Below are positions 1 through 64,000 of a stretch of 64,000 nt of DNA, in pieces. The notes under the pieces were generated by a model. The model made no database searches and was not told the origin of the DNA. It saw nothing but the letters and a program-made list of their open reading frames with translations. Location: NCBI GenBank assembly GCA_031409275.1, contig JANNXA010000055.1, positions 144,163 to 208,162 on the forward strand, given 5' to 3'. This stretch comes from Planctomycetota bacterium (GTDB lineage Bacteria; Planctomycetota; B15-G4; SIAN01). The position numbers were made by a program, and so were the translations under genes. Numbering within the stretch: the stretch's first letter is position 1; the number at the start of each line of letters is the position of its first letter.

Positions 1-223
1 GGAGCAGCAGCTCCACCAGATGGTCGTTCACCGGCGGACTCGTCGGCTGGACGATGAAGACGTCCGATCCGCGCAGGTCGTCGTAGATCTTGACGTCGAT
101 CTCGCCATCCGGAAAACGACCGACCGTGAGGCGGCAAAGATCGATGCCGATCGAGTCGGCAATCGCTCGCGCGAGGTGTGGATGGGCGTTGCCCGAAAGC
201 ACCGCGATCTTGTCGCGCGTCAT
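1..223 (-). CDS. prs: Ribose-phosphate pyrophosphokinase (PRPP synthetase), N-terminal part; the gene runs off the window start
   Basis: Reverse-complement translation reads MTRDKIAVLSGNAHPHLARAIADSIGIDLCRLTVGRFPDGEIDVKIYDDLRGSDVFIVQPT, which matches the Prs N-terminus. Its ATG overlaps the glmU stop (ATGA). glmU-prs adjacency is classical. Confidence 0.85.
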   Translation of the reverse strand, partial: MTRDKIAVLSGNAHPHLARAIADSIGIDLCRLTVGRFPDGEIDVKIYDDLRGSDVFIVQPTSPPVNDHLVELLL

Positions 224-1515
224 GTGGTCCCTTCCCGAGTTGGCTTCGGCGCACCGTCGTCGCGTGGCTTGGCGCCGACGGCTCGCGCCGGAACCCCCAC
301 CCACGTGGTCCCGGCCGGTACGTTCTGTCCGCGCGTCACGACGGCACCGGCGCCGGTGGTCGCGTTGTCGCCGATCTCGACCGGCGCGATCAACACGGTA
401 CCGCTGCCGATGAACGCCTTGGCACCGATCTTCGTGCGGTGCTTCGCCTTGCCGTCGTAGTTCGCGGTGATCGTGCCGGCGCCGATGTTGGTCCCGGCCC
501 CGATCGTCGCGTCGCCCAGATAGGTCAGGTGCTTGGCCTTCACGTGAGCGCCAAGATGGCTGGCCTTCACTTCGACGAAGTTGCCGACCTCCGCCCCATC
601 GGAGAGCACCGCTCCGGCGCGCAGGTGCGAGAAGGGGCCCACTTCGCAATCGGCCCCGATCTCGACGCCGGCGCGAATCACGGTGAAAGGGAGGATTCGC
701 GTACGTGCGCCGATCCGCACCTCGTGATCGATGAACACCGAGTCGGGATCCTCGATCTCGACGCCCGCCGCTTGATGCCGCGCGAGGATCCGGCGTCGCA
801 TCCGGCGCCGGCACTCGAGGAGGTCGGCCGGCGTATTGAAGCCGAGCGCTTCCTCAGCATCCGACAGCGGCTGCAGGGCGATCGTGTGGCCCGCCTCGCG
901 GAGCAGTCGATAGGCGTCAGTGAGGTAGTACTCCGACTGCGCATTGTCGGTCCGCACGCTGCGCAGCGCCGCGAACAGGTCGCGCGCGCGAAAAATGGCG
1001 AGACCGCAGTGGACCTCGCGCAGGCTGCGCACCGCGTGGTCCGCGTCCTTCTCTTCGACGATTCGATCGAACGCTCCGTCCTCGGTTCGAACGACGCGAC
1101 CGTAGCCAGTCGGATCGTCGAGCCGCGCTGGCGCCATCGTGCACGCATGGCCTTGCGCGCGGTGCGTTGCGAGCAGCGCCTGCAGCGTCGACGCGCGCAG
1201 CAGCGGACTGTCGCCGAACAGCACGACGAGATCGCCGTCGAACTCTGCGAGCGCCGGCGCGGCGGCGAGGACGGCATGTCCGGTCCCGCGCGGCGTGACC
1301 TGATCGACCCACTCAACGCCGGGAAACCGGCGCACGTAGTCGGCGATGAGTTCCTTGCGGTAGCACGCAACGACGATGGTGCGTACGGGCTGCAGCTCGA
1401 GGGCGGCTTCGATCACGAAGCCCAACGCCGGCGTGCCGCACAACGGTTCGAGCACCTTCGGCCGATTGCCGCCGAGACGCTTGCCTTGTCCGCCAGCGAG
1501 CACCACCACTGCCAA
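220..1515 (-). CDS. glmU: Bifunctional UDP-N-acetylglucosamine pyrophosphorylase / glucosamine-1-phosphate N-acetyltransferase
   Basis: Track ORF 220..1668. The N-terminus LAVVVLAGGQGKRL is the pyrophosphorylase motif. The C-terminal half is rich in left-handed beta-helix hexapeptide repeats (IGAGTNIGAGTITANYDG). The longest ORF adds 51 atypical residues, so I moved the start to the TTG that gives MAVVVLAGG; the start is uncertain. Confidence 0.85.
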   Translation of the reverse strand: MAVVVLAGGQGKRLGGNRPKVLEPLCGTPALGFVIEAALELQPVRTIVVACYRKELIADYVRRFPGVEWVDQVTPRGTGHAVLAAAPALAEFDGDLVVLFGDSPLLRASTLQALLATHRAQGHACTMAPARLDDPTGYGRVVRTEDGAFDRIVEEKDADHAVRSLREVHCGLAIFRARDLFAALRSVRTDNAQSEYYLTDAYRLLREAGHTIALQPLSDAEEALGFNTPADLLECRRRMRRRILARHQAAGVEIEDPDSVFIDHEVRIGARTRILPFTVIRAGVEIGADCEVGPFSHLRAGAVLSDGAEVGNFVEVKASHLGAHVKAKHLTYLGDATIGAGTNIGAGTITANYDGKAKHRTKIGAKAFIGSGTVLIAPVEIGDNATTGAGAVVTRGQNVPAGTTWVGVPARAVGAKPRDDGAPKPTREGTT

Positions 1516-1705
1516 CGGCGGGGACGAGGGCCCTTTGGCGCCAGATTGCGTCGCAGCCTGCGCGATGACCGGTCTCCGCCAAACCTCGGGGGCGGGCGCC
1601 GTCCTGGCGCTCCGTCCGTTCCGGGAAAAAAGGCGAAGGTTCTTAACCGGCACGCTCGATGCGGTCAATTCCGCCGCCCGATGAACCAGCTCCCCCCCGG
1701 CCGAT

Positions 1706-1780
1706 TGGTTCCCCGATCAGGATTCGAACCTGGACTGAGGGATTCAAAGTCCCGCGTGCTACCGATTACACCATCGGGGA
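1706..1780 (-). tRNA. tRNA-Gln (anticodon TTG)
   Basis: The minus-strand sequence TCCCCGATGGTGTAATCGGTAGCACGCGGGACTTTGAATCCCTCAGTCCAGGTTCGAATCCTGATCGGGGAACCA folds as a cloverleaf. It has a 7-bp acceptor stem, the anticodon loop CTTTGAA, a TPsiC arm GGTTCGAATCC, and an encoded CCA. Confidence 0.85.
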
Positions 1781-1988
1781 ATGGGCCGACGAAGCGGCGC
1801 ATCATGGCACCCGCCGAGGCGGACGACAACGCGCAGGCGGCCGTCGATTCGGCGAGTTCGCCTGATTCTCGCTGCCCGTCGCGCGGTGCCGAGGCACTGG
1901 CTCCGGCCGGGGATCGGAAGCTCCGATTCGGCGACGCGGGTCGCCCTGCCCGCCAACGTCACCGCGCCATCGGAGGGCAGAGGACCGC

Positions 1989-3248
1989 TCAAGAGCCTCG
2001 CAGCTGCCGCCGCCAAAGATCGAGCGCCGCGATCACCGCGAACTGCTGGACGGAGTCGCGATCGCCCGGAAACTGGCGCCGCAACGAGGCGGTGCCGCGC
2101 GGGCCCGCGACCGCCAGGTGGACGCACCCGACCGGCGTCGCTTCGCTGCCACCTCCAGGTCCGGCGACGCCGGTCGTCGCGATCCCATAGGTGGCGCCCG
2201 ATCGAGTTCGGATGCCCTCCGCCATCGCCCTCGCGACGGCGTCGCTGACGACGCCGTGCTCCGCGACGAGTTCGAGCGCCACTCCGAGCGCACGATGCTT
2301 GGCCGCCGCGGTGTAGGTCACCGCCGCCTCGAGGAAGACATCCGAGGCACCCGCAACCGAAGTCAGCGCGGCCGCAAGGCGCCCGCCCGTGCATGACTCC
2401 GCCACTGCCACCGTCGCCGGTGCCGCTCGAGCCATTTCGAGGAGCGTCGCTGCAAGCGAGCGATCCCCTTCCGCGAAGACATGTTCCGCAAGCGCTTGGC
2501 GCATGCCGAGCACGCACGCGTCGAGGCGCGCGCGCCCCGCTTCGTCATCGCGATCCGCCGCGCAGATGGAGATCACGCCGTGACGCACGGTGTCCGAGAC
2601 ACGCGGTGGCTCCGGGGATTCCATCCATCGCGCGATCCGTTCGCCCACCACCGACTCGGGCAGACCGACGACCTGCAAGAGGACTTCGCGAAACGGCGCG
2701 GCGCCGAGCCGCTCGCGGATCCAAGGCAGCACCGATTGCTCGATCATCGGTCGCAGCTCGCCGGGGACGCCTGGCAGCGCGAAGAGCGTCGCTCGCTGCA
2801 GCGCCAGCATGATCCCCGGCGCCGACCCGCGCGGATTGGCGATCGGTCGCGCGCCGAGCGGCACCATCGATTGCCGCTCATTGCTCGGCGACGGCGCTCG
2901 ACCGAGCTTCTTGAAGTACTCCCCGACCTGCCGGCCCGCCTCCGCATCGACGATCAACGGAACTCCGGCCGCCTGCGCGATGGCGTCGCGCGTGCGATCA
3001 TCCGCGGTCGGCCCGAGTCCACCACCGATGATCAGCAGATCGACCCGCTCGGTCAGCTCGCGCACGGCGGACGCGATCGCGGTCAGTTGATCACCGACGA
3101 TGCGAATCTCGGCGAGTTCCACGCCGAGCGCGCGCAGCTGCCGCGCGATCCATGCCGAGTTGGTGTCGACCACGGCGCCGCAGACAAGCTCTTCACCCGT
3201 CGCGAGCAGCGCGGCCGTGCGAACCGTCGCCGAGCGATCGGCGGTCAC
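1989..3248 (-). CDS. cinA: CinA-family competence/damage-inducible protein (N-terminal MoCF-binding domain plus C-terminal nicotinamide-nucleotide amidohydrolase PncC domain)
   Basis: The N-terminal motif is LLATGEELVCGAVVDTNS. The C-terminal CinA_C motif is AESCTGGRLAAALTSVAGASDVFLEAAVTYTAAAKHRALGV. The track ORF 1989..3854 has an implausible 200-aa Arg-rich extension, so I set the start at a GTG whose codon overlaps the tatC stop (GTGA). Confidence 0.8.
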   Translation of the reverse strand: MTADRSATVRTAALLATGEELVCGAVVDTNSAWIARQLRALGVELAEIRIVGDQLTAIASAVRELTERVDLLIIGGGLGPTADDRTRDAIAQAAGVPLIVDAEAGRQVGEYFKKLGRAPSPSNERQSMVPLGARPIANPRGSAPGIMLALQRATLFALPGVPGELRPMIEQSVLPWIRERLGAAPFREVLLQVVGLPESVVGERIARWMESPEPPRVSDTVRHGVISICAADRDDEAGRARLDACVLGMRQALAEHVFAEGDRSLAATLLEMARAAPATVAVAESCTGGRLAAALTSVAGASDVFLEAAVTYTAAAKHRALGVALELVAEHGVVSDAVARAMAEGIRTRSGATYGIATTGVAGPGGGSEATPVGCVHLAVAGPRGTASLRRQFPGDRDSVQQFAVIAALDLWRRQLRGS

Positions 3249-4180
3249 GACGCGCTCTCTCGCTGCCGGACCGCGCGCAACCGCGCGGCGCTCTTGGCGA
3301 GCAGCAGTCCGATCTCGAACAAGACGAGCATCGGCACCGCGACGAGCATCTGCGAGACGTAGTCCGGCGGCGTGATCACCGCCGCGATGATGAAGATCGC
3401 GAGGATGCAGTGGCGCCGTTTGCCGCGATAGAACTCCGGCCCGACCAGCCCCGTGCTCGAAAGCACCCACATCACCAACGGGATCTGGAAGACGAGCCCC
3501 ATCACCAGCAAGAGCAGGAACAGCAGGCCGAGGTACGAGCCGATCGCCACCTGCGGCCGCACGAACGTCGGATCGCCGTAGCCCACCAGGAAGCGCACCG
3601 AGAGCTCGGCCAGGACGAAGTAGCCGAACGCGAGACCGACGAAGAAAAAGAGCAGCGAGACCGGGAGCACCCTCCCGACCATGCGCTTCTCGGCGTCGTA
3701 GAGCCCCTCGGCAACGAACCGCCACAGCTCGTAGAGCAACACCGGCGCCGACACGATCAAGGCCGCCAGCAGGCACTCGAGCATGTAGGCGCTGAACGCC
3801 TCGAGCGTTCCGACCGCCTGCAGTTGCGAGAGCGACGGCGGCGGCTCGCGCCACTCGACCGCCTGGAGCGTGCTCAGTTCCGCGAAGTCGGTGTCATCGA
3901 GCAGGCTCTTGCGATGGAGTCGCTCGATCAGCAGGTCGACCGTACGTTTGATCGGGTGCTCTGGCGCCGGTCGCGCCAGCCACTTCTCGGCGAACTCCGC
4001 ATTCAACGAGGCCCGCGCGCGCTCGTAAGGGCGCGTGAAGAACTCCATGAGCGATTCCTGAAACGCGAACGCGGCGGCAAATGCCACCGCGAACGCGAGG
4101 ATTCCTCTCATGAGACGCCGGCGCAGCTCCTCGAGGTGCTCGCCGAACGTCATCCGGACGTCGTCAGGGGCGAGACTCAC
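3245..4180 (-). CDS. tatC: Sec-independent (Tat) protein translocase subunit TatC
   Basis: MTFGEHLEELRRRL is the TatC N-terminal signature, and the protein is a six-TM polytopic membrane protein. Its start overlaps the upstream gene's stop (ATGA). Confidence 0.9.
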   Translation of the reverse strand: MSLAPDDVRMTFGEHLEELRRRLMRGILAFAVAFAAAFAFQESLMEFFTRPYERARASLNAEFAEKWLARPAPEHPIKRTVDLLIERLHRKSLLDDTDFAELSTLQAVEWREPPPSLSQLQAVGTLEAFSAYMLECLLAALIVSAPVLLYELWRFVAEGLYDAEKRMVGRVLPVSLLFFFVGLAFGYFVLAELSVRFLVGYGDPTFVRPQVAIGSYLGLLFLLLLVMGLVFQIPLVMWVLSSTGLVGPEFYRGKRRHCILAIFIIAAVITPPDYVSQMLVAVPMLVLFEIGLLLAKSAARLRAVRQRESAS

Positions 4181-5445
4181 TCGTACTTGAGGAACTCAAG
4201 GATCTCGCGCACCGGGAGCACCTGAACGCGATAGAGCTGCGCGAGCTGCATCTCGGCCGATTCGGAAGAACCGGCATCGGAGCCATCGCCTTCCGCCGCC
4301 GCGTCCGCCTCGCCGCTCGCCGCAGCCGGCTCGGCGTCACCCATCACCAGGAAGTCCGTGGTCGGACCCACCTTCTCGGAGACGTTGGCGCCCAGAGCGC
4401 GGAGCCGGTCGGCGACCATGGCACGCGAGTAGCCCGACGGGAAGCGACCGGTGAGGACGAACTCGCGCGGCATCTCCGGGTCGTAGTTCGGAGCCGAGAT
4501 CTTGTCGCCGCGAGAAATCGGGTCGAAGCGATCCTTCAGATCGACCACGGTGCACTCGGCCATCGCCTCGTTCACCGAGGAGACCTCGACCATCCCCTTC
4601 TCGCGCATCGCGCCGTTCTTGCCGTAGGTGAAGACCTTGAAGCGCGTTCCGCGACGCAGCAACTGCTTGCTGCCGAGATCGATGTAGCAGGTGTTCGCGG
4701 TGCTGACCGCGACGACGGAGCCGTCCGGCTCATCCGGAAGGCGGATCACTTCGAGCTTCTTCGACATCTCCGCGATGCGGCCCTCGCGCTTGCGGACATC
4801 GTCATTCAGCGCGGCGACCTGCTTCTCGAGCTCTTCCTTCTCGGCGCGGGCGCGCGCTTCGGCAGCGTTCAGGCGCCCGTTGAGCTCTTCGATGCGGGTT
4901 TTGTCCGACGTCTCCTGCGCGCCATTGCGATCGCGCTCGTCGGAGAGCTGGCGCTGCACTGCCGCCGTCGCTTCATCCTTCTGGCGCGTCATGTCGCGCA
5001 GGTTCTGTTCGGTCGACGCGCGCGACGCTTCGGCCGTCGTTTGCGCCTGCTTGGCTTCGGCGAGCTGACGCGTCAGGTCATTGACCTGCGCCTCGAATCG
5101 CTCGACCACGCGAGCGAGGTTCGACGCGTCCTTGCCGACGAAACCGTAGCTCTCCTGGAGCGCGGTCAGGCGGCCTTTGATCTCGTCCGGACGCGCATCC
5201 GAGTTCGGATCGGTCTCGTCACGGAAGCCGACGTGCTGGGCGAGGGCGCGGACCTTGCCGGCCGACTCCTCGTACTTGGCACGCGCCTGCGCTTCGAGAG
5301 TCTGCGCGTCCTTGACCTTCTTCTCGTTGTCCGCCTTCTCAGAGGCGAGCACGTAGATGCCGGCGCCGGCAAAGAGCACGAGCGCGAGCAACACGATGAC
5401 CCAAATGACGCCAACAGTCGCGGCCCCGCGGATTCGGCGGTTCAT
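4177..5445 (-). CDS. Membrane-anchored coiled-coil protein with a C-terminal BRCT domain
   Basis: It has an N-terminal TM helix (VGVIWVIVLLALVLFAGAGIYVL) and a long Glu/Arg/Ala coiled-coil middle. The C-terminus FVLTGRFPSGYSRAMVADRLRALGANVSEKVGPTTDFLVMGD matches the BRCT domain of NAD-dependent ligases. It is translationally coupled to tatC. Confidence 0.7.
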   Translation of the reverse strand: MNRRIRGAATVGVIWVIVLLALVLFAGAGIYVLASEKADNEKKVKDAQTLEAQARAKYEESAGKVRALAQHVGFRDETDPNSDARPDEIKGRLTALQESYGFVGKDASNLARVVERFEAQVNDLTRQLAEAKQAQTTAEASRASTEQNLRDMTRQKDEATAAVQRQLSDERDRNGAQETSDKTRIEELNGRLNAAEARARAEKEELEKQVAALNDDVRKREGRIAEMSKKLEVIRLPDEPDGSVVAVSTANTCYIDLGSKQLLRRGTRFKVFTYGKNGAMREKGMVEVSSVNEAMAECTVVDLKDRFDPISRGDKISAPNYDPEMPREFVLTGRFPSGYSRAMVADRLRALGANVSEKVGPTTDFLVMGDAEPAAASGEADAAAEGDGSDAGSSESAEMQLAQLYRVQVLPVREILEFLKYE

Positions 5446-5717
5446 TCAGAAGCTCCAGGCGGTTCAAGACGCAAGCTACGAGTCCGACGAACAGGCTGCC
5501 CGCAGAGCTGCGGGCCTGGGAGCGCGCTCTAGGTGACCAGCAGCCGCGCGGCAACGCCGCAGCGACCGATGCCCCTCCCGGAACGTCGTCCCGACGCCTC
5601 TTCCAGGCGACCTCCAATCGCACGCAAACCGTTACTGCAGCGTAGGATCGGCGGGCCGCCGCGGAAGCGCGGGATTAAACGGCTGTCGTTCTGGGGTGTC
5701 AAGCGGGAGAGCCGGGA

Positions 5718-6398
5718 GTGTCGACGCCGCCGTCCGCCGCTCCGAATCCCGCGCCGTCCCGGCGACCGATCGTGATCGGCCTCCTCGGCGGCATCGGCAG
5801 CGGCAAGAGCAGCGTGGCGCGGATGCTCGCGGCGTTGGGAGCCGAGTGGCTCGACGCCGACGCCATCGCCCACTCCGTGCTCGACGAGCCGGAGATCGTC
5901 GCGGCCGTTTGCAAGCGGCACGGCGCCGCCACGCTGCTGCCCGGAACTCCGGCGCGCGTCGATCGCGCCGCGCTCGGCCGTCGGGTCTTTGACGACCGCG
6001 ACGCACTGCGCCACCTCGAAGCGCTGCTCCACCCCCGCGTGCTGGAACTACTCGAGCAGCGACTCGACTCGTTGCGCCAGCGCGGCGAAGTACCGGCGAT
6101 CCTCCTCGACGTCCCGCTCCTGCTCGAAACGGGGCAACTCGCGGCGCGCTGCGACCTGCTGCTCTTCGTCGACAGTCCCGCCGAGGAGCGTCTGCAGCGC
6201 GTCGTCGAGCGTCGCCGCTGGTCCCCCGCGGAACTCGCGCGGCGCGAGGCGCTGCAGCTGCCGCTCGCGCAGAAGCGCGCCGCCGCGGACCAGGTTCTGG
6301 TGAACGACGGCAACGAGGCAGGCCTTTCAGAGCGCGTCCGAGCGTGGCTGTCGGGCGCGGGCGGATTCGAGGGGCTGCCGCGCCGCAAGAGGGGCTGA
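5718..6398 (+). CDS. coaE: Dephospho-CoA kinase
   Basis: The P-loop IGLLGGIGSGKSS matches the CoaE motif, and the protein has typical CoaE length and layout. Confidence 0.85.
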   Translation: MSTPPSAAPNPAPSRRPIVIGLLGGIGSGKSSVARMLAALGAEWLDADAIAHSVLDEPEIVAAVCKRHGAATLLPGTPARVDRAALGRRVFDDRDALRHLEALLHPRVLELLEQRLDSLRQRGEVPAILLDVPLLLETGQLAARCDLLLFVDSPAEERLQRVVERRRWSPAELARREALQLPLAQKRAAADQVLVNDGNEAGLSERVRAWLSGAGGFEGLPRRKRG

Positions 6399-6711
6399 AC
6401 CGCGCGCGATCGTGACATCCGCGGCCCTCGTCAACGAGCGAGGCACGGCTACCATCGCTCGCGGACGTCCGGCCCAACTTCGGCCCAAGTCCCAACCCGT
6501 GTCCCGAATCGATCTCCCCGGATGGAGCTTGTCGATGCAACGAAGTCACGCGCTCAAGCTCGGCGCGATCCTGCTTGGATCGTGCCTTGCCCTGATGCCG
6601 GAGTCGTTTGGCTACGGCTGAGGTCCTGGATGCGGCTCCGGAGGAGCTGGCGGTTCGTCGGGTGGCGCGAGCGGAGGCGGAGGACCCTCGGCCGGATCAG
6701 GAGGCGCTGGC

Positions 6712-7281
6712 GTGCGCTCCGGCGGAGGCGGCTTTGGCCGACGCAAGCCCTCCTCGACGGGCAGCGGAGATGGCGGCGGATCGGGCGATCTCTTCACGCC
6801 GGGGCAGGACGGCAACCTGTCGTGGAACGGGACGCAGCCGATCGCCAACAAGCCGATCCTCGTCTACGTCTTCGATGGCCACATCTACGACGGCAGCGTC
6901 TTCGACTTCAGCAAGCGGATCGAGACCGAACTGCTGAAAGACCCGCAGGTCATCAAGGAAGCACGCGACTTCGTGTGCGAGAAGGTCTGCGTCGGAGATC
7001 ACGAGTTCCTGCGCAAGGTGAAGGGGCGCGAAGCTCTCACCGCGTATCTCACCGCGAACCTCGCCAAGCCCGAACAGCGCAAAGTGCAGCTCTTCTTCCT
7101 CGATTCGACCGGACAGTGGATCTCGACCTTCAACGACCCGAAGGCGATCAAGGAAGGCGCGCCAGCGCTGTTGCGTGAGATGCGCAAGGCGAAGGAAGAA
7201 AACGCCAAGCGACTCGCCGCTCTCGCGGCGAAGGCCGCCGCACCGGCCGCCGGAAAAGGGACGGGCGCCAAGAAAGAGTGA
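6712..7281 (+). CDS. Hypothetical Lys-rich protein; probably the mature portion of a lipoprotein whose signal peptide (6535..6621) lies in the same frame but is separated by an in-frame TGA
   Basis: This is track ORF 6712..7281. The same frame upstream encodes MQRSHALKLGAILLGSCLALMPESFGYG, then TGA, then a Gly/Ser linker running into this ORF. There is a CEKVC motif and a Lys/Ala-rich tail. Confidence 0.5.
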   Translation: MRSGGGGFGRRKPSSTGSGDGGGSGDLFTPGQDGNLSWNGTQPIANKPILVYVFDGHIYDGSVFDFSKRIETELLKDPQVIKEARDFVCEKVCVGDHEFLRKVKGREALTAYLTANLAKPEQRKVQLFFLDSTGQWISTFNDPKAIKEGAPALLREMRKAKEENAKRLAALAAKAAAPAAGKGTGAKKE

Positions 7282-7344
7282 GCCGATTCAGCGAATCTGC
7301 GCCCCGGGTCGCCGCGCGCGATCCGGGGCGCAGTCGTTTGATGG

Positions 7345-8355
7345 CTAGCCCCCGCCCTTGCGTGGTGGCGATTTCGGGTCGTCGGCCGGCAGCTTGTCGA
7401 GCTGCTTCTGCGCATCGGCTGCGACTGGCAGTCCCTTCATCCCGCGCACGACGTTCGCGAGCCGCTTCCTCGCGGCGGCGCGATCGCCCGCGCGCGCGAC
7501 TTCGAGCGCTTCCTCGATCTGCCCCTCCGCCTCCTCGATCAACGCGGCCTGCAACTCCCCGATCCACTGCGCCAACGCGGCGGTCTTGAGCGGCCGCGGC
7601 AGCGACGCGTCCTTGATCCCCTTCTGCTCGGCGATCAGGAGCTTCCCAAGCTCGCGATGAACGAAGCTGCCGCCACGCTTCTCGCGTTGATCGATCAATG
7701 CGCGGACCGAAGCGAGCAGCGCCGCGTACTCGCCGTAGCTGAAGCTTGGGTGTGCCCGATCCTTGTTGGCGTGAGCCAGTTCCTCCTCCAAGCGCTCGAT
7801 CGTGAGCTGATGGCCCTCCGCTCGCGCGCGCTCCAAGCCATCGGCGCCGACGAAGACATGCAGCGGATTCCAATACTCGCGCTGCGCGAACTCGTCGCGA
7901 ACCTTCACGTAGCTCGCGCGATGCTCGTCGCACGCGCAGTCGAAGAGGTCGCACCAGTCGATGGAAGCGTTCGCCGCGACGCGAGGCTTCGATGGATGTG
8001 CCTTGCCATCGAATGCCGCGAGCAGCACCACTTTCTGCGACAAAGCGCCGAATCCAGGCTTCGAGTAGACCGCGCTGCTCATCGACTTGAAGCCCGAGCT
8101 TTGATCGTCGCTGAGCACGGCGAGCACCGGCACGTTGCGCCGCGTCGCCTCATCGAGCGCGCCGTACCAATCGCCCGTCCAACGCACCTCGTCGGCCTTG
8201 CGCTCGCGCGGCACCTCGAACTCGAGTCGGCGCCGCGCGCTCTGGGTCAGCGGGCTGATGAAGTCGTCGATACTGCGGCTCGGACACGGCGACGCGAGCG
8301 GGGCGAACGCGAGAGTGGCGGCAGCGAAGCCCCACCGGAGTCGATTGACGGCCAT
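7345..8355 (-). CDS. Secreted hypothetical protein, last gene of the Bat-like cluster (BatD/E-like position)
   Basis: MAVNRLRWGFAAATLAFAPLASP is a Sec signal peptide. The track ORF 7345..9030 has an N-terminal shadow extension, so the start is set at this ATG. Confidence 0.6.
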   Translation of the reverse strand: MAVNRLRWGFAAATLAFAPLASPCPSRSIDDFISPLTQSARRRLEFEVPRERKADEVRWTGDWYGALDEATRRNVPVLAVLSDDQSSGFKSMSSAVYSKPGFGALSQKVVLLAAFDGKAHPSKPRVAANASIDWCDLFDCACDEHRASYVKVRDEFAQREYWNPLHVFVGADGLERARAEGHQLTIERLEEELAHANKDRAHPSFSYGEYAALLASVRALIDQREKRGGSFVHRELGKLLIAEQKGIKDASLPRPLKTAALAQWIGELQAALIEEAEGQIEEALEVARAGDRAAARKRLANVVRGMKGLPVAADAQKQLDKLPADDPKSPPRKGGG

Positions 8356-8393
8356 GGCAGCTCCAGTCGACGGCGAGTTCGGATGGACACTAG

Positions 8394-9152
8394 CTAGTGG
8401 CGCCGGCCCGGCGCGCGCTCCAACGCCGCCTCCGCACGGCGCGCGTCCGCAGCCCGTTGCTCGGAACGCACCTGCTCGAGCTGCTCTGCGACTTTTTCGC
8501 GCATCGCCACGTCGGTTGCGCCGCCTCGCAGTGCGCGCTCGCCCCCCGGGGCGCCGCCGCCCTCGTCCTCGCCGCTGCTCGAACCACCGGTCTTGCCTGG
8601 CGCGCCTACCGCCGCCCGCGCCGCCGCTGCGCCGGGCTTGAGCGGGCCGCGCGCTCCGCTGCGAGCGGCCGCCGCCGCCGCCGCTGCAGCCTCGCCCGCC
8701 CGCTCCCACGCCTTGTCGCCCTCCTCGGCAGCGCGCAGACCGGCAACGACCCCCGCCAGGCTCGCCATCACTCCGGAGTCGCTCGAACGCTCGATCGCCA
8801 ACTCCGCGAGCGCCGCACGGGCAAGTCGCAGGTCGGCCGCGATCGCGCCCCACTGAGCGCGCGCGTCGGCGACGGCTTTGGTGGTCGGCCGTCTCGGCGG
8901 CTCGCCAGGACGCGGCCGAACGCGCGCTCGCTCGAATCGCGTGCGCGCGAAATCGAAGGTCGCGGCCCGCGCCAGCGAACGATCGGGCGCGTCGCAAAGC
9001 GGCGCGAATCGATCCGCGGCCTGATCCCATTCGCCCGCCTCGGCCAGCGCCAACGCCTGCTCGAAGGCGTTCGAAAGCGACCCGGCGACTTCCTCACCCG
9101 GAGTTCCCGATCGCATCAGGAACACGCACAGCGACGTCAGCAGCGACCTCAT
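8394..9152 (-). CDS. Secreted TPR-like protein (BatC-like)
   Basis: The signal peptide is MRSLLTSLCVFLM. The protein is Ala/Glu-rich with helical repeats. Its start overlaps the stop of the upstream VWA gene (ATGA). Confidence 0.6.
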   Translation of the reverse strand: MRSLLTSLCVFLMRSGTPGEEVAGSLSNAFEQALALAEAGEWDQAADRFAPLCDAPDRSLARAATFDFARTRFERARVRPRPGEPPRRPTTKAVADARAQWGAIAADLRLARAALAELAIERSSDSGVMASLAGVVAGLRAAEEGDKAWERAGEAAAAAAAAARSGARGPLKPGAAAARAAVGAPGKTGGSSSGEDEGGGAPGGERALRGGATDVAMREKVAEQLEQVRSEQRAADARRAEAALERAPGRRH

Positions 9153-9934
9153 GGCTCGCGACCTCCGAGGAAGTGGGCGGCCACGGCCAGCGCGAAGGCG
9201 AGCCAGGCGCAACCCGTGACCCACCGCTCTTTCGTCGTCGCCGATCCGGACCGCGTGCCCGCCGCCGCCAGCGCGCTGACTCGCTCCGGTCGCGCCTCGC
9301 TCCACTCGACGGCGTCGCCTCCCGAAGCAGGATCGGCCCGCGGCAATGCCGCCGGCGTCGACCGACCCAGAGGCGTCGCATCGATCCGATGTCCTTTCGC
9401 GCTCGCCTCGGCCAACAGCGGCGCGGGATCGCTTCCCTCCCACTCGCCATCGCTCAACAACCACAGCTCCTCGCCGCTGACCATCGTGGCCAGCGCCAGC
9501 GTCACGCCGGCTCCCGCGTCGCTGCCGGCGTCTGCGATGCGCAGCGGGTCGAGTTCACCGACGAGTTCGAGCAGTGCGGCATGGTCCGCCGTCGGTGGCG
9601 CCACGGTCCACGCCGTTCCAGCGAACGCGACCACGCCGACGCGGCGCCCCGCTTCACGCACGAGACGCGTCTTCAGGCATTCGATCGCTCGCTGCCAGCG
9701 CGTCGGCACTTCATCGGCGGCGAGCATGCTGCGCGACAGATCGAGCACGACCCGCAACGCCGGCGGCGCCGCGCCGCCCGCTGACGGCTGCGCCGAGCGC
9801 GGTCCCGCCAACGCGATGACGAGGAACGCGAGCGCCAGCGCCTCGCACCACGCCCGCGCTCCCCGCGCGCGCCACGCCAGCAGCGCGATCACCGCGAACA
9901 GCGCCCAGAACCAATGCGGTGCAGCGAAGCTCAT
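9149..9934 (-). CDS. VWA-domain protein (BatB-like)
   Basis: MSFAAPHWFWALFAVIALLAW is a BatA/BatB-type N-terminal TM segment. The VWA metal-ion-dependent adhesion site (MIDAS) region is LRVVLDLSRSM and the VWA core is VGVVAFAG. The start is set at the MSFAAP methionine. Confidence 0.75.
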   Translation of the reverse strand: MSFAAPHWFWALFAVIALLAWRARGARAWCEALALAFLVIALAGPRSAQPSAGGAAPPALRVVLDLSRSMLAADEVPTRWQRAIECLKTRLVREAGRRVGVVAFAGTAWTVAPPTADHAALLELVGELDPLRIADAGSDAGAGVTLALATMVSGEELWLLSDGEWEGSDPAPLLAEASAKGHRIDATPLGRSTPAALPRADPASGGDAVEWSEARPERVSALAAAGTRSGSATTKERWVTGCAWLAFALAVAAHFLGGREP

Positions 9935-10899
9935 GGCAAGCTCCGCAGCCAGCGTCGCTCGACCGTGACCAGCAGGCACCAGCCGATCAACACGGCGACC
10001 CACAGGCCGTTGCCGAGCGGCTGCTCGATCACTCCTTCGCGGCGTTGCGTCGGTCGCTGCTCGAGCGCATCGATCGTCGCCCACGCGGATTGCAACGCGC
10101 TGGCATCGCGAGCGACGAACGCCGTCCCGCCGGTCGTGCTGGCGATCGATTCGAGCAGCTGCGTATCGACCGCCGGCCGGCCGCTGCCGAACTCCTCGCC
10201 GGCGCCCAGAGCGATGGGATAGACCCGTACCTGCTCGGCGCGACAGAAGTCGGCGCCTTCGAGCGGCTCGATCGGGCCGACGTTGTTGGCGCCATCCGTG
10301 ACCAGGATCAGGACGCGCGTGCGGCCGCTGCCCGCGGCGAGGCGCGCAGCGCCGTCCGCCAGCGCCACACCGATTCCGGTGCGATCCTCCTCGCCAGCGG
10401 CCGCGACGGGCGCGGTCTGCGCGAGCATCGCCTCGAACAGCGCATGGTCCCAGGTGAGCGGACAGCGCAGTCGTGGGTAGCGGGCGAAGGTGATCAAGCC
10501 GAGTCGATCACCGGGGCGACGTCCGGCGAAGGTACGCGCCGCTTCGCGCGCCGCGTCGAAGCGCCGGCTCGCAAACGACCCTGCGAGCGTCGCAGTCATC
10601 GACGACGAAGCGTCGAGCGCCACGAGCAGGTCGACGCCCGGGCGCTCGTCGGTCAGCGCGCGCCGAGCAAGTCGCGGATTCGCCAGCGCCAGCGCAAACA
10701 GGACGAGCAGCAGCGCGCGCAACGCGGGCCATGCGGCGGCGAGGCGGTCGAGCCGCGTGACGGGCAACCCGCCGAGCCACCCAAAATCGGCGAACGCCTC
10801 GCCTTTGGTCTGGCGCCGGCGGCGCGCGAACTCGGCGACCAGCAGCAAGGGGAGCGTCGCAACGAAGAGCCACGGATCGGCGAAATCGAGCGCGCTCAT
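9931..10899 (-). CDS. VWA-domain protein (BatA-like)
   Basis: MSALDFADPWLFVATLPLLLV is the TM N-terminus. The MIDAS region is DLLVALDASSSM and the VWA core is LGLITFA. The start is set at MSALDF, and the stop overlaps the next gene's start. Confidence 0.75.
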   Translation of the reverse strand: MSALDFADPWLFVATLPLLLVAEFARRRRQTKGEAFADFGWLGGLPVTRLDRLAAAWPALRALLLVLFALALANPRLARRALTDERPGVDLLVALDASSSMTATLAGSFASRRFDAAREAARTFAGRRPGDRLGLITFARYPRLRCPLTWDHALFEAMLAQTAPVAAAGEEDRTGIGVALADGAARLAAGSGRTRVLILVTDGANNVGPIEPLEGADFCRAEQVRVYPIALGAGEEFGSGRPAVDTQLLESIASTTGGTAFVARDASALQSAWATIDALEQRPTQRREGVIEQPLGNGLWVAVLIGWCLLVTVERRWLRSLP

Positions 10900-11780
10900 C
10901 GATCGCCCTCGTCGAGCGCGTTGGCGAGGCGAACGCCGAGATCCGCCGCGAGGCGCGCGGCCCCGTCGGCGGCGAAGCGCGCGTGCTCGAGTTCGTCGAG
11001 CAGCTGCGACCAGCGCCCCTGCTGAGCGAGCGGCCACGCGCCAGCGCCGCTCGCTGCGAGCAGCTCCGGCAGCGTCCAGGCGTAGTCGCAGCGCTCGCTG
11101 CGCGTCATGAACTCGACGCGCAGCAACGCTTCCACGCGCGCGCCCCACACCCGGCGCGCTTCGAAGTCGGACGGCAGTGGCTCACGCAGCAGCGCTCGAT
11201 CGCGGCCGGCTTCCGACGGCTCCGGTCGCGGCGCGCCCTGCGTGTGATCGCCGCGCCGCCGGCGAACGCCGTACACCCACGCGCTCACGACGGCGAGGAG
11301 GATCGCTCCGATCACGATCCGCTGGCGCCCCTTCGTTGGAGTCGGAGGCTCCCGCTCCGGGCGCCGCCATTCGGCAAACGGCGGCGGCGCAAAGCCTTCC
11401 GCCCACGGCGACTGCACGTCGACCTGGAACACTTCGCTTTCGAGGCGTTGCTCCGCGCCGTCCGCCATTCGCAGCACGAACGCGAAAGGCCCCGGATCGA
11501 AGCGACCCGGCGCGCATGCCTGCAGTCGCCAGATCAGCCGCGCGGTCCGGTCGGTTGCGTCAGCCGGAGAACTTGCCTGATCGAGCAGAACGAAGGCGGG
11601 ATCGAGGTCGAGGCGTCCGCCCAGGCGCAGCGCCGCGCCGATCTCCGCTTCCGTTTCGAAGGTCCACTCGAGCTTCGCGCCGAGCGCGACGAGCGGAGGG
11701 TCGACCACCACGCGCGCCGTTCCCACCGAGCTCGCTTGCGCGGCGAACGCCAACACGACGGCGACGGTCGCGCCGCTCAT
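10896..11780 (-). CDS. Hypothetical membrane protein of the Bat-like cluster (signal peptide plus one internal TM), sitting between DUF58 and the VWA genes
   Basis: It has a signal peptide MSGATVAVVLAFAAQASS and an internal TM IVIGAILLAVVSAWVYGV. Stop and start overlap on both sides, so it is operon-coupled. Confidence 0.55.
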   Translation of the reverse strand: MSGATVAVVLAFAAQASSVGTARVVVDPPLVALGAKLEWTFETEAEIGAALRLGGRLDLDPAFVLLDQASSPADATDRTARLIWRLQACAPGRFDPGPFAFVLRMADGAEQRLESEVFQVDVQSPWAEGFAPPPFAEWRRPEREPPTPTKGRQRIVIGAILLAVVSAWVYGVRRRRGDHTQGAPRPEPSEAGRDRALLREPLPSDFEARRVWGARVEALLRVEFMTRSERCDYAWTLPELLAASGAGAWPLAQQGRWSQLLDELEHARFAADGAARLAADLGVRLANALDEGDR

Positions 11781-12676
11781 CGCCGCCTCCGGATGGCGCG
11801 CCGGCGCGCCCACGCCAACACCGGCGCCAGCAGATCACCGTCCGCGTCGAGTTCGACCCAGTCGGCGCCCAGCCGGCGCGCTCGCGCCGCCGCCGCCGCT
11901 CGCTCCGACTCGATCCGCTGCAGGAGAGCGGCGCGCACGCGCGGGTTTCCCAGATCGACGACCCGCCGCGCGCCCCCTTCGGGGTCGTCGAAGCGCCAGC
12001 GACCGCTCGTCGGCAATCGCGCCACGAGCCCGGCTCGCAACGCCAGGAAGACGAGGTCGTGGCGCTTCGCGACGCGCGCCAGCGTGGCATCGCTCGCCGC
12101 GGCGTGCGCGTCGCTGACCACGAAGAGCAGGAGCGGGCGGCCACGAATGCGCATCACGCTGGCCAAGGTCGCATCGAGGTCGGTGGCGGGCGGAGCATCG
12201 TCGTACGCGAGCCACTGCGCCACCCACGCCAGCCACGCGGTCAATCCATGGCGCGGCGCGACCCATCGCAGCAGGTCGCCCGCGAAGATCCCGGCGCCGA
12301 CCCGGTCGCCCGCCTGCGCCGCCGACCAGCCGATCACGGTCAGCAGCTCCGCCGCTGCAGCGCGCCACGGTCGCGTGCCGGCGGCCACCGCGGTGCTGCG
12401 CGATCCGTCGAGCAGCATCACGACCGACTGCTCGCGCTCCTCGTCGTATCGCTTCACCTGCAGACGGCCGCTGCGTGCCGTCACGTTCCAATCGATCGTG
12501 CGCGCATCGTCGCCGACGACATAGTCGCGCACCTCGGCGAACTCGACCCCGGCGCCGCGCACGGCGCTCGTCCATGCCCCGCCGAGTCCAGCGCGCACGG
12601 CTTCACGCGCACGCAGCTCCAGCGCGCGCACGGCGGCGACCACGCGCGGATCGGGGGACGGCAGCGCCATGGCCAA
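11777..12676 (-). CDS. DUF58 family protein (MoxR-associated)
   Basis: VEFAEVRDYVVGDDARTIDWNVTAR is the DUF58 signature. It lies immediately downstream of MoxR. Confidence 0.8.
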   Translation of the reverse strand: MAMALPSPDPRVVAAVRALELRAREAVRAGLGGAWTSAVRGAGVEFAEVRDYVVGDDARTIDWNVTARSGRLQVKRYDEEREQSVVMLLDGSRSTAVAAGTRPWRAAAAELLTVIGWSAAQAGDRVGAGIFAGDLLRWVAPRHGLTAWLAWVAQWLAYDDAPPATDLDATLASVMRIRGRPLLLFVVSDAHAAASDATLARVAKRHDLVFLALRAGLVARLPTSGRWRFDDPEGGARRVVDLGNPRVRAALLQRIESERAAAAARARRLGADWVELDADGDLLAPVLAWARRRAIRRRR

Positions 12677-12682
12677 CTCGGC

Positions 12683-13651
12683 TCAGGGCGCCGGCACGGT
12701 GCGCAACAGGTCGGCGAGCAGCTCGTCGACCGTGCGACCCGCCGCTTCCGCCTCGAAGCTGAGCAACAGGCGATGGCGAAGCACGTCGGGCGCGAGTTCC
12801 TTGACGTCGCTTGGCGCCACGAACGCGCGACCGCGCAGCAACGCCAGCGCCTTCGCCGCCACCAACAGCGCCAGCGAGGCGCGCGGTGAGGCGCCCAGCC
12901 GCAATTCGCGGCGCGTCGGCTCGCGCGTCGCGGCGACGATGCGCAGGACGTAGTCGTGGATCTCCGGCGCCGCGTGGATGCGATCGAGGAGCGCGCGCGC
13001 CGACAGCAGTTCCGCGCGCGTCGCCACCGCCTGCAGCGGGCGCGTCGCCGCGCCCCGTCCATGACGGCGCAGGATCTCCTCCTCTTCGCTGCGCTGCGGG
13101 TAGCCGAGCCGGACCTGGAACAGGAAGCGGTCGAGTTCCGCCTCCGGCAGCGGATAGGTCCCTTCGTGCTCGAGCGGGTTCTGCGTGGCGAACACGACGA
13201 ACGGCACCGGCAGCGGCAGCGACTGCTCGCCGATGGTCACTTGCCGCTCCTGCATCGCTTCGAGCAGAGCGCTCTGCACCTTGGGCGGCGCGCGGTTGAT
13301 CTCGTCGGCGAGGACGAGCTCCGCGAAGAGCGGTCCGCGCCGCACGGTGAAGTCGCCGCTGCCCGGTCGGAACAGCTGCGTGCCGATGACGTCGGCCGGC
13401 AGCAGGTCGGGAGTGAACTGGATGCGCTTGAAGGCGAGTCCGCTGGCCTGCGCCAACGCCGCGACCGCGAGGCTCTTGCCGAGACCGGGGACTCCCTCGA
13501 TCAGCGCGTGACCGTCGGCGAGCAGCGCGACGAGCAGTCGGCGCACGAGCAGCTGCTGCCCGACCAGCACCGTCCCCACTTCCGCCTCGATGTGGGCGAA
13601 GAGCTCTCCGGCGATCTCGATCTCGTGTTGCGCTGCGCTCTCTGCCGCCAC
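12683..13651 (-). CDS. MoxR-family AAA+ ATPase
   Basis: Walker A is LIEGVPGLGKS, Walker B is LVLADEINR, and QNPLEHEGTYPLPEAELDRF matches the MoxR signature. The track ORF extends to 13732. I chose the GTG 4 nt after the HEAT-gene stop, which gives a typical 322-aa MoxR; the start is uncertain. Confidence 0.85.
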   Translation of the reverse strand: MAAESAAQHEIEIAGELFAHIEAEVGTVLVGQQLLVRRLLVALLADGHALIEGVPGLGKSLAVAALAQASGLAFKRIQFTPDLLPADVIGTQLFRPGSGDFTVRRGPLFAELVLADEINRAPPKVQSALLEAMQERQVTIGEQSLPLPVPFVVFATQNPLEHEGTYPLPEAELDRFLFQVRLGYPQRSEEEEILRRHGRGAATRPLQAVATRAELLSARALLDRIHAAPEIHDYVLRIVAATREPTRRELRLGASPRASLALLVAAKALALLRGRAFVAPSDVKELAPDVLRHRLLLSFEAEAAGRTVDELLADLLRTVPAP

Positions 13652-13655
13652 TCGT

Positions 13656-16574
13656 TCAGTGTCCGTTTCCAGCCCCGCCACCCGCGGCCTGAACCGACGT
13701 CGCCTCGCGCCAGCGCGCGGCGAGCGCCGCAATCACCGCAGGCTCGGCCTCGGTCGCCAGGCTGCCGAGCGAACGGCCGTGGATGGCTTCGAGCAGTTCG
13801 AGCGCGCTGCGTCGAACGAACCAGCGCGGATCCTCGATGGCCGCGACGAACAAGCGCTGGAACGCCGCGTCGCGGTAGTCGCTGCCCGCAGGAACCACTG
13901 CCCCCGCCTCCTTCAACGCTGACAGGAAGTGGTCGAGGTGGCTCGCGCTCGGAGCGGCTTCATGCAGGGAACGAAACTTCCACGTCTCGGTTCCCGGATC
14001 GTGGCAGAAAAGGTAGGTCAGCAGCGTCTGCGCACGTCGGTGGGAGCGCTCCTCCTCGAGGTCGGCGAGCAGGACCGGAACGGCATCCATCTCGCCGAGG
14101 TCCGCGAGTCCATAGGCGGCTTCTCGCGCCAGGGCGCCCTGCTCTTCGGTGAGCAGTCGGCGCAATCGAGCGACCGCCAACGATCGCGGCAGCGCCTTGA
14201 TCCCGGCCAGCGCCAGGCGGCCGATCGCTGCCGTGGTGCCGACCTCGCGCGCGATCCCTTCGAGCGCGGCCGCCGCCGCTTCGTCGCCACGCTTGGTGAG
14301 TCCTTCGAGCGCTGCCGCTGCCAGCGAGGTGTCGTCGCCGCGCACGGTCGCCACCAGCATCGCCAACGCGTCGTCGCGATGGGAGAGGCCGAGCCACCGC
14401 AGCGCTTCGGCACGGACCGCCATCGGCGCCGACTGCGCCTGCTCGAGCAGCAGTGCAACGCCCGCCTCGCCCCCTTGGCGCGCCAAGAGCGACAACGCCT
14501 TGCTGCGTACGCGCTCCTCGGCATCCGTGCGCGCGACGGCAACGAGCCGCTCGTCGTCGAAGCGAACCCCGTCGCGCTCGGCGATCGTCAACGCCGCAAG
14601 GCGCACGAGCGGTCGCGGGTCGTCGAGCGAACGCTCGATCCGATTCATCCGCGTCACGGCGCTCACGATCAGGTCGAGCGCGGCGCCACCGCGAGGCGCG
14701 ATCGCATCGACGACGCGATCGAACGCGTCGTCGCGATTCGTGGAGATCAGCAGTTCGATCACCTTCTGCGTCCGCGCGTCACCGAACGGGAGCTTGGCGA
14801 GCAATGCGGCCAGGCTGTCGATCTGCGTCGCACGGACGCTGCCACCGAGATCATCGATGCGCGCGAGCACGACGAAGGCCTGCCGCGCCGCCACCGGATC
14901 GTCCGAGGCCATCTGGGCCAGTGCCAGGTCGAGCAGTCGCGAGCGCCGCGCCGCCGCGTCCTCGTGCGTCGAGAACCACGCCTGCTCCTCCGCGAAGCGC
15001 GACGGGAAGGTGCCATCGAGCGGCAGCAGCAGCTGCCAGAGCGACGGCTCGACGGCGCGCCGAATCAGTCGTTCGAACTCGATGCCGCGCGCCTCTTCGG
15101 CCCGCAGCGCGACGACTCGCTCCTTGCCGCGCGACGTCAGTCGGAGCATTCGGTCGCCCGCGGCGGCAGGTTGCAGCTGGCGCGGCAGCTCCGCGTCGAG
15201 CAGGCCGGCGTCCTGCAGATGCGAGAGCAGGTCCCGCATCGGTTCGGCCCCGAGGTAGATCGCGCCGGGACGCTGGCCCGACGCGATCGCGGTGCGCTGG
15301 TGCTCACCGCACACGATGACGTCGGTCTGCAGTTGCCCGGTCGCGTCCGCGCTCTGCACGGTCACGACCGCATCCTGCGCATCTTCATCGAGGACGAGCA
15401 TTTGCAGCTCGCGACGCCCCTCGAAGCGCGCGGTCGGATGGGCCGCGAACCACTCGCGCCAAGCCGGCACGCTCGGCCCGAGCCGCTCGCCCGTCAGCAC
15501 CTCGAGGCAGGTGACGGCGGTCTTGAAGCAGAGTTCGAAGTCACCGAAGAAGCGGCCATTCACCACGACGTCGACGAGCGCCGGGACCACCTGTTCCTGC
15601 GTCACCGGGCCGTACGACTCGCTGCGGTAGCCGATCGTGCCGCAAACGACGCACGCCGTGGCCTGCAACAACGGGTCGCTCGTGCGCACCATCGGCAGGA
15701 ATCGATCGAACAGCGCTTCCGGAAGCAGAGCGGTCGCGGTGCGCTGCTCATGTAGCACCAGCGCGAGCGCCGCGTGGAGGTTGCGCCGCTCCCGTTCACC
15801 GCCGGCGAGCCGAGCGAGCTCGGCCACGACCGCGGGGTCGTCCTCCCACGACAGGAGCTTCGTCGCCTCGATCGCCAACGAGGGATCGCGATCGCCGAGG
15901 AAGCGCTCGAGCGCCAGCGCCGGCAGCGTCGGCTCCTTCATGTCGCGCAGCAGTTCGAAGAGATCGAGGCGCACACCTTCCGAACGCGTCGCCACCAGCT
16001 TGCGCATCAGCTCCGCGCGCACCTCCGGAGTCGCATGCAGACGCAGCAGCGCCGTCGCCGCGCCGCGCAAGGGCGCCTGCTCGGAGTCGAGGAAACGCAG
16101 CGCCAACGCGCCGCCGCGCGCTTCGTCGAGTTCGAACAGGGAGGCGAGCAGCGGTGCGAAGCGCGTCCGTTGACGCGGGTCGGCGAAGAGCTTCTCGATC
16201 TGGGGGAACGACTCGCCGTCCGCCAGCAGGCAGAGCCCGCGCGCCGCAGCCGTCCGCTCGAGGACGGTGCCGTCCTTCAACCGCGCCCGCAGGAGCGGGA
16301 CGAGCTCCGGGCCGCGCGCCACCAGGGCGCGCAGCGCCCGCTCGCCCGACTCGCCGGGCCACGTCGTGATGAGGGGCAACGCCTTGGCGAGCGCCTGCTC
16401 CGACGTGACGACCACAGGCTCTTTCGAGTCGCGGTCACGCGGCTTGTCGCCGTGGTCGAATTCGGGGCGATCGCGATCCTGCTTGCCCGCGCCGCCGCCA
16501 CTCTGTGCCGCAGCGGGCGACGATAAAACGACAAGAGCGGCGAGCACCGCCGGCAGTTTCCACATGAACGTCAT
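13656..16574 (-). CDS. Secreted HEAT/PBS-lyase-repeat protein (972 aa)
   Basis: The signal peptide is MTFMWKLPAVLAALVVLSSPAAAQ. The whole length is Leu/Ala-rich helical repeats (repeated ...ALxxLGD/ALRxL..., HEAT-like). The stop lies 4 nt before the moxR start. Confidence 0.75.
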   Translation of the reverse strand: MTFMWKLPAVLAALVVLSSPAAAQSGGGAGKQDRDRPEFDHGDKPRDRDSKEPVVVTSEQALAKALPLITTWPGESGERALRALVARGPELVPLLRARLKDGTVLERTAAARGLCLLADGESFPQIEKLFADPRQRTRFAPLLASLFELDEARGGALALRFLDSEQAPLRGAATALLRLHATPEVRAELMRKLVATRSEGVRLDLFELLRDMKEPTLPALALERFLGDRDPSLAIEATKLLSWEDDPAVVAELARLAGGERERRNLHAALALVLHEQRTATALLPEALFDRFLPMVRTSDPLLQATACVVCGTIGYRSESYGPVTQEQVVPALVDVVVNGRFFGDFELCFKTAVTCLEVLTGERLGPSVPAWREWFAAHPTARFEGRRELQMLVLDEDAQDAVVTVQSADATGQLQTDVIVCGEHQRTAIASGQRPGAIYLGAEPMRDLLSHLQDAGLLDAELPRQLQPAAAGDRMLRLTSRGKERVVALRAEEARGIEFERLIRRAVEPSLWQLLLPLDGTFPSRFAEEQAWFSTHEDAAARRSRLLDLALAQMASDDPVAARQAFVVLARIDDLGGSVRATQIDSLAALLAKLPFGDARTQKVIELLISTNRDDAFDRVVDAIAPRGGAALDLIVSAVTRMNRIERSLDDPRPLVRLAALTIAERDGVRFDDERLVAVARTDAEERVRSKALSLLARQGGEAGVALLLEQAQSAPMAVRAEALRWLGLSHRDDALAMLVATVRGDDTSLAAAALEGLTKRGDEAAAAALEGIAREVGTTAAIGRLALAGIKALPRSLAVARLRRLLTEEQGALAREAAYGLADLGEMDAVPVLLADLEEERSHRRAQTLLTYLFCHDPGTETWKFRSLHEAAPSASHLDHFLSALKEAGAVVPAGSDYRDAAFQRLFVAAIEDPRWFVRRSALELLEAIHGRSLGSLATEAEPAVIAALAARWREATSVQAAGGGAGNGH

Positions 16575-16603
16575 CGCCTCCGCGGACAGGAAGGGCGACG
16601 GAA

Positions 16604-18676
16604 CTACCAGATGGCTTCCACGCTGGCAACTGCAGTGGCACCGAAAGGCATGCCCAGCATGGACTTGCGCGCTCCGGCGAGGAGCGCTCGACGAGCTCCT
16701 TCCACCAGCTCGGGATCGAGCAGCGCCTCCGGGTAGAGACCCGCGAGGATGCCGTGCTGACGGGTGCCGAGGAGCTCGCCGGGCCCACGCAGTCGCAGGT
16801 CGAGCTCCGCGAGGGCGAAGCCGTCGGTGAGGCGCCCGAATTCGGTGAGCCGCTCGATCGCCGCTTCACTCGGATCCTGACACACGAGCAGGCAGCTCGC
16901 GCGGCCGCCGCGCCGCCCGACTCGGCCTCGGATCTGATGGAGCTGAGAGAGGCCGAAGCGGTCGGCGTCGAGCACCACCACCATCGTCGCGTCGGGAACG
17001 TCGATCCCGACTTCGATCACGACGGTGGCGACGAGGATGCGCGCGCGGCCGGCGGCGAAGTCGTCGAGACGCTGCTGCTTCTGCTCCGGATCGAGGCGTC
17101 CGTGCAGCAGCGCCACCGGCGCCGCCGGCCCCACCTCGCGCGCGACCCACGGCGCGACCCGTTCGGCGGCAGCGCGGCCGTTCGGTTTGCCCGACGCCGC
17201 GCTCGCAGCGGCGATGGCGGGACAGACCACGAAGACCTTGCCGCCGGCGGCCAGTTCCGCGCGCAGCCGTTCGCCGAGCGTGCGACGCTGCTCGCCCGCG
17301 AGCAGCTCCGACACCACGCGAATCGGCCCGAACGGACGTTGCCGCAAGATCGAGCCGTCGAGATGGCCGAGCAGCGTCTGCGCGAGAGTCCGTGGAATCG
17401 GTGTCGCCGAGACCAGCAGCAGGTCCGGTGTCGTTCCTTTCGCCACGAGACGGCCGCGCTGCCGAACGCCGAACTTGTGCTGCTCGTCGATCACGACCGC
17501 GGCGAGGTCGCGAAACTGCAGCGGCTGCGAGAAGAGGCGGTGGGTCCCGACGACCCAGGGCGCGGCCACTGGTCGCCGCCGCGTCGACGGCGGCCCACCC
17601 GCGACTCGCAACTCGGGCGGCGGCAGTTGCAGCTTGGTGGCCAGTCGGCTGAGCGTGCCGTGGTGCTGGCGCGCGAGCAGTTCGGTCGGCGCGAGCAGCG
17701 CTCCCTGGCGTCCGAGCCGCGCGGCGACCCACAGTGGGAAGAGCGCGACACGCGTCTTGCCCGATCCCACTTCGCCCGAAAGCAGGCGCGCCATCGCCTG
17801 CGGCTTGGCGTAGTCCTCGACCAGTTCGTCGAGGGCGCGCAACTGATCCGCCGTGCACGCTTCCGGCCATGCGGCGAGGTACTCCTCGAGCCAGGCGCCC
17901 GCCTGCACCGCGACGTCGAGCCCGCCATGCAACGGCCGCCGCGGCCGCGACGAACGACTGGCCGCGAGCCGCTCCTGGATCGCCAACGCCTCCTCGAACG
18001 CCAGGTAGCGGCGGGCGGCCGCGGCCTGCGCATCGTCGCACGGAAAATGGAGCGCCTTGAAGAGCGCGCCGAACGTGGTCGGCAGCCCGGGCAGCAACTC
18101 GGCATGGAGCGGCAGCGGTTGGCACAGCTCCGGCAACTCTCGCTCGAGCAGGTCACGCAGGCAGCGCCGGTGCAACCGCGGTGCGACCTCGTCGGGAAGC
18201 TCGTAATGCGGCTGGTAGGTGGCGGCGGCCGTCGCCGGCGTCGCTAGTTCTTCGGAATGGAGCCACGAACGCACGACCCAACTCGGCGGATCGCGACTCC
18301 CGTCGAACCCGCCGCGCAACAGCAACTCCTCGTGGCGCGCGAACGAACCCGCCAGCCAACGCGGTCCAAACAGGACGCAGGCAAGTTCGCCGCTGGCGTC
18401 GGCGACGGTCAACCGGGTCGCGACGATCCCGCGGCGGCCGCTCGCCTGCTTGCGGACCAGCCGCACGCGAATCGTCGCCTCGCCGATCGGCGGCAGCGCC
18501 ACCACCAGCGTCGGTGCCGCGAACCGAACGTGGCGACGCGGCGGCCAGCGCAGGAGGTCGGCCAACGTCGTGACGCCGCACGCCGCCCACGCCGCGATGC
18601 GTCGCGGCCCGAGGCCGCGCACGCCATCGAGCGGTGCAGAGAGGGACGTCGGTGGAGGCGGACGCGAGGGGCTCAC
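16604..18676 (-). CDS. recG: ATP-dependent DNA helicase RecG
   Basis: The wedge-domain N-terminus LDGVRGLGPRRIAAW is present. Helicase motifs are GEVGSGKT, DEQHKFGV and SATPIPRTL. The track ORF runs to 18838, but that would overrun the divergent gene's promoter, so I used the GTG at 18676 (690 aa). Confidence 0.85.
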   Translation of the reverse strand: MSPSRPPPPTSLSAPLDGVRGLGPRRIAAWAACGVTTLADLLRWPPRRHVRFAAPTLVVALPPIGEATIRVRLVRKQASGRRGIVATRLTVADASGELACVLFGPRWLAGSFARHEELLLRGGFDGSRDPPSWVVRSWLHSEELATPATAAATYQPHYELPDEVAPRLHRRCLRDLLERELPELCQPLPLHAELLPGLPTTFGALFKALHFPCDDAQAAAARRYLAFEEALAIQERLAASRSSRPRRPLHGGLDVAVQAGAWLEEYLAAWPEACTADQLRALDELVEDYAKPQAMARLLSGEVGSGKTRVALFPLWVAARLGRQGALLAPTELLARQHHGTLSRLATKLQLPPPELRVAGGPPSTRRRPVAAPWVVGTHRLFSQPLQFRDLAAVVIDEQHKFGVRQRGRLVAKGTTPDLLLVSATPIPRTLAQTLLGHLDGSILRQRPFGPIRVVSELLAGEQRRTLGERLRAELAAGGKVFVVCPAIAAASAASGKPNGRAAAERVAPWVAREVGPAAPVALLHGRLDPEQKQQRLDDFAAGRARILVATVVIEVGIDVPDATMVVVLDADRFGLSQLHQIRGRVGRRGGRASCLLVCQDPSEAAIERLTEFGRLTDGFALAELDLRLRGPGELLGTRQHGILAGLYPEALLDPELVEGARRALLAGARKSMLGMPFGATAVASVEAIW

Positions 18677-18762
18677 GGTCGTCCACCTATAATCCGCGCC
18701 CCTCCACTCCGCGCCTTCGTCCTGACGTTCCGCGCCTCGAGAAGCTCGCGAAGGAGCCTCCG

Positions 18763-20082
18763 ATGAAGTCGCTGCTGCTGCTCGTCGTTTCTCTTTGCTG
18801 GTACTCCGCACCGTCGGCCGGTGAGGACGAGGCGGCACGCACTCGCCTGAAAGTCGCGTCGGAAGAGAAGGACACCGCGCTGCTGGCCCTCGAAGGGGCG
18901 TACCTGCGCGTCGAGAACGCCTTCACGGCGTGGCGCGCAGCGGAGGGGCAGCGCGAGCCGTCGCTGGCGAGCGCCATCGCCACGAAGTACGGCGAGCGGC
19001 TCGCGGCTTGGGAGGCGCAGCGTGCCCAAGCGCCGAAGGACGCGCGCGAGGCGAAGGCGTCGCGGCGCGCCGAGATCGACGACCTCGCGGCGGCGCTGCG
19101 CGAATTGCTGCAGTCGCGGGGGCTCGCCGAAACGACGCTCGCGGCCCCCCTCGCGGACCGCGCAGCGCGCGAGCTTGCTGGCAAGCCGGCGCTCGACGCC
19201 GCGGTCCGACTGCAGCCGGTGATGCAGCAGTGGCTCGGCGCATCGCAGCGTTTCGAGCTCCTGTGGAACGACGCGCTGTGCAGCCAATCGCCAGAGGCGC
19301 TCGATTGGCGCGCGAAGTACGACGAGTACATCGCCGCTGGCGTCGAACTCGATCGCGCGGAGCATCCCGAGTCCTACTTGCCCGGCGGCGCGAAGACGCG
19401 GACGGGCATGGTCTACATCGCGGGTGGCAACTACGCGGTCGGCCCCAACACCGGCATCGAGCGCAAGAAGAAGCGGATCACCGTGCGCCCCTTCATGCTC
19501 GATCGCTGCGAAGTCTCGAATGCCGACTACGTGACCTTCGTCGAATCGCTCCCCGCCGAGCAGCGGGCGGCGCGGACGCCCCGCCATTGGGTGGCGGGAG
19601 CGGACGGCAAGGCGGCTCCGGCACCGGAACTGCTCGACCATCCAGTGACCTTCGTCACGTGGCGGGACGCCGACGCGTACGCGCGCTCCGTCGGCAAGCG
19701 CCTCCCCACCGAAGATGAATGGGAGGTCGCGTGCCGCGGCAAGGAGGCGCTGCTCTATCCGTGGGGCCCGGCGTGGGTCGAGGGGTGCAGCAACGATGCC
19801 CTGGCGAACGTCGGGACCACCGTTGGCGTCACCCGCTACGAAGCGGGCGCGTCGCCGTTCAAGGCGCTGCAGATGGTCGGCAACGTCGAAGAGTGGACCG
19901 CATCAAGCGAGGATGGCGACACCTTGGTCGACCTGCCCTCGAACATCGTCGCAGTCGTGGTTCGCGGCGGCCATTTCCGCAGCCCGACCGAGTATGCGAG
20001 CGGTCTCTTCCGCTGGGTCGCACCCGGCGGTTCGACCCGCGAGCCGCACCTCGGCTTTCGCTGCGCGGCAGACCTCAAGTGA
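18763..20082 (+). CDS. Secreted formylglycine-generating enzyme (FGE-sulfatase / SUMF1) domain protein
   Basis: The signal peptide MKSLLLLVVSLCWYSAPSAG is preceded by an AAGGAG Shine-Dalgarno (SD) sequence. The FGE motifs are MVYIAGGNYAVG, RLPTEDEWEVACRG, GNVEEWT, GGHFRSP and GFRC. Confidence 0.8.
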   Translation: MKSLLLLVVSLCWYSAPSAGEDEAARTRLKVASEEKDTALLALEGAYLRVENAFTAWRAAEGQREPSLASAIATKYGERLAAWEAQRAQAPKDAREAKASRRAEIDDLAAALRELLQSRGLAETTLAAPLADRAARELAGKPALDAAVRLQPVMQQWLGASQRFELLWNDALCSQSPEALDWRAKYDEYIAAGVELDRAEHPESYLPGGAKTRTGMVYIAGGNYAVGPNTGIERKKKRITVRPFMLDRCEVSNADYVTFVESLPAEQRAARTPRHWVAGADGKAAPAPELLDHPVTFVTWRDADAYARSVGKRLPTEDEWEVACRGKEALLYPWGPAWVEGCSNDALANVGTTVGVTRYEAGASPFKALQMVGNVEEWTASSEDGDTLVDLPSNIVAVVVRGGHFRSPTEYASGLFRWVAPGGSTREPHLGFRCAADLK

Positions 20083-20247
20083 GCGACGCGCTCGATCGCC
20101 GTTTGCGCCCCACGGCGGGCGTCGCTCGTTTGATCGGCGAGGCGCTGTTCGACCTGCTGCTCCTGGTGCCGAGAGTGCTGCTGGCGATGCTGTTCTGCAC
20201 GAGCCGCCAACGCTCGATTGCTGACCTCGTGCGCGCGAAAGGACCTC

Positions 20248-21411
20248 ATGCCCCGTAAGACGCGCATCCTCCACGACAACGACGAGTACCTCTTCGTCGA
20301 AGCCCCCGGTGACCCGCTCGGCCCGGCGCTGCAGGTCTTCGCGCGCACCGACAATGAACGCGCCGTTCCTGCCGGCCGCGCCCCCACGCACCAGACCGAG
20401 CACGGCCTGTGGATCCAGATCGCTCGCTTCGACGGCCTGGAACTCGGGATCGCCCCGGATAGCCCGGACGGGCTCGGCGAGCGCGTCAAGACGATGCTGC
20501 CGCGCTACGTCGAAGTGCGCGCCACGCGAATGGCGCAGGCCAAGCACCCGATGTGGTGGATCGTCAGCGAAGGACACGCGCTGCACGGGCTCCATCCCGC
20601 GCAGCCGGCCGGCGCACTGTTCAAGCTTTGGAGCGATGAAGCGCGCGCGCGCGCCGTGGTGGCGGAGCTCGGTGTCGAGGGCGCCGTGCAGACCACCGGA
20701 CACCTGCGCGAGTTCCTCGAACTGCGCGCCGAGGAGGGTTACGCGGGCGCGCTCCTCGATGACGAGGAGCTGATCTTCTTCTGCCTCGACGAGCAGGCGA
20801 AGCTGCAGTTCCTGCGCCTCGCGCCACGCGCCGGCGATGACGAGGAGGCGGCCGGTGTGGCGACCCATCTCCTCGGCGAAAACGGCCGTTTCGCGCTCTA
20901 CGAGGGCGACGAGAAGCTCGAACCGCTGTCCGACCCGGATGGCTGGGATCGCCTGCTGGCTCGCCTCTACGGCGAGCTGCCGTTCTACGGCTACGTGCCG
21001 GGCTGGCGCTGCTTCGCCCTGCGACTCGACGGCGCGTGGGTGACCCGCCTCGATGCGGAGAGCGAGTTCAAGCAACCGCTCGTCGCGCTGTTCCACGATC
21101 CGGCGACCGCGGACGACTACCGCTCGCGTCACGGGCTCGCGCGCGCCACGTTGGAGCGGGTGACGGACATCGTCGCGCTGGTCCGCCACGCGCAGGAACA
21201 GGGACAGCTCGTTTCACTGCAACCGGAAGACCATCGGGTGCGCGGTGGACCGCTCTGGCTCGACCGCGACGGCAAGCTGCTGCTGCTCGGCTACTGCGGA
21301 ATCTGGTCGTCGCGCGATGGAGTCGCCTTCGAGCGCGTCGCCGAAGAGGAGCTTCCCACCACGAGCCCCGACGACGCCGAAGTCGACGATCAGTCGTCCG
21401 GCATCACGTAG
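20248..21411 (+). CDS. Hypothetical protein (387 aa)
   Basis: It is a long ORF with acidic, balanced composition and starts MPRKTRILHDNDEYLFVEAPGD. I recognised no domain. Confidence 0.55.
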   Translation: MPRKTRILHDNDEYLFVEAPGDPLGPALQVFARTDNERAVPAGRAPTHQTEHGLWIQIARFDGLELGIAPDSPDGLGERVKTMLPRYVEVRATRMAQAKHPMWWIVSEGHALHGLHPAQPAGALFKLWSDEARARAVVAELGVEGAVQTTGHLREFLELRAEEGYAGALLDDEELIFFCLDEQAKLQFLRLAPRAGDDEEAAGVATHLLGENGRFALYEGDEKLEPLSDPDGWDRLLARLYGELPFYGYVPGWRCFALRLDGAWVTRLDAESEFKQPLVALFHDPATADDYRSRHGLARATLERVTDIVALVRHAQEQGQLVSLQPEDHRVRGGPLWLDRDGKLLLLGYCGIWSSRDGVAFERVAEEELPTTSPDDAEVDDQSSGIT

Positions 21412-22148
21412 GAGCGGACCGCGCCATCGTCCGATCGCGATCCCGCGAGGAAAGTGCCGAGCACGTTGCAGCCAGCGTTGCGCAGCAGCTCGAGCGCGCG
21501 GGTCGATTGGTCGCGCGGAGTCTTCTCCAGGCGCACCACATAGAGCAATCCATCCACGCGCGCGCCCAACGTGGCGGCGTCAGCGAACGGGAGCGCCGGC
21601 GGCGTGTCGAACAGGATCCACTGGTAGTCGGCCTTGAGCGCGCCGATCAGGTCGCTCATGCGCGAGCTGCCGAGGAGTTCCGAGGAATTTCGCACGGCGC
21701 GACCGGCCGGCAGGACCGAAAGCCCCGGGATCGAGGTCGTCGAGATCACCTTCTCGAGCGGCACGAAGTCGAGCATCAGGTCGGCGAGACCCGGCTCGCG
21801 CGGGATCCCGAACAGCTGCGCCTGAGCCGGCGACCGCAGGTCCGCGTCGATCACCAGCACGCGCGCGTCGGGCAATTCGCACAGCGCGGCGGCAAGGTTG
21901 GCCAACGTGATCGACTTGCCTTCACCCTTGATCGCCGAGGTGACGGCGAGCGCGCGCGGCTGGCCGCCCGTGTTGAGCGCGACGAGGTTGGTGCGAAACG
22001 ACCGATACTGCTCGGCAACGCCGCTCTGCGGCTCGTGGCAGACGACGACGCGCGGATCGATGGTGCGATCCACCAGGATCAGCAGCTCGTCGGACGGCCC
22101 GCCGATCGAGTTGCTGCGTTTCGAAGCGGGGGTTGCTGGATCGGCCAT
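21390..22148 (-). CDS. Stand-alone BY-kinase-type (CapB/Wzc C-terminal-like) P-loop ATPase
   Basis: Walker A is SAIKGEGKS, Walker A' is VLVIDADLRSP, and Walker B is ILFDTPP. It has no TM activator domain and no C-terminal tyrosine cluster. Confidence 0.7.
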   Translation of the reverse strand: MADPATPASKRSNSIGGPSDELLILVDRTIDPRVVVCHEPQSGVAEQYRSFRTNLVALNTGGQPRALAVTSAIKGEGKSITLANLAAALCELPDARVLVIDADLRSPAQAQLFGIPREPGLADLMLDFVPLEKVISTTSIPGLSVLPAGRAVRNSSELLGSSRMSDLIGALKADYQWILFDTPPALPFADAATLGARVDGLLYVVRLEKTPRDQSTRALELLRNAGCNVLGTFLAGSRSDDGAVRSYVMPDD

Positions 22149-22359
22149 GGGAGATCTTTCGGTTCGCGAGCGGGGCCGGCGTGAATCGAAGCGGGAAACA
22201 TAGCGCGGGCGGCGTCGAAGCCTGCCGCCGCACCGTTACACTTCCCGTCTCGCATCAGAGGACCGGGCGGCGGCTCAAGACGCCGGGGCCTTCCCTCCGA
22301 TCGACGACTCGGAATGGCGGCACGCCACCGACGCCCGGCCCAAGAGGAGCACTGCTGCT

Positions 22360-23220
22360 TTGCCGCAACCGCTGAGTCGACGCCTCGCCGGGCTGTTCCG
22401 CAGCAAGGCCGACCTCACGAGCGTGAAGGCGCTCGAGAAGGCCGGCGTGCGCAGCGTGAACGTGCTCGACCTGCGCCGTCTCGAGCAGATCGTCGGTGAC
22501 GCGATGGAGAGCGCGCTGCACGAGGCGCTGGTCGCGGGCGGCTCCGCGGAGCACGCAGCGACCGGAGCGCAGCTCGAATTCCTGCGCCGCCTCGGCCTCG
22601 AAGGACGTCTCGCCGAGCGCACCGGAGAACTTGACGCCGAACGCGCCGAGCTCGCCGGCAGCCTCGAGAAACTGAACACCGTCCTTGACCAGAGCAAGGC
22701 GGAACTCGCGCAGCACAAGGCGGAACAGCGCCGCGGCGCGCTCGACGATCTGCGCGCGCGGCTCGACTTGTTGCTGGATGAAACGTTCGCGCGCTTCGTG
22801 GCGCTGCAGGAGGAGGGGCTCGCGCTGACGTCGAGTCGACCGCCGCTGCGCGCCGCGCTCCTCGCACTCCTCGAAGGCGCGCTCCTCGCGGGCGGTGGCA
22901 CCGTCGCTGCCGTAGAGGACAGTGCACACGTCGATCGGCTCGAACGGCGCGTGAAGAAGCTGCACGTGCAGCTCCTCGAAACGCAGGAGCTGCTGGCGCG
23001 CACGCGCGAAGAGCAGGAGGCGCAAGTGGCGGCCACGGCGCGCGCGGCGCGCGACGGCCGCACCGGAGTCGCGGCCATCACCGCTCCATCGAGTGACCAC
23101 TCCGACCGCAAAGCGCTGATGCGCGAGATTTTCGCTCACAACCTCGAACTGCGTCGCACGCTCGGTGACCCCGACGCCGCGACGCGCCCCGTCCAACGCA
23201 CCGATCCGGAGACACGATGA
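22360..23220 (+). CDS. Coiled-coil protein whose stop overlaps the MamK-like gene start
   Basis: It shows long heptad-like Glu/Leu/Ala/Arg stretches (ELAGSLEKLNTVLDQSKAELAQHKAEQRRGALDDLRARLDLLLDE). Its stop overlaps the downstream ATG (ATGA). Confidence 0.6.
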   Translation: MPQPLSRRLAGLFRSKADLTSVKALEKAGVRSVNVLDLRRLEQIVGDAMESALHEALVAGGSAEHAATGAQLEFLRRLGLEGRLAERTGELDAERAELAGSLEKLNTVLDQSKAELAQHKAEQRRGALDDLRARLDLLLDETFARFVALQEEGLALTSSRPPLRAALLALLEGALLAGGGTVAAVEDSAHVDRLERRVKKLHVQLLETQELLARTREEQEAQVAATARAARDGRTGVAAITAPSSDHSDRKALMREIFAHNLELRRTLGDPDAATRPVQRTDPETR

Positions 23221-24296
23221 ATGCTTCCACCGGAACCCCGTCCCGTTCGCGCCCTGCCACGCCGAAGGGAACCCTCTACCTCGGCATGGATCTCGGGACC
23301 TCTCGCACCTCCATCGCCACCAGCACTGGCGTGCGGGAGACGGTGGCAAGCTACGTCGGCTACCCCAAGGACGTGGTGTCGCGAAAGGCATTGAAGAAGG
23401 ACGTGCTCTTCGGCGACGACGCGCTGGCCAATCGCCTCGCGCTCAACCTCTATCGCCCGCTGGCCGGCGGCGTGATCCAGCACAGCGACGGCGCGGCCGA
23501 TAGCGCCGAGGCGAAGGCCTACCTCAAGGCGGCTCAGGACCTGATCCGCCACGCGGTCGGGTTGGCGCGACCGGAATCCGACGAACTCGTCTACGCCGTG
23601 ATCGGCTGCCCGGCGCAGTGCTCGTTGCGCAACAAGGCGGCGATCCTCGAGGCGGCGCGACCCGTCGTCGACTCGGTGATGATCGTCTCGGAGCCCTTCA
23701 GCGTCGCCTACGGCATCGACCAGCTCACCGACTGCCTCGTCATCGACATCGGCGCCGGCACCACCGACCTCTGCCGCATGCGCGGCGCGATGCCGACCGC
23801 AGAGGACCAGCTCACCAACGTCTTCGCCGGCGACCACGTCGACAAGAAGCTCGAGGAGCTCCTGAAGAAGAAGTGCGTCGGCGCGGCCTTCACGATCCAC
23901 GCGATCAAGGACCTGAAGGAGCGCTTCTCCACGGTCAGCGACATCCACGAGCCGGTCTACTTCGAGGTGCCGGTGAGCGGCAAGCCGACCCGCTTCGAGG
24001 TCGGTGCCGAGCTGCGCGAAGCGTGCCGCTCGATCGTTCCGCCGATGGTCGACGCCATCCACCAGCTCATCGCCAGCTACGATCCCGACTTCCAGAGCCG
24101 CCTGAAGAACCACGTGCTGCTCGGCGGTGGCGGCAGTCAGATGGGTGGCTTGCGGGAGATCCTCGAATCGGAGATGAAGTCGCGCCTCGGCGAGGGGCGC
24201 GTGACACGCGTCGAAGAGCCGACCTACGGCGGCGCCAATGGCGCCCTCAAGATCGCGCATGACATGCCGGCGGAGTTCTGGGAGAAACTCTCCTGA
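23217..24296 (+). CDS. MamK-family actin-like ATPase
   Basis: Actin-fold motifs are phosphate-1 LYLGMDLGTSRTSIA, phosphate-2 LVIDIGAGTTDLC, and adenosine VLLGGGGSQMGGL. YPKDVVSRKAL, VLFGDDALANRLAL, SEPFSVAYG and GALKIAHDMPAEFWEKL all resemble MamK. Confidence 0.75.
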   Translation: MNASTGTPSRSRPATPKGTLYLGMDLGTSRTSIATSTGVRETVASYVGYPKDVVSRKALKKDVLFGDDALANRLALNLYRPLAGGVIQHSDGAADSAEAKAYLKAAQDLIRHAVGLARPESDELVYAVIGCPAQCSLRNKAAILEAARPVVDSVMIVSEPFSVAYGIDQLTDCLVIDIGAGTTDLCRMRGAMPTAEDQLTNVFAGDHVDKKLEELLKKKCVGAAFTIHAIKDLKERFSTVSDIHEPVYFEVPVSGKPTRFEVGAELREACRSIVPPMVDAIHQLIASYDPDFQSRLKNHVLLGGGGSQMGGLREILESEMKSRLGEGRVTRVEEPTYGGANGALKIAHDMPAEFWEKLS

Positions 24297-24439
24297 GCTG
24301 CAGCCGACCCGGCCACCACTGATCGCGAGGACATGTCGCCATTCCGCCGCTGCTGAAGGCCCTGCGCCCCCATCAATGGACGAAGAACCTCGCGGTCTTC
24401 GTCGGCATCCTCTTCGCCCGGAAGCTCGGCGATCCGGCG

Positions 24440-25246
24440 GTGCTGCTTCCCGTGGCGCTGCTGTTCTGCGCCTTCTGTCTCGCGGCGAGCTGCATCTACC
24501 TGATCAACGACATCGCCGACCGCGAGGAAGACGCCAAGCACCCGGTCAAGCGCATGCGGCCGATCGCGTCGGGCGCGCTGTCCGTCGGAAGTGCGCGCGT
24601 CGCCGCGGTGGTGGTTGCCGGGCTCGCGCTGGCGCTGGTGTGGTTCCTGCCGACGGACGTCCGACTCACGCCGTGGAAGCTGCGCCCCGGCCCATTGGTG
24701 CTGTCGGCCTACCTCGGATTGAACCTCGCCTACACGTCGCTGCTGAAGCGCGTCGCCATCGCCGACGTCACCTGCGTTGCGCTCGGCTTCCTGATCCGCG
24801 TCGTCAGCGGGCCGAAGGTGGCGGGCCTCGAAGTCTCGTCGTGGCTGATCCTGTGCACCTTCTTCGGTGCGCTCTTCCTCGCGCTGGCGAAGCGCCGCGG
24901 CGAACTGCTCGTCACGCAGACCAGCGGCGGCGGTCGCTCGGTGCTGGAGCAATACTCGGCGCAGGCGCTCGACACGCTGGTGGCGATGTCCGGGACGGCG
25001 ACCGTGATCTGCTACTCGATCTACACCGTCTCGGCCGAGACGATCGCGAAGTTCCACACCAGCGACCTGCTCTACACCATCCCGTTCGTCTTCTACGGGC
25101 TTGGTCGCTACCTGCTGCTGCTCTACCGCCGCCAACGGGGCGAAGACCCGGCGGCGGTGCTCTTCACGGATCGCGGCATGTTGGTCGCGATCGTCGGCTG
25201 GCTCGCCACGTCGGCCGTCGTCTTGAGCCTGCCGCACACGCCCTGA
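24440..25246 (+). CDS. UbiA-family prenyltransferase (decaprenyl-phosphate phosphoribosyltransferase-like)
   Basis: NDIADREEDAKHPVKRMRPIASG is the UbiA/DPPR-synthase motif. Homology continues in frame upstream to 24323 (IPPLLKALRPHQWTKNLAVFVGILFA), so the true N-terminus is longer than this GTG start (see finding). Confidence 0.75.
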   Translation: MLLPVALLFCAFCLAASCIYLINDIADREEDAKHPVKRMRPIASGALSVGSARVAAVVVAGLALALVWFLPTDVRLTPWKLRPGPLVLSAYLGLNLAYTSLLKRVAIADVTCVALGFLIRVVSGPKVAGLEVSSWLILCTFFGALFLALAKRRGELLVTQTSGGGRSVLEQYSAQALDTLVAMSGTATVICYSIYTVSAETIAKFHTSDLLYTIPFVFYGLGRYLLLLYRRQRGEDPAAVLFTDRGMLVAIVGWLATSAVVLSLPHTP

Positions 25247-25313
25247 GCGACCGCCGCTTCGCGTCGGCCTCCTTCGCGACGGCCTCCTTCGCGACGGCCT
25301 CCGTCGTGACGGT

Positions 25314-25997
25314 TCAGCGAGAGGGTCGTCGCGGCGGCTCACGGACCGCCGGCGCCAACCGCAGCGCCTTCACCAGCTGAAGGATCAGCACGTCGGCGAC
25401 GCGATCGATCGGCGGCACACCCCCGAGCAGTTCGGCCATCGACGTCATCACGCCCGGCGCAAAGCCGCACGGCGAGATCAGCGCAAAGTCACCAAGATCG
25501 GGAGCCACATTGAGCGCGATGCCGTGCCAGGTGACATGGCGGCGTACGGCGACGCCGATCGACGCGACTTTCCGCTCGCCGACCCACGCACCGGTCGCCC
25601 CGTCGCGACGCTCGCCGGCTAGTCCGAAGGCGGCGAGAGTCGCGAGCAGTGCCGCCTCGAGCGCGCGCAGGTAGTCGCGCACGCCGAGTTCGAGGTCCGC
25701 GAGCGAGACGATCGGGTAGGCGACGAGCTGCCCGGGGCCGTGCCAGGTCGCCTGGCCGCCGCGCTCGATCGCGACCACTGGAATCGGCAGCGTCGGCGGC
25801 ATCGGCGGGCTCGCGCGCCCGAGCGTCACCACTCGCTCATGTTCGCCGACGAGGAGCGTGTCGCAGCCGCCAGCGATCCGCTCGGCCAGGAGCTCCTGCT
25901 GCAAGGCGTGGACGTCGCGGTACGAGCCGACGCTCTCCGGAGAGAAAGGGAGCACCCGCGTGCGCGCGAACCACGGCTCGACCGTCGGCACCGCCAC
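25314..25997 (-). CDS. lipB: Octanoyltransferase (lipoyl(octanoyl) transferase)
   Basis: LLVGEHERVVTLGRAS, RGGQATWHGPGQLVAYPI and KVASIGV match LipB motifs. Confidence 0.85.
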   Translation of the reverse strand: MAVPTVEPWFARTRVLPFSPESVGSYRDVHALQQELLAERIAGGCDTLLVGEHERVVTLGRASPPMPPTLPIPVVAIERGGQATWHGPGQLVAYPIVSLADLELGVRDYLRALEAALLATLAAFGLAGERRDGATGAWVGERKVASIGVAVRRHVTWHGIALNVAPDLGDFALISPCGFAPGVMTSMAELLGGVPPIDRVADVLILQLVKALRLAPAVREPPRRPSR

Positions 25998-26006
25998 CGG
26001 AGCGCC

Positions 26007-26777
26007 TCAGACCTCGGCGACGAGGAGCGGCGCGAAGTCGATCCAATCGCACGAGGCGAGGACGTAATCGGTCGTGCCGCGCCGACCAAACAACGGCACG
26101 CCGCGATCGCGCTTCAGCGCATGGAGATGGCCGAAGACGACGTGGCGTGCGCCCGACGCTTCGAGGAGCGCGGTGGCGCGCGTCGGCGCGAGCGCCCCGT
26201 CGCACGGCGGATAGTGGGTGATCGCGACGCGAAGGCCGGCGTCACGCGTCGCTGCGAGCTCCTGCATCGCTCGTTCGAGACGGCCCAGTTCGCGCTCGAA
26301 AAGGCGCGCACTCTCCGCTGCGTCGGCGCTGTCGGGCTCCGCACTGACCATGCCGCCCGGGCCGGGCCGCCAGTCGATCCAGTCGCGAAACGACACGCCG
26401 GGCTGATCCCACAAGCGCGAACCGGCGATGGCGAGCGGCCCGATGCGCACCACATCGCCCTGCACCGCATGCATCCGCGGAGGCAGCGCCGCTCGCACCT
26501 TGCTGATGGTCGACCACCAGAAATCGTGGTTGCCCTTCAGCAGCACCTTGTGGCCCGGCAGCGCTCCGAGGAACTCGAGATCGGGGCGCGCCTGGTCCAG
26601 GTTCATCGCCCAGGAGATGTCACCGGGCACCAGCACGACATCGTCAGCGCCGACGCGTTCGCGCCAAGCGGCGGCGATCTTGTCGGCGTGGTCGACCCAC
26701 TGCGGACCGAAGCGGTCCATCTTCTTGTTCGGAGTTCCGAACGAGAGATGGGGATCCGAGAGCGCGAAGAGCTTCAT
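26007..26777 (-). CDS. Calcineurin-like metallophosphoesterase
   Basis: The motifs DPHL, GDISW and GNHDF are present. Confidence 0.75.
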   Translation of the reverse strand: MKLFALSDPHLSFGTPNKKMDRFGPQWVDHADKIAAAWRERVGADDVVLVPGDISWAMNLDQARPDLEFLGALPGHKVLLKGNHDFWWSTISKVRAALPPRMHAVQGDVVRIGPLAIAGSRLWDQPGVSFRDWIDWRPGPGGMVSAEPDSADAAESARLFERELGRLERAMQELAATRDAGLRVAITHYPPCDGALAPTRATALLEASGARHVVFGHLHALKRDRGVPLFGRRGTTDYVLASCDWIDFAPLLVAEV

Positions 26778-26799
26778 CGCGCGCAGGCGAGCGCCACGC

Positions 26800-27147
26800 T
26801 CACTCCTCGATCAGGTGCTGGTAGACCTTGTGCTCCATCCAGCCTTGGCGCGGACGCGGGAAGGTCTGCACTTCGGCGTCGCCGAAGACGAAGGTCTGGC
26901 ACGCGAGGCGGACGGTCGGATCGGTCTGGGGCAGCTTCGCGATCTCCGCTCCCGTCTTCGGCGAGCAGAGCTCCTGCGGCTTCACGCGCACCTTGCACGT
27001 GCCGCAGAGCCCGCGGCCGCGGCAGTTCAACAACTGGTGCAGGCCAGCGTAGATCTGGATTCCCTGCTCGGCCGCGATCGTCCGCAGGTCGCGGCCCTCG
27101 GGGGCCTCGATCTCCTTGAACTCGCGGGAGAAGTAGAACTTGGGCAT
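26800..27147 (-). CDS. 2Fe-2S ferredoxin-like protein
   Basis: The motif CRGRGLCGTCKV...LACQ is a plant-type cysteine pattern. The track ORF extends to 27276; the start is set at MPKFYF. Confidence 0.65.
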   Translation of the reverse strand: MPKFYFSREFKEIEAPEGRDLRTIAAEQGIQIYAGLHQLLNCRGRGLCGTCKVRVKPQELCSPKTGAEIAKLPQTDPTVRLACQTFVFGDAEVQTFPRPRQGWMEHKVYQHLIEE

Positions 27148-27317
27148 CGCGCGATCCTCGCCGGTCGAAGCGGAAGGGCGGCCATTCAACGGCGCATGCA
27201 CGGCGAGTTCAAGAGAGGCAACGCAGTCGGACCCGAGCGCGACTTCCGCGAACCGACGCGCGGAGGCTCCGTTCACCTCGGCTCCCCGGGGGAACCCGGG
27301 GATTCTCAGACACTTCA

Positions 27318-29450
27318 GTGGACTCCATCATGAACCTGCTGTGGCTGCAGTGGCTCCTGGGCTCCCCTGGCGACAGCGCCGTCGCGACCGCGACGTCGGT
27401 GGCCCCTGCCGCCGACGCCGTGCAAACGGTCGTCGAACACGCGGTCGTTCCGGTGCCGGCACCGCATGAAGAGACGTTCGGCACCGCAGCGATCCGCCGA
27501 GAAACGCTGACCGCCGATCTGTTCCGCCTCGAACGGCAGTCGCGCACGCTGCCCGACACGCTGAAGGAATTGCCGGCGATCCACCTGCAGCGAACCGGGC
27601 CTGGCCAGACCTCGCCGTTCCTGCGCGGATTCACCGGTTTTCGAACGCTCTACGTGCTCGACGGCTTCCGCTTCAACCACGCGGCGTGGCGCGACGGCCC
27701 CAACCAGTACTTGAACACGATCGATCGCTTCCTGATCGACCGCCTCGACGTGCGCTACGGATCGGGCAGCGTCCGATACGGCTCGGACGCGATCGGCGGA
27801 ACCGTCGTCATGGAGACGCGCGCAGCGGGCCCCACCATCGAAGGGCGCGACCACACGGCGCTCGTCGAGACGCGCTTCGCGAGCGCCGAGCGCTCGGCGC
27901 TCGGCCACATCGAGGTGGGCGGCATTGCCGGGCCAGATCTCACCTACACCGCCGGCGCAACCACCAGCCACTTCGGTGATCTCGAGGGCGGCCGCCATGT
28001 CGGAGTGCAGGAAGGGACCGGGTACGACACCGCCGCCGCCGATCTGAAGCTCGCTTGGAAGATCGGCGCCAGCAGCGAGTTCGTCGTCGCCCACCAGCGC
28101 GACCGCACCTTCGATGCGGCCCGCACCCACGCCACGGCCGACGGCATCTCGTGGCACGGCACGACCGTCGGCACCGACCGCGTGCGCGAGTTCGACCAGC
28201 TGCGCGACTTCACTTACGGCCGCCTCGAGTGGCGCGAGCCGGGCCTCTTCGAGCGCATGCGGTTCGGGCTTGGCTACCACTCGCAGGCGGAGGACGAGAC
28301 GCGCGTCCGCAGCAACGGCAACCGGACCGAGTCGGGGTTCGACGTCGACACCGTTGCCACGTTCGCCAATTTCGAGCTCGAGGTGCCGTGCGGCCGCCTC
28401 CACTTCGGCGCCGACTTCGCGCACGACGACGTCCACAGCTACCAGGAGAGCTACAACCCGTCCGGAGCGCCGACCGGCATCGCCATCCAGGGCCCCGTCG
28501 GCGACAACGCAACCTTCGACGCTGCCGGCGTGTTCGCCGAGAACTCGATCGAACTGTCAAAGGCGACCACGCTGACCGCTGGCGCGCGCGCGCAACGGTC
28601 GCGTGCCGATGTCGACTCGGCGCGCGATCCGGCCACCGGCACCAAGATCGACATCGAGGACAAGTGGTGGTCGTGGGCGGCCGACCTGAGGCTGCGGCAC
28701 GACTGGAACGCGGCGCATGCCGACTGGATCGCCCTCTCGCGCGCGATCCGCGTCCCCAACCTCTCCGACCTCTCGCGCTTCGACATCGCGTTGTCGGGCG
28801 AGATCGAAACGCCGACGCCCGGCCTCGCTCCCGAGGAGTTCACCACGCTCGAACTTGGCGGCCTCCACCGCTTCGATCGCCTCGAGACGCGCGCCGCGGT
28901 CTACTACACGCTGATCCGCGACATGATCGTCCGGTTCCCGACCGGCAATGTGGTGAGTGGCGCCAACGAGATCCAGAAGGCCAACGTGGGCGATGGCTTC
29001 GCCTGGGGTCTCGACCTCGGCGCAACCTGGCGGTTCGACGCGGCGTGGTCGGTCGGAGGCGACCTCTCTTTCGTGGCCGGCAAGGTCGACACCTTCGTCG
29101 CACCCGGAGTCACGAACGAGGAACCCCTGGGAAAACTTCCGCCCCTGCATGGCAGCGGCCAGATCCGCTGGGATGATCCGGAATCGACGCTCTGGGTCGA
29201 GACCGTACTGACGTACGCCGATCGGCAGGACCGCCTGAATCCGCTCGATGAACTCGACACGCAGCGCATCCCGCCCGACGGCACCCCCGGTTTCGTGGTG
29301 TACGGCATGCGCGGTGGCTTCTCCCCTGTCGATCGTCTCGACGTGGCGCTGGCGCTGGAGAACGTGACCAATCGCGACTACCGTCTGCACGGCTCCGGAC
29401 TGAACGAACCCGGCACCAATCTCGTCGCCAGCCTGAGGTACCGCTTCTGA
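27318..29450 (+). CDS. TonB-dependent outer-membrane receptor
   Basis: The plug-domain motifs are PAIHLQRTGPGQTSPFLRGF and RTLYVLDGFRFNHA. The C-terminal barrel ends with aromatic LRYRF. The start is GTG 27318 or ATG 27330. Confidence 0.85.
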   Translation: MDSIMNLLWLQWLLGSPGDSAVATATSVAPAADAVQTVVEHAVVPVPAPHEETFGTAAIRRETLTADLFRLERQSRTLPDTLKELPAIHLQRTGPGQTSPFLRGFTGFRTLYVLDGFRFNHAAWRDGPNQYLNTIDRFLIDRLDVRYGSGSVRYGSDAIGGTVVMETRAAGPTIEGRDHTALVETRFASAERSALGHIEVGGIAGPDLTYTAGATTSHFGDLEGGRHVGVQEGTGYDTAAADLKLAWKIGASSEFVVAHQRDRTFDAARTHATADGISWHGTTVGTDRVREFDQLRDFTYGRLEWREPGLFERMRFGLGYHSQAEDETRVRSNGNRTESGFDVDTVATFANFELEVPCGRLHFGADFAHDDVHSYQESYNPSGAPTGIAIQGPVGDNATFDAAGVFAENSIELSKATTLTAGARAQRSRADVDSARDPATGTKIDIEDKWWSWAADLRLRHDWNAAHADWIALSRAIRVPNLSDLSRFDIALSGEIETPTPGLAPEEFTTLELGGLHRFDRLETRAAVYYTLIRDMIVRFPTGNVVSGANEIQKANVGDGFAWGLDLGATWRFDAAWSVGGDLSFVAGKVDTFVAPGVTNEEPLGKLPPLHGSGQIRWDDPESTLWVETVLTYADRQDRLNPLDELDTQRIPPDGTPGFVVYGMRGGFSPVDRLDVALALENVTNRDYRLHGSGLNEPGTNLVASLRYRF

Positions 29451-29479
29451 GGATCCGCGCCATCGCCGCATCGCTGCTC

Positions 29480-30142
29480 TTGCACGCCGCCGCATTGGCT
29501 GCCGTGTCGGGGCTGTCGTGGAGCCTGCGAAGCACTGCCGATCGGGCGACCGTCGCCGCCAAGAGCGCCTCGTTCGCCAGCGATGCCGACTCGGCGCCGC
29601 TCCCCGAGCCGATGTCGCTCGCACCAGTGCCGATCGATCCTCCGCCGACGGAACGGCCGCCCGATCCGGAACCGGAACTCGACGAACTGCACGAACCGCT
29701 CGACGACCCGCGCGCGCCTGAATCGTTGGACTCGACGCTGCTCGCACCGCTGCCGAGTCTGCCGCCCGCCGTCGAGCGCCTCCCCGCGCGACGGCCACCT
29801 CCCCCAACCGAACCGACGCCCGTTCCTCCACCGCCAGCGCAAGTCGCGTCCGAACCGGTCGAGCTGCACGAGGCGGTGACCGAATTCGCACCGCAACCGG
29901 TCTATCCGCAGCGAGCCGTCGATCTGCGCTACGAGGGCACCGTCACCCTGCTGGCGCTGGTCAAGGCAGACGGCCGCGTCGAGGCATGCGAAGTCGAGAC
30001 GAGCTCCGGCTTCGCGCTGCTCGACGAGGCGGCGCGCGCCGCGCTCAAACGCTGGAAGTTCAAGCCCCGCATGGTCGATGGCAGCGCGCGCCCGTTCACC
30101 GCGCGCGTGCCGTTCCAGTTCTTCATCCCGAAGCCGAGGTGA
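29480..30142 (+). CDS. tonB: Energy transducer TonB
   Basis: A Pro-rich spacer is followed by the C-terminal domain YPQRAVDLRYEGTVTLLALVKADGRVEACEVETSSGFALLDEAARAALKRWKFKP. The TM SxxxH motif (SLLLH) lies upstream of the TTG at 29480, so the real start is probably a non-canonical codon near 29447. Confidence 0.75.
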   Translation: MHAAALAAVSGLSWSLRSTADRATVAAKSASFASDADSAPLPEPMSLAPVPIDPPPTERPPDPEPELDELHEPLDDPRAPESLDSTLLAPLPSLPPAVERLPARRPPPPTEPTPVPPPPAQVASEPVELHEAVTEFAPQPVYPQRAVDLRYEGTVTLLALVKADGRVEACEVETSSGFALLDEAARAALKRWKFKPRMVDGSARPFTARVPFQFFIPKPR

Positions 30143-32564
30143 TCGGGATCGCTGTCGCGGGCGCCGCGGGCGCCGGCCGCAGCTCGCGCACGAACAGCCG
30201 CTCGATCCGGCGGTACTCGTCGATCCAGCTCTCCGGATCAGTGAAGCCGTGGTCCTGGCTCGGGTAGAGCATCACGTCGAACTCCTTGCCGAGCTGGATC
30301 AGCTTCTCGATCAGCCGGATCGAGTCCTGCGCGAAGACGTTCGAGTCCTTGAGCCCGTGCAGGATCAGCAGCGGCTTGGTGAGCCCTTCCGCGTGGTCGA
30401 TCGGACTCGAGCGCCGATAGTTCTCCGCGTCGGTCTTGGGGTCGCCAAGTCGCGGCGTCGTGTACCACGTGTTGTAGGTGCGCCAGTCGGTCACCGATCG
30501 CAACGCAGCGCCGCACGCGAAAACGTCCTGCTTGGTGAAGAGCGCCATCAGCGTGAGGAAGCCGCCGTAGCTGCCGCCATAGAGGCCGATGCGCGCCGGA
30601 TCGACGTAGCCGAGACTCGCGAGGTAGCGCGCGCCAGCCACCTCGTCGTCGAGGTCCTTGCCGCCCATGAAGCCGTAGATGTCGGTGCGGAACTTCCGGC
30701 CGTAGCCGGCGCTGTGGCGATAGTCGACGTCCAGCACGGCGAAACCGAGCCGCGCGAGGCGCTGATGGAACAGGTAGTTCGCCGGATACTCGGTCATCGA
30801 ACGCGTGACGTTCTGGAGGTAGCCCGCGCCGTGCACGAAGATCACCGCCGGCACCTGGCCGCCCGCGGGTGGCGCCACCGGTCGATAGAGCAGCGCGCGC
30901 AACGCGGTGCCGTCGTCCGGATTGGTGAAGCGGACCAGCGCTGGCGGCGGCAGCGCGAGCTCGCGCAGCGCCTTCGGCACGGTGTCGCTCAGCTGGACCG
31001 GTGCCGCGCCAGGCGCCGTCGCCATCGCGAACCAATCGCCGGGAACGCCAAGCTGCTCGAACAGGAACGCCACCCGCGAACCGTCCGCGCTGACCGTGAG
31101 ATCGCCGACACATCCGTCGCGCGGGGTCGCGAGCTCGCGCACCGCGCCGCTTTCGAGGTCGATCTGCAGCAGCGAGCGCTCGGCCGGATCGCGCTGATTG
31201 GTGATCGCCAACGCGAGCGGCTTGCCGGCGACGAGCGCCACCTCCTGGATCTCGCTTCCCGCGGCGGTCAGCACTCGCGCCGCGCCGCCTTGCGCCGGCA
31301 CGAGGTAGAGCTGCGCGAAGCCGTCGCGTTCGGATGAGAAGAGGACCGCCTCGCCGTCGGCACGCCACGAGGCGTGCTGCAGCGGGCCGCCGATCCACGC
31401 GTCGTCGCGCTCGGCGAACAGCGGGAGCGTGCGTTGCGTGTCGGGATCGGCCACCAGGATCTGGCGGACCTTCCAGTCGCTGCTGACGCGCTGCACCAGC
31501 AGGCGCGCGCCGGCGGGTGACCAGTCGGTGCCGATCTGCGCGAAACGCTCGCCCTCGTCCAGCGGGAGCGCAACCTCGACGCCGCGCTCCACGTCGAACA
31601 GGGCGATCGACGCCTTGGGAGGCGGATCGCCCGCGAGGTCGCCACGCACCGGCACCGGCTTCACCTGCTCCGACAGGTAGTCGGCGAGGATCAGTTGGCG
31701 GCGCTGTTCGAACTCGCGATTGGTGACCACGGCGAAGCGGCCGTCGGCCGAAAGCGCGACGCGCCCCGACTCCCATAACGGGGTCGCTCGCGGCGCGCGC
31801 GGGTTGGCCGCAAACGGCAGCGAGACGCGCCAGAGCACTTTCTTCTGCGCGCGCGGCTCCTTGCCGTCGGTCGCGCTGGCGGTTGCGGCTGCCGCGGTCG
31901 CAGGCGGCGGCGCGGGCGGCGTCGCCGTGGCAGCTACCGGCTTCCCGTCGCCATCCGGTGGCGCCGCGAACAAGACGACCTCCCCCGTCGCTTCGAGCAG
32001 CTGGAACCATCGGCCGCGCTGCGTCAGCGCGCGCGCCGGCGACCAGCGCGCACCGGTGGCCAGGTCGACGACCCACAACTCGTCGTCGGCGCCGGCAACG
32101 AAAAGCGCATGACGACCGTCGCGCGTGAACGTCAGCCGGCCGCGATTCGCGCCGCACTCGAACAACGGTTCACTGCGGCCGCTTGCGACGTCGTAGCGCT
32201 CGATCCAACCGCCACGGAACAGCAAGAGCATCGAGTCGGTCGGCCCCCACTGCAGCTCGACCGCCGGTTCGGCCGGGAAGAGCTCCCGCGCGGGCGCGCT
32301 GCCATCGGTCGGCGCGATCCACCATGCCCGCTGCGGCATCTCGGCGTCGGTGGCCGTGTAGCGCCACAGCGCGAAGCGACCATCGGCGCTGAGCGACCCT
32401 TCGCTCGGCCGCACGCCGAGCAAGCGCGGCGGCGCGAAGATCTCCTGCAGCGTCGGTCGCACGACCGCGTCGACGGGCGACGTCTCCGCCGGGACTGCCG
32501 GCGCGCCCGCACCGCCGACTTGAGCGATCAGAGCCATGACGACGATCGACTCGAGCATCTGCAT
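30123..32564 (-). CDS. S9-family serine peptidase (prolyl oligopeptidase / dipeptidyl aminopeptidase type) with an N-terminal beta-propeller
   Basis: The catalytic serine is in GGSYGGFL. ILHGLKDSNV and SQDHGF are the Asp/His regions. The signal peptide is MQMLESIVVMALIAQVGGAGA. The track ORF 30123..32912 has a shadow N-terminal extension. Confidence 0.8.
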   Translation of the reverse strand: MQMLESIVVMALIAQVGGAGAPAVPAETSPVDAVVRPTLQEIFAPPRLLGVRPSEGSLSADGRFALWRYTATDAEMPQRAWWIAPTDGSAPARELFPAEPAVELQWGPTDSMLLLFRGGWIERYDVASGRSEPLFECGANRGRLTFTRDGRHALFVAGADDELWVVDLATGARWSPARALTQRGRWFQLLEATGEVVLFAAPPDGDGKPVAATATPPAPPPATAAAATASATDGKEPRAQKKVLWRVSLPFAANPRAPRATPLWESGRVALSADGRFAVVTNREFEQRRQLILADYLSEQVKPVPVRGDLAGDPPPKASIALFDVERGVEVALPLDEGERFAQIGTDWSPAGARLLVQRVSSDWKVRQILVADPDTQRTLPLFAERDDAWIGGPLQHASWRADGEAVLFSSERDGFAQLYLVPAQGGAARVLTAAGSEIQEVALVAGKPLALAITNQRDPAERSLLQIDLESGAVRELATPRDGCVGDLTVSADGSRVAFLFEQLGVPGDWFAMATAPGAAPVQLSDTVPKALRELALPPPALVRFTNPDDGTALRALLYRPVAPPAGGQVPAVIFVHGAGYLQNVTRSMTEYPANYLFHQRLARLGFAVLDVDYRHSAGYGRKFRTDIYGFMGGKDLDDEVAGARYLASLGYVDPARIGLYGGSYGGFLTLMALFTKQDVFACGAALRSVTDWRTYNTWYTTPRLGDPKTDAENYRRSSPIDHAEGLTKPLLILHGLKDSNVFAQDSIRLIEKLIQLGKEFDVMLYPSQDHGFTDPESWIDEYRRIERLFVRELRPAPAAPATAIPITSASG

Positions 32565-32712
32565 TCCTCCGTCGCGACATGATGCCGGCGCCATCGCCGC
32601 GCTCGTACGCCCACCACGACCCGGTATAAGGCTCGGTTCCCCAAGCCTCGGCGAGCGGCGTGTTCGATCCGGCCTTCGCGACCTCGGCTCGGGGCCAAAG
32701 CACGGAGTGTTC

Positions 32713-33684
32713 ATGGGCGTTCCGCACGGCATCGTGGTCCTCGACAAGCCGGCTGGCATCACCTCGCGCGACGCCGTCGACCATGCGTGCAAGCGCCTGA
32801 AGACCCGCGAGATCGGCCACTGCGGGACGCTCGACCCGCTTGCGACCGGAGTCCTCGTGCTGGTGATCGGTCGTGCTCGCCGCCTGCAGGAGCTGCTCGC
32901 CAAGTCGCGCAAGGTCTATGCGGCGCGCATCAAGCTCGGCGCCATCTCTGAAACCGACGATGCGGAGGGCCCCCTCACCGAGACGTCGCCACTGCCCCCG
33001 CCACCGACCCTCGATGCGGTGCTCGCCGGCGCCGCGCGCTTCGTCGGCGAGATCGAGCAGCGTCCGCCGCGCTATTCCGCGGTGAAGGTCGACGGCGAGC
33101 GCCTCTACGACCTCGCCCGCCGCGGACAGGGCATCGACGCGCCGATGCGCAAAGTCACCGTCTACGACCTGAAGGTCACGAACTACGACTACCCCTTCAT
33201 CGACCTCACGGTCGCGTCGGCGGGCGGCACCTACGTGCGCTCGATCGCGCGCGATCTTGGCGCGCTGCTCGGCACCGGCGGCTATCTCGCGCAACTCGCA
33301 CGCACCGAGTCCGGCGGCTTCCGCCAGTCGGAAGCGACGTCGCTCGAGCAACTCGGGCCCGAGCACGTGCTTCCGCTCGAGAATGCGTTGCGCCACTTCC
33401 CGCGGATCGACATCGCGGCGGCGCAGGCACTGCGACTCGGCAACGGCGCCGTCGTGCGCGCCGAGGTACCGCCCCTCTCGCTCGGCTCCGACGACACGCT
33501 GTTTGGCTGGGTGAACGGGCACGCCGTCGCGCTGCTGGCGAAGCAAGGCCCGCAGCGGGTGCGTTCGTCGCGGCTGCTGGTGACGATCCCGGAGCTGCAG
33601 CGACTCGCCGACGAGGAGCTCGCCGCGGCGCCGCAGCAGGCGAACCGCGAGCGCGCCAGCTACGACGACGACGAGCGGCGCTGA
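32713..33684 (+). CDS. truB: tRNA pseudouridine(55) synthase
   Basis: GIVVLDKPAGITS and GHCGTLDPLATGVL match the TruB catalytic Asp motif. The start is set at MGVPHG. Confidence 0.85.
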   Translation: MGVPHGIVVLDKPAGITSRDAVDHACKRLKTREIGHCGTLDPLATGVLVLVIGRARRLQELLAKSRKVYAARIKLGAISETDDAEGPLTETSPLPPPPTLDAVLAGAARFVGEIEQRPPRYSAVKVDGERLYDLARRGQGIDAPMRKVTVYDLKVTNYDYPFIDLTVASAGGTYVRSIARDLGALLGTGGYLAQLARTESGGFRQSEATSLEQLGPEHVLPLENALRHFPRIDIAAAQALRLGNGAVVRAEVPPLSLGSDDTLFGWVNGHAVALLAKQGPQRVRSSRLLVTIPELQRLADEELAAAPQQANRERASYDDDERR

Positions 33685-33705
33685 GAGCGCCGCCGCGACG
33701 ATCGC

Positions 33706-35640
33706 TCAGCGCGGCTGCAACCGCACCGGTTCGTCGTAGAGCGCACCGCCCTCGCCAGCGTCGGTGACCACCGCCCGAACCAGCAGGTTCGCGCAATCAC
33801 CGCTGCGTTGCTGGCCTCCTTTGGCCATGAAGGCCACGCTCGGATGAATGGCATCGTCGTGGCGAAGGGTGACCGCGAGCCGACCGATCACGCTCTCGAT
33901 CCACGCCGGCGCCCCATCGCGAAGACCCGCCGCCGCACTCGGATGGACGCGTACCTCCGCCGGCGATGGCGGCGTCTCCGACCACTGTGAAGACTGCGCC
34001 TTCGCTGTCGAGACGGCCAGAAGTCGTAGCGGGAAGTCGACGCTCGCAATCGCCGGTCGCTCCGGCGCCGACACCGGCAGGCGCGCGCGGCCGTCCGCCG
34101 TCGCGAAGCGATCACCGGCGAACCGAACCTGCGGCGCCAGCGGATTGCGTCGCGGCGCCTGCGTCAGTGCGGCCGCATCGATGCCATGAGGCGCGACCTT
34201 GCGCAGCAACCGTTCCTTCCACGCCGCGATCGAGGGGTCGAAACGGTCCCCGAGGCCGAGCCGTTCCGCCAACCCGTGCAGGAGGGTGATCTCGTGCACG
34301 ACGCCGGGGGGCGGCGCGAGTGCCGGCGTCGACGCCCGCAACCAGTGGTTCCCGTAGGCGCCAAGCAGATCCTCATCCTCGAGCAGCGTCGGGCACGGAA
34401 AGACGACGTGGGCGACATCGGTGGTGTCGGTCGGATGGGTATCGACGACCGCCACGAAGTCCGCGCGCTCGAAGCCGCGCCGCACGGACGCGGCATCGGG
34501 CAGCATGCTGAGCGGGTTGCCGGCCGTGACCCAGATCGCGCGTACGGGCGGCGTCGCTTCGAGCAGCTCGCGGCCAAGCAGCGGCTCGCACAACGTGCGG
34601 GGAGCAGCGGCCTCGCCGCGCACGAAGCTGGTGTCAAAGGCCGTGCGTCGCGCGAAGTAGTACGAACAGCCGCCGCCGCTCACTCCCATGTTGCCGCGCA
34701 CCGTTGCCAGCGCGTCGAGCGTGCGCACCACCGCAGCGCCGTTCACCCGGCGCGCCAGACCCCAGCCGACCAGGATCGCGGCCGGGAACTGCGCGGCGTA
34801 GAGATCGGCGAAGCGCTGCAAGTCCGCTTCGGGGACACCGGCGGCGTGCGCGCGCTCAGCAAGCGTGCTCTGCAACGCCAGCGCACGAAAGTGGGCCGCG
34901 CCTTCCGCGAAACGCTCCAGGTCGGACGCGATCGCGCCGCGCGCGAAGAGTTCACTCGCCACCGCCAGCGCCAGCTCGCCATCGCAGCCCGGTCGCGGCT
35001 GCAGGAAGAGGTCGCACAGCGACGCCAGTCGCGTCCGCACGCAGTCGATCCCGACGATCGTCGTGCCGCGCCGCTTCGCCTCGAGCAGCACCGGCAGGAG
35101 ATGCGAGCCTGAAACGTGGACGTTCTTGCCCCAGACCACGATCAGGCGGCTGTTCATCAGATCGAACAGGTCGTTCGAATCGGAGGCTCCGAAATCGAGC
35201 AGGTTGGCCGCTTCGCCTGCTCCCGAGCAGATGTCGCCGCGCTTCACGGTGACCGGCCCGAACTGCTCGAACAGGTAGTCGGCCGCCACCTTGAGCAGCC
35301 CCAGCGAGCCGCCGGAGCGGTAGTGGAAGATCGCTGCCGCTCCCGATTCCGCGCGAATCTTGAGCAGCTGCTCCGCCGCGAAGTCGAGCGCCGCCTCGAG
35401 GCTCGCCGAAACGAGCTTGCCGCCGCGGCGCACCTGCGGCGTGACGAAGCGATCGGGGGCGTACTGGCGCGCCAGGAACTTCGCCGTACGTTCGCAGAGG
35501 AAACCGCGGGTCACCGGATCGTCGGGGTCTCCGCTGAGCCGCACGGCCCGCTCGCCTTCCATCTCGACGACGATCGAACAGGCGTCGGGGCAGTCCCGAT
35601 TGCAGGCGGTCTTGCGGCGCGAGCGCGTCTTGCTGGCCAT
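33706..35640 (-). CDS. Molybdopterin-dependent oxidoreductase (molybdopterin bis-PGD, MopB, family)
   Basis: The N-terminal Cys cluster is CNRDCPDAC...C (4Fe-4S Mo-bisPGD domain). The length and middle/C-terminal regions match the MopB superfamily. Confidence 0.75.
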   Translation of the reverse strand: MASKTRSRRKTACNRDCPDACSIVVEMEGERAVRLSGDPDDPVTRGFLCERTAKFLARQYAPDRFVTPQVRRGGKLVSASLEAALDFAAEQLLKIRAESGAAAIFHYRSGGSLGLLKVAADYLFEQFGPVTVKRGDICSGAGEAANLLDFGASDSNDLFDLMNSRLIVVWGKNVHVSGSHLLPVLLEAKRRGTTIVGIDCVRTRLASLCDLFLQPRPGCDGELALAVASELFARGAIASDLERFAEGAAHFRALALQSTLAERAHAAGVPEADLQRFADLYAAQFPAAILVGWGLARRVNGAAVVRTLDALATVRGNMGVSGGGCSYYFARRTAFDTSFVRGEAAAPRTLCEPLLGRELLEATPPVRAIWVTAGNPLSMLPDAASVRRGFERADFVAVVDTHPTDTTDVAHVVFPCPTLLEDEDLLGAYGNHWLRASTPALAPPPGVVHEITLLHGLAERLGLGDRFDPSIAAWKERLLRKVAPHGIDAAALTQAPRRNPLAPQVRFAGDRFATADGRARLPVSAPERPAIASVDFPLRLLAVSTAKAQSSQWSETPPSPAEVRVHPSAAAGLRDGAPAWIESVIGRLAVTLRHDDAIHPSVAFMAKGGQQRSGDCANLLVRAVVTDAGEGGALYDEPVRLQPR

Positions 35641-35712
35641 GGCGCGATGTTAGAGTCCGCCCCCCTTTTCGTGCCGCTGTCGAAGTCGGACAGCTGGCAC
35701 GCGGAGCGACCC

Positions 35713-36027
35713 ATGCCGGCCGACAAGATCGCGAAGTGGAAGCCGTTGGTCGAACAGCACCCCGACCACGAACTCGCGCGCTACAGCCTCGGCTGCGCCT
35801 ACTTCGAAGCCGGCCAGTTCGCCGACGCCGAGCCGCACTTCGCGCGCGCTCTCGAACTGCGCAACGACTGGGTCATGGCGTACATCTTCCGCGCCAAGTG
35901 CCTGATCCGGCTCGGGCGAGGCACCGAAGCGAAGCCGCTGCTGGCGCTCGGCCGTTCCCACTCGCAGGCGCAAGGGCATGACGCGCCGGTCGAGGAGATC
36001 GACGCGCTGCTCGAGATGCTGCCGTGA
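35713..36027 (+). CDS. Small TPR-repeat protein
   Basis: MPADKIAKWKPLVEQHPDHELARYSLGCAYFEAGQFADAEPHFARALEL contains a TPR motif. The track ORF 35116..36027 has an N-terminal shadow. The stop overlaps the next gene's start. Confidence 0.6.
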   Translation: MPADKIAKWKPLVEQHPDHELARYSLGCAYFEAGQFADAEPHFARALELRNDWVMAYIFRAKCLIRLGRGTEAKPLLALGRSHSQAQGHDAPVEEIDALLEMLP

Positions 36028-38348
36028 AACGAGACGCGGTGACGTCGCGACGACGAGTCGAAGCGATCGCGACCGTCGTTGTCTCGCTCGTCGCCACGGC
36101 GTCACTCGTTGCCGACGACGCCCCGTTGCCACGACGCTGGCTCGAACTCGAAGTTCCCGCCGCCGATGAGTCGCCGCTCGTGCCGATCGCGACCGAAGAG
36201 CTCGCCACGCTGCTTGCCACCCACGGCTACGCCGGCGTGCTCCTCGACTTTCCAAGCGGCACCGGCGCATTCGACGAATCATGGGCGCTCCCCTTTCGAA
36301 CGGCGGGCCTTGCGGTCCGCTCCACACGGCGCGCGACGCAGCGAATCGACGAACTCCCGCCGTGGCCGGCCATCGAGCCGCGACTGCTGCCCGGCGAAGG
36401 CGACGGCGACGATCCAGCGGCCGTGTGGTTGCGACCGCTGCTACGCCCGGCCGTCATCGACTGGCTCTGGCAGGCGCCGCCGGAAGCGACCGGAGGCGGC
36501 GATGGCTACCTCTCGTCGCGACTGCTGTTGCCGACGCGGCCGGAGCGACGCGCCGAGCAGATGCGACTCGATCTTGCGAGCTTCGCGCCGGTCCCGGCCG
36601 CACCGTCACCGCCCATCGACGCGCCGCTGTTGCGCCAGAGTGCCTTGGCGAGCGAACTGGCGGCGCTGCTCGGCGGGAATCACCCCGAGCTGATCGCGCC
36701 GCTCGAGAATCGCGCCAGCAACGCGTTGGACGCGCTGCGCTGGCGCCCGCTGCGCCGAGCGCCGGAGTGGCTCGAGGTCGATGAGTGGTTCGGCGCGTTC
36801 GGCAGCGATGGCGAGATGCTCGCCGCGCGGCTGCTGCGCGATCCCGCCCCGCCGGCGGCGCTCGCCGCGGCGCTATCCGCCGCACGCGACACACGCACGG
36901 AGTCGGGACAATCGTCACGCGCCGGGATCGTCGATGACGCCACGCGGACGTGGCTCGCCGACGCCATCGAGCAGCGCTGGCAGGCGACGGCGAAGCTGGC
37001 CGCGCTGCTGCGCGACCCGACGCTGCGCCTCGCGGAGGACGCCGTCGCAGCGGCGCCGCCGGCGACGATCACGGCTCCCGCTTGGCGCGACGGGATCGAG
37101 TACGAGTCGCGGCAGCGCGTCGCCGAGCGCTGGCAGCTCCATCCATGGCGGGTGCACACGCGCCGCTTCGCGCTCAGCAGCAAGACGCTGCGAGCCGGCG
37201 TCAGCGCGCCGCCGCTCGACGTCCTCGCGATCGACGACCCGCGTCTCGAGCGGTTCGTTCCGCAGCTGGCGGCCGCGCTGAAGACGACGCCGTGGGACCT
37301 CGCCGCCTGGCTGCCGGTGGTGCCCGGTGCGACGATCACGCTGCGGACCACCCTCGCGCTGCGCGATCCGCGGCAGTTCCGACTCGAACTCGACGCTGCG
37401 GCGACCTGCACCGTCCGCCTCAACGAAGCGCTGGTGATCGACCGTTTTTCCGCCGACCGCGACCACCTCCTCACGACGTTGGCGGTGCCGGCCGGGACGA
37501 GCGAGTTGAGCCTCGAGCTCGTCCTCGACGGCACCCGCGACACGCTCCAACTGGCGCTCGAGCTGCTTCCGCAGCGCGCTGGCGGACTTCTCCTTTCCGC
37601 GGCCAACGCATCGCAGGTCGTCGAGCCGATGGTGCGCCTGGGCGACGCCGGCGCGCTCGACGGCGCCAGCCTCGCGCTCCTCGCGGCGCGCCCGCAAGGC
37701 GGCGAAGGCAACGCCTTCTTTCCCTTCGCGCTCGACACGACCACGCTCTACGACGTGTGGCTCCACGCGCTCCCAATCGCCGGCGGCGGCGCGCTCGAAC
37801 TCGACTGCGATGGCAGCCCGCCGCTCAAGGTCGACCTCGCACCTGCGAGCGGTTGGCGGTGGCAGCGCGTCGCCGCGCCCTTCTGGCTGACCAACGGCTC
37901 GCACGCGCTGCGGCTGCGGCTGCTCACCGCTGGCGTGCGGCTCGATCAGATCGCCCTGGTCGCCAGCGAAACGCGCTTCCCGCGACTGCCAGCAGGAGAT
38001 CAGCCGCTTTGGAACAGCGCGTGGCGCTACGACCCGCTCGGCTCCGGCATCGTCGTCGATCTCCCGACACTCACCACCGGCGAGCTCTTCGGTCGCGCGT
38101 TCGAGGTCGAGAAGAGCGGTAACTACCAGCTCTACGCCTGGCTGAAGGGGAGCAGCCCGATGGCGCCAGGCCAACGCGCCGAGGTCGAGCTCACCTCCCC
38201 TTCGACGAGAGTGCGCCTGGTCCTGCCGGCCGGCACCCCGAGCGAAGAGTGGGTCGCGCTCGGCGACGTGGCGCTGACCGCCGGCGAGCGCGTCGAGCTG
38301 CGGGTCCGCGGTGACGGGGCACTGGCGCGCGTGGCATTGCGGCGCTGA
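36024..38348 (+). CDS. Hypothetical protein (774 aa)
   Basis: It is a long ORF with a hydrophobic N-terminus (IATVVVSLVATASLVA). Its start overlaps the TPR gene stop. I recognised no domain. Confidence 0.55.
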   Translation: MKRDAVTSRRRVEAIATVVVSLVATASLVADDAPLPRRWLELEVPAADESPLVPIATEELATLLATHGYAGVLLDFPSGTGAFDESWALPFRTAGLAVRSTRRATQRIDELPPWPAIEPRLLPGEGDGDDPAAVWLRPLLRPAVIDWLWQAPPEATGGGDGYLSSRLLLPTRPERRAEQMRLDLASFAPVPAAPSPPIDAPLLRQSALASELAALLGGNHPELIAPLENRASNALDALRWRPLRRAPEWLEVDEWFGAFGSDGEMLAARLLRDPAPPAALAAALSAARDTRTESGQSSRAGIVDDATRTWLADAIEQRWQATAKLAALLRDPTLRLAEDAVAAAPPATITAPAWRDGIEYESRQRVAERWQLHPWRVHTRRFALSSKTLRAGVSAPPLDVLAIDDPRLERFVPQLAAALKTTPWDLAAWLPVVPGATITLRTTLALRDPRQFRLELDAAATCTVRLNEALVIDRFSADRDHLLTTLAVPAGTSELSLELVLDGTRDTLQLALELLPQRAGGLLLSAANASQVVEPMVRLGDAGALDGASLALLAARPQGGEGNAFFPFALDTTTLYDVWLHALPIAGGGALELDCDGSPPLKVDLAPASGWRWQRVAAPFWLTNGSHALRLRLLTAGVRLDQIALVASETRFPRLPAGDQPLWNSAWRYDPLGSGIVVDLPTLTTGELFGRAFEVEKSGNYQLYAWLKGSSPMAPGQRAEVELTSPSTRVRLVLPAGTPSEEWVALGDVALTAGERVELRVRGDGALARVALRR

Positions 38349-38402
38349 GTGCTAGAAGGGCCGCGGAACACGATCCTCGACGCCGGTGCTGGGGAGCCGC
38401 TG

Positions 38403-38642
38403 ATGCCCACCTTCGACTACTCATGCAGCACTTGCGGCGAGCGCTTCGAGAAGCACGTCGCGAGCGCGCGAACGCGGCCGTCCTGCCCACGTTGCAGAGG
38501 CAAGTCGGTGACGCGCGAGATCGCCGCGCCGGCCATCCGCGGCAGCTCGCCGCGCGCGCCCATCCTTCCGGTCGCGGGTGGATCAGCGCACGGCTGCGGG
38601 AACATCGAGCGACCCGGCTGTGGTGGCGGAGGTTGCGCGTGA
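38403..38642 (+). CDS. FmdB-family zinc-ribbon protein
   Basis: MPTFDYSCSTCGERFEKHVASARTRPSCPRCRGKSVTREIAAP matches the FmdB putative-regulatory-protein signature (two CxxC pairs). It has a Gly-rich tail. Confidence 0.7.
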   Translation: MPTFDYSCSTCGERFEKHVASARTRPSCPRCRGKSVTREIAAPAIRGSSPRAPILPVAGGSAHGCGNIERPGCGGGGCA

Positions 38643-39340
38643 CGCCCCGCACGCCGCCGGCGACGGTCGCCTTCGACATCGAGGTCGTCGGCTACGACTG
38701 GAGCGAACTCGACGAGGCGACTCGCGGCTACCTGCTCGAGCGCGCCCGCAAGAAGGGGGAGACGGCGGAGGACGCGGCCGGGAAGCTCGCGCTGACGCTC
38801 GGACTCGGCCGGGTCGTCGCCATCGCGTTGTGGAATCTCGACGAGCAGCGCGGTGCCGTGCTGCTCGAGGGGCCCTCCACGGGCTGGAGCGCGTGGCCGG
38901 GTCGCAGCGACGGCGCCTGGCTGTTTCGTGGCGACGAGAAGCAGCTGCTCGAAGCGTTCTGGGAGCGCATCCGCGGCTACGGCCGTCTGGTGACGTTCGC
39001 CGGCCGAATGTTCGACGGCCCGGTGCTGATGGTCCGCTCGGCGCTGCACGGCGTCGCCCCGTCGCGCCACCTCGCGGCGCGCGACTTCGCCATGCGCCAG
39101 CACTGCGACCTCGCGGAACTCTTCACCTTCCAGGGCGCCGTTCGCGACCACTACAAGCTCGACTACTGGTGCCGCCGCTTCGGTCTCGAGTCGCCGAAAT
39201 CGACGCTCGACGGCTCGCAGGTGGGCGCGGCGTACAAGGCCGGCGAGATCGAGAAGATCGGCGACTACTGCCTGCGCGACGCGCGCGCCACCGGACTCCT
39301 GTTCGAGAAGGTCAAGGAGACGCTGATTCCGCTGCTCTAG
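38639..39340 (+). CDS. Predicted RNase H-like 3'-5' exonuclease related to the PolB exonuclease domain (COG3298-like)
   Basis: The Exo I motif is VAFDIEVVGYDW, and there is a C-terminal YCLRD (YxxxD) motif. A GGAGG SD precedes the GTG, and the start overlaps the FmdB stop (GTGA). Confidence 0.65.
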   Translation: MTPRTPPATVAFDIEVVGYDWSELDEATRGYLLERARKKGETAEDAAGKLALTLGLGRVVAIALWNLDEQRGAVLLEGPSTGWSAWPGRSDGAWLFRGDEKQLLEAFWERIRGYGRLVTFAGRMFDGPVLMVRSALHGVAPSRHLAARDFAMRQHCDLAELFTFQGAVRDHYKLDYWCRRFGLESPKSTLDGSQVGAAYKAGEIEKIGDYCLRDARATGLLFEKVKETLIPLL

Positions 39341-39345
39341 CAGCC

Positions 39346-39378
39346 CGTCCGCCGCTTCGGCGCGAGAACCGTTTTCCT
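39346..39378 (+). terminator. Putative intrinsic terminator after the exonuclease gene
   Basis: A GC hairpin (CGCCG-CTT-CGGCG) is followed by GTTTTCC, starting 6 nt after the TAG stop. Confidence 0.4.
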
Positions 39379-39473
39379 TGCTCGAGCGCCCCACTCCGGC
39401 TGCACGAGGGCCGCTGCCGATAGGTCAGCGGACTCTCTTCCAGATGTTCGATCGCAGCCAGGAGTGACGCGAC

Positions 39474-41306
39474 ATGCAGTCCTCGCGGGCGCCTCTTTGC
39501 GTCTTCTTTGCGGCGTTCATCACGTTCGCCATCGCCTTCTCGTCGCTGTTGGCGCTGCTCAAGCCGCGCCTCGAACAGCGTCATCGTGACGAACAGGCGA
39601 AGCACGCGGAGCCGCCCCACCCGAAGGACGCGGCCGTCAGTGCTTCGCTCGGCGCCATGGCTCACGGTGGGCGGCCGCCGGGCACCGCTCGGCCGACTTC
39701 GCTGCGCGCGATCGGTCGCGTCGTCGACGCTCGTGGCGCACCGATCGCCGGTGCCACCGTCGTCTTCACCGATCCTTCCACCAACGTGGTCGCCACCTGC
39801 AGCAGCGATGAAAGCGGCCAGTTCGACGCGTCGTTCGCGGCGACGCCGGATTTGAACGCCAGCGCTTCAGCGGCGGGCTACCAGAGCAGCACACCTTCCC
39901 CGCTGCCAGGCGATTCCGCGCTCCAGCAGATCGGCGATCTCGTGCTGCGCGACGGCGGTGCCGTGCGCCTGCGCATCAGCGGCGATGCCGCCGGTGCGAT
40001 CCAGAACGCGACGGTCACCTTGCTGCCGATGGGCGAGGGCGATGCTGCAGCGCTGGCGCAAGCGCACAGCAGCGCCGACGGCAGCGCGATCCTGCGCGGG
40101 ATCGACTGCGGCAGCTACCGGCTCCGGATCGAGGCGGAAGGCCATGCGCGCGCCGAACGCAACTGGCGATTCGACGGGATCGGCCGCGCCGGCACCGACG
40201 AACTCGCCTTCGTCCTGCTACCGCTGACCAGCTACGTCAGCGGCACCGCCAACGACTCCACTGCGGAAGCGATCGATCGCGGCGAAGTGGTCGCACGCCT
40301 CGTCCGTCCTGATCCGCCGTCGTCGCAGACCTGGCGCAGCGAGCTGGCCGGAGACGGCGCCTTCCGGATCGGACCGCTTCCGCGCGGCACCTACGAAGTG
40401 CATCTGCAGGTCGATGGCATGGTGCAGCAAGGTCACCTCTACGCCGAAGCGGATGGTGAACCGATCGAGATCGTCGCCGGCCACGGCGGTTCGCTGCACG
40501 GCCGCTTCGACGATGACTTCCCGCTCAGCCAGGCGCCGACGCTCTCCTTGTGGAAGCTCGACCGCGCCGGCCAAGCGCAGCCGCTCGAACTCGAGAAACC
40601 TGCCGTCGTCGATCTGGCCACTCGCGAGTTCCGTCTCGATGGCGTCGCGCCCGGGCGCTACGTGCTGCGCGGCGTCGCCGATGGGTACGCCCCGACGCGG
40701 ACCGATCCGTTCGAGTTGGCGATCGCCTCGGCGCCCGATGCGGTGCTGCTGCGTTTCGGCGGCGGCGGTGCGGTGACGGGCACGCTCGTCGACCATCGAG
40801 GAGCGCCGTTGCGCGGCGCACGCGTGACCTTGTTCGAGGGCATGGCGCCGCCACCGGCCGCGTGGGCCTCGACGTTCCCGCACGACGCCCACAGCGAGGT
40901 CGCCACCGATGGCGATGGGCGCTTCAGCTTGAGCATGCTCGCGCCCGGAAGCCAGGTCGCGGTCTTCGAGGCGGCGGGCCAGCCGCCGCGCAGCTTCGGC
41001 CCGCTGTGGGTCGCGGAAGGCGTCACCACCGCGCTGCCGGAACTCTCGATCGCCGGCGGGACGGTGCTGTCGATCACGCTTCACGACGGCGCCGGGACCG
41101 TTGCCGCGAGCGGCCGCGTCCGCGTCAGCTCCACGGAGCTCGGCGTCGACGTGACCACGATCGCCGACGAGCAGGGCAACGTCTGCTTGCGCGGGATGCC
41201 GGCCGGCAAGTACTGGCTGACGCCCTGCGATGGCAGCGAGCCGCGCGAAGTCACGCTGACCACCGGCGAGACGCTGCGCTGCGAACTGCTCCACAGCTCG
41301 CGCTGA
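39474..41306 (+). CDS. Membrane-anchored protein with multiple carboxypeptidase-regulatory-like (transthyretin-fold) domains
   Basis: It has an N-terminal TM (LCVFFAAFITFAIAFSSLLALL). Repeated RVVDARGAPIAGATVVF, GTLVDHRGAPLRGARVTLF and GRFSL blocks are typical of CarboxypepD_reg domains. Confidence 0.65.
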   Translation: MQSSRAPLCVFFAAFITFAIAFSSLLALLKPRLEQRHRDEQAKHAEPPHPKDAAVSASLGAMAHGGRPPGTARPTSLRAIGRVVDARGAPIAGATVVFTDPSTNVVATCSSDESGQFDASFAATPDLNASASAAGYQSSTPSPLPGDSALQQIGDLVLRDGGAVRLRISGDAAGAIQNATVTLLPMGEGDAAALAQAHSSADGSAILRGIDCGSYRLRIEAEGHARAERNWRFDGIGRAGTDELAFVLLPLTSYVSGTANDSTAEAIDRGEVVARLVRPDPPSSQTWRSELAGDGAFRIGPLPRGTYEVHLQVDGMVQQGHLYAEADGEPIEIVAGHGGSLHGRFDDDFPLSQAPTLSLWKLDRAGQAQPLELEKPAVVDLATREFRLDGVAPGRYVLRGVADGYAPTRTDPFELAIASAPDAVLLRFGGGGAVTGTLVDHRGAPLRGARVTLFEGMAPPPAAWASTFPHDAHSEVATDGDGRFSLSMLAPGSQVAVFEAAGQPPRSFGPLWVAEGVTTALPELSIAGGTVLSITLHDGAGTVAASGRVRVSSTELGVDVTTIADEQGNVCLRGMPAGKYWLTPCDGSEPREVTLTTGETLRCELLHSSR

Positions 41307-41330
41307 TCCGCCGGCTACGCTGCGGCGCGC

Positions 41331-42149
41331 ATGGAACGCGCGTCGCATGACCCGCTCGCCCCTTCGCGACCACCCTGGCGCGTGGCGAGCCTCGCCATCG
41401 CCGCCTGCGCAGCGCGGCTGCTGCTGGCGGCCGCGCCAGCGCAGGCCGACGTCGCGGCGCGCAGTGCGGCGGTCGGCGCCCTGCTGGTGCTGGGATGGCT
41501 GCCCGCCGCGCTCAGCCGTTTCGCGCGGCGAAACGACGCGGATCGCTGGCGTGCGGAGACGCGCGCGGCCTGGCTCGCGCTGGGCGTCGGGCTGCTGATG
41601 TGCGCCCTCGGGCTGGCGTTGCGCGAAGTGCTGGCGCAACCGCAGCCTCTGCTGACGGATCGGGCACCTTGGCCGTGGGCCGAACTGGCCGCCGCGCAGG
41701 CGCTGCTCTTCTGTTCCCAACTCGTTCCGCTGCCGGGCAGCGAAGGCTCGACGCTGATCGAGGCGGCCCTTCGTCGCGGGCGTCCGCAATTGGTCGCGGC
41801 GCGACTGGTCGGCCGGTTGCGCGGCGGCGCCGTGGCGCTCGTGGCGTTGCTCCTCGCGCTCGTGCCCGGCGCTGGACGTGATCCCATCTCGCTTGCAGTC
41901 GCCGTGCTCTTCGCCGTACTCGCATGGCGAGGCGAGCGCGCTCTGTTCCAACAGGCGCTCGCGCGCGAGCAGGCGTTGCAGCTCGATGCGCGATCTCGCC
42001 CCGCGCTGCTCCAGCCGCTATCGCCCGCGCAGTTCCGCGCGTTCGCGGCGGTCGCCGCGCGAGCCTACGCCGAGGCGACGCGTGCCCGCCACAGCAGCCC
42101 GAAGCCGATCGCAAGCGCCGCCAGCAGCACGCCAACCGAGCCGGAGTAG
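41331..42149 (+). CDS. Hypothetical membrane protein
   Basis: It has several hydrophobic segments. The opposite-strand ORFs here are Arg-rich shadows. It converges on the MFS gene and overlaps it by about 85 nt. Confidence 0.4.
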   Translation: MERASHDPLAPSRPPWRVASLAIAACAARLLLAAAPAQADVAARSAAVGALLVLGWLPAALSRFARRNDADRWRAETRAAWLALGVGLLMCALGLALREVLAQPQPLLTDRAPWPWAELAAAQALLFCSQLVPLPGSEGSTLIEAALRRGRPQLVAARLVGRLRGGAVALVALLLALVPGAGRDPISLAVAVLFAVLAWRGERALFQQALAREQALQLDARSRPALLQPLSPAQFRAFAAVAARAYAEATRARHSSPKPIASAASSTPTEPE

Positions 42150-43333
42150 CTCGCCGCACCGCTCGCGACCCCTCGATCGACCAGCGCCGTGAAGGGAAAC
42201 AGCGTCAGCAGCGAGGCGCGTTGTGCGAGCCCGTAGACGCCGAAGGCCTCCCCGAGCTCCGCGCGCGGCACCATCTGCACCAGCCAATGGCGGCTCGCCG
42301 CCCAGATGCCCGCGAGACCGGCGCCGCCAAGCGTGCCGATGGCGGCGACGCGCACGCCCCACCACGGCGCGAACTGCGCGATGAGCAGCCCGAGGAACAG
42401 CAAGGCGACCGCCAGCAGCGTCGTGCGCCGGCCGCCGCGACGATCGCTCTCACGGCCGAGGACGAAGCCCCCGACGATGCAGGAAAGCTGGATGCCGAGC
42501 AGGAACAGCGTGACGCCATGCGAGCTCAGCGCCAACCCTTCGCGACGCGCCGCATAGCGGGCCACCTGCGCCAACACGGTGTTGACGCTGTCGCAGACGA
42601 AGAAGATCCCGAAGAAGAACGCGCGCCGTTCGCGCGGCGCGAGCTGGCGACGCAACGCCGCGAAGCCCTCGCGAAACGAAAGCAGGAGCAGCGCGCGCGC
42701 CGTCAGCGGTGCGGCGAGTGGGCGCGACGCCGGCTGCTCGACGACGCAGAAACGCATCGGCAGCGTGAAGATCAGGAAGAGCGCCGCCGCCAGCAGGTAG
42801 AGCGCGCCGTAGCCGCTTTGGTCGAGGTCGAACGCGAGGATCAGCCCGAACGCGAAGAGGTTGCCGAGGTAGCCGAGCGCGACACCGGCTCCTGACGCGG
42901 CGCCGACGGCCTCGACGCCGACCAATCCGGGCAGCAGCGCGTTGTACGGCACCGCCGCCATCTCGTAGCAGAAGCGCGCCACGACGTAGAGCAGCATCAG
43001 CGCCAGCGCGCCGTGCGCCGCCGCCATCGCCGTCGTCGCCGCGCAGCACGCGAGCGTCAACGCGAACGTGAGGGAGCGGGCGCGGCCGATGCGATCGACG
43101 AGTGCGCCGAGCGCCGGCGAGAGCAGCGCGGAGAGCAGCATCGCGGGGACGTACGCCAGCGCGACCGCGGACTCGCTTCCGGTCTGCAGCGCGAGCTGCT
43201 CGGGGAAGTAGCGCGTGGCGACCAGCAGGAAGAAGACGGTGTTCGCGAGGTCGTAGAGCGACCATGCCAGGAGCGCACGGCGCGGCGACGTTGGATGGGC
43301 GGGAGCGGTCACGCCCGCATCATGGGCGCGCAC
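42065..43333 (-). CDS. MFS transporter
   Basis: It has about 12 predicted TM helices, and SLYDLANTVFFLLVATRYFPEQL has an MFS-like N-terminus. The start is uncertain. Confidence 0.7.
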   Translation of the reverse strand: MRAHDAGVTAPAHPTSPRRALLAWSLYDLANTVFFLLVATRYFPEQLALQTGSESAVALAYVPAMLLSALLSPALGALVDRIGRARSLTFALTLACCAATTAMAAAHGALALMLLYVVARFCYEMAAVPYNALLPGLVGVEAVGAASGAGVALGYLGNLFAFGLILAFDLDQSGYGALYLLAAALFLIFTLPMRFCVVEQPASRPLAAPLTARALLLLSFREGFAALRRQLAPRERRAFFFGIFFVCDSVNTVLAQVARYAARREGLALSSHGVTLFLLGIQLSCIVGGFVLGRESDRRGGRRTTLLAVALLFLGLLIAQFAPWWGVRVAAIGTLGGAGLAGIWAASRHWLVQMVPRAELGEAFGVYGLAQRASLLTLFPFTALVDRGVASGAASYSGSVGVLLAALAIGFGLLWRARVASA

Positions 43334-43354
43334 CGCCGCGCTTCAACCCGGGTG

Positions 43355-43744
43355 TCAGGTCGCGCCGCTCGCCGCCTGTGTGCCAAGGTGCTTGCGGATG
43401 GTCTGGACCAGAGCTTCGGGCCGGAACGGCTTGCGGAAGTACTCCACCGCGCCGAGTTCGCGCGACTTCGAGCGCCCTTCGCGGTGCTCGCGGGCCGTGA
43501 AGACGATCACCGGGACCGGCGCGCACGCCGCGTCCGCCTTCATGCGCTCGAGCGTCTCCCAGCCGTCCATCCCCGGCATCATGATGTCGAGCAGCACGAT
43601 GCCCGGCCGCTGGGCTCGCGCCTTCTCGATCCCCTCCGGGCCGGAGAGCGCCGAGTCGACGTGGAATCCTTCGGCTTCGAGGACCATCGCCGTGGACATG
43701 GCGATCCACTTGTCGTCGTCGATGATCAGCACGCTGTCGCCCAT
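43355..43744 (-). CDS. Single-domain response regulator (receiver domain only)
   Basis: MGDSVLIIDDD, VLLDIMMPGMDG, VIVFTA and YFRKPF are REC motifs. The track ORF 43355..44713 has an N-terminal shadow. Confidence 0.8.
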   Translation of the reverse strand: MGDSVLIIDDDKWIAMSTAMVLEAEGFHVDSALSGPEGIEKARAQRPGIVLLDIMMPGMDGWETLERMKADAACAPVPVIVFTAREHREGRSKSRELGAVEYFRKPFRPEALVQTIRKHLGTQAASGAT

Positions 43745-43758
43745 GTCGCTTCCCTCGC

Positions 43759-45291
43759 TCAACCTGGAACGGTGACCGGTGCCACCGGCTTGTCCTGCGC
43801 GACCGCAGCGGGCGCGATCGGCAGGCGCAACGTGAAGATCGACCCTGCCTGCAGCGCGCTCTCGATCGCGATGGTGCCGCCGCTCGCCTCCACCATCCGC
43901 TTCGCCAGGCTCAGCCCGAGACCGGAGCCCGCGTGGGCCCGTGTCAGCGGATCTTCGAGCTGGCGGAAGCCGAGGAAGATCGTCTCGTGATGCTCGGACG
44001 CGATGCCGATCCCGCTGTCGCGCACGCGCACGACGGCCTCGTCGTCGTGCGCTTCGATCGCGATGTCGACGTTGCCGCCGGCGGGAGTGAACTTGACGGC
44101 GTTCTCGGCCACCTCCGCGAGGGCCCGCCGCAGATCGTCGGCGTTGCCGAACACCTCGAGCGTCGGGTCGAGCGTCGTGACCTCGAATTGCAGCCCCTTC
44201 TCGCGCGCCCCGATCCGGCACGGCGCGAGCGCCTCCTCGACCATCGGCGCGAGCAGGAACGGCTCGCGGACGGCAGCGCTGCCCCGCTCGAGCTCGGCGA
44301 GCAGCAGGAGCTTGTCGATCTGCCGCTCGAGCCGCAGCAGCTGCCCTTCCATCGCCGACAGCACGCGCTGCTGGCGCGGATCGAGCGGCGGTGAGCCGCG
44401 CCCGAGCACGCTGGCGAAGCTGTTCAACGCGGTGAGCGGCGTGCGCAGTTCGTGGGCGACGACGTTCAGGTAGTGGTGCTTCAGTTCCTGCACGCGCTGC
44501 TCGGCAGTGGCGTCCGCCAGCACCGCAAAGGAGCCAGCCGGACTGCCGCCCGCCGTCACGAGGGGCATGGTGCGCACGTCGGCCACTCGGCCACGACGGG
44601 ACAGCTGGACCCGTTGCCGGCGCGGCGCGCACGGCTCCTGGCCAGGAGCCGCCAACAACGCGTCGCGCAGCGCCCCGTCGAGCTTCACTTCCGCGAGGAC
44701 GCGACCGAGACAATCCTCGGCCGCGACTTCGAGCAGCTCGGCGGCGGCCGGGTTGAGCTGCTGCACGCGGCCATCGCGATCGAGCACGACGATGCCGTCG
44801 GCGATCGCCTGGAGGACCGCGTCGGCGCGCGACAGGCTCGCGCGATGCTGCAGCTTCGCGACCTGCGCCTCCGCGAGATCACGCTCGATCGCCGCATCGC
44901 GCTCTGCCCGCGGAGATCGCCGCGCCGCCTCGATGACCTCGGTCACCGTGGAGCGCAGCAGTTCAAGGTCGGTGAACGGCTTGCGGAGGTACGCGCCGAC
45001 CCCGTTCGCCACCGCATCCGCATCGGCGACGAGCGCCGGAAAGGCCGTGATCACGATGATCCCGATGCGGTCGCCGAACTCGGCGCGCAGCTCTCGGATG
45101 AACTCGGGCCCCGACATTCCGGGCATGTGCAGATCGGTCACGACGACGTCGGGGCGGTTGCGGCGAATCGCCGGCAGCGCATGGAGAGGCGACGGGAAGA
45201 TCTCGACTTCGCGTCCGGGTGAACGCAGCACGCGACGCAGGAGGGCGAGGATGCCCTCTTCATCGTCGACGATGACCACCCGTTCCAGCAT
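43759..45291 (-). CDS. Hybrid sensor histidine kinase with the domain order REC, PAS-like, HisKA, HATPase_c
   Basis: The N-terminal receiver has VVIVDDEEG and VVVTDLHMPGMSG. The H-box is VVAHELRTPLTAL. The ATP lid has DSGIGIASEHHETIF and GSGLGLSLA. Confidence 0.85.
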   Translation of the reverse strand: MLERVVIVDDEEGILALLRRVLRSPGREVEIFPSPLHALPAIRRNRPDVVVTDLHMPGMSGPEFIRELRAEFGDRIGIIVITAFPALVADADAVANGVGAYLRKPFTDLELLRSTVTEVIEAARRSPRAERDAAIERDLAEAQVAKLQHRASLSRADAVLQAIADGIVVLDRDGRVQQLNPAAAELLEVAAEDCLGRVLAEVKLDGALRDALLAAPGQEPCAPRRQRVQLSRRGRVADVRTMPLVTAGGSPAGSFAVLADATAEQRVQELKHHYLNVVAHELRTPLTALNSFASVLGRGSPPLDPRQQRVLSAMEGQLLRLERQIDKLLLLAELERGSAAVREPFLLAPMVEEALAPCRIGAREKGLQFEVTTLDPTLEVFGNADDLRRALAEVAENAVKFTPAGGNVDIAIEAHDDEAVVRVRDSGIGIASEHHETIFLGFRQLEDPLTRAHAGSGLGLSLAKRMVEASGGTIAIESALQAGSIFTLRLPIAPAAVAQDKPVAPVTVPG

Positions 45292-45370
45292 GCGCGTCGC
45301 TTCTCCGCGTCCCTCTTCGGCGCATCGGCACGCGACGGCTCAGGGAATTGGGTTCCGGTCGACGCGCCGC

Positions 45371-45763
45371 TCAGGCGACGCGGGCGGGGACCTGCTTGCG
45401 AACGTCGTCCTCGGTGGCGGCGACGTGGAAGTACTCGTCGAGGTGCATCATCTGGAAGATCTTCTGCAGGAAGTGGGTGATCCCGACCAGCCAGAGCGTG
45501 CCGCCGGCGGCTTGCACCTGGTTGTGCAGCCCGATCATCAGCCCCACCCCGCACGAGTCGACGATGCTCACCTTCTCGAGGTCGAGCACGAGCGTGCGGC
45601 CCCCCGCATCGAGCTTCTGCTGCACGACCGGGCGAAGCGACGCCTTCAGCTCGTCGGCGACGTCGTAGTTCAGGTACTTGCACAGGATCTGGATCGTCGC
45701 CGCGGGCCCGAGCGGCCAGTCGCGGACGATGTAGCGCGCGTCGCCCGCTTGATGTTCGGCCAT
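45371..45763 (-). CDS. STAS-domain anti-sigma-factor antagonist (SpoIIAA-like)
   Basis: LDLEKVSIVDSCGVGLMIGL is the STAS core with a conserved Ser. The protein is 130 aa. Confidence 0.75.
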   Translation of the reverse strand: MAEHQAGDARYIVRDWPLGPAATIQILCKYLNYDVADELKASLRPVVQQKLDAGGRTLVLDLEKVSIVDSCGVGLMIGLHNQVQAAGGTLWLVGITHFLQKIFQMMHLDEYFHVAATEDDVRKQVPARVA

Positions 45764-45847
45764 TGCGATCCTCCCTCGACCACCGCTCCCTTTTCGGCGG
45801 GCGCACGGCGAGGGCTAGAGCGAAGTTCGACCGACCGGACGCGGTTC

Positions 45848-47584
45848 TCAGCGCGGGAAGATCGAAAGTGATTCCTGACCGCACCGTTCGCCCGCCGCCG
45901 CGCGCAGCAGCGACTCCACGTCGGCGGCGCGGTCGAGGTGCAGCAGGCTCGCCATGAGGGCGCCCGCATCGGCTGCGGTGAAGTGGCGGAAGATCGTGCG
46001 CACTTCGGGCAAATGGACCGGCGACATCGAGAAACGCTTCAAGCCGAGCCCGAGCAAGGCGAGGGCGCTCAGCGCCTCGCCCGCCATCTCGCCGCAAACG
46101 GTCACCGGCTTGCCGACGGCCGCGCCGGCGGCGATCACCTGCTCGATCAACCGCAGCGCCACCGGGTGAAGGGGCTGATAGAGGCCGGCGACCTGGAGGT
46201 TGTTGCGATCGACGGCGAAGAGGTACTGCAGGAGGTCGTTCGTACCGATCGAGATGAAGTCCGCTTCGCGGGCGAGACGTTCCGCGGCAAGGGCGGCGGC
46301 TGGCACCTCGATCATCGCGCCGAGCGGCACCTTGGCATCGTGCGCCAGTCCCTGACGATGGAGGTCTTCGGCGAGCTCCGCGACGAGCGCGCGCGCCCGC
46401 GTCACCTCCTCCACCGTCGTGACCATCGGCAGCAGGATCTTGAGCGGCCCGTGTGCCGCGGCGCGCAACAGCGCGCGCAGCTGCGGGATCAGCAGATCGA
46501 GCCACTCGAACGTGAGCCGGATGCCGCGCCAGCCGAGCGCCGGGTTCTGCTCACGCGGGGTGACGAGGTAGGGCAGCGGCTTGTCGCCGCCGACATCGAT
46601 CGTGCGGAACGTGACTTCGCGTCCGCCGACGTGCGCGAGCACGTCCTTGTAGAAGGCGAGCTGCTCCTCTTCGGAAGGGAACGTCGAGCGCCCCATGAAG
46701 AGGAACTCGGTCCGATAGAGGCCGACGCCGTCCGCGGAATGGAGCACCGCCGGGTCGAGGCTCTCGAAGTTCTCGACGTTGAGCAGCAGCGTCAGGTCGC
46801 GGTCGCGGCTCTGCGCGGTGACGGCGCGCTCGACGAGCCGACGGCGGCTGTCGACGAAATGCTGCCGCGATCGTTCGAGCGCACCGCGCAGCCGCGCTTG
46901 CGGCTCGAGCCAGAGTCGACCGCGCCGGCCGTCGATCCCGAGCGAGCCGCCCGGCGACAGCAACGACTCGAGCTTCTTCACTCCGCTGACCGCTGGAATG
47001 CCCGACGCACGCGCGAGGATGGCGACGTGGCTCGCCTCGCCGCCGACCTCGGTGACGATGCCGAGCAACCGACCGCGATCGAGCGTCAGCGTGTCCGACG
47101 GAAGGAGCTCGCGCGCGCACAGGATGACCGGCTGGCTACTGACGAGCGCTTCCTGTTGGCGACTCACGAGCACCCGCAGCACGCGATTGCCGACATCGCG
47201 CACGTCGGCGGCGCGCTCCGCGTAGAGACGGTCCATGGTGGCGAAGAGCGCGGCGAGGTGGTCGATCTCGTCTTTCAGCGCCGCTTCGGCGTTCTGCGCC
47301 TGTTTGCGGATGCGCTCCTCGATCGACCCGCGCAACAGCTCATCTTCGTAGAGCGCGAGATGAGCGTCGAAGATGCGCCGCTCGTGTTCGGGAAGGCTGC
47401 CGACATGGGCGTCGCGCTGGCGACGGAACTCCTGCGCCGCCTCGCGAAACGCCTCGCGCAGGCGCGCGACCTCGCCGTCGACCGCGTCCAACTCGAGCGC
47501 TCGGCGCGGCACCTCGCCGACGTCGTTCTTGAAGTAGTAGACCGGGCCGAACGCCACGCCCGGCGAGATGCCGAGCCCCTTCAC
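45848..47584 (-). CDS. ptsI: Phosphoenolpyruvate-protein phosphotransferase (PTS Enzyme I)
   Basis: The N-terminus is VKGLGISPGVAFGPVYYF. GGEASHVAILARASGIPAV carries the phospho-His, LYRTEFLF marks the PEP-binding domain, and GTNDLLQY is present. The track ORF 45848..48859 is a shadow fusion over glyS, so I set a GTG start at 47584. Confidence 0.8.
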   Translation of the reverse strand: MKGLGISPGVAFGPVYYFKNDVGEVPRRALELDAVDGEVARLREAFREAAQEFRRQRDAHVGSLPEHERRIFDAHLALYEDELLRGSIEERIRKQAQNAEAALKDEIDHLAALFATMDRLYAERAADVRDVGNRVLRVLVSRQQEALVSSQPVILCARELLPSDTLTLDRGRLLGIVTEVGGEASHVAILARASGIPAVSGVKKLESLLSPGGSLGIDGRRGRLWLEPQARLRGALERSRQHFVDSRRRLVERAVTAQSRDRDLTLLLNVENFESLDPAVLHSADGVGLYRTEFLFMGRSTFPSEEEQLAFYKDVLAHVGGREVTFRTIDVGGDKPLPYLVTPREQNPALGWRGIRLTFEWLDLLIPQLRALLRAAAHGPLKILLPMVTTVEEVTRARALVAELAEDLHRQGLAHDAKVPLGAMIEVPAAALAAERLAREADFISIGTNDLLQYLFAVDRNNLQVAGLYQPLHPVALRLIEQVIAAGAAVGKPVTVCGEMAGEALSALALLGLGLKRFSMSPVHLPEVRTIFRHFTAADAGALMASLLHLDRAADVESLLRAAAGERCGQESLSIFPR

Positions 47585-47610
47585 GGCTCGCCGCTGCTCG
47601 CGCGCGGCAC

Positions 47611-48954
47611 TCACGAGGCGTCGCGCTTCCACGCGGCCATCTGGTCGGCGAGGTAGTGCTCCACCTGGCCTTCGGCGATGCGCTCCTGGCGCATCGAATC
47701 GCGATGGCGCACGGTCACCGCCCCATCCTCCTTGCCCTGTCCATCGATGGTGACGCAGAAGGGGGTGCCGACCTCGTCGTTGCGGCGGTAGCGCCGGCCG
47801 ATCGCGCCCGACTCGTCGTATGCGGTGGTGAAGCGACGCCGCAGCGACTTCTCCAGTGCGTGCGCACGCTCGGGCATCCCATCCTTCTTGACCAGCGGCA
47901 GCAGCGCGACCTTGGTCGGCGCGAGCCGCGGGTGAAGCTTGAGCACGACGCGCGTCTCGCCTTCGACGACGTCTTCGTGGTAGGCGTCGACCAGGAACGC
48001 CAGCGTGGCGCGATCGCAGCCGGCGGCAGGCTCGATCACGTACGGAACGTAGTGCTCCTTGGTCTGCTCGTCGAAGTACTGCAGGTCCTTGCCGCTCACC
48101 GCGGCGTGGCGCTTCAGGTCGAAGTCGGTGCGCGAGGCGACTCCTTCGAGCTCCGACCAGCCGAACGGGAAGAGGTACTCGACGTCGGTGCAGCCGTTGC
48201 TGTAGTGGGCGAGTTCGTCGCTGGCGTGGTCGCGCAGGCGCAACTTGGCCGCGTCCATGCCGAGGTCGATGTACCACTGATGGCGCAGGCGCCGCCACTC
48301 GGCGAACCACTTCTCCCACTCCGCCGGCGGCACGAAGAACTCCATCTCCATCTGCTCGAACTCGCGGGTCCGGAAGATGAAGTTGCCCGGGGTGATCTCG
48401 TTGCGGAACGACTTCCCGATCTGCGCGATGCCAAACGGCGGCTTCTTGCGCGCCGACTGCTGCACGTTGACGAAGTTGGTGAAGATGCCTTGCGCGGTCT
48501 CGGGGCGCAGGTAGGCCACCGACGCCCCCTCTTCCACCGGACCGAGGAAGGTCTTGAACATCAGGTTGAAGCGGCGCGGCGCGGTCAGCTCGCCGCCGCA
48601 CTCGCCCGGCTTCTTCGACGGCTTCTCGAGGCAGCGGGCGTCGTCGAGCTTGTCGGCCCGGAAGCGCCCCTTGCACTTCAGGCAGTCGACCAGCGGGTCG
48701 GTGAAGTTCTCGATGTGGCCCGACGCTTCCCAGACGCGCGGGTGCTGGATGATGGCCGAGTCGAGCCCGACGATGTCGTCGCGCTCGCGCACCATCGACG
48801 ACCACCAGGCGTCCTTGACGTTGCGCTTCAACTCGACGCCGAGCGGGCCGTAGTCCCAACTCGAGCCGATGCCGCCGTAGATCTCGCTCGCTTGGAAGAC
48901 GAAGCCGCGTCGCTTGCTGAGCGACACGAGCTTCGACATCAGGTCATCGGCCAT
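47611..48954 (-). CDS. glyQS: Glycine--tRNA ligase (alpha2 homodimeric type)
   Basis: KRRGFVFQASEIYGGIGSSWDYGPLG and FRNEITPGNFIFRTREFEQMEMEFF are class-II motifs. The protein is 447 aa. Confidence 0.9.
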   Translation of the reverse strand: MADDLMSKLVSLSKRRGFVFQASEIYGGIGSSWDYGPLGVELKRNVKDAWWSSMVRERDDIVGLDSAIIQHPRVWEASGHIENFTDPLVDCLKCKGRFRADKLDDARCLEKPSKKPGECGGELTAPRRFNLMFKTFLGPVEEGASVAYLRPETAQGIFTNFVNVQQSARKKPPFGIAQIGKSFRNEITPGNFIFRTREFEQMEMEFFVPPAEWEKWFAEWRRLRHQWYIDLGMDAAKLRLRDHASDELAHYSNGCTDVEYLFPFGWSELEGVASRTDFDLKRHAAVSGKDLQYFDEQTKEHYVPYVIEPAAGCDRATLAFLVDAYHEDVVEGETRVVLKLHPRLAPTKVALLPLVKKDGMPERAHALEKSLRRRFTTAYDESGAIGRRYRRNDEVGTPFCVTIDGQGKEDGAVTVRHRDSMRQERIAEGQVEHYLADQMAAWKRDAS

Positions 48955-49154
48955 GGTGCGTTCCCGGGGGGGCGGCGCCAGCGCGGCGCGGTCGTGCAGG
49001 CCGGACGGAGGGCACTCCCCCGGCGGAAAGGCGGAGCATTTAAGGTGCGGTCGCGCCGCCGATCAACCGTCGCGCGGCTCTCGCGGCTTCTCCGCGGGTG
49101 TCGGCCGACTTATCCTATCCGCCCTTCCCATCACGACTTCCAACCGACGTCACG

Positions 49155-50312
49155 ATGTCTACCGCGACCTCTTCCACTGCGCTCGCGCCGCTCCAGTCGA
49201 TCCTCGACCGGGTCGCGGCAGGCGTTCGCCTCGATCGCGACGACGGCCTCGCGCTGCTCGCTTGCGAGGACCTCTCGCTGCTCGGCGAACTCGCCACCTT
49301 GGTGCGCGACCGCAAGCGCCCCGAGCGGGTCGTCAGCTACATCGTCGATCGCAACATCAACCCGACCAACATCTGTGTCGCGCGCTGCTCGTTCTGCGCC
49401 TTCGACCGGCTGCCGGGCGACCCTGAGGGATACGTCCTCAGCCACGAGCAGATCTTCGCCAAGGTCGACGAGTTGCTCGCCGTGCCCGGCGTCGACGAGC
49501 GCCTGCTCGCCCGCGGCGGCGTGCAGGTGCTGCTCCAGGGCGGCCACCACCCGAAACTCGGGATCGAGTGGTACGAGGAGTTGTTCCGGGCGCTGCGCGC
49601 GCGCTACCCGAAGCTGCACGTGCACGGCCTCTCGCCCTCCGAGATCGTGCACGTCGCGAAGCTTTCGCACCTCGACGTCGCGACGGTCGTGCGCCGCCTC
49701 GCGGCCGCCGGCCTCGACAGCATTCCCGGCGGCGGCGGCGAGATCCTCGTCGATCGGGTCCGTCGCGCCATCGCGCCGGGCAAGGCGATGACCGACGAGT
49801 GGCTCGGCGTGATGCGCGAGGCGCATGCCCAGGGCATGAAGACGACGGCCACGATGATGTACGGCCACGTCGAAACGCACGCGGAGCGCATCGAGCACCT
49901 GTTGCGCCTGCGCGAACTGCAGCATGAATCGCTGGCGCGGCCCGCCGCGCCGGGTCGGCGCCAAGGGGCATTCACCGCCTTCATCTGCTGGCCGTTCCAG
50001 CCCGGCGGCAGCGAGCTCGAACTGCCGCGCAGCGGCGCCAACGAATTCCTGCGGATGAACGCCGTCGCCCGGCTGATGCTCGACAACTTCCCGCACCAGC
50101 AGACCTCGTTCGTCACGCAGGGCGACAAGCTCGGCCAGCTCGCGCTGTTCTTCGGCTGCGACGATTTCGGCGGCACGATGCTCGAAGAGAACGTCGTCTC
50201 GGCCGCCGGGACGCAGTGCCTCATCACCATCCAGCAGATCGAGCACTGCATCCGCGCCGCCGGCTTCGAACCGATCCGCCGCAACATGTACTACGAGAGG
50301 GTCGACGCATGA
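49155..50312 (+). CDS. mqnC: Radical-SAM enzyme of the futalosine pathway (MqnC/MqnE family). I tentatively call it cyclic dehypoxanthine futalosine synthase.
   Basis: NPTNICVARCSFCAF is a CxxxCxxC radical-SAM cluster of the MqnC/MqnE/CofH type. Whether this gene or its neighbour is MqnC or MqnE cannot be settled by eye. Confidence 0.65.
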   Translation: MSTATSSTALAPLQSILDRVAAGVRLDRDDGLALLACEDLSLLGELATLVRDRKRPERVVSYIVDRNINPTNICVARCSFCAFDRLPGDPEGYVLSHEQIFAKVDELLAVPGVDERLLARGGVQVLLQGGHHPKLGIEWYEELFRALRARYPKLHVHGLSPSEIVHVAKLSHLDVATVVRRLAAAGLDSIPGGGGEILVDRVRRAIAPGKAMTDEWLGVMREAHAQGMKTTATMMYGHVETHAERIEHLLRLRELQHESLARPAAPGRRQGAFTAFICWPFQPGGSELELPRSGANEFLRMNAVARLMLDNFPHQQTSFVTQGDKLGQLALFFGCDDFGGTMLEENVVSAAGTQCLITIQQIEHCIRAAGFEPIRRNMYYERVDA

Positions 50313-51481
50313 CGCCCGGCGCTCCCTCAGTCGCACCGGAGCTGGCGTCGACCACGCACGAGCTGCGCCTCGACGGTCGCGCGGCGCTGCTGCCCGGTGG
50401 CCACGACGCGCGGCTGCGCGCGATCGAGGAGTGCGTGCGCGGCGGTGGACGCCTGACGTTCGACGACGGCTTGTTCCTCATGCGGACGCCGGCGCTGCAC
50501 CGCGTCGGCCGGCTCGCCAATTGGGTGCGCGAGCAGAAGCACGGCGATCGCGCCTACTTCGTCGTCAACCGCCACCTGAACCCGACCAACTTCTGCGTCT
50601 ACGACTGCAAGTTCTGCGCGTTCTATCGGCGCGCCAACGACCCCAACGGCTACCGCATGGCGCTCGACGACGTGCGCCGCATGGTGCGCGACGAGTTCGA
50701 GCGCGAGCTCACCGAGGTCCACATCGTCGGCGGCATCGATCCGAAGCTGCCCTACTCGTACTTCATCGATCTGCTGCGCGTCATCAAGGAGGAGCGGCCC
50801 GACCTCCACCTGAAGGCGTGGACCATGATCGAGATCGAGTGGTTCGCGCGGATCTCGAAGAAGAGCATCGAAGAGGTCATCGACGACCTGCTGGCGGTGG
50901 GGCTTGGCTCCTGCCCCGGTGGCGGCGTCGAGGTGCTCTCCGATCGCGTCCACGCCGAGATCTTTCCCGACAAGCTCTCGCCCACGCAATGGCTCGACAC
51001 CGCGCGCCGGGTCCAGGAGCACGGCGTCCGCATGAACGCGACAATGCTCTATGGGCACATCGAGACCGACGAAGAGCTCGTCTCCCACATGGTGCAGGTG
51101 CGCGAGCTGCAGGACGCGACGCACGGCTTCATGACCTTCATCCCGCTGGCGTTCCACCCGGCGCACACCGAGCTTGCCCACCTGCCGGGCCCGACCGGCC
51201 TGCTCGACCTGCGCACGATCGCCGTGTCGCGCCTGATGCTCGACAACGTCGAGCACATCAAGACCTACTGGATCATGCAGGGCATCGGCGTGGCGCAGGT
51301 CGCGCTGCGTTACGGCGCCGACGACATCGATGGCACCGTCGTCGAGGAGAAGATCACCCACGACGCCGGCGCCACCACCCCATTCGGAGTGACCCGCACC
51401 GAGTTGATCCGCTTGATCCGCGAAGCCGGTCGCACGCCCTTCCAACGCGACACGACCTACTCCCGCGCGGCACCCGTGTGA
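50309..51481 (+). CDS. mqnE: Radical-SAM enzyme of the futalosine pathway (MqnC/MqnE family). I tentatively call it aminofutalosine synthase because it sits next to mqnA.
   Basis: NPTNFCVYDCKFCAF is present. The start overlaps the previous gene's stop (ATGA). It is a paralog of the previous gene. Confidence 0.65.
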   Translation: MTPGAPSVAPELASTTHELRLDGRAALLPGGHDARLRAIEECVRGGGRLTFDDGLFLMRTPALHRVGRLANWVREQKHGDRAYFVVNRHLNPTNFCVYDCKFCAFYRRANDPNGYRMALDDVRRMVRDEFERELTEVHIVGGIDPKLPYSYFIDLLRVIKEERPDLHLKAWTMIEIEWFARISKKSIEEVIDDLLAVGLGSCPGGGVEVLSDRVHAEIFPDKLSPTQWLDTARRVQEHGVRMNATMLYGHIETDEELVSHMVQVRELQDATHGFMTFIPLAFHPAHTELAHLPGPTGLLDLRTIAVSRLMLDNVEHIKTYWIMQGIGVAQVALRYGADDIDGTVVEEKITHDAGATTPFGVTRTELIRLIREAGRTPFQRDTTYSRAAPV

Positions 51482-51489
51482 GCCTGAAG

Positions 51490-52293
51490 ATGCAGAAGAT
51501 CCGCATCGGAGTCGTGGATTTCGTCAACGCTCGGCCGCTGGTGCACGGGCTCGATCGCGAACGCGGCGTCGAGCTGGTGCGCGGCCGCCCGGCCCAGCTC
51601 CAGCAAGCGCTGCGCAAGGGCGATCTCGACGTCGCCTTGATCTCCTCGATCGAGGCGTTCCGCGCGCCCGAACTGAAGATCCTGCCCGAGATCGCGATCT
51701 GCTCGGAAGGTCCGGTGAAGAGCGTGAAGCTCTTCCTGAAGAAGCCGCTCGATCAAGTGGAGAAGGTCGCGCTCGACGCGGGCAGCCGCACCGGCGCGGC
51801 GCTCGTGAAGATGGTCTTCGCCGAGTTCCTGCTGAAGCCCGGCGTCGTGTCGGTCGAAGTCGAGCCCACCCTCGATCCGTCGAAGGTCGACGCCGACGCC
51901 GTGCTGCTGATCGGCGACGCGGCGCTGAAGGCGAAACCCTGCGCGCTCGAACCGCTCGACCTCGGCTGGTTCTGGACCGACCGCACCGGCATGCCCTTCG
52001 TCTACGCGGTGTGGGCCTGCAAGAAGCCCAAGGCGTTCGATGCCGCGCTGCCGCTGCTGATGCGCGCACGCGACCGCGGCCTGCTCGAGCGATCGAAGAT
52101 CGCCGCCGTCGCCGCCGAAGAACTGCAGCTCCCGGTCGCCGGCCTCACGCAGTACCTGACGCGCAACCTGCGCTACCACCTCGGCGAGCGCGAGATCAAG
52201 GGACTCGAGCGCTTCCGCGACATCGGCGTGACGCACGGACTGTGCAACCTGCACGACGTCCCCTTCGCCACGGTGCGCCTCCAGGCCACCTGA
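51490..52293 (+). CDS. mqnA: Chorismate dehydratase (futalosine pathway, MqnA-like)
   Basis: MQKIRIGVVDFVNARPLVHGL matches the MqnA N-terminus. It is 267 aa and is adjacent to the rSAM Mqn genes. Confidence 0.7.
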   Translation: MQKIRIGVVDFVNARPLVHGLDRERGVELVRGRPAQLQQALRKGDLDVALISSIEAFRAPELKILPEIAICSEGPVKSVKLFLKKPLDQVEKVALDAGSRTGAALVKMVFAEFLLKPGVVSVEVEPTLDPSKVDADAVLLIGDAALKAKPCALEPLDLGWFWTDRTGMPFVYAVWACKKPKAFDAALPLLMRARDRGLLERSKIAAVAAEELQLPVAGLTQYLTRNLRYHLGEREIKGLERFRDIGVTHGLCNLHDVPFATVRLQAT

Positions 52294-52414
52294 ACGCGGC
52301 ACGCGGAACAGCGCGCCGCTATCATCCTGCGCCACATCGCGCGCGCGGCCTCTTGGCGGGGGTCGGGCGCGCCGCGCCGAAACGGGCGCCACGCGACAGC
52401 AGGGAGGGGATTCG

Positions 52415-54115
52415 ATGACCGACAAGGTCGCCGAGCAGCACGGCCTTTTTCAATCGAACGACGCGACGCCCGCCGGCAAGCGCAAGTCGGCGCGCACCGA
52501 GGCGCCCGCTCCGGCTGCGGCGCCGCTCGAGCGCAGTGATGGTGGCGGGGCCGGCGGCGACACCGTCGCGCACCGCCTCGCGACCAAGCAGCGCGAGATC
52601 TCCGTCTCGGAGTTCTTCACCAAGAACCGCCACCTGCTCGGCTTCGACAACCCGCGGAAGGCGCTCCTCACGGCCATCAAGGAGGCGGTCGACAACTCGC
52701 TCGACGCCTGCGAGGAAGCGGGGATCCTGCCCGACGTGAAGATCGAGATCCTGCCGACCGCGCGCGAGGATCGCTTCCGCGTCGTGGTCGAGGACAACGG
52801 CCCGGGCATCGTGAAGCAGCAGCTCCCCCACGTCTTCGCGCGGCTCCTCTACGGCTCGAAGTTCCACGTGCTGAAGCAGCAGCGCGGACAGCAGGGCATC
52901 GGCATCAGCGCCGCCGCGATGTACGGCCAGCTCACGACGGGCAAGCCGCTGTCGGTCATCTCGCGCATCGGCAAGTCGCACCCGGCGAACTACGTCGAGC
53001 TCAAGATCGACACCGCGCGCAACAAGCCGGAAGTGCTGCGCGAGATGGAGACGGACTGGGACAAGGAGCACGGCACGCGCATCGAGCTCGAGCTCGAAGC
53101 GAAGGTGCAGAAGGGCAAGCAGTCGGTCGACGAGTACCTGCTGCAGACGGCCATCGCGAACCCCCACGTGCGCCTCGAATACAAGGACTGGGAAGGGGTC
53201 GTCGTCGTGCACGAGCGCGCGACGCAGACGCTGCCGCCGCAGCCCAAGCAGATCCAGCCGCATCCCTACGGCGTCGAGGTCGGGATGCTCGGCGGAATGA
53301 TGAAAACGACCGAGACGAAGAAGCTCGCCGCCTTCCTGAAGAGCGACTTCTCGCGCGTCAGCGCGCGCGTCGCCGAGGAGATCTGCGAGAAGGCGAGGGT
53401 CTCGCCCGATGCGCGACTCACCGGACTCGAGCCCGAGCAGATCGAGCGGGTCCATCAGGCGATGAGCGAGGTGAAGATCCTCGCGCCCGCCACCGACTGC
53501 ATCGTGCCGATCGGCGATGCCGGGCTGATCGCCGGCATGAAGAAGGTGATCAAGGCCGACCTCTACCTCGCCGAGACGCGCACGCCGAAGATCTACCGCG
53601 GCAACCCGTTCGTCGTCGAGGTGGGCGTCGCCTATGGCGGCGAGCTGCCGGCCGAGGAACCGGTGCGCGTGGTGCGCTTCGCCAATCGCGTCCCGCTGCT
53701 CTACCAACAGGGTGCGTGCGTCTCGACCAAGGCGATCATCTCGACCGACTGGCGCGGCTACATGCTGCAGCAGCCCAAGGAGTCGCTGCCGGTCGCGCCG
53801 ATGGTGATCGTCGTCCACCTCGCGTCGGCCTGGGTGCCGTTCACTTCGGAAGCGAAGGAGGCGGTCGCGCACTACCCCGAGATCCTGAAGGAGATGCGCC
53901 TCTCCTTGATGGAGATGGGCCGCAAGATCGCGACCCACATCCGCAAGACGCGCCACGCCGCCGACGAGGCGAAGAAGCGCGACTACATCGACATGTTCCT
54001 CCCGACCGTCGTCGACGCCCTGAACGAGATCCTCACGCTCGATCAGCCGACCCTCGACAAGACCTCCGGCAACCTGCGCGACATCCTCGAAGCGTCGCGC
54101 AAGAAGATGACGTAG
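52415..54115 (+). CDS. top6B: DNA topoisomerase VI subunit B (GHKL ATPase)
   Basis: Bergerat-fold motifs are the N-box EAVDNSLDA, G1 DNGPGI, and G2 GQQGIGIS. The EFFTKNRHLLGFDNPRKALLTAIKE signature is present. It is 566 aa with an AGGAGG SD. Confidence 0.85.
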   Translation: MTDKVAEQHGLFQSNDATPAGKRKSARTEAPAPAAAPLERSDGGGAGGDTVAHRLATKQREISVSEFFTKNRHLLGFDNPRKALLTAIKEAVDNSLDACEEAGILPDVKIEILPTAREDRFRVVVEDNGPGIVKQQLPHVFARLLYGSKFHVLKQQRGQQGIGISAAAMYGQLTTGKPLSVISRIGKSHPANYVELKIDTARNKPEVLREMETDWDKEHGTRIELELEAKVQKGKQSVDEYLLQTAIANPHVRLEYKDWEGVVVVHERATQTLPPQPKQIQPHPYGVEVGMLGGMMKTTETKKLAAFLKSDFSRVSARVAEEICEKARVSPDARLTGLEPEQIERVHQAMSEVKILAPATDCIVPIGDAGLIAGMKKVIKADLYLAETRTPKIYRGNPFVVEVGVAYGGELPAEEPVRVVRFANRVPLLYQQGACVSTKAIISTDWRGYMLQQPKESLPVAPMVIVVHLASAWVPFTSEAKEAVAHYPEILKEMRLSLMEMGRKIATHIRKTRHAADEAKKRDYIDMFLPTVVDALNEILTLDQPTLDKTSGNLRDILEASRKKMT

Positions 54116-54125
54116 GAGCCGCCCG

Positions 54126-55277
54126 ATGGCGAAGGACGACAAGAAGAGCCGCAAGCACGCGAGCGCCAACCCGGAGCTCGACAAGGTCACCGTCAAGTGC
54201 ATCGATCGCGCGGCGACGCGCGTGCTCGACTCGATCACGAAGAAGAAGCAGCCGGAACTCAAGTTCCCGGTCCGCTCGCTCTCCAACGTCGACTACGACG
54301 TGAAGAAGGGCTTCTTCGAGCTCGGCGAGAACCTCTCGACGCGCACGCTCACCGTCAATTCGGTGAAGACCTTTGCGCAGACGCTGAAGCTGATGTCGCT
54401 CAGCAAGCAGATGGTGCTGGAGAACAACTCCGCCACCAAGCGAGAGGCGTACTACGTCAGCAAGAACTGGAAGGACGCTCGTTTCGACGAGCAGACCGAG
54501 TCGGACACCGTGATGGACGACGTCGAGGCGATGTTCAGCCTCGATGGCGTCACCCGCGAGCAGCTGCGCTTCGTCCCGGACGAGCACGGCGGTGCGGTGG
54601 CGGGCGAGCTGATCGTCATCGACCGCGACCCCAACTCGCACGAGCCGATCGAGATCGACTGCACCAAGTTCGGCACCGGCGCCTACACGATCCCCTCGTC
54701 CGTCGAGCACCTGAAGTTCCGCACCAACGCCAAGTTCGTGCTCGCCATCGAGACGGGCGGCATGTTCCAGCGCCTGCAGAGCAACGGCTACCCGAAGGAT
54801 GCCCACTGCATCATCGTCTCGATGGCCGGCGTGCCGACGCGCTCGACGCGCCGCTTCCTGCGCCGCCTCACCGATGACCTCGACCTCCCCGTCTACGCCT
54901 TCGTCGACTGCGACCCCTACGGCATCGCCAACATCTACCGCACCTTGAAGGTCGGCTCCGGCAACGCCGCGCACATCAACCAGTTCTTCTGCGTTCCGCG
55001 CGCGCGCTTCCTCGGCGTCACGCCGCAGGACATCCTCGACTTCAAGCTGCAGGACGCCACCCACCCGCTGCAGGAGGTCGACGAGAAGCGCGCCAAGGAT
55101 GCGCTGAAGAACGACCCCTTCTTCAAGAAGAACAAGGCGTGGGTGCGCGCCTTCGAGCAGATGCTCTCGATGAAGGTCCGCGCCGAGCAGCAGGCGCTGA
55201 CCAAGTGGGGACTCAATTACGTCATCGACGAGTACCTGCCGCGCAAGCTGAAGAGCCCGGGCACGTTCCTGCCGTAG
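54126..55277 (+). CDS. top6A: DNA topoisomerase VI subunit A (Spo11/Top6A, winged-helix plus Toprim)
   Basis: REAYYVS is the region around the catalytic Tyr. The Toprim acidic motif is VDCDPYGIANIY. It is 383 aa and lies directly downstream of top6B. Confidence 0.85.
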   Translation: MAKDDKKSRKHASANPELDKVTVKCIDRAATRVLDSITKKKQPELKFPVRSLSNVDYDVKKGFFELGENLSTRTLTVNSVKTFAQTLKLMSLSKQMVLENNSATKREAYYVSKNWKDARFDEQTESDTVMDDVEAMFSLDGVTREQLRFVPDEHGGAVAGELIVIDRDPNSHEPIEIDCTKFGTGAYTIPSSVEHLKFRTNAKFVLAIETGGMFQRLQSNGYPKDAHCIIVSMAGVPTRSTRRFLRRLTDDLDLPVYAFVDCDPYGIANIYRTLKVGSGNAAHINQFFCVPRARFLGVTPQDILDFKLQDATHPLQEVDEKRAKDALKNDPFFKKNKAWVRAFEQMLSMKVRAEQQALTKWGLNYVIDEYLPRKLKSPGTFLP

Positions 55278-55300
55278 TCAGCGGGAGGGCGGGATGGCAA

Positions 55301-56842
55301 TCACTCCGTCTTCATCACGATTCCGTCGACGTCGATCGTCCCCTGGTCCACCGTCAGGGTGAGCCGCGTCTGGAATACCGGGTCGGCGGGCGCGGCGGGC
55401 GCGACGGCGGTGACCGTGTACTCCGCCCATTCCGTCGTGACGTCAAGCGAACGGGTCTCGCTCTTCAGCGGCGCGCTGCCCTGCTCCTGATCGCGGAAGT
55501 CGATCGTGAGCAGGAGCCGATCGGCGGGCGACGCGCCGCGCAGCCGCAGGGTCACGGTCACCGTCTGCCCGTCACTCGCGGGATTCGGCTGATGGACCGT
55601 GCTGCCGGCATCGAGGCGCAAGTAGCAGCTTCCCTCGTACGCCCGCGCCACGTCGACGACCCGAGCGACCCCCGGGTCGTCGCGATAGCGCCAGCCGAAG
55701 CCGCCGAACGGCGCGATCGCCTCGAACCCACCGTTCGCGACATCGCCGCCGCTGCCAAAACCGCTCATCACGTCGAGCGGCTGCGCTTCCCAGCCGAGGC
55801 GCGCGGTGAGATGCGCAACGAGATAGGCCGCCGCGCCCGCGTGGTCGTACTCGCAACCGTGGTATCGCTCGAACAGCCAGGGAAACGTCGCGAAGGAGAC
55901 GTTTCGATCGCCGTAGCGCGCGACGACATCGCCGGCGTAGTTCGCCGGCTCGCGCTTGCTCCAGCCGCGCGAACAGAAGAGCACGATGTGCGCGTCGGAA
56001 TGAGCTGCTCGCAGCCGATCGAGCAGCGCAACGTAGCGCTGCTTCACCTGCGCCTTCCCGACCTCGAAGATGTCGTTCGACCCGAGGTCGACCACCACGA
56101 CGTCGGCGGGAAACTCGGTGAAGTCCCAGCTCGGCGCCGGATCGTCCCGAAAGCGGCGGTCGTAATGCGTCTGCATCGCGGCGATCGTCTCGCCCGAGAT
56201 CGAAACGTTGTGGTAGTCCGCGGCAAAGGCGCGCGCGACGATCCCGGCGTAGCTCAAGTCGCAGCCGACGTGCTTCCAACCGCTCGCGTTGCGCTCGCTG
56301 GTGAGCGAGTCCCCAGCGACGCCGGAATCACCGTAGAACTCGATCCGTCGCATCGCCGCTGGGGGCGGCTCGAGCAGCGCGAAACCCTGCAGGGCGAGCC
56401 CGTGCAGCGTGCTGCCGCTGCCGGCATCCGTCTCCTTGACCAGCTCGACCCGGTGCACGCCGGACGGCAGGTCGGTCGCCAGATGGTAGCTCACCGCCCC
56501 AGGCGTCGCGGCGAAGCGGAGACCGTGCGCGCGATCGCCGTCGACGATGACGCGGAAGTACTCCGTGGCGCTGCCCGCGTCGAGCACGACCGACGCCGCG
56601 CTCCCTTCAAACATGAACTCGAGGCGCGCGCCCTGCCAACCGACGCGCGGAAACTCGGGGTCGGTGAAATCCCAGCGCCCGACGTAACGCAGCAGCGGAT
56701 CGGCCGGGCGAATCGAGAGCAGGATCGGCTGCCGATCGTGGTTTCCGATCGGAGCGGCGAGTGGCTGCGCACTGCCGCTGCGACAGCTGACCGACACCAC
56801 GCCGAGGCAGACACTCCCGCCCGCGGCGAGAATCCACTTCAT
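55301..56842 (-). CDS. SGNH/GDSL-family hydrolase (carbohydrate-esterase-like) lipoprotein
   Basis: The lipoprotein signal is MKWILAAGGSVCLGVVSVSC. FYGDSGVAGDS is the GDS block and GSNDIF is the GxND block. It has a C-terminal beta-sandwich extension. Confidence 0.7.
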   Translation of the reverse strand: MKWILAAGGSVCLGVVSVSCRSGSAQPLAAPIGNHDRQPILLSIRPADPLLRYVGRWDFTDPEFPRVGWQGARLEFMFEGSAASVVLDAGSATEYFRVIVDGDRAHGLRFAATPGAVSYHLATDLPSGVHRVELVKETDAGSGSTLHGLALQGFALLEPPPAAMRRIEFYGDSGVAGDSLTSERNASGWKHVGCDLSYAGIVARAFAADYHNVSISGETIAAMQTHYDRRFRDDPAPSWDFTEFPADVVVVDLGSNDIFEVGKAQVKQRYVALLDRLRAAHSDAHIVLFCSRGWSKREPANYAGDVVARYGDRNVSFATFPWLFERYHGCEYDHAGAAAYLVAHLTARLGWEAQPLDVMSGFGSGGDVANGGFEAIAPFGGFGWRYRDDPGVARVVDVARAYEGSCYLRLDAGSTVHQPNPASDGQTVTVTLRLRGASPADRLLLTIDFRDQEQGSAPLKSETRSLDVTTEWAEYTVTAVAPAAPADPVFQTRLTLTVDQGTIDVDGIVMKTE

Positions 56843-56846
56843 CCGT

Positions 56847-59117
56847 TCACTCCTTGGTCCGCAGCTCCGCCGCCAGCCCCTCCGCCGTCGTCACCGGCAG
56901 CTTGCACGTCCCGGCGCGGCAGACCCACGCGGTCGCCACCTTCGCGTCGCGCCCTTCGAGCAAGGCGGTGAGCTTCGCGACCTCCGCGCGCGTCTCCTGC
57001 GTCGCGGCGATCACGACTCGGTTCGGGGCGAAGCCTGCGCGGAGCACCGCGAGGAACGGCGCGAGCGCGGCTCGATCGGGGGCGAGCAGCACCACTTCGG
57101 CGGGCTGCGACTGCGCGAAGTCGACGGCGGCGAGCATGCGCGACAACGCGTGGGGCATCTGCTCGAGCTTGCTGCGGTAGAGCTCGAGCGTGCGCAACGC
57201 GGCCAGACGGTAGCTCTCGTTGCCGGTCAGCTCGGCGAGGCGCAGGAGGTTGTGGACGTGGACGGACGGGCCCGAGGGGGTCGCGCCGTCCCATGCTTCT
57301 TTTCCGCGGACCAGCAGCGCTTCGGCGTCGTGCGCCGTGAAGAAGAAGCCGCCATGCTCGCTGTCCCAGAACTGCTCGAGCGTGACGTCGGCGAGGCGCT
57401 TCGCGAACGCGAGATCGGCCGGATCGAAACGCGCCTCCCACAGCTCGAGCAGCCCCTCGATCAGGAACGCGTAGTCGGCGAGGTTGCCGTCGTGGCGGGC
57501 ACGGCCGTCCTTGAAGCTGCGCCGGAGCTTGCCGCCGTCGGCGTCGCTCCACAGCTCGCGCTTCACGAAGGCGGCCGCCGCGGTCGCCGCGTCGATCCAA
57601 CGCGGCTCCCCCATCGCGGCACCAGCGCGCGCCAGCGCCGCGATCATGAGTCCGTTCCAGTCGGCCAGCACCTTGTCGTCGCGATTCGGGGCGATTCTCT
57701 GCGCGCGAGCGGCGAGGAGTTCGCGGCGCGCCGCGTCGATACCGGCGCTCACCGCGGCCGGCTCCATCGAACGCGATTTCGCGAAGTCGGCCACGCTCCA
57801 CGGCCGCCACAACACCGTCTTGCCATGCTCGAAATTGCCGCCGGGCCCGACCCCGAAGAACGGCGCCACCCATGCGGCACGCTCCGCCCCCAGCACGGCC
57901 TCGAACTGCGCCGGATCCCAGACGAAGTACTTGCCCTCTTCGCCTTCGCTGTCGGCGTCCTGTGTGGAATAGAAGCCGCCGGCGGGCGAGTGCATCTCGC
58001 GCAGCGCCCAGTCGAGCGTTGTGCGAACGGTCTGCGCGTGCGCCGCATCGCCGGTCGCAAGCCAGCCGTCGAGGTAGGCCATCGCGAGCAACGCGTTGTC
58101 GTAGAGCATCTTCTCGAAGTGCGGCACGGCCCAGCGCTCGTCGACCGAGTAGCGATGGAAGCCGCCGGCGAGCTGATCGTGGAGGCCGCCGCCGGCCATC
58201 TTCTCGAGCGAGCGGGCCGCCGCTTCGCGCGCGGGCGCTTGCCCGAAGCGCGCATCGATGCGCAGCAGCAGTTGCAGGTCCATCGAGTGCGGGAACTTGG
58301 GCGCTTCACCGAAACCGCCGTTCTCCTCGTCAAAGCCCCGCAGCAGCAGTTCCGCGGCGCGCGGCAGCAGGCTCGGATCGTCGACGAACGCGCCCGGCTC
58401 GCCGCCGCCGACCGCCGGAGCCGCGACGGCTGCTGCGAGTTCGCGCAGATGGTCGGTGAGTCCATCGGCCGATCGCAACACGCGCGGGCGATCCTCCTTC
58501 CAGAGGCGCGCCATCTCGTTCAGCACGCGCGGGAAGCCGGGGCGACCGTAGCGGTCGGCGGGCGGGAAGTAGGTGCCGCCGAAGAAGGGCTTCAAGTCGG
58601 GCGTGAGCCAGACCGACATCGGCCAGCCGCCGCTCTGCGTCAGCGTCTGCACCGCCTTCATGTAGACCTCGTCGACGTCGGGCCGCTCTTCGCGATCGAC
58701 CTTGATGCAGACGAAGGAGGCGTTCATCAGCGCCGCGATCGCTTCCTGCTCGAAGCTCTCGTGCTCCATCACGTGGCACCAATGGCAGGCCGAGTAGCCG
58801 ATCGAAAGGAAGATCGGTTTGTCCTCCGCCTTCGCGCGCGCGAACGCCTCGGGCCCCCACGGATACCAGTCGACCGGGTTGTGGGCGTGCTGCAGCAGGT
58901 AGGGCGACGTCTCCTGCGCCAGGCGGTTCTCATGCTTCGCGGCCATCGCGTTCGACTCCAAAGCCGTGTCCTGCGCCGCGCTCGGCGAAGCAGGAGTCAC
59001 GGGAACGCCGCACGCCACCGCGGCCCACCAGGCGAAAGCGCTCGCGCGAGGCGCGCTCAAGGCAGGAAGCGCGTTTCGCAGCGTCCGACGTAGCCGAGCA
59101 ACTGTTCGCGCAACCAA
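56847..59117 (-). CDS. Thioredoxin-domain protein of the DUF255 (YyaL/SSP411) family with a C-terminal glycosyl-hydrolase-like alpha/alpha barrel
   Basis: [51 protein letters not shown] is the DUF255 signature. The start is uncertain: 59117 overlaps the upstream gene, and 58946 (MAAKHENRL) is an alternative. Confidence 0.75.
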
Positions 59118-59758
59118 TCGTAGGTCTGCACGAACTGGGCGATGAGCCGCCCCGCCTCCGCCTCGGTCACCTGCGAGCGGAAGACACCGACGTTCTCGAG
59201 GAAGATCGTCTTCGGGTCGCGCTGCATCGTCTCGATCCGCGAGTGGAATTGCCCCTCGTCGACCGGCGCCGTCGGGAAGGTCATGCGCAAGCCCATCAGC
59301 AGCGGCGGGCGCTCGAAGTTCGCGTCATCTTCCGCAGTGAATGCGAGCATCGAACGCTTCATCAGGTCGACGGCATCCTGCGCGACGCGCGGCGTCGCCA
59401 GCGATTGCACCGCGAACTGCGTCGCCGCGAAGTGCGGGATCTTGAGCTCGCTGAAGGCTGCGCGCGCGAACGCGTCGAGCCGCTTCTCGAAGTCCTCGCG
59501 CGAGAGGCCGGTGAGCTGCTCCTGGAGGCGGATGCGATCCGGCAGGATCCACGCCGCCGACACGGCGCCCTGCTGCGCCACCGGATTGGCCAGCATCGCG
59601 CCGCCCTGCACCAGCTGGAAGTTCACGTAGCGCGTCGTCTCGCGCTCGAAGCACTTCGCGTGCATGCGCTGGAGATCCGCGAGCTGCCACTGCTGCGCCG
59701 GAAACACGAGCTCGGCCAGGAACTGGATGCTGCGCAACGGGTGCAAGAGGCGCTCCAA
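59057..59758 (-). CDS. Hypothetical protein
   Basis: It is a 233-aa ORF between the ABC permease and the DUF255 gene on the same strand. Its composition is not shadow-like (Phe/Gln/Glu content). Confidence 0.5.
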
Positions 59759-59785
59759 CGAGAGTCGATCCGCGAGGGCCGCGCA

Positions 59786-61492
59786 TTATCGACGCGGCGA
59801 CCCCGCGAGCAACCGCAGCGCGATCCACGGCACGAAGACCGAGACCACCTGCATCCACGCCAACGTGCCCACCACCGCATCGCGCGACAGATGGACCAGC
59901 TGATAGAGGCGATAGGTCAGCATCTCCTGCGCTCCGGGCAGGAGCACGATCGCATCGAACTCGCGCAGCATCAGGCCGAGCGAGAGCGTGCCCACCGCGA
60001 AGAGCCCCGGCGCCAGCAACGGCAGTCGCAAGCGCCGGAACCGCGTCGCGCCCCCCACCGGCGCCAGTGCCGCGGCCTCTTCCAGTTCCGGCGAGAGGCG
60101 CCGCCACGACGCCGCCAGGGCCAGCACGGCGAGCGGCAGGAAGCGCGATGCGAGCGTCAAGGAGACCAGTCCGTAGCCGCGCGCGATGCGATCGACGATC
60201 CCCGAATCGGCCAGGAAGAGCTGCTCGCTCGCCATCCCGAGCAGCAAGCTCGGGAAGGCGAAGGGAAGCAGCACCAGCGCGCGCGCGGCGGTGCTGACGC
60301 GTGATGCGCGGGCGAGCGCACGCGCCGGCCCGATCGCCAGCAACAACACGATCAGCACGCCGAGCAGCGCGTTGCGCAAGCTCGCCACGATGTCGGGCGA
60401 GTAGCGGCGCAGCGCCTCGCGCGCGGGCGAGCGGCTCTGGTAGATCGACAGGTCGATCACCGGGGTCGCGAGGCGGTTCACGCCGCCGGCCGGATTCGCG
60501 CCGCTGGCGGAAGCGGGCGCGGGCGCGGGCGCGGCGGGCGCGACCACCGGCGGCGGCCCGTTCGACTGCTTCAGCGCCATCTGCCCCAGCACGCCAAGCG
60601 GGATCCCCGCGGTCGTGAGGACCACCGCCAGCAGGAACAGGTGCGCGAGCGGTTGCCAGCGGCCGAGGTGGAACGGGCGCGGCGCGACGTGGCTGCCTTG
60701 CACCGAAGCGACCGAGCGGCGCTGTTCCGCGCGCGCCAGCAGCAGCAACGCGACGGCGGCGATCGCCACGAGGGGCACGGCGAAGGCCGTGGCGCTGATC
60801 GGATCGGAGTTGCGCACGAAGGCGCCGTAGATCTCGGTCGCGAACACTTGGAACGTCGCCTCGCCCTGCACCGCGAAGCTGAAGAAGTCGGGCACCACGA
60901 AGTCGGAGAGGGCGAAGACGAAGACCAGCAGTGCCCCCGCCGCGATGCCGCCGCGCGCCAACGGCAGCGTCACTCGCCACAGCGCCCGGCGCGCGCCCAA
61001 CGAAACGCGCGCCGAGTCTTCGAGATCGGCTCCGACTTCACGGAACGCGCGCGCCGCCAGCAGCGCGACGACGGGGAAGAGCGCGCCGCCGAGGATCAGC
61101 ACGATGGCCGGCAGGCCGCGCATCGGGTGCAACTGCACCCAGGCGATTCCGGCGAGATACGGAGGCAACAGCAGCGGCACGAGCGCAAGCGCCTCGTAGA
61201 GGCGCGCGCCGCGCAGGTTGGTGCGCGCGACGAGGAATCCGAACGGAACGCCGATCAGCGTCGTCGCCGCCACGACCGCGAGCGCGAGTTCGAGGCTGTT
61301 CCACAACGTCGCGCGGCGCGCGGCGGCACCGGCGTCACTGCCGAAGATCGCCGCATACGCCGCGAGCGAGAAGCCTCCGCCCTGCGGAAAGAGCGAGCGG
61401 CCGATCAGGTAGAGCACCGGCCCGAACGCGACCAGCGCGAACGGCAGCCAAGGCAACCAGCGCTTCAGCAGCCGAGTCGAATCGGAAGCCAT
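59786..61492 (-). CDS. ABC transporter permease, fused two-domain type (FbpB/ThiP-like)
   Basis: It has about 12 TM helices. EEAAALAPVGGATRFRRLRLPLLAPG is an EAA-loop motif. The start is set at MASDSTRLL. Confidence 0.75.
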   Translation of the reverse strand: MASDSTRLLKRWLPWLPFALVAFGPVLYLIGRSLFPQGGGFSLAAYAAIFGSDAGAAARRATLWNSLELALAVVAATTLIGVPFGFLVARTNLRGARLYEALALVPLLLPPYLAGIAWVQLHPMRGLPAIVLILGGALFPVVALLAARAFREVGADLEDSARVSLGARRALWRVTLPLARGGIAAGALLVFVFALSDFVVPDFFSFAVQGEATFQVFATEIYGAFVRNSDPISATAFAVPLVAIAAVALLLLARAEQRRSVASVQGSHVAPRPFHLGRWQPLAHLFLLAVVLTTAGIPLGVLGQMALKQSNGPPPVVAPAAPAPAPASASGANPAGGVNRLATPVIDLSIYQSRSPAREALRRYSPDIVASLRNALLGVLIVLLLAIGPARALARASRVSTAARALVLLPFAFPSLLLGMASEQLFLADSGIVDRIARGYGLVSLTLASRFLPLAVLALAASWRRLSPELEEAAALAPVGGATRFRRLRLPLLAPGLFAVGTLSLGLMLREFDAIVLLPGAQEMLTYRLYQLVHLSRDAVVGTLAWMQVVSVFVPWIALRLLAGSPRR

Positions 61493-61555
61493 GGCGGGAT
61501 CCAGTCCACGTCGCATCGCCCCCGCGATGGCCCGAAGCCTAGGACCGCGCCGCGG

Positions 61556-62188
61556 CTAGTCAATCTCCGCCGCGTTGCTGATGACGCGATCGACGAGCCC
61601 GTAACTGACCGCTTCCTGCGCGGTCAGCCAGAAGTCGCGCTGGCAATCGGCCTTCACCTTCGCGGCGGCGCGGCCCGTTTCGAGCTCGACGATCCGGTTG
61701 TACTTCTCGCGGATCCGCTCGATCTCGGTCGAGGTGATCTCGAGGTCGCTCGCGCTGCCCATCGCCTGCATCGAAGGCTGGTGGAGCAGGAAGCGGGAGT
61801 TGGGCAGCGAGAAGCGCATCCCCTTGCGACCGCCAAGGAAGATCGGCACGCCGGCCGACGCCGAGAGGCCCGCGCAGATCGTGCGGATCGGCGCGCGGAT
61901 GAACTTCATCACGTCGTAGATCGCAAACCCAGAGTCGGCGTCGCCGCCCGGCGAATTGACCCAGACGGTGATCGGCTTCTCGTGGTTGCGACCGTCGAGC
62001 AGCAACAGCGCGGAGCACGCCTTCTCCATCAGGCCGCGATCGACCGGCTTGGCGATCATCACGACCCGCTGCTTCAGCAGCAGCCGCAGCCCCGGGGGCA
62101 TCGGCGGCGCCTTCTTCTTGTCGGTCTTCTCGGGTTCGGCGAGGAGCGGTCGGTCGCCGTCAAGGCCAGTTTCGCGCGAGGAAGCCAT
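61556..62188 (-). CDS. clpP: ClpP-family ATP-dependent protease proteolytic subunit (divergent)
   Basis: Catalytic triad candidates are Ser in CAGLSASAG, His in LLHQPS, and Asp in CQRDFWLTAQEAVSYGLVD. The start is uncertain; the track ORF runs to 62260. Confidence 0.65.
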   Translation of the reverse strand: MASSRETGLDGDRPLLAEPEKTDKKKAPPMPPGLRLLLKQRVVMIAKPVDRGLMEKACSALLLLDGRNHEKPITVWVNSPGGDADSGFAIYDVMKFIRAPIRTICAGLSASAGVPIFLGGRKGMRFSLPNSRFLLHQPSMQAMGSASDLEITSTEIERIREKYNRIVELETGRAAAKVKADCQRDFWLTAQEAVSYGLVDRVISNAAEID

Positions 62189-62324
62189 CGGCTCTCGATC
62201 TCCCATTGCCTGCGCGCGGCCAAGGAAGCCGCGAAGGCCGCGCAGGATATCCAAACCCATCGCTGTCCCGATCGGCCAACGCGCCGTTCCAGCTCAAGCT
62301 CGAAGCCAGGATGCTGGGCCGCGG

Positions 62325-63062
62325 TCAGCTTTCCTTGCGGAAGACGAGGTTGTGGTCGGGCGACCACGCCATCGCCTTCCAGGCCGGCACGAGCTTCTCG
62401 AGTTCGGCGATCAGCTGCAGCGGCCACTCCTTCGTCTGCAGCTCGGGCGCCTCGGCCGGCCATTGGCGGCAGAGCGTGAAGCGGTGTTCGCCCGGCTTGA
62501 ACCACTGCGCGAAGGTCTGGAGCATCCCCGGCGTCATCTGTTCGCACGGGTAGAGCTTCTGCCAATCGTGGATCCGCATCGAGTAGCCGACCAGCGGCCG
62601 CACCGCGGCCGACAGCCGCTCGACCTGCGGCGACTCCTTGCAGCTCTTCAGCAGGTTCTGCGTGTCCCACCAGCTGCGTTCGGAGATGCGGATGCCCAGC
62701 GTGAAGTGCTTGAGCGTCAGCTCGCCATAGAGCAGCGCATGGAAGTAGGACGGATCGATGTCCTCGGCGAACTCCTGGCCGAGGATCTGCTGCAACTGCA
62801 CGCGCTCCTTCTTCCCGGGGAAGAGCGTGAACCACAGCGCGTCGACGCGATAGCCGTTGAAGCTGAACGGGTGGTTGATCGAGGTCTTGGTCTCGAACTT
62901 CACCTCGGTCCGCTTGACGAGTTCCTTGACCGCGAGCTTGCCGATCGCGCCCAGGTTGGCGCGCACCAGCCGGCGCGCGTCGTTGAACATCGGGTCGCGC
63001 GTCTTGTGCGGCTCGAAGACCAGGAAGTCGGCGGGGCGGAACGGGCGAACGACGTCAGCCAT
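62325..63062 (-). CDS. Hypothetical protein
   Basis: The start is set at MADVVRPFRPADFLVFEPHKTRDP. The track ORF 62325..63248 has an N-terminal shadow. I recognised no domain. Confidence 0.5.
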   Translation of the reverse strand: MADVVRPFRPADFLVFEPHKTRDPMFNDARRLVRANLGAIGKLAVKELVKRTEVKFETKTSINHPFSFNGYRVDALWFTLFPGKKERVQLQQILGQEFAEDIDPSYFHALLYGELTLKHFTLGIRISERSWWDTQNLLKSCKESPQVERLSAAVRPLVGYSMRIHDWQKLYPCEQMTPGMLQTFAQWFKPGEHRFTLCRQWPAEAPELQTKEWPLQLIAELEKLVPAWKAMAWSPDHNLVFRKES

Positions 63063-63168
63063 CGGGAGTCCAGCGCGGGACGAGGGGGGTGAGTGGTCGC
63101 GACGATAGACTCTCGCCCCTTCCGAAACCCGGCCCGATCGGCGCAGAGCGTCGCGGCCAAGGAGCGCC

Positions 63169-64000
63169 ATGCAGCCCGCCAAACAGCTGTGGATGGACGG
63201 ACGACTGATCGAGTGGGATGCCGCTCGTGTCCACGTGATGGCGAGCACGCTCCACTACGGCGTCGGCGTCTTCGAGGGCGTGCGCTGCTACGCCCAGCAA
63301 TCGGGGCCGCCGGCGATCTTCCGGCTCGACGACCACATCGATCGGCTGATCGACTCGGCGCGCTGCGTCGACATGGCGTTGCCGTTCGACCGCGCCGCGC
63401 TGATCGCCGCGTGCAAGGAGGTCGTGCGCGCCAACGGTTTTGGCGACTGCTACCTGCGACCGATCGCGTTCTACGACGACGGCGAGGCCGGCCTCGGCGC
63501 GATCAACCCGGTGCGCGTCGCGGTGATCGCCTTCCAATGGGGTGCCTACCTCGGCCGCGACGGGCTCGAGAAGGGCATCTCGACCACGATCTCGTCGTGG
63601 ATCCGCCACCACCCCGGCTCGGCGATGCTGCGCGCAAAGATCTCGGGCCAGTACGTGACCTCGGTGCTCGCCAAGCGGCTCGCGAAGAAGAACGGCTTCG
63701 ACGAGGCGATCTTCTGCGACGTCAACGGTTCCGTCTGCGAAGGGACCGGCGAGAACCTCTTCCTCGTGCGCCACGGCGTCCTGAAGACGCCACCGACGAG
63801 CTCCGCGATCCTCGCGGGCATCACGCGTGACTCGGTGCTGGCGCTGGCGCGCGCCGCCGCCCGCGAGCAGGCCCTCGAGGTGGTCGAGGAGCCCTTCGCA
63901 CGCGACGAACTCTTCCTCGCCGACGAGGCGTTCTTCACCGGCACCGCGGCCGAGGTGACGCCGATCCGCGCCATCGACCACCGACCCGTCGGTATTGGCA
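63169..64000 (+). CDS. ilvE: Branched-chain amino acid aminotransferase (class IV), N-terminal part; the gene runs off the window end
   Basis: Translation reads MQPAKQLWMDGRLIEWDAARVHVMASTLHYGVGVFEGVRCY...AKISGQYVTSVLAKRLAKKNGFDEAIF. An AAGGAG SD lies 5 nt upstream. It is absent from the track because no stop falls inside the window. Confidence 0.85.
   Translation, partial: MQPAKQLWMDGRLIEWDAARVHVMASTLHYGVGVFEGVRCYAQQSGPPAIFRLDDHIDRLIDSARCVDMALPFDRAALIAACKEVVRANGFGDCYLRPIAFYDDGEAGLGAINPVRVAVIAFQWGAYLGRDGLEKGISTTISSWIRHHPGSAMLRAKISGQYVTSVLAKRLAKKNGFDEAIFCDVNGSVCEGTGENLFLVRHGVLKTPPTSSAILAGITRDSVLALARAAAREQALEVVEEPFARDELFLADEAFFTGTAAEVTPIRAIDHRPVGIG

Follow-up and report, generated by a model that had tools for sequence, protein, structure and literature searches.

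Bacterial actins rely on accessory proteins of their own: MamJ serves MamK, ParR serves ParM and RodZ serves MreB. MamJ is acidic and repetitive, and ParR contacts the ParM filament through a short C-terminal element. Outside the magnetotactic bacteria, saltatorellin has been described as the MamK-like actin of Saltatorellus ferox and its relatives (Wiegand et al. 2019, 10.1101/817700), the 'Saltatorellota', which correspond to GTDB UBA1135, UBA8108 and GCA-002687715 and are non-magnetotactic (10.1101/817700). The S. ferox protein formed filaments in heterologous hosts, a preprint result obtained by heterologous expression only (10.1101/817700), and saltatorellin is proposed to drive the shape-shifting of Saltatorellus. 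The preprint (10.1101/817700) describes no partner gene or associated ATPase, and the terms 'coiled', 'GGDEF', 'operon', 'upstream' and 'neighbo' are absent from it. BeeR, a three-stranded tubular actin of Verrucomicrobiota, is related to MamK and belongs to non-magnetotactic PVC bacteria (PMC11929497). In Desulfovibrio magneticus RS-1, the coiled-coil proteins Mad20, Mad23, Mad25 and Mad26 are reported to act with the actin-like proteins MamK and Mad28 (Russell et al. 2025, PMC12748827); this network is magnetosome-specific, unlike the module described here.

Which proteins serve the MamK-like actins of Planctomycetota? Our literature searches found no named accessory factor, no described partner and no link between MamK-like actins and GGDEF or BY-kinase proteins. 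The locus described here offers candidates. Within the window, by which we mean the whole 64-kb stretch of DNA analyzed, a MamK-like actin gene directly follows the gene of an all-helical protein, the partner, and a BY-kinase-type ATPase gene lies divergently upstream of the partner (Table 1). On balance, we consider it probable that these genes constitute a three-gene chromosomal cytoskeletal module of non-magnetotactic Planctomycetota, with a partner that docks on or regulates the actin filament. The locus is chromosomal and sits amid housekeeping genes. Scanning 38 gene products of the 64-kb window against Pfam revealed no mam or mad (magnetosome) gene, in agreement with an earlier note on this DNA, and PADLOC defence models matched none of the four genes of the locus.

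Table 1. Positions, in window coordinates, of the genes and sequence elements discussed
Feature	Position	Strand	Description
Partner gene	22360..23220	+	286 aa, TTG start; all-helical; family set by its C-terminal domain
Actin-like gene	23217..24296	+	359 aa; MamK-like ('saltatorellin'-type) actin-fold ATPase, catalytic residues intact
BY-kinase-type (CapB-like) P-loop ATPase gene	21390..22148	-	252 aa
Divergent intergenic region, ATPase gene / partner gene	22149..22359	.	211 bp
Translational-coupling junction, partner/actin	23208..23220	+	GGAG 23208-23211, 5-nt spacer, ATGA 23217-23220
N-terminal motif of the window-type partner class	22372..22470	+	residues 5-37, LSRRLAGLFRSKADLTSVKALEKAGVRSVNVLD; invariant columns in alignment A4
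Conserved C-terminal domain of the partner	22915..23169	+	residues 186-270, helix-loop-helix

The gene calls are well founded. High codon-position GC supports both the partner and the actin ORF as real genes (GC3 = 0.83 and 0.91, respectively), and the same 252-, 286- and 359-aa calls are found in independent assemblies. The partner TTG has an AGGAG (22345-22349) 10 nt in front of it, and this start is supported by the conservation of the partner N-terminus (RLAGLFRSKxDLTS) among relatives. As the earlier note had read it, the actin start codon (ATG, 23217-23219) overlaps the partner stop codon (TGA, 23218-23220). This overlap is a trait of the window's own lineage; the same -4 overlap occurs in L007-L009 and L037, and elsewhere the gap between the two genes is short, with a median of about 65 nt. 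A consensus scan found no terminator-like site between the partner and actin genes. Both divergent promoters are presumably seated in the 211-bp intergenic region, where a promoter scan matched no sigma-70 consensus.

The product of 23217..24296 is an actin-fold ATPase closest to MamK by both sequence and fold. Its full-length match (residues 20-358) to the NCBIfam MamK subfamily model NF040964 scores 399.6 bits against a cut-off of 400, compared with 197 bits for the BeeR model (NF053558, cut-off 530) and 38 and 53 bits for the MreB/Mbl models (TIGR00904, cut-off 365.75, and PRK13927, cut-off 293). Among solved structures, phmmer ranks MamK first (E 4e-73), then BeeR, then MreB, and BLASTP aligns the protein with MamK at 36% identity and 62% positives over 342 aa. 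The phosphate-1 (DLGTS), phosphate-2 (DIGAGTTD) and adenosine (GGGS) motifs and the SEPF Glu all align with MamK, and the SEPF Glu and the DIGAGTTD Asp are kept. The AlphaFold2 model (pTM 0.74) has MamK 5ljv as its top Foldseek match (E 2e-30, TM 0.79/0.86), again followed by BeeR and then MreB; no ParM chain is among the phmmer matches or the 50 best fold matches listed. The earlier note's assignment of an actin of MamK type with actin motifs is therefore borne out by HMM, PDB and fold matches alike, all led by MamK, and the best homology is not to Hsp70, FtsA or a sugar kinase. BeeR is the second-best match by HMM and fold, but about 17 residues precede the first strand of the window actin model, as opposed to the disordered N-terminal domain of about 35 residues that is the hallmark of BeeR.

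Novelty does not lie in the actin. The protein is a member of a Planctomycetota MamK-like clade; more than 3,858 homologs have E below 1e-20, and relatives sit in housekeeping contexts in the species genomes, at least 563, that carry them; some close relatives are already labeled 'MamK family actin-like protein' at source. No exact match to the window product is on record. Like saltatorellin, to which we matched it by description, the window actin is MamK-like and stands apart from MreB; the published S. ferox (Poly30) primer sequence had no match in the fetched loci. The suggestion that this might be an undescribed filament or positioning module does not extend to the actin, as a member of its clade was described in 2019 as saltatorellin; the partner appears new.

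What is the partner? No Pfam, NCBIfam or PADLOC model matches it. AlphaFold2 predicts an all-helical protein (mean pLDDT 78.8) with helices at residues 81-152, 156-178, 181-231 and 246-267, the longest of 72 and 51 residues, and Foldseek against the PDB returned only long-helix matches, all with E above 1. The earlier description of the partner as a coiled-coil protein survives in part: long helices are predicted at high pLDDT, and in helix 81-152 a period of about 3.68 residues is significant (2/1000 shuffles), but the heptad periodicity of 3.5 residues is not significant. That it is neither acidic nor repetitive was correct, with a pI of 6.2, 45 D+E against 42 K+R, and no meaningful tandem repeats or centromere-like repeats. 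The MamJ-MamK pair of Magnetospirillum has a like gene order, an actin-fold ATPase gene of the same subfamily neighborhood directly after the gene of a non-enzymatic accessory protein. The window, however, lacks a magnetosome context, and the partner is near-neutral, non-repetitive and all-helical, and matches no model.

The ParM-ParR system of type II plasmid partition, also a two-gene unit of an actin and an adaptor, serves as our working analogy for the C-terminal domain. The differences are several. In the window, the putative adaptor gene lies upstream of the actin gene, the reverse of the plasmid order; the adaptor lacks an RHH domain and centromere repeats; the locus is in a chromosomal housekeeping region; and the actin is far nearer to MamK than to ParM.

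Using the 80 best of the at least 563 loci, all from MAGs, we asked how closely the two genes keep company. A partner homolog adjoins the actin gene in 79 of the 80, amid otherwise differing neighbors, and in 78 of those 79 it is co-directional with the actin gene. In all-against-all clustering, the partner and the actin are the only families common to all loci, the next cluster reaching 16 loci. A partner profile searched against 5,811 ORFs matched only actin-adjacent ORFs, one per locus; L051 and L072 have two partner ORFs in tandem. Partner architecture matches the actin tree exactly. Distances among partner C-terminal domains correlate with those among the actins (Pearson 0.62; Mantel 0/2000 permutations), a co-divergence also expected from shared vertical descent. 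In MAGs with two modules, partner and actin pair orthologously, which indicates that whole modules were duplicated. The gene pair is conserved well past chance or simple synteny, and the pairing noted earlier in the window is thereby extended to its relatives.

The C-terminal domain is the sole part of the partner common to all lineages. About 80 aa long, it carries the signature LERRIaKL..L..TE.eL.R...K..D.GvaSIYR.VQGL...KK.LM..IF.aNleL and, in the matches listed, occupies the very C-terminal end. An 81-position profile detects 915 cluster representatives at E <=1e-3 and 752 at <=1e-10 among 1.84e9 proteins, and no Pfam or NCBIfam model covers the domain. The partner family appears to be new and to be defined by this domain rather than by coiled-coil character. 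In the window protein the central loop is degenerate (…GVAAITAPSS…). Because GvaSIYR.VQGL, the most conserved loop of the domain, is lost in the window's own lineage, the domain may work differently or more weakly there.

Ahead of this common domain, partners fall into three N-terminal classes: the long helices of the window type, a degenerate GGDEF domain, and a degenerate BY-kinase-like domain fused to the C-terminal domain, the last in L020 and at least 10 census clusters. The window partner has no GGDEF domain. Not one of the 82 locus-derived partners or the 148 census proteins has an intact GG(D/E)EF; WLPGDRL aligns with RYGGDEF in degenerate GGDEF-class partners, and RxxD is kept five residues upstream of the degenerate site, the position of the I-site. 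These sister-lineage partners resemble degenerate GGDEF c-di-GMP receptors such as PopA or PelD in lacking GG(D/E)EF while keeping the I-site RxxD, and they may have a link to c-di-GMP. The window-type N-terminal region is restricted to its own class, and a separate ATPase gene is present in 19 of 25 related window-type loci. We regard residues 5-37 of the partner as a candidate contact site for that ATPase. A block alignment (A7), in which partner-only rows were 15-19% identical to the fusion row, against 49-67% in alignment A4, was set aside as misaligned.

The earlier note called the BY-kinase ATPase an orphan. It is no bystander, being conserved as the module's third gene among loci of the window's partner class. 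In about 20 divergent loci with differing outer flanks, the ATPase gene is the immediate upstream neighbor of the partner; the divergent layout recurs in most window-class loci, and the BY-kinase-like domain is fused to the partner C-terminal domain in other lineages. The gene is absent from GGDEF-class loci. Its Walker A (GEGKS), Walker A' (DADLR, within VIDADLR) and Walker B (DTPP, within FDTPP) motifs are intact and are kept in 19 orthologs. The protein scores 124.8 bits with TIGR01007 (cut-off 108) and 162.6 bits with TIGR03018, and its closest solved relative is a CapA/CapB chimera (E 1e-31), with MinD, McdA and ParA at about 1e-7. Besides these three Walker motifs, it has the N-terminal EP.S..AEQYR..RTN in common with the CapA/CapB BY-kinases; it differs from them in lacking a tyrosine cluster, a transmembrane activator gene and a polysaccharide locus, and in its tie to an actin module, a homologous domain being fused to the partner C-terminal domain elsewhere. 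The window tail holds a single Tyr (…VRSYVMPDD) and those of orthologs hold 0-2, the 252-aa protein contains no transmembrane or activator domain, and no Wzz/CapA-like activator or polysaccharide-locus gene was found in the window scan or beside ATPase orthologs. Since neither a tyrosine cluster nor an activator domain was found, kinase activity, as judged from the sequence, is uncertain.

The other neighbor, given earlier as an unknown of 387 aa, encodes 397 aa and was rejected as a member of the module; it is present only in the close syntenic lineage and is not conserved with the module beyond it. Plus-strand ORFs at a comparable position in L014 and L078 proved to be Arg-rich wrong-frame artefacts with no similarity to the 397-aa protein, and the true neighbors in those loci are unrelated enzymes.

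How might the three proteins work together? From the gene identities, catalytic motifs, operon structure, phylum-wide conservation, co-divergence, partner architectures and fusions observed here, we infer binding of the C-terminal domain to actin, a contact between ATPase and adaptor, and a cellular role. The 359-aa protein would be a polymerizing MamK-like actin ATPase of the saltatorellin clade. The 286-aa protein would serve it as a dedicated accessory factor or adaptor. The two would share a transcript and, in the window's lineage, be translationally coupled by the ATGA overlap. The C-terminal helix-loop-helix of the adaptor may dock on the actin monomer or filament, a step proposed from genomic association, and its variable N-terminus could provide regulation or anchoring. 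In the window class, the divergent BY-kinase-type ATPase would act on the adaptor through the class-specific N-terminal region, and ATP-dependent binding or tyrosine phosphorylation might then set where and when filaments assemble. The fusion of the C-terminal domain to degenerate BY-kinase-like or GGDEF (RxxD I-site) domains in sister lineages suggests that the control input has been swapped across lineages, possibly to c-di-GMP. Cell shape, division or internal positioning are candidate roles for such a module in these FtsZ-less bacteria.

Could the partner instead be a cargo adaptor of the ParR or MamJ kind, attaching the actin to DNA, to an organelle or vesicle, or to a membrane site? The system would then be machinery for positioning or segregating cargo rather than a structural cytoskeleton under regulation. 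We judge this rather unlikely. Actin-plus-adaptor operons are usual for ParM-ParR and MamK-MamJ, and the conserved element at the extreme C-terminus resembles the ParM-binding helix of ParR, but neither Pfam nor NCBIfam matched a DNA-binding domain in the partner, the predicted all-helical structure has no membrane segment, centromere-like repeats are missing, and the locus lies in the chromosome amid housekeeping genes. An adjoining ATPase of the ParA/MinD superfamily is typical of positioning systems; this one, however, is far nearer to BY-kinases than to ParA, MinD or McdA by the E-values given above, and the variable N-termini of the partners are signaling-type pseudo-enzyme domains, not cargo-binding modules. 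Mere co-regulation, with the partner an independent signaling or structural protein that makes no contact with the actin, seems less probable still. Partner and actin stay together in 79 of 80 loci though the outer neighbors turn over completely, their genes overlap or lie about 65 nt apart, whole modules are duplicated with members that co-diverge, and partner class follows actin phylogeny. Set against this, the partner-actin link is a genomic one, and the degenerate loop of the window lineage betrays a domain able to drift.

If the ATPase were an ordinary exopolysaccharide BY-kinase lying beside the pair by chance, the module would shrink to two genes. It does score above the cut-off of TIGR01007, the polysaccharide tyrosine autokinase domain, it is missing from GGDEF-class loci, and L052 has a Wzy_C-like gene upstream instead. 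Nevertheless, no Wza, Wzz or glycosyltransferase genes flank the ATPase in the loci examined, where the outer flanks differ, and it lacks the tyrosine cluster. Moreover, the adjacency persists although the ATPase has diverged (phmmer about 1e-57 to 1e-71, versus 1e-129 or better in the window lineage), and in at least 10 clusters the partner C-terminal domain carries a fused, degenerate domain homologous to it; we therefore think chance placement very unlikely. We find it hardly credible that the locus is a remnant or silent fragment of a magnetosome cluster and the actin gene a true MamK. Magnetosome clusters are reported in some Planctomycetota MAGs (PMC7602337), and the MamK subfamily HMM score falls just 0.4 bits short of its cut-off. 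Identity to MamK is just 36%, though, no mam or mad gene accompanies the locus in 64 kb, and at least 563 species genomes carry the same gene in a housekeeping setting.

A broader version of the regulated cytoskeletal module that we favor is possible, and we put it forward tentatively: the C-terminal domain may be an unrecognized, clade-wide actin-binding module that plugs interchangeable signaling inputs into a MamK-like cytoskeleton. The inputs would be an active BY-kinase-type ATPase in the window class, a fused pseudo-kinase in another and, in the third, a degenerate GGDEF domain that bears an I-site for c-di-GMP. Were this true, an actin filament system would be under direct tyrosine-kinase-type or c-di-GMP control, and the module would become a candidate for driving changes of shape, or division without FtsZ, in Saltatorellus-like Planctomycetota. 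The function and control of the actin are now open to direct experiment. A partner is present in almost every actin-bearing genome examined, its 80-residue domain can be tested for filament binding, and alternative regulatory heads are on offer in the BY-kinase-type ATPase, the pseudo-kinase and the degenerate GGDEF domain with its I-site. The C-terminal domain also defines a new family, about 900 clusters in size, that current annotation overlooks: the window partner is unnamed and its GGDEF-type relatives are called 'diguanylate cyclase'.

The MamK-like actin of the window shares its operon with the gene of a dedicated partner protein that co-diverges with it. Both open reading frames described in the earlier note were confirmed at the coordinates in the table, as was the ATGA overlap, in which the actin ATG overlaps the TGA of the partner gene. 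A GGAG lies 5 nt 5' of this ATG, within the 3' end of the partner gene. GC3 is 0.83 for the partner and 0.91 for the actin, and codon-position GC is typical of real genes in this ~70% GC genome. The 252-, 286- and 359-aa gene calls are identical in independent assemblies of the same organism, and the TTG start of the partner is supported because the N-terminal motif RLAGLFRSKxDLTS is invariant among relatives.

Genes of the module and natural fusions of its domains
Feature	Location	Strand	Details
BY-kinase-type ATPase	21390..22148	-	252 aa, separate gene directly upstream of partner
Partner gene	22360..23220	+	286 aa, TTG start
Actin-like gene	23217..24296	+	359 aa
Natural BY-kinase-like/C-domain fusions	L020:4724-5824; census P0205, P0209, P0222, P0246, P0257, P0265, P0293, P0308

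Is the pairing more than local synteny? The neighbourhoods of close partner relatives (48-63% identity) are fully syntenic, which proves little alone; therefore, 80 loci found through the actin were examined (58-88% actin identity, MAG loci only). A partner profile run on all 5,811 stop-to-stop ORFs of these loci and the window matched 79 of the 80 loci, with one ORF each (a tandem pair in L051 and in L072), and no other ORF among the 5,811. The pair is thus conserved in related genomes; lack of such conservation had been named at the outset as grounds for abandoning the proposal. In 78 of the 79 positive loci, the partner ORF is co-directional with the actin gene and directly upstream of it. 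In all-against-all ORF clustering, no family other than those of the partner and the actin spans all loci; the next most widespread cluster covers 16, and the outer neighbours are unrelated and vary by locus (sulfatase, EPSP synthase, oxidoreductase, M14 peptidase, glycosidase, urocanase). The ATGA overlap occurs only in the window's lineage and L037, and elsewhere the median gap is 65 nt. Distance matrices of the partner C-terminal domain and the actin are correlated (Pearson 0.62; Mantel 0/2000), a co-divergence confounded with shared phylogeny. In MAGs with two modules, each partner is closer to its orthologue in another MAG than to the paralogue in its own; modules were therefore duplicated as a whole.

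Layout varies in a few loci. A partner homologue lies upstream of the actin gene but on the opposite strand in L046 (4255-5793, minus strand), and no partner was detected within ~2 kb upstream of the actin on the 3.4-kb contig L076. L051 (3561-5787) and L072 (3613-5821) each carry two window-type partner paralogues in tandem ahead of the actin, with no ATPase nearby.

Its sequence marks the actin as MamK-like and, by prediction, catalytically competent. It scores 399.6 bits against the NCBIfam MamK subfamily model, 0.4 bits under the cut-off, and falls below the thresholds of the BeeR (197 bits; cut-off 530) and MreB (53 bits) models. Sequence search of solved structures returns MamK at E 4e-73, BeeR at 1e-41 and MreB at 5e-11. 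BLASTP aligns 342 residues with AMB-1 MamK (36% identity, 62% positives), with the SEPF glutamate and DIGAGTTD aspartate conserved between them. The AlphaFold2 model (pTM 0.74; subdomain IB poorly resolved) best matches the fold of MamK 5ljv (E 2e-30, TM 0.79/0.86), then BeeR, MreB and eukaryotic actins. Hsp70, FtsA and sugar kinases, set beforehand as the families that would speak against a MamK-like actin, are absent from the 50 best fold matches listed, and HMM, sequence and fold matches together uphold the assignment.

The actin also lies outside any magnetosome context, as the earlier note had it: a Pfam scan of 38 gene products of the 64-kb window detected no magnetosome genes. The housekeeping genes recognized encode a GlmU-like transferase, TatC, CoaE, MoxR/DUF58, RecG, LipB, a TonB system, DPP-IV, a molybdopterin oxidoreductase, radical-SAM CofH/MqnC-like enzymes, Topo VI and ClpP. 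Because it lacks magnetosome context, the actin fails the functional definition of MamK. Nor is it new. More than 3,858 homologues are found at E < 1e-20, some of which already carry the name 'MamK family actin-like protein [Planctomycetota]'; relatives are encoded in at least 563 GTDB species genomes, and the 80 best all come from Planctomycetota MAGs. It is a further member of the saltatorellin/MamK-like kind, its features agreeing with the published description of saltatorellin. That name was given in 2019 to the MamK-like actin of Saltatorellus ferox, an mCherry fusion of which forms filaments both in E. coli and in Magnetospirillum deleted for mamK; a shape-shifting role was proposed, as was shape control or FtsZ-independent division (preprint 10.1101/817700). 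The 'Saltatorellota' of that preprint correspond to the GTDB classes UBA1135, UBA8108 and GCA-002687715 of Planctomycetota.

The partner matches no Pfam, NCBIfam or PADLOC model. It is near-neutral and without repeats, and is unlike MamJ in being, as the earlier note said, neither acidic nor repetitive; it also differs from ParR in having no RHH domain and a different gene order. AlphaFold2 predicts an all-helical protein, confidence being high for helices 81-152 and 181-231, and no significant structural neighbour of the model was found in the PDB. The proposed coiled coil holds in part: long helices are predicted and helix 81-152 is significantly periodic at about 3.68 residues, but heptad periodicity is not significant. 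A defensible description is 'long amphipathic helices, coiled-coil-like'.

Only the C-terminal ~80 residues of the partner are common to all lineages, and they constitute a new C-terminal domain family (C-domain) with the signature LERRIaKL..L..TE.eL.R...K..D.GvaSIYR.VQGL...KK.LM..IF.aNleL. Searched against 1.84 billion proteins, an 81-position profile detects 915 cluster representatives with a limit of E 1e-3, of which 752 reach E <= 1e-10, and the domain is placed at the extreme C-terminus among the matches listed. In the window, an Ala-rich segment (22990-23100; partner residues ~211-247) replaces the otherwise nearly invariant GvaSIYR.VQGL loop; its two closest relatives, P0002 and P0003, have this degenerate loop as well, and in all three the flanking helices are retained.

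Partner N-termini include alternative pseudo-enzyme heads. The window-type long-helix N-terminus is found in 26 loci, window included, a GGDEF-like domain in 45, and a BY-kinase-like P-loop domain fused to the C-domain in L020 and at least 10 clusters of the census of C-domain proteins. The 107 census proteins of >= 250 aa comprise 67 GGDEF-type, 16 window-type, 8 ATPase fusions and 16 others. No GG(D/E)EF motif occurs in the 82 locus-derived partners or in 148 census proteins, and the fusions have lost the Walker A lysine (AGNT or SGTS instead of GEGKS) and the A' motif. Partner class and actin tree agree exactly; with MamK as the root, the window-type loci form a contiguous set in basal position.

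The GGDEF-class partners belong to sister lineages (L018-L086, e.g. L022:4816-5874 and L033:4824-5864; proteins P0130-P0168), end in the same C-domain as the window's partner, are encoded upstream of the actin and are annotated 'diguanylate cyclase' by the sources. PGDRL, MGNRV or ADDRL replaces GG(D/E)EF; alignment to DosC puts WLPGDRL at the RYGGDEF position. Exactly five residues upstream, the RxxD of the c-di-GMP I-site position is retained as RDSD or RESD.

The neighbouring ATPase has a true BY-kinase-type domain, judged by sequence: it scores above the TIGR01007 cut-off and matches CapB at E 1e-31 and MinD, McdA and ParA at about 1e-7 among solved structures. Nineteen orthologues retain Walker A, A' and B and an N-terminal motif, so that the enzyme appears conserved and catalytically intact in the window's class. 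The earlier note called it an orphan. It is instead a recurrent neighbour of window-class partners, encoded separately and directly upstream, divergently in most loci and co-directionally in L067 and L085, with homologues fused to the C-domain. The ATPase and its orthologues have 0-2 tyrosines in the tail, and no activator or polysaccharide genes lie near them in the loci examined; together with the C-domain fusions, this argues that the ATPase is a module component. In L052 (3382-4935), a gene for a Wzy_C (O-antigen ligase-like) membrane protein, not an ATPase, is directly upstream of a window-type partner. A 397-aa protein without family match (20218-21411 in the window; L001:5615-7004) is encoded tail-to-tail with the ATPase gene, overlapping it by 22 nt, and follows a small ORF of 61-70 aa in relatives; it was rejected as a module member, since its conservation does not extend beyond the close syntenic lineage.

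How might the module work? By analogy with ParR, which binds ParM through a C-terminal element, we lean slightly towards a model in which the C-domain would dock on the actin monomer or filament and the partner N-terminus would receive regulatory input. In the window, the neighbouring ATPase would be this input, acting on the class-specific N-terminal region. The degenerate central loop of the C-domain in the window's lineage weakens this model. The cellular output may possibly be positioning of some cargo, as an alternative to shape control or FtsZ-independent division. Of the undescribed filament module first proposed, the actin is of a known saltatorellin/MamK-like kind and the partner is unreported: the searchable literature yielded no description of the partner or the C-domain, and none of a GGDEF or BY-kinase link to MamK-like actins. 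The module is a variant on a known actin-plus-adaptor arrangement, and its interest, moderate to high, lies in the testable handles that it offers on an unexplained cytoskeleton.

Downstream of the actin, a UbiA-family gene resembles decaprenyl-phosphate phosphoribosyltransferase (NF008977, 230.9 bits; cut-off 234). The first canonical start of this gene, GTG at 24440, comes after the codons for its conserved N-terminal motif LLKALRPHQWTKN (region 24323-24440), and after the stop ending at 24322 the only in-frame candidates are ATT or CTG codons, which suggests a non-canonical start, a local frameshift or a sequencing error. Neighbouring genes at 52415-55277 encode topoisomerase VI B (Topo-VIb_trans and HATPase) and A (TP6A_N and Toprim), an enzyme typical of archaea and plants and uncommon in bacteria. 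Two neighbouring radical-SAM genes of CofH/MqnC type (49098-51481) suggest the futalosine route to menaquinone.

What the first reader, a model, noticed from the sequence alone, without database searches (positions are those of the whole stretch)
52415..55277. Bacterial topoisomerase VI (B then A subunit) next to the futalosine menaquinone genes
Top6B (Bergerat-fold N-box, G1 and G2 motifs) and Top6A (catalytic-Tyr region plus Toprim DxD) are unmistakable. The genes are separated by 10 nt, with B upstream of A. Topo VI is an archaeal/eukaryotic enzyme found only sporadically in bacteria. The proteins are noticeably Lys-rich compared with their neighbours, which suggests foreign origin. No gyrase or topo IV gene is visible here to say whether Topo VI supplements or replaces a type IIA enzyme.
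Basis: partly seen in the sequence, partly recalled or inferred. Interest (0 to 1): 0.6.

Follow-up and report, generated by a model that had tools for sequence, protein, structure and literature searches.

The report
Planctomycete topoisomerase VI, tailed B subunit
These two genes encode an intact archaeal-type DNA topoisomerase VI in a planctomycete bacterium, an already published situation, but the B subunit also carries a conserved, apparently undescribed short tail motif that resembles the peptide bacterial proteins use to bind the replication sliding clamp.

Summary
top6B (52415-54115, 566 aa) and top6A (54126-55277, 383 aa) lie in tandem, 10 nt apart, downstream of mqnC-mqnE-mqnA. All ATPase, switch-lysine, catalytic-Tyr and Toprim residues are intact. 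The contig is bacterial, and its closest relatives are Planctomycetota MAGs (Top6A 96%).

The interpretation needs correction on two points:
- **Novelty.** Topo VI in Planctomycetota is published (Allen & Maxwell 2024). Relatives occur in at least 541 stretches of GTDB species genomes.
- **Foreign origin.** Lys-richness is real, but it is a conserved family trait. GC3 is the highest in the window, 75 of 76 Lys codons are AAG, and codon usage and synteny look native. The archaeal origin is ancient: the bacterial clade has 100% bootstrap and groups with DPANN and then Methanococcales.

The most likely role is an A2B2 ATP-dependent decatenase and relaxase working beside gyrase, probably in place of topo IV (inferred).

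One feature I found described in none of the papers I searched: bacterial Top6B has a disordered N-terminal tail. It begins with a conserved [Q/T]xxLF peptide (window QHGLF, residues 8-12). LF occurs in 42 of 46 loci against 3.8 expected. The peptide matches the β-clamp-binding consensus QxxLF, so a replisome tether is a testable hypothesis.

As given, the finding is a new member of a known kind.

The parts
52415..54115 (+). top6B: Topo VI B subunit, 566 aa. It comprises a disordered N-terminal tail (residues 1-47), a GHKL/Bergerat ATPase, an H2TH domain, and a transducer (about residues 358-521) followed by a long C-terminal helix. There is no Ig-like C-terminal domain.
   Evidence: AF2 model: mean pLDDT 82.9. 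Foldseek top hits are M. mazei and S. shibatae Topo VI-B. Motifs E90/N94, D127NGPG, G158QQGIG and K481. The alignment to M. mazei ends at chain residue 504 of 621, so that protein's C-terminal domain is absent here.
52402..52409 (+). Shine-Dalgarno-like GGGAGGGG, 5 nt upstream of the top6B ATG
   Evidence: Read directly from the sequence.
52415..52555 (+). Sequence encoding the Top6B N-terminal tail (residues 1-47). It is low-complexity (Ala/Pro/Gly/Lys/Arg-rich), predicted disordered, and absent from the archaeal Top6B proteins compared.
   Evidence: pLDDT is below 50 with no secondary structure for residues 1-47. M. mazei and S. shibatae alignments begin at window residues 51 and 60. A Nanoarchaeota Top6B starts at the core, and a Woesearchaeota one carries 15 extra residues. 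Tail length and sequence are hypervariable among relatives.
52436..52450 (+). Conserved short linear motif Q8-H-G-L-F12 (CAG CAC GGC CTT TTT). It matches the bacterial β-sliding-clamp-binding consensus QxxLF. It is a candidate clamp tether, which is inferred and not shown.
   Evidence: LF is present in 42 of 46 in-frame upstream regions against 3.8 +/- 1.8 in shuffles. Q..LF is present in 19 of 46 against 0.1. In the 19 regions with strict Q..LF, the Q lies 3-20 aa (18 of 19 within 3-10) after the nearest upstream start codon. Position and sequence are conserved in the window's clade, P0391-P0399. The consensus is quoted from PMC12309361.
54116..54125 (+). 10-nt top6B-top6A spacer. An AGGAG ribosome-binding site at 54114-54118 overlaps the top6B stop codon.
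   Evidence: read from the sequence.
54126..55277 (+). top6A: Topo VI A subunit, 383 aa. It has a 5Y-CAP domain with R106 and catalytic Y110 (nt 54453-54455), and a Toprim domain with E209 (nt 54750-54752) and D261-x-D263 (nt 54906-54914). The T2BI box is R352-x-E354-x-x-A357.
   Evidence: The Tyr, Glu and Asp residues align with M. jannaschii Y103, E197, D249 and D251.
49098..50312 (+). mqnC (cyclic dehypoxanthinyl futalosine synthase), first gene of the co-directional block
   Evidence: TIGR03699 scores 434.2 bits against a cutoff of 428.1. Radical_SAM and CofH_C domains.
50309..51481 (+). mqnE (aminofutalosine synthase). The probable ATG at 50309 overlaps the mqnC stop by 4 nt; the longest ORF starts at 50216.
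   Evidence: TIGR03700 scores 457.7 bits against a cutoff of 434.55. ORF listing. The start-codon choice is inferred.
51478..52293 (+). mqnA (chorismate dehydratase). It overlaps the mqnE stop and lies 121 nt upstream of top6B. This adjacency is conserved in many Planctomycetota.
   Evidence: Pfam VitK2_biosynth, 4e-50. PDB chorismate dehydratases 6o9a and 7ahr, 1e-27 to 1e-30. An mqnA-like gene lies directly upstream of top6B in 18 of 34 Planctomycetota-labelled loci, and in none of the 6 Acidobacteriota, 'Deltaproteobacteria' and Gammaproteobacteria loci.

Best explanation
The two genes encode a functional type IIB topoisomerase, Topo VI, of a Planctomycetota bacterium.

**Mechanism, by homology with the solved archaeal enzymes.**
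- Two Top6A and two Top6B subunits form an A2B2 complex.
- ATP binding dimerises the Top6B GHKL domains and captures one DNA duplex.
- The transducer, with switch Lys481, signals to the Top6A dimer.
- Tyr110 and the Toprim Mg2+ site (E209, D261, D263) cleave a second duplex so that the first can pass through.
- The outcome is relaxation of supercoils and, above all, decatenation.

**History.** The genes derive from an ancient archaeal-to-bacterial transfer from a DPANN/Methanococcales-like Topo VI lineage. They are now native, vertically inherited core genes.

**Cellular role (inferred).** The enzyme works alongside gyrase as the main decatenase and relaxer of positive supercoils. This is the role topo IV fills in other bacteria.

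**Tail (a further, less certain inference).** The bacterial Top6B N-terminal tail consists of a QxxLF peptide on a basic disordered linker. It may tether the enzyme to the β sliding clamp and DNA behind the replication fork.

**Transcription (inferred).** The genes are probably co-transcribed with, or just downstream of, mqnC-mqnE-mqnA.
For: **Identity and intact catalytic machinery**
- Family and PDB matches.
- AF2 model and Foldseek hits to M. mazei and S. shibatae Topo VI-B.
- In a 60-sequence Top6B alignment, E90, N94, D127, G129, G131, G158, G161, G163 and K481 are invariant.

**Bacterial host, native status**
- Planctomycetota MAGs are the nearest relatives: Top6A 96% and 94%, and 88% DNA identity over 8.9 kb with L001.
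- The whole block mqnC-mqnE-mqnA-top6B-top6A (with GlyRS upstream where the flank reaches it) is syntenic in L001-L004 and L006. L005 holds only top6BA and the downstream genes on a short contig. Top6A identity equals or exceeds that of housekeeping neighbours.
- GC3 and codon usage are native.
- No bacterial plasmid in PLSDB carries a homologue; the only hits are haloarchaeal replicons at 35%. There is no defence-system match beyond a weak Toprim similarity to JetD.

**Ancient archaeal origin**
- In an NJ tree of 38 Top6A sequences, the 19 bacterial sequences form one clade with 100% bootstrap.
- That clade groups with DPANN at 99%, then with Methanococcales at 96%, to the exclusion of M. mazei and S. 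shibatae.
- This agrees with Allen & Maxwell 2024.

**Role replacing topo IV**
- The same paper reports gyrase in all 17 topo VI-carrying bacterial families.
- It reports no ParC/ParE outside Pseudomonadota and Terrabacteria.
- It mentions unpublished complementation of an E. coli parE(ts) mutant by M. mazei topo VI.

**Tail and motif**. The CBM consensus QL[S/D]LF / QxxLF, and the xxxLF variants of DnaE3, are quoted from PMC12309361.
Against: - No biochemical or genetic data exist for this protein or for any bacterial Topo VI that I could find.
- The genome of the source organism could not be searched, so the presence of gyrase and the absence of ParC/ParE rest on a published survey of other Planctomycetota.
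- Some bacteria carry topo VI together with topo IV, so replacement is not a rule.
- About a third of the related loci have top6A without top6B nearby. Linkage, and perhaps subunit stoichiometry, is therefore not universal.
- For the clamp idea:
  - Only about 45% of motif copies have Gln at position 1; Thr, Gly or Ala replace it in the rest.
  - Gly at position 3 weakens clamp binding in model systems.
  - DPANN Top6B also carries an N-terminal Q[TK][TK]L peptide. The motif may therefore be older than the transfer and bind something else.
  - No interaction was tested.
- No promoter or terminator pattern was found to define the transcription unit.
Confidence: 0.85

Rival explanations
1. The genes are a recently acquired foreign island, or the stretch is archaeal contamination or a chimeric assembly, so they say little about the host's biology.
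For: Both proteins are unusually Lys-rich for the window. Local GC is slightly lower, 0.66-0.68 against about 0.70. The closest solved structures are archaeal.
Against: GC3 is 0.94 and 0.96, the highest in the window. 75 of 76 Lys codons are AAG. Codon-usage distance is typical for the window. The lower GC comes from codon positions 1 and 2, that is, from amino-acid composition. The same block with the same bacterial neighbours recurs in five independent Planctomycetota MAGs (L001-L004, L006), and L005 shares top6BA and the downstream genes on a short contig; Top6A divergence tracks or lags behind housekeeping divergence. No tRNA, integrase or plasmid link lies nearby. The lysines sit at conserved family positions.
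Confidence: 0.03
2. The pair is not a housekeeping topoisomerase but a Topo VI-like double-strand-break or nuclease module. Examples would be a Spo11/Top6BL-like, Topo VIII/Mini-A-like or Wadjet JetD-like system serving defence, recombination or a mobile element.
For: Top6A gives weak PADLOC hits to JetD through the shared Toprim domain (1e-6). Type IIB relatives on mobile elements exist in bacteria, including Planctomycetes (PMC7671362).
Against: There are two separate subunits. Top6A has the full-length N-terminal 5Y-CAP part that contacts Top6B, which Topo VIII and Mini-A lack according to PMC7671362. The T2BI box is of the Topo VI type (RAEQQA), not RVELNAM or WELDAL. The G2 box is a complete GxxGxG and the switch Lys is intact. 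Full-length equivalog-level matches go to Topo VI. The context is chromosomal and syntenic, with no mobile-element genes and no plasmid homologues.
Confidence: 0.04
3. It is a functional Topo VI, but accessory and redundant. The host also has topo IV, and Topo VI serves a specialised task, for example a task linked to the neighbouring menaquinone genes or to polyploidy, rather than general decatenation.
For: [quoted passage not shown] The mqnA-top6B adjacency is conserved across distant Planctomycetota in 18 of 34 loci, which hints at co-regulation of unknown meaning. The source genome could not be checked.
Against: In the published survey, the triple-topoisomerase genomes are confined to Pseudomonadota and Terrabacteria, and all five Planctomycetota families lack ParC/ParE. 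Conservation is very strong: Top6A is at least as conserved as GlyRS, which fits an essential role. No biochemical link between chorismate dehydratase and DNA topology is known.
Confidence: 0.1
4. The conserved N-terminal [Q/T]xxLF peptide of Top6B is not a β-clamp-binding motif. It may bind another partner (SMC/ScpAB, FtsK, a nucleoid protein, or Top6A/B itself), or it may be a degradation or regulatory signal. The basic linker may simply add DNA affinity.
For: Gln at position 1 is present in only 20 of 43 motif copies. Acidic residues follow the motif, which is not part of the CBM consensus. DPANN archaeal Top6B carries a related N-terminal Q[TK][TK]L, although archaea have PCNA and not β. 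In E. coli, topo IV is recruited by MukB and SeqA rather than by the clamp (PMC11253446).
Against: The QxxLF consensus is matched exactly in the window and in 19 of 46 loci. Recognised clamp binders of the DnaE3 class show xxxLF with a variable first residue and Gly at position 3. The placement, at a terminus on a disordered linker, is typical of clamp-binding motifs. PIP boxes and CBMs share the QxxL core, so an archaeal QxxL precursor is compatible with sliding-clamp binding in both domains. Both Topo VI subunits co-purified with PCNA, RFC and NucS in P. abyssi.
Confidence: 0.5

Closest known systems
Archaeal Topo VI (M. mazei holoenzyme 2Q2E/9O0G; S. shibatae 2ZBK; M. jannaschii Top6A 1D3Y)
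   Same: The two-subunit architecture is the same. All domains are present: GHKL, H2TH, transducer, 5Y-CAP and Toprim. Every catalytic residue is conserved. Sequence matches are 1e-151 for Top6B and 1e-100 for Top6A. The predicted Top6B fold matches at Foldseek E = 1e-57.
   Different: The host is a bacterium. Top6B lacks the Ig-like C-terminal domain of M. mazei. It adds a disordered 47-residue N-terminal tail with a QxxLF peptide. The M. mazei KGRR loop reads KGKQ here, and the WKxY motif reads WRGY, as read from the alignment.
Published bacterial Topo VI of Planctomycetota (Pirellulaceae, Lacipirellulaceae, Thermoguttaceae, Anaerohalosphaeraceae, Sedimentisphaeraceae; Allen & Maxwell 2024, PMC11302465)
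   Same: The phylum is the same. The tree position matches: a bacterial cluster beside Methanococcales and DPANN. The Ig-like C-terminal domain is absent. The expected genomic setting is gyrase present and topo IV absent.
   Different: The window belongs to an uncultured clade: 96% Top6A identity to a Planctomycetota MAG, but only 67-72% to the other genome hits (64% for the Gammaproteobacteria MAGs). The paper mentions neither the N-terminal tail and motif nor the mqnA adjacency.
Bacterial topo IV (ParC2ParE2)
   Same: The inferred cellular job is the same: ATP-dependent decatenation and relaxation of positive supercoils behind and ahead of the replication fork. Both have GHKL ATPase and Toprim modules.
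   Different: Topo IV is a type IIA enzyme with a different domain order, a 4-nt stagger and three gates. It is not homologous in the DNA-gate winged-helix arrangement. In E. coli it is recruited through MukB and SeqA.
Topo VIII and Mini-A (type IIB relatives on plasmids and phages; PMC7671362)
   Same: They share the 5Y-CAP and Toprim cleavage core, and in Topo VIII the Bergerat ATPase as well. They occur in bacteria, including Planctomycetes.
   Different: Topo VIII is a single polypeptide, lacks the N-terminal part of 5Y-CAP, has an RVELNAM T2BI box, and sits on mobile elements. Mini-A has no B partner. None of this holds for the window genes.
β-clamp-binding motif proteins (Pol III α, PolC QLSLF, B. 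subtilis DnaE QMGLF, Hda QLSLPL and others)
   Same: The window's QHGLF fits the QxxLF consensus at the critical positions 1, 4 and 5. It lies at a terminus on a flexible linker. The xxxLF variants seen in relatives parallel those of DnaE3 polymerases.
   Different: No topoisomerase is an established clamp client in the literature I could search. Binding is untested, and many homologues have Thr, Gly or Ala in place of Gln.

Membership tests
Topo VI (type IIB topoisomerase), B subunit | Bergerat/GHKL ATP-binding fold with N-box (Glu general base, Asn-Mg2+), G1 box (DxGxG) and G2 box (GxxGxG) | tested here: met
   E90, N94, D127-NGPG and G158-QQGIG are present. They align with S. shibatae E38 and N42 and are invariant in 60 homologues. 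Pfam HATPase_c.
Topo VI (type IIB topoisomerase), B subunit | H2TH domain between the GHKL domain and the transducer | tested here: met
   The alignment to M. mazei Top6B residues 5-504 is continuous and essentially gap-free. The AF2 model covers residues 282-357 with high pLDDT, and Foldseek aligns about 500 columns to 2q2e_B and 2zbk_B.
Topo VI (type IIB topoisomerase), B subunit | Transducer domain with the switch lysine that contacts the ATP γ-phosphate | tested here: met
   Pfam Topo-VIb_trans, 4.7e-57, residues 358-521. K481 in the SEAKE context aligns with S. shibatae K427 and is invariant.
Topo VI (type IIB topoisomerase), A subunit | 5Y-CAP/winged-helix domain with the catalytic Tyr preceded by a conserved Arg (RxxYY), including the N-terminal part that binds Top6B | tested here: met
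   R106-EAY-Y110 aligns with M. jannaschii R99 and Y103. Residues 29-80 align with the N-terminal region of M. mazei Top6A. Pfam TP6A_N.
Topo VI (type IIB topoisomerase), A subunit | Toprim domain with the acidic Mg2+ ligands (Glu and DxD), and a Topo VI-type T2BI box (R/K)xExx(A/S) | tested here: met
   E209, D261-C-D263 and R352-A-E354-Q-Q-A357 are present. Pfam TOP6A-Spo11_Toprim, 1.4e-57.
Topo VI (type IIB topoisomerase) | A2B2 heterotetramer that performs ATP-dependent duplex strand passage with 2-nt staggered cleavage | not testable with these tools
   This needs purified protein. It is inferred from full-length homology and from the tandem, translationally close genes.
Bacterial Topo VI clade (Allen & Maxwell 2024) | Branches within a bacterial cluster next to Methanococcales and DPANN archaeal Topo VI | tested here: met
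   NJ tree with 200 bootstraps: bacterial clade 100%, plus DPANN 99%, plus Methanococcales 96%.
Bacterial Topo VI clade (Allen & Maxwell 2024) | Host genome has GyrA/GyrB and, outside Pseudomonadota and Terrabacteria, lacks ParC/ParE | not testable with these tools
   Only a 64-kb window is available, and it holds no type IIA topoisomerase. Whole genomes of relatives could not be scanned.
Topo VIII / Mini-A | Fused B-A polypeptide (Topo VIII) or stand-alone short A (Mini-A); no N-terminal 5Y-CAP part; RVELNAM or WELDAL T2BI box; encoded on a mobile element | tested here: not met
   The window has separate 566-aa and 383-aa subunits, a full 5Y-CAP and an RAEQQA T2BI box. There is no plasmid homologue and there are no mobile-element genes nearby.
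β-sliding-clamp-binding motif (CBM) | Pentapeptide QL[S/D]LF or QxxLF, with positions 1, 4 and 5 critical, in an exposed flexible segment | tested here: met
   The window carries Q8-H-G-L-F12 within a tail of pLDDT below 50. The motif is conserved across phyla and occurs far more often than in shuffles. The consensus is quoted from PMC12309361. In 23 of 43 homologues position 1 is not Gln.
β-sliding-clamp-binding motif (CBM) | Physical binding to the hydrophobic pocket of DnaN | not testable with these tools
   No complex prediction or binding assay was available.

The most novel reading that the evidence does not exclude
[quoted passage not shown] The tail ends in a β-clamp-binding peptide ([Q/T]xxLF; QHGLF in this window). 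The peptide would couple the imported decatenase to the bacterial replisome, which would make Topo VI the first type II topoisomerase recruited directly by the sliding clamp. The related N-terminal QxxL peptides in DPANN-type and haloarchaeal-type Top6B would then be the PCNA-binding counterpart.
Probability: 0.35. Interest if true: 0.7.

Novelty: new member of a known kind. Interest (0 to 1): 0.35.

Why it matters
As originally stated, the finding adds one more uncultured planctomycete to a documented list of bacteria that use an archaeal-type topoisomerase VI. It supports the view that in this phylum Topo VI is a stable, vertically inherited core enzyme, probably standing in for topo IV, and not a recent import.

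The added value is the conserved tail on the B subunit. If the [Q/T]xxLF peptide binds the β clamp, it would show how a horizontally acquired DNA-topology enzyme was wired into a foreign replisome. [quoted passage not shown] That matters as well for any attempt to target bacterial Topo VI selectively.

The recurrent mqnA-top6B adjacency is an unexplained piece of conserved gene order that may mark a shared transcription unit.

Tried and rejected
- **Exact-sequence look-up of the window Top6A** found no recorded contig, so the source assembly itself could not be identified.
- **Promoter and terminator scan of 48.8-55.6 kb** found no σ70-like promoter and no plus-strand terminator between mqnA and top6B or after top6A. 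The operon structure therefore stays inferred.
- **Plasmid search** found only haloarchaeal megaplasmids at 35% identity. The mobile-element reading was rejected.
- **PADLOC scan** gave only weak JetD Toprim similarity. The defence-system reading was rejected.
- **NCBIfam** gave no family for the mqnA-like gene. It was resolved through PDB chorismate dehydratases.
- **The first tree script timed out** and was rewritten with a custom distance. The tree is NJ only, because no ML program was available.
- **Strict Q..LF covers only 19 of 46 loci**. I considered that the motif might be an artefact of choosing upstream start codons. I rejected this because the shuffle test uses the whole stop-to-core frame, and because independent gene calls place the motif at residues 8-12 in the window's clade.
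- **N-terminal GHKL strap.** I considered that the tail motif might be the strap involved in dimerisation. I rejected this because it is separated from the core by a hypervariable, disordered linker of 19-75 aa (median 41).
- **Literature searches** for Topo VI with 'clamp-binding motif', and for topo IV with DnaN, found no prior report.
- **A genome-wide gyrA/gyrB/parC/parE check** could not be done.

Full report
**1.

The ORF list contains 52415-54115 (+), 566 aa, and 54126-55277 (+), 383 aa. These are exactly the coordinates given. The spacer is 10 nt (54116-54125). An AGGAG overlaps the first gene's stop codon, and GGGAGGGG lies 5 nt upstream of the first ATG.

The first protein is a Topo VI B subunit:
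- It passes the NCBIfam equivalog PRK04184 (686 bits against a cutoff of 274) and TIGR01052.
- It hits Pfam Topo-VIb_trans and HATPase_c.

The second protein is a Topo VI A subunit:
- It hits Pfam TOP6A-Spo11_Toprim (1.4e-57), Topo_VI_alpha and TP6A_N.

Against solved structures:
- Top6B matches M. mazei Top6B at 1e-151 over residues 51-550.
- Top6A matches M. jannaschii Top6A at 1e-100.

All catalytic residues are intact (numbered through the alignments):
- **Top6B:** E90 and N94 (S. shibatae E38, N42), G1 D127-NGPG, G2 G158-QQGIG, and switch Lys K481 (S. shibatae K427).
- **Top6A:** R106 and Y110 (M. jannaschii R99, Y103), E209 (E197), D261 and D263 (D249, D251), and a Topo VI-type T2BI box, R352-AEQQ-A357.
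- These positions are invariant in a 60-sequence Top6B alignment.

An AlphaFold2 model of Top6B has a mean pLDDT of 82.9. Its best Foldseek hits are M. mazei and S. shibatae Topo VI-B (1e-57 to 1e-38). GyrB, MutL and Hsp90 appear only as distant GHKL relatives. The protein ends 16 residues after the point aligned to M. mazei residue 504 of 621. It therefore lacks that enzyme's Ig-like C-terminal domain, as reported for all bacterial Top6B.

**2. Context**

The upstream genes on the same strand are:
- mqnC (TIGR03699, 434 bits against a cutoff of 428);
- mqnE (TIGR03700, 458 against 435);
- mqnA, a chorismate dehydratase (PDB 6o9a and 7ahr, 1e-27 to 1e-30).

The junctions between them overlap by 4 nt. 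mqnA ends 121 nt upstream of top6B. A convergent CE2/GDSL esterase gene ends 23 nt after top6A. No σ70-like promoter or plus-strand terminator pattern was found in this stretch, so co-transcription is plausible but not shown.

The window is bacterial:
- It encodes a TonB-dependent receptor, RecG, a GlmU-like enzyme and a hybrid histidine kinase.
- The closest genomes are Planctomycetota MAGs. Top6A is 96% identical in JAEUIC010000036 and 94% in Baikal-deep-G175.
- DNA identity to L001 is 88% over 8.9 kb.

No type IIA topoisomerase lies in the window. Pfam scans of the large ORFs found none, and no conserved GyrA/B or ParC/E motif occurs in any frame. That says nothing about the rest of the genome.

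**3. Foreign or native?**

Lys is 7.4% and 8.9% against a window median of 2.4%. The inference drawn from it is not supported:
- GC3 is 0.94 and 0.96, the highest values in the window.
- 75 of 76 Lys codons are AAG.
- Distance in synonymous codon usage from the rest of the window ranks 11th and 19th of 42 genes.
- 22 of 34 Top6A lysines are conserved as Lys in at least half of the other bacterial homologues. 18 of 34 are conserved in at least half of the archaeal ones.
- The block mqnC-mqnE-mqnA-top6B-top6A, with GlyRS upstream where the flank reaches it, is syntenic in L001-L004 and L006. L005 holds only top6BA and the downstream genes on a short contig.
- Across L001-L006, Top6A identity falls 96, 93, 89, 86, 82, 74%, the same as or above GlyRS and MqnE.
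- No bacterial plasmid in PLSDB carries a homologue, and no tRNA or integrase flanks the genes.

The genes therefore behave as native, vertically inherited core genes.

**4. Origin**

I built a bootstrapped NJ tree of 38 Top6A sequences (357 columns, 200 replicates). It contains:
- the window;
- 18 bacteria from Planctomycetota, Acidobacteriota, Gammaproteobacteria and 'Deltaproteobacteria' MAGs;
- Methanococcales;
- DPANN;
- M. mazei and S. shibatae.

The results are:
- All bacterial sequences fall in one clade (100%).
- That clade joins Woesearchaeota and Nanoarchaeota (99%).
- The combined group joins Methanococcales (96%).
- M. mazei and S. shibatae lie outside.

Within the bacterial clade, the phylum labels are interleaved. 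The Gammaproteobacteria MAGs, for example, sit inside a Planctomycetia group (93%), which points to secondary transfers between bacteria.

This reproduces the published picture. Allen & Maxwell 2024 (PMC11302465) describe bacterial clusters beside Methanococcales and DPANN, at least two primary transfers, and later secondary ones.

**5. What is already known**

- In 2009 only three bacteria with Topo VI were known (PMC2647321).
- The 2024 survey lists 17 bacterial families, five of them Planctomycetota: Pirellulaceae, Lacipirellulaceae, Thermoguttaceae, Anaerohalosphaeraceae and Sedimentisphaeraceae.
- It reports gyrase in every one of these families and ParC/ParE only in Pseudomonadota and Terrabacteria.
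- It proposes that Topo VI supplies the specialised decatenase where topo IV is missing.
- It cites unpublished complementation of E. coli parE(ts) by M. mazei topo VI.

My scans show the distribution is broader than 'sporadic':
- The protein searches saturated at 8000 clusters.
- The exhaustive representative search gave 3165 clusters at 50% identity, archaea included.

The finding as stated is thus a new member of a known kind.

**6. Most likely mechanism and role**

By homology (shown), the enzyme is an A2B2 ATP-dependent strand-passage enzyme. By inference from the survey and from the very strong conservation, it is the cell's main decatenase and relaxer of positive supercoils, working beside gyrase. 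I put about 0.85 on 'functional Topo VI' and about 0.6 on 'replaces topo IV in this organism'. The second figure is lower because the genome could not be inspected.

**7. A feature described in none of the papers I searched**

Bacterial Top6B proteins carry an N-terminal extension. In the window it spans residues 1-47, with pLDDT below 50 and no secondary structure. The archaeal proteins compared lack it:
- M. mazei and S. shibatae alignments start at window residues 51 and 60.
- A Nanoarchaeota Top6B starts at the core, and a Woesearchaeota one has 15 extra residues.

I analysed 46 usable loci from the genome scan, taking the whole in-frame region between the upstream stop codon and the conserved core:

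| Pattern | Observed | Shuffled (1000 shuffles) |
|---|---|---|
| LF dipeptide | 42 of 46 | 3.8 +/- 1.8 (maximum 10) |
| Strict Q..LF | 19 of 46 | 0.1 |

Other properties of the tail:
- **Position profile (43 copies):** [Q20/T11/G6/A4]-[P/A/R]-[T20/G12/S5]-L-F-[D19/G8]-[D/E]-[E/D].
- **Location:** in the 19 regions with strict Q..LF, the Q lies 3-20 aa after the nearest upstream start codon, 18 of 19 within 3-10.
- **Linker:** 19-75 aa (median 41) between the LF and the core. It is 95% Ala/Pro/Gly/Ser/Thr/Lys/Arg/Glu/Asp and net positive in 39 of 43 cases.
- **Window's own clade:** independent gene calls all read M-x3-[V/G/S]-A-[E/G/A]-Q-x-[G/A]-L-F at residues 1-12, followed by completely different linkers of about 45-84 aa.
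- **Spread:** the motif spans Planctomycetota, Acidobacteriota (QKRLF, QRSLF, QMSLSF) and 'Deltaproteobacteria' (QGDLF). One Gammaproteobacteria locus (L076) lacks both tail and motif; the other (L052) has only a doubtful RPHLF that probably lies upstream of its start codon.
- **More distant clusters** show QLSLLD, QASLFAD, RQLFAG and QLVLVE. They also show hexapeptide-like EQQSFGF, EQQEIFAF and GQLGFQF.

This is the signature of a functional short linear motif on a flexible tether.

The motif fits the bacterial β-clamp-binding consensus, according to PMC12309361:
- The consensus is QL[S/D]LF, 'or more generally QxxLF', with positions 1, 4 and 5 critical.
- DnaE3 polymerases show xxxLF with a variable first residue and frequent Gly at position 3.
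- B. subtilis DnaE carries QMGLF.

I therefore propose, as an inference only, that the tail tethers Topo VI to the β clamp and to DNA behind the fork.

Caveats:
- Only about 45% of copies have Gln at position 1.
- Gly at position 3 weakens binding in model systems.
- DPANN Top6B also has a short N-terminal Q[TK][TK]L peptide (16 of 29 sequences). Haloarchaeal-type representatives begin with FQSTLG[D/E].
- The QxxL core may therefore predate the transfer. That fits clamp binding in both domains, because PIP boxes share the QxxL core. It fits an unrelated partner equally well.
- The only supporting hint in the literature is that both Topo VI subunits co-purified with PCNA, RFC and NucS in P. abyssi (PMC4929162).
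- Searches for Topo VI with 'clamp-binding motif', and for topo IV with DnaN, found no prior report. The 2024 survey does not mention the extension.

**8. Other patterns in related loci**

- An mqnA-like gene lies directly upstream of top6B in 18 of 34 Planctomycetota-labelled loci, even where MqnA identity is only 33-43%. It is found in none of the 6 Acidobacteriota, 'Deltaproteobacteria' and Gammaproteobacteria loci. I cannot explain this beyond inherited or co-transcribed gene order.
- Of 80 loci, 42 have the B-A tandem, 10 have B nearby but not adjacent, and 17 have no top6B within at least 3 kb on both sides. The 'invariable tandem' described for archaea therefore does not hold in bacteria. 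It does not hold in Methanocaldococcus either.

**9. Verdict**

The finding is real and correctly named. It is not new as a kind, and the 'foreign' reading of its composition is wrong for recent time. Its modest extra interest comes from the conserved clamp-motif-like tail and the recurrent mqnA linkage. Both are testable.

Noticed in passing
window 51478-52293 with 52415-54115; loci L008, L013, L016, L028, L036, L037, L042, L050, L053, L054, L057, L059, L060, L065, L073: An mqnA-like (chorismate dehydratase) gene lies directly upstream of top6B in 18 of 34 Planctomycetota-labelled loci, although MqnA identity is only 33-43%. It is found in none of the 6 Acidobacteriota, 'Deltaproteobacteria' and Gammaproteobacteria loci. 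This conserved gene order has no obvious functional rationale.
   Followed up: partly
loci L009, L044, L070, L077 (Acidobacteria bacterium Mor1), L079 and others: 17 of 80 related loci carry top6A with no top6B within at least 3 kb on either side, and 10 more have top6B 0.5-5.5 kb away. The subunit genes are therefore often unlinked in bacteria. In Methanocaldococcus lauensis (L083), top6A is also not next to top6B.
   Followed up: partly
proteins P0437-P0505 (DPANN Top6B); representatives P0279, P0285, P0287, P0288, P0297, P0370: DPANN Top6B proteins begin with a conserved Q[TK][TK]L peptide (MAQTKLAE, MTQTTLSP and similar) on a short Lys/Glu-rich tail. Long (about 800 aa), probably haloarchaeal, Top6B representatives begin with FQSTLG[D/E]. 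These may be PIP-like PCNA-binding peptides, and I found no description of them.
   Followed up: partly
representatives P0241, P0242, P0246, P0257, P0263 and others; P0448: Many Top6B representatives are 1000 aa or longer. Their match to the window protein is split near residues 144-165, in and just upstream of the G2 box. P0448 carries Pfam PF14890 (intein splicing). These are probably intein-containing Top6B genes.
   Followed up: no
loci L052, L076 (Gammaproteobacteria MAGs): The gammaproteobacterial Topo VI lacks a convincing Top6B N-terminal tail and motif: L076 has none, and L052 has only a doubtful RPHLF that probably lies upstream of the real start. L076 Top6A has shifted from Lys to Arg (2.9% Lys and 9.1% Arg, against 8.9% and 6.3% in the window). 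According to the literature, Pseudomonadota also keep topo IV.
   Followed up: no
proteins P0030, P0064, P0017 (bacterial Top6A): Several bacterial Top6A proteins carry long Lys-rich N-terminal tails (for example MAKKKKKTTGKKAPQKKKVLRKKK). The window's Top6A has only a short one (MAKDDKKSRKH). These may be additional basic DNA-binding tails.
   Followed up: no
window 36024-38348 (+) and window 7281-10896: A 774-aa ORF with coding-like GC3 has no Pfam match. A 3.6-kb stretch with GC of about 0.72 has no confident gene call under my GC3/GC2 filter.
   Followed up: no
window 33624-33715 (-): ARAGORN calls a 92-nt tRNA-Glu(CTC) with the anticodon at position 31. The length is unusual, and the call overlaps the ends of two predicted ORFs, so it may be a false or atypical call.
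   Followed up: no
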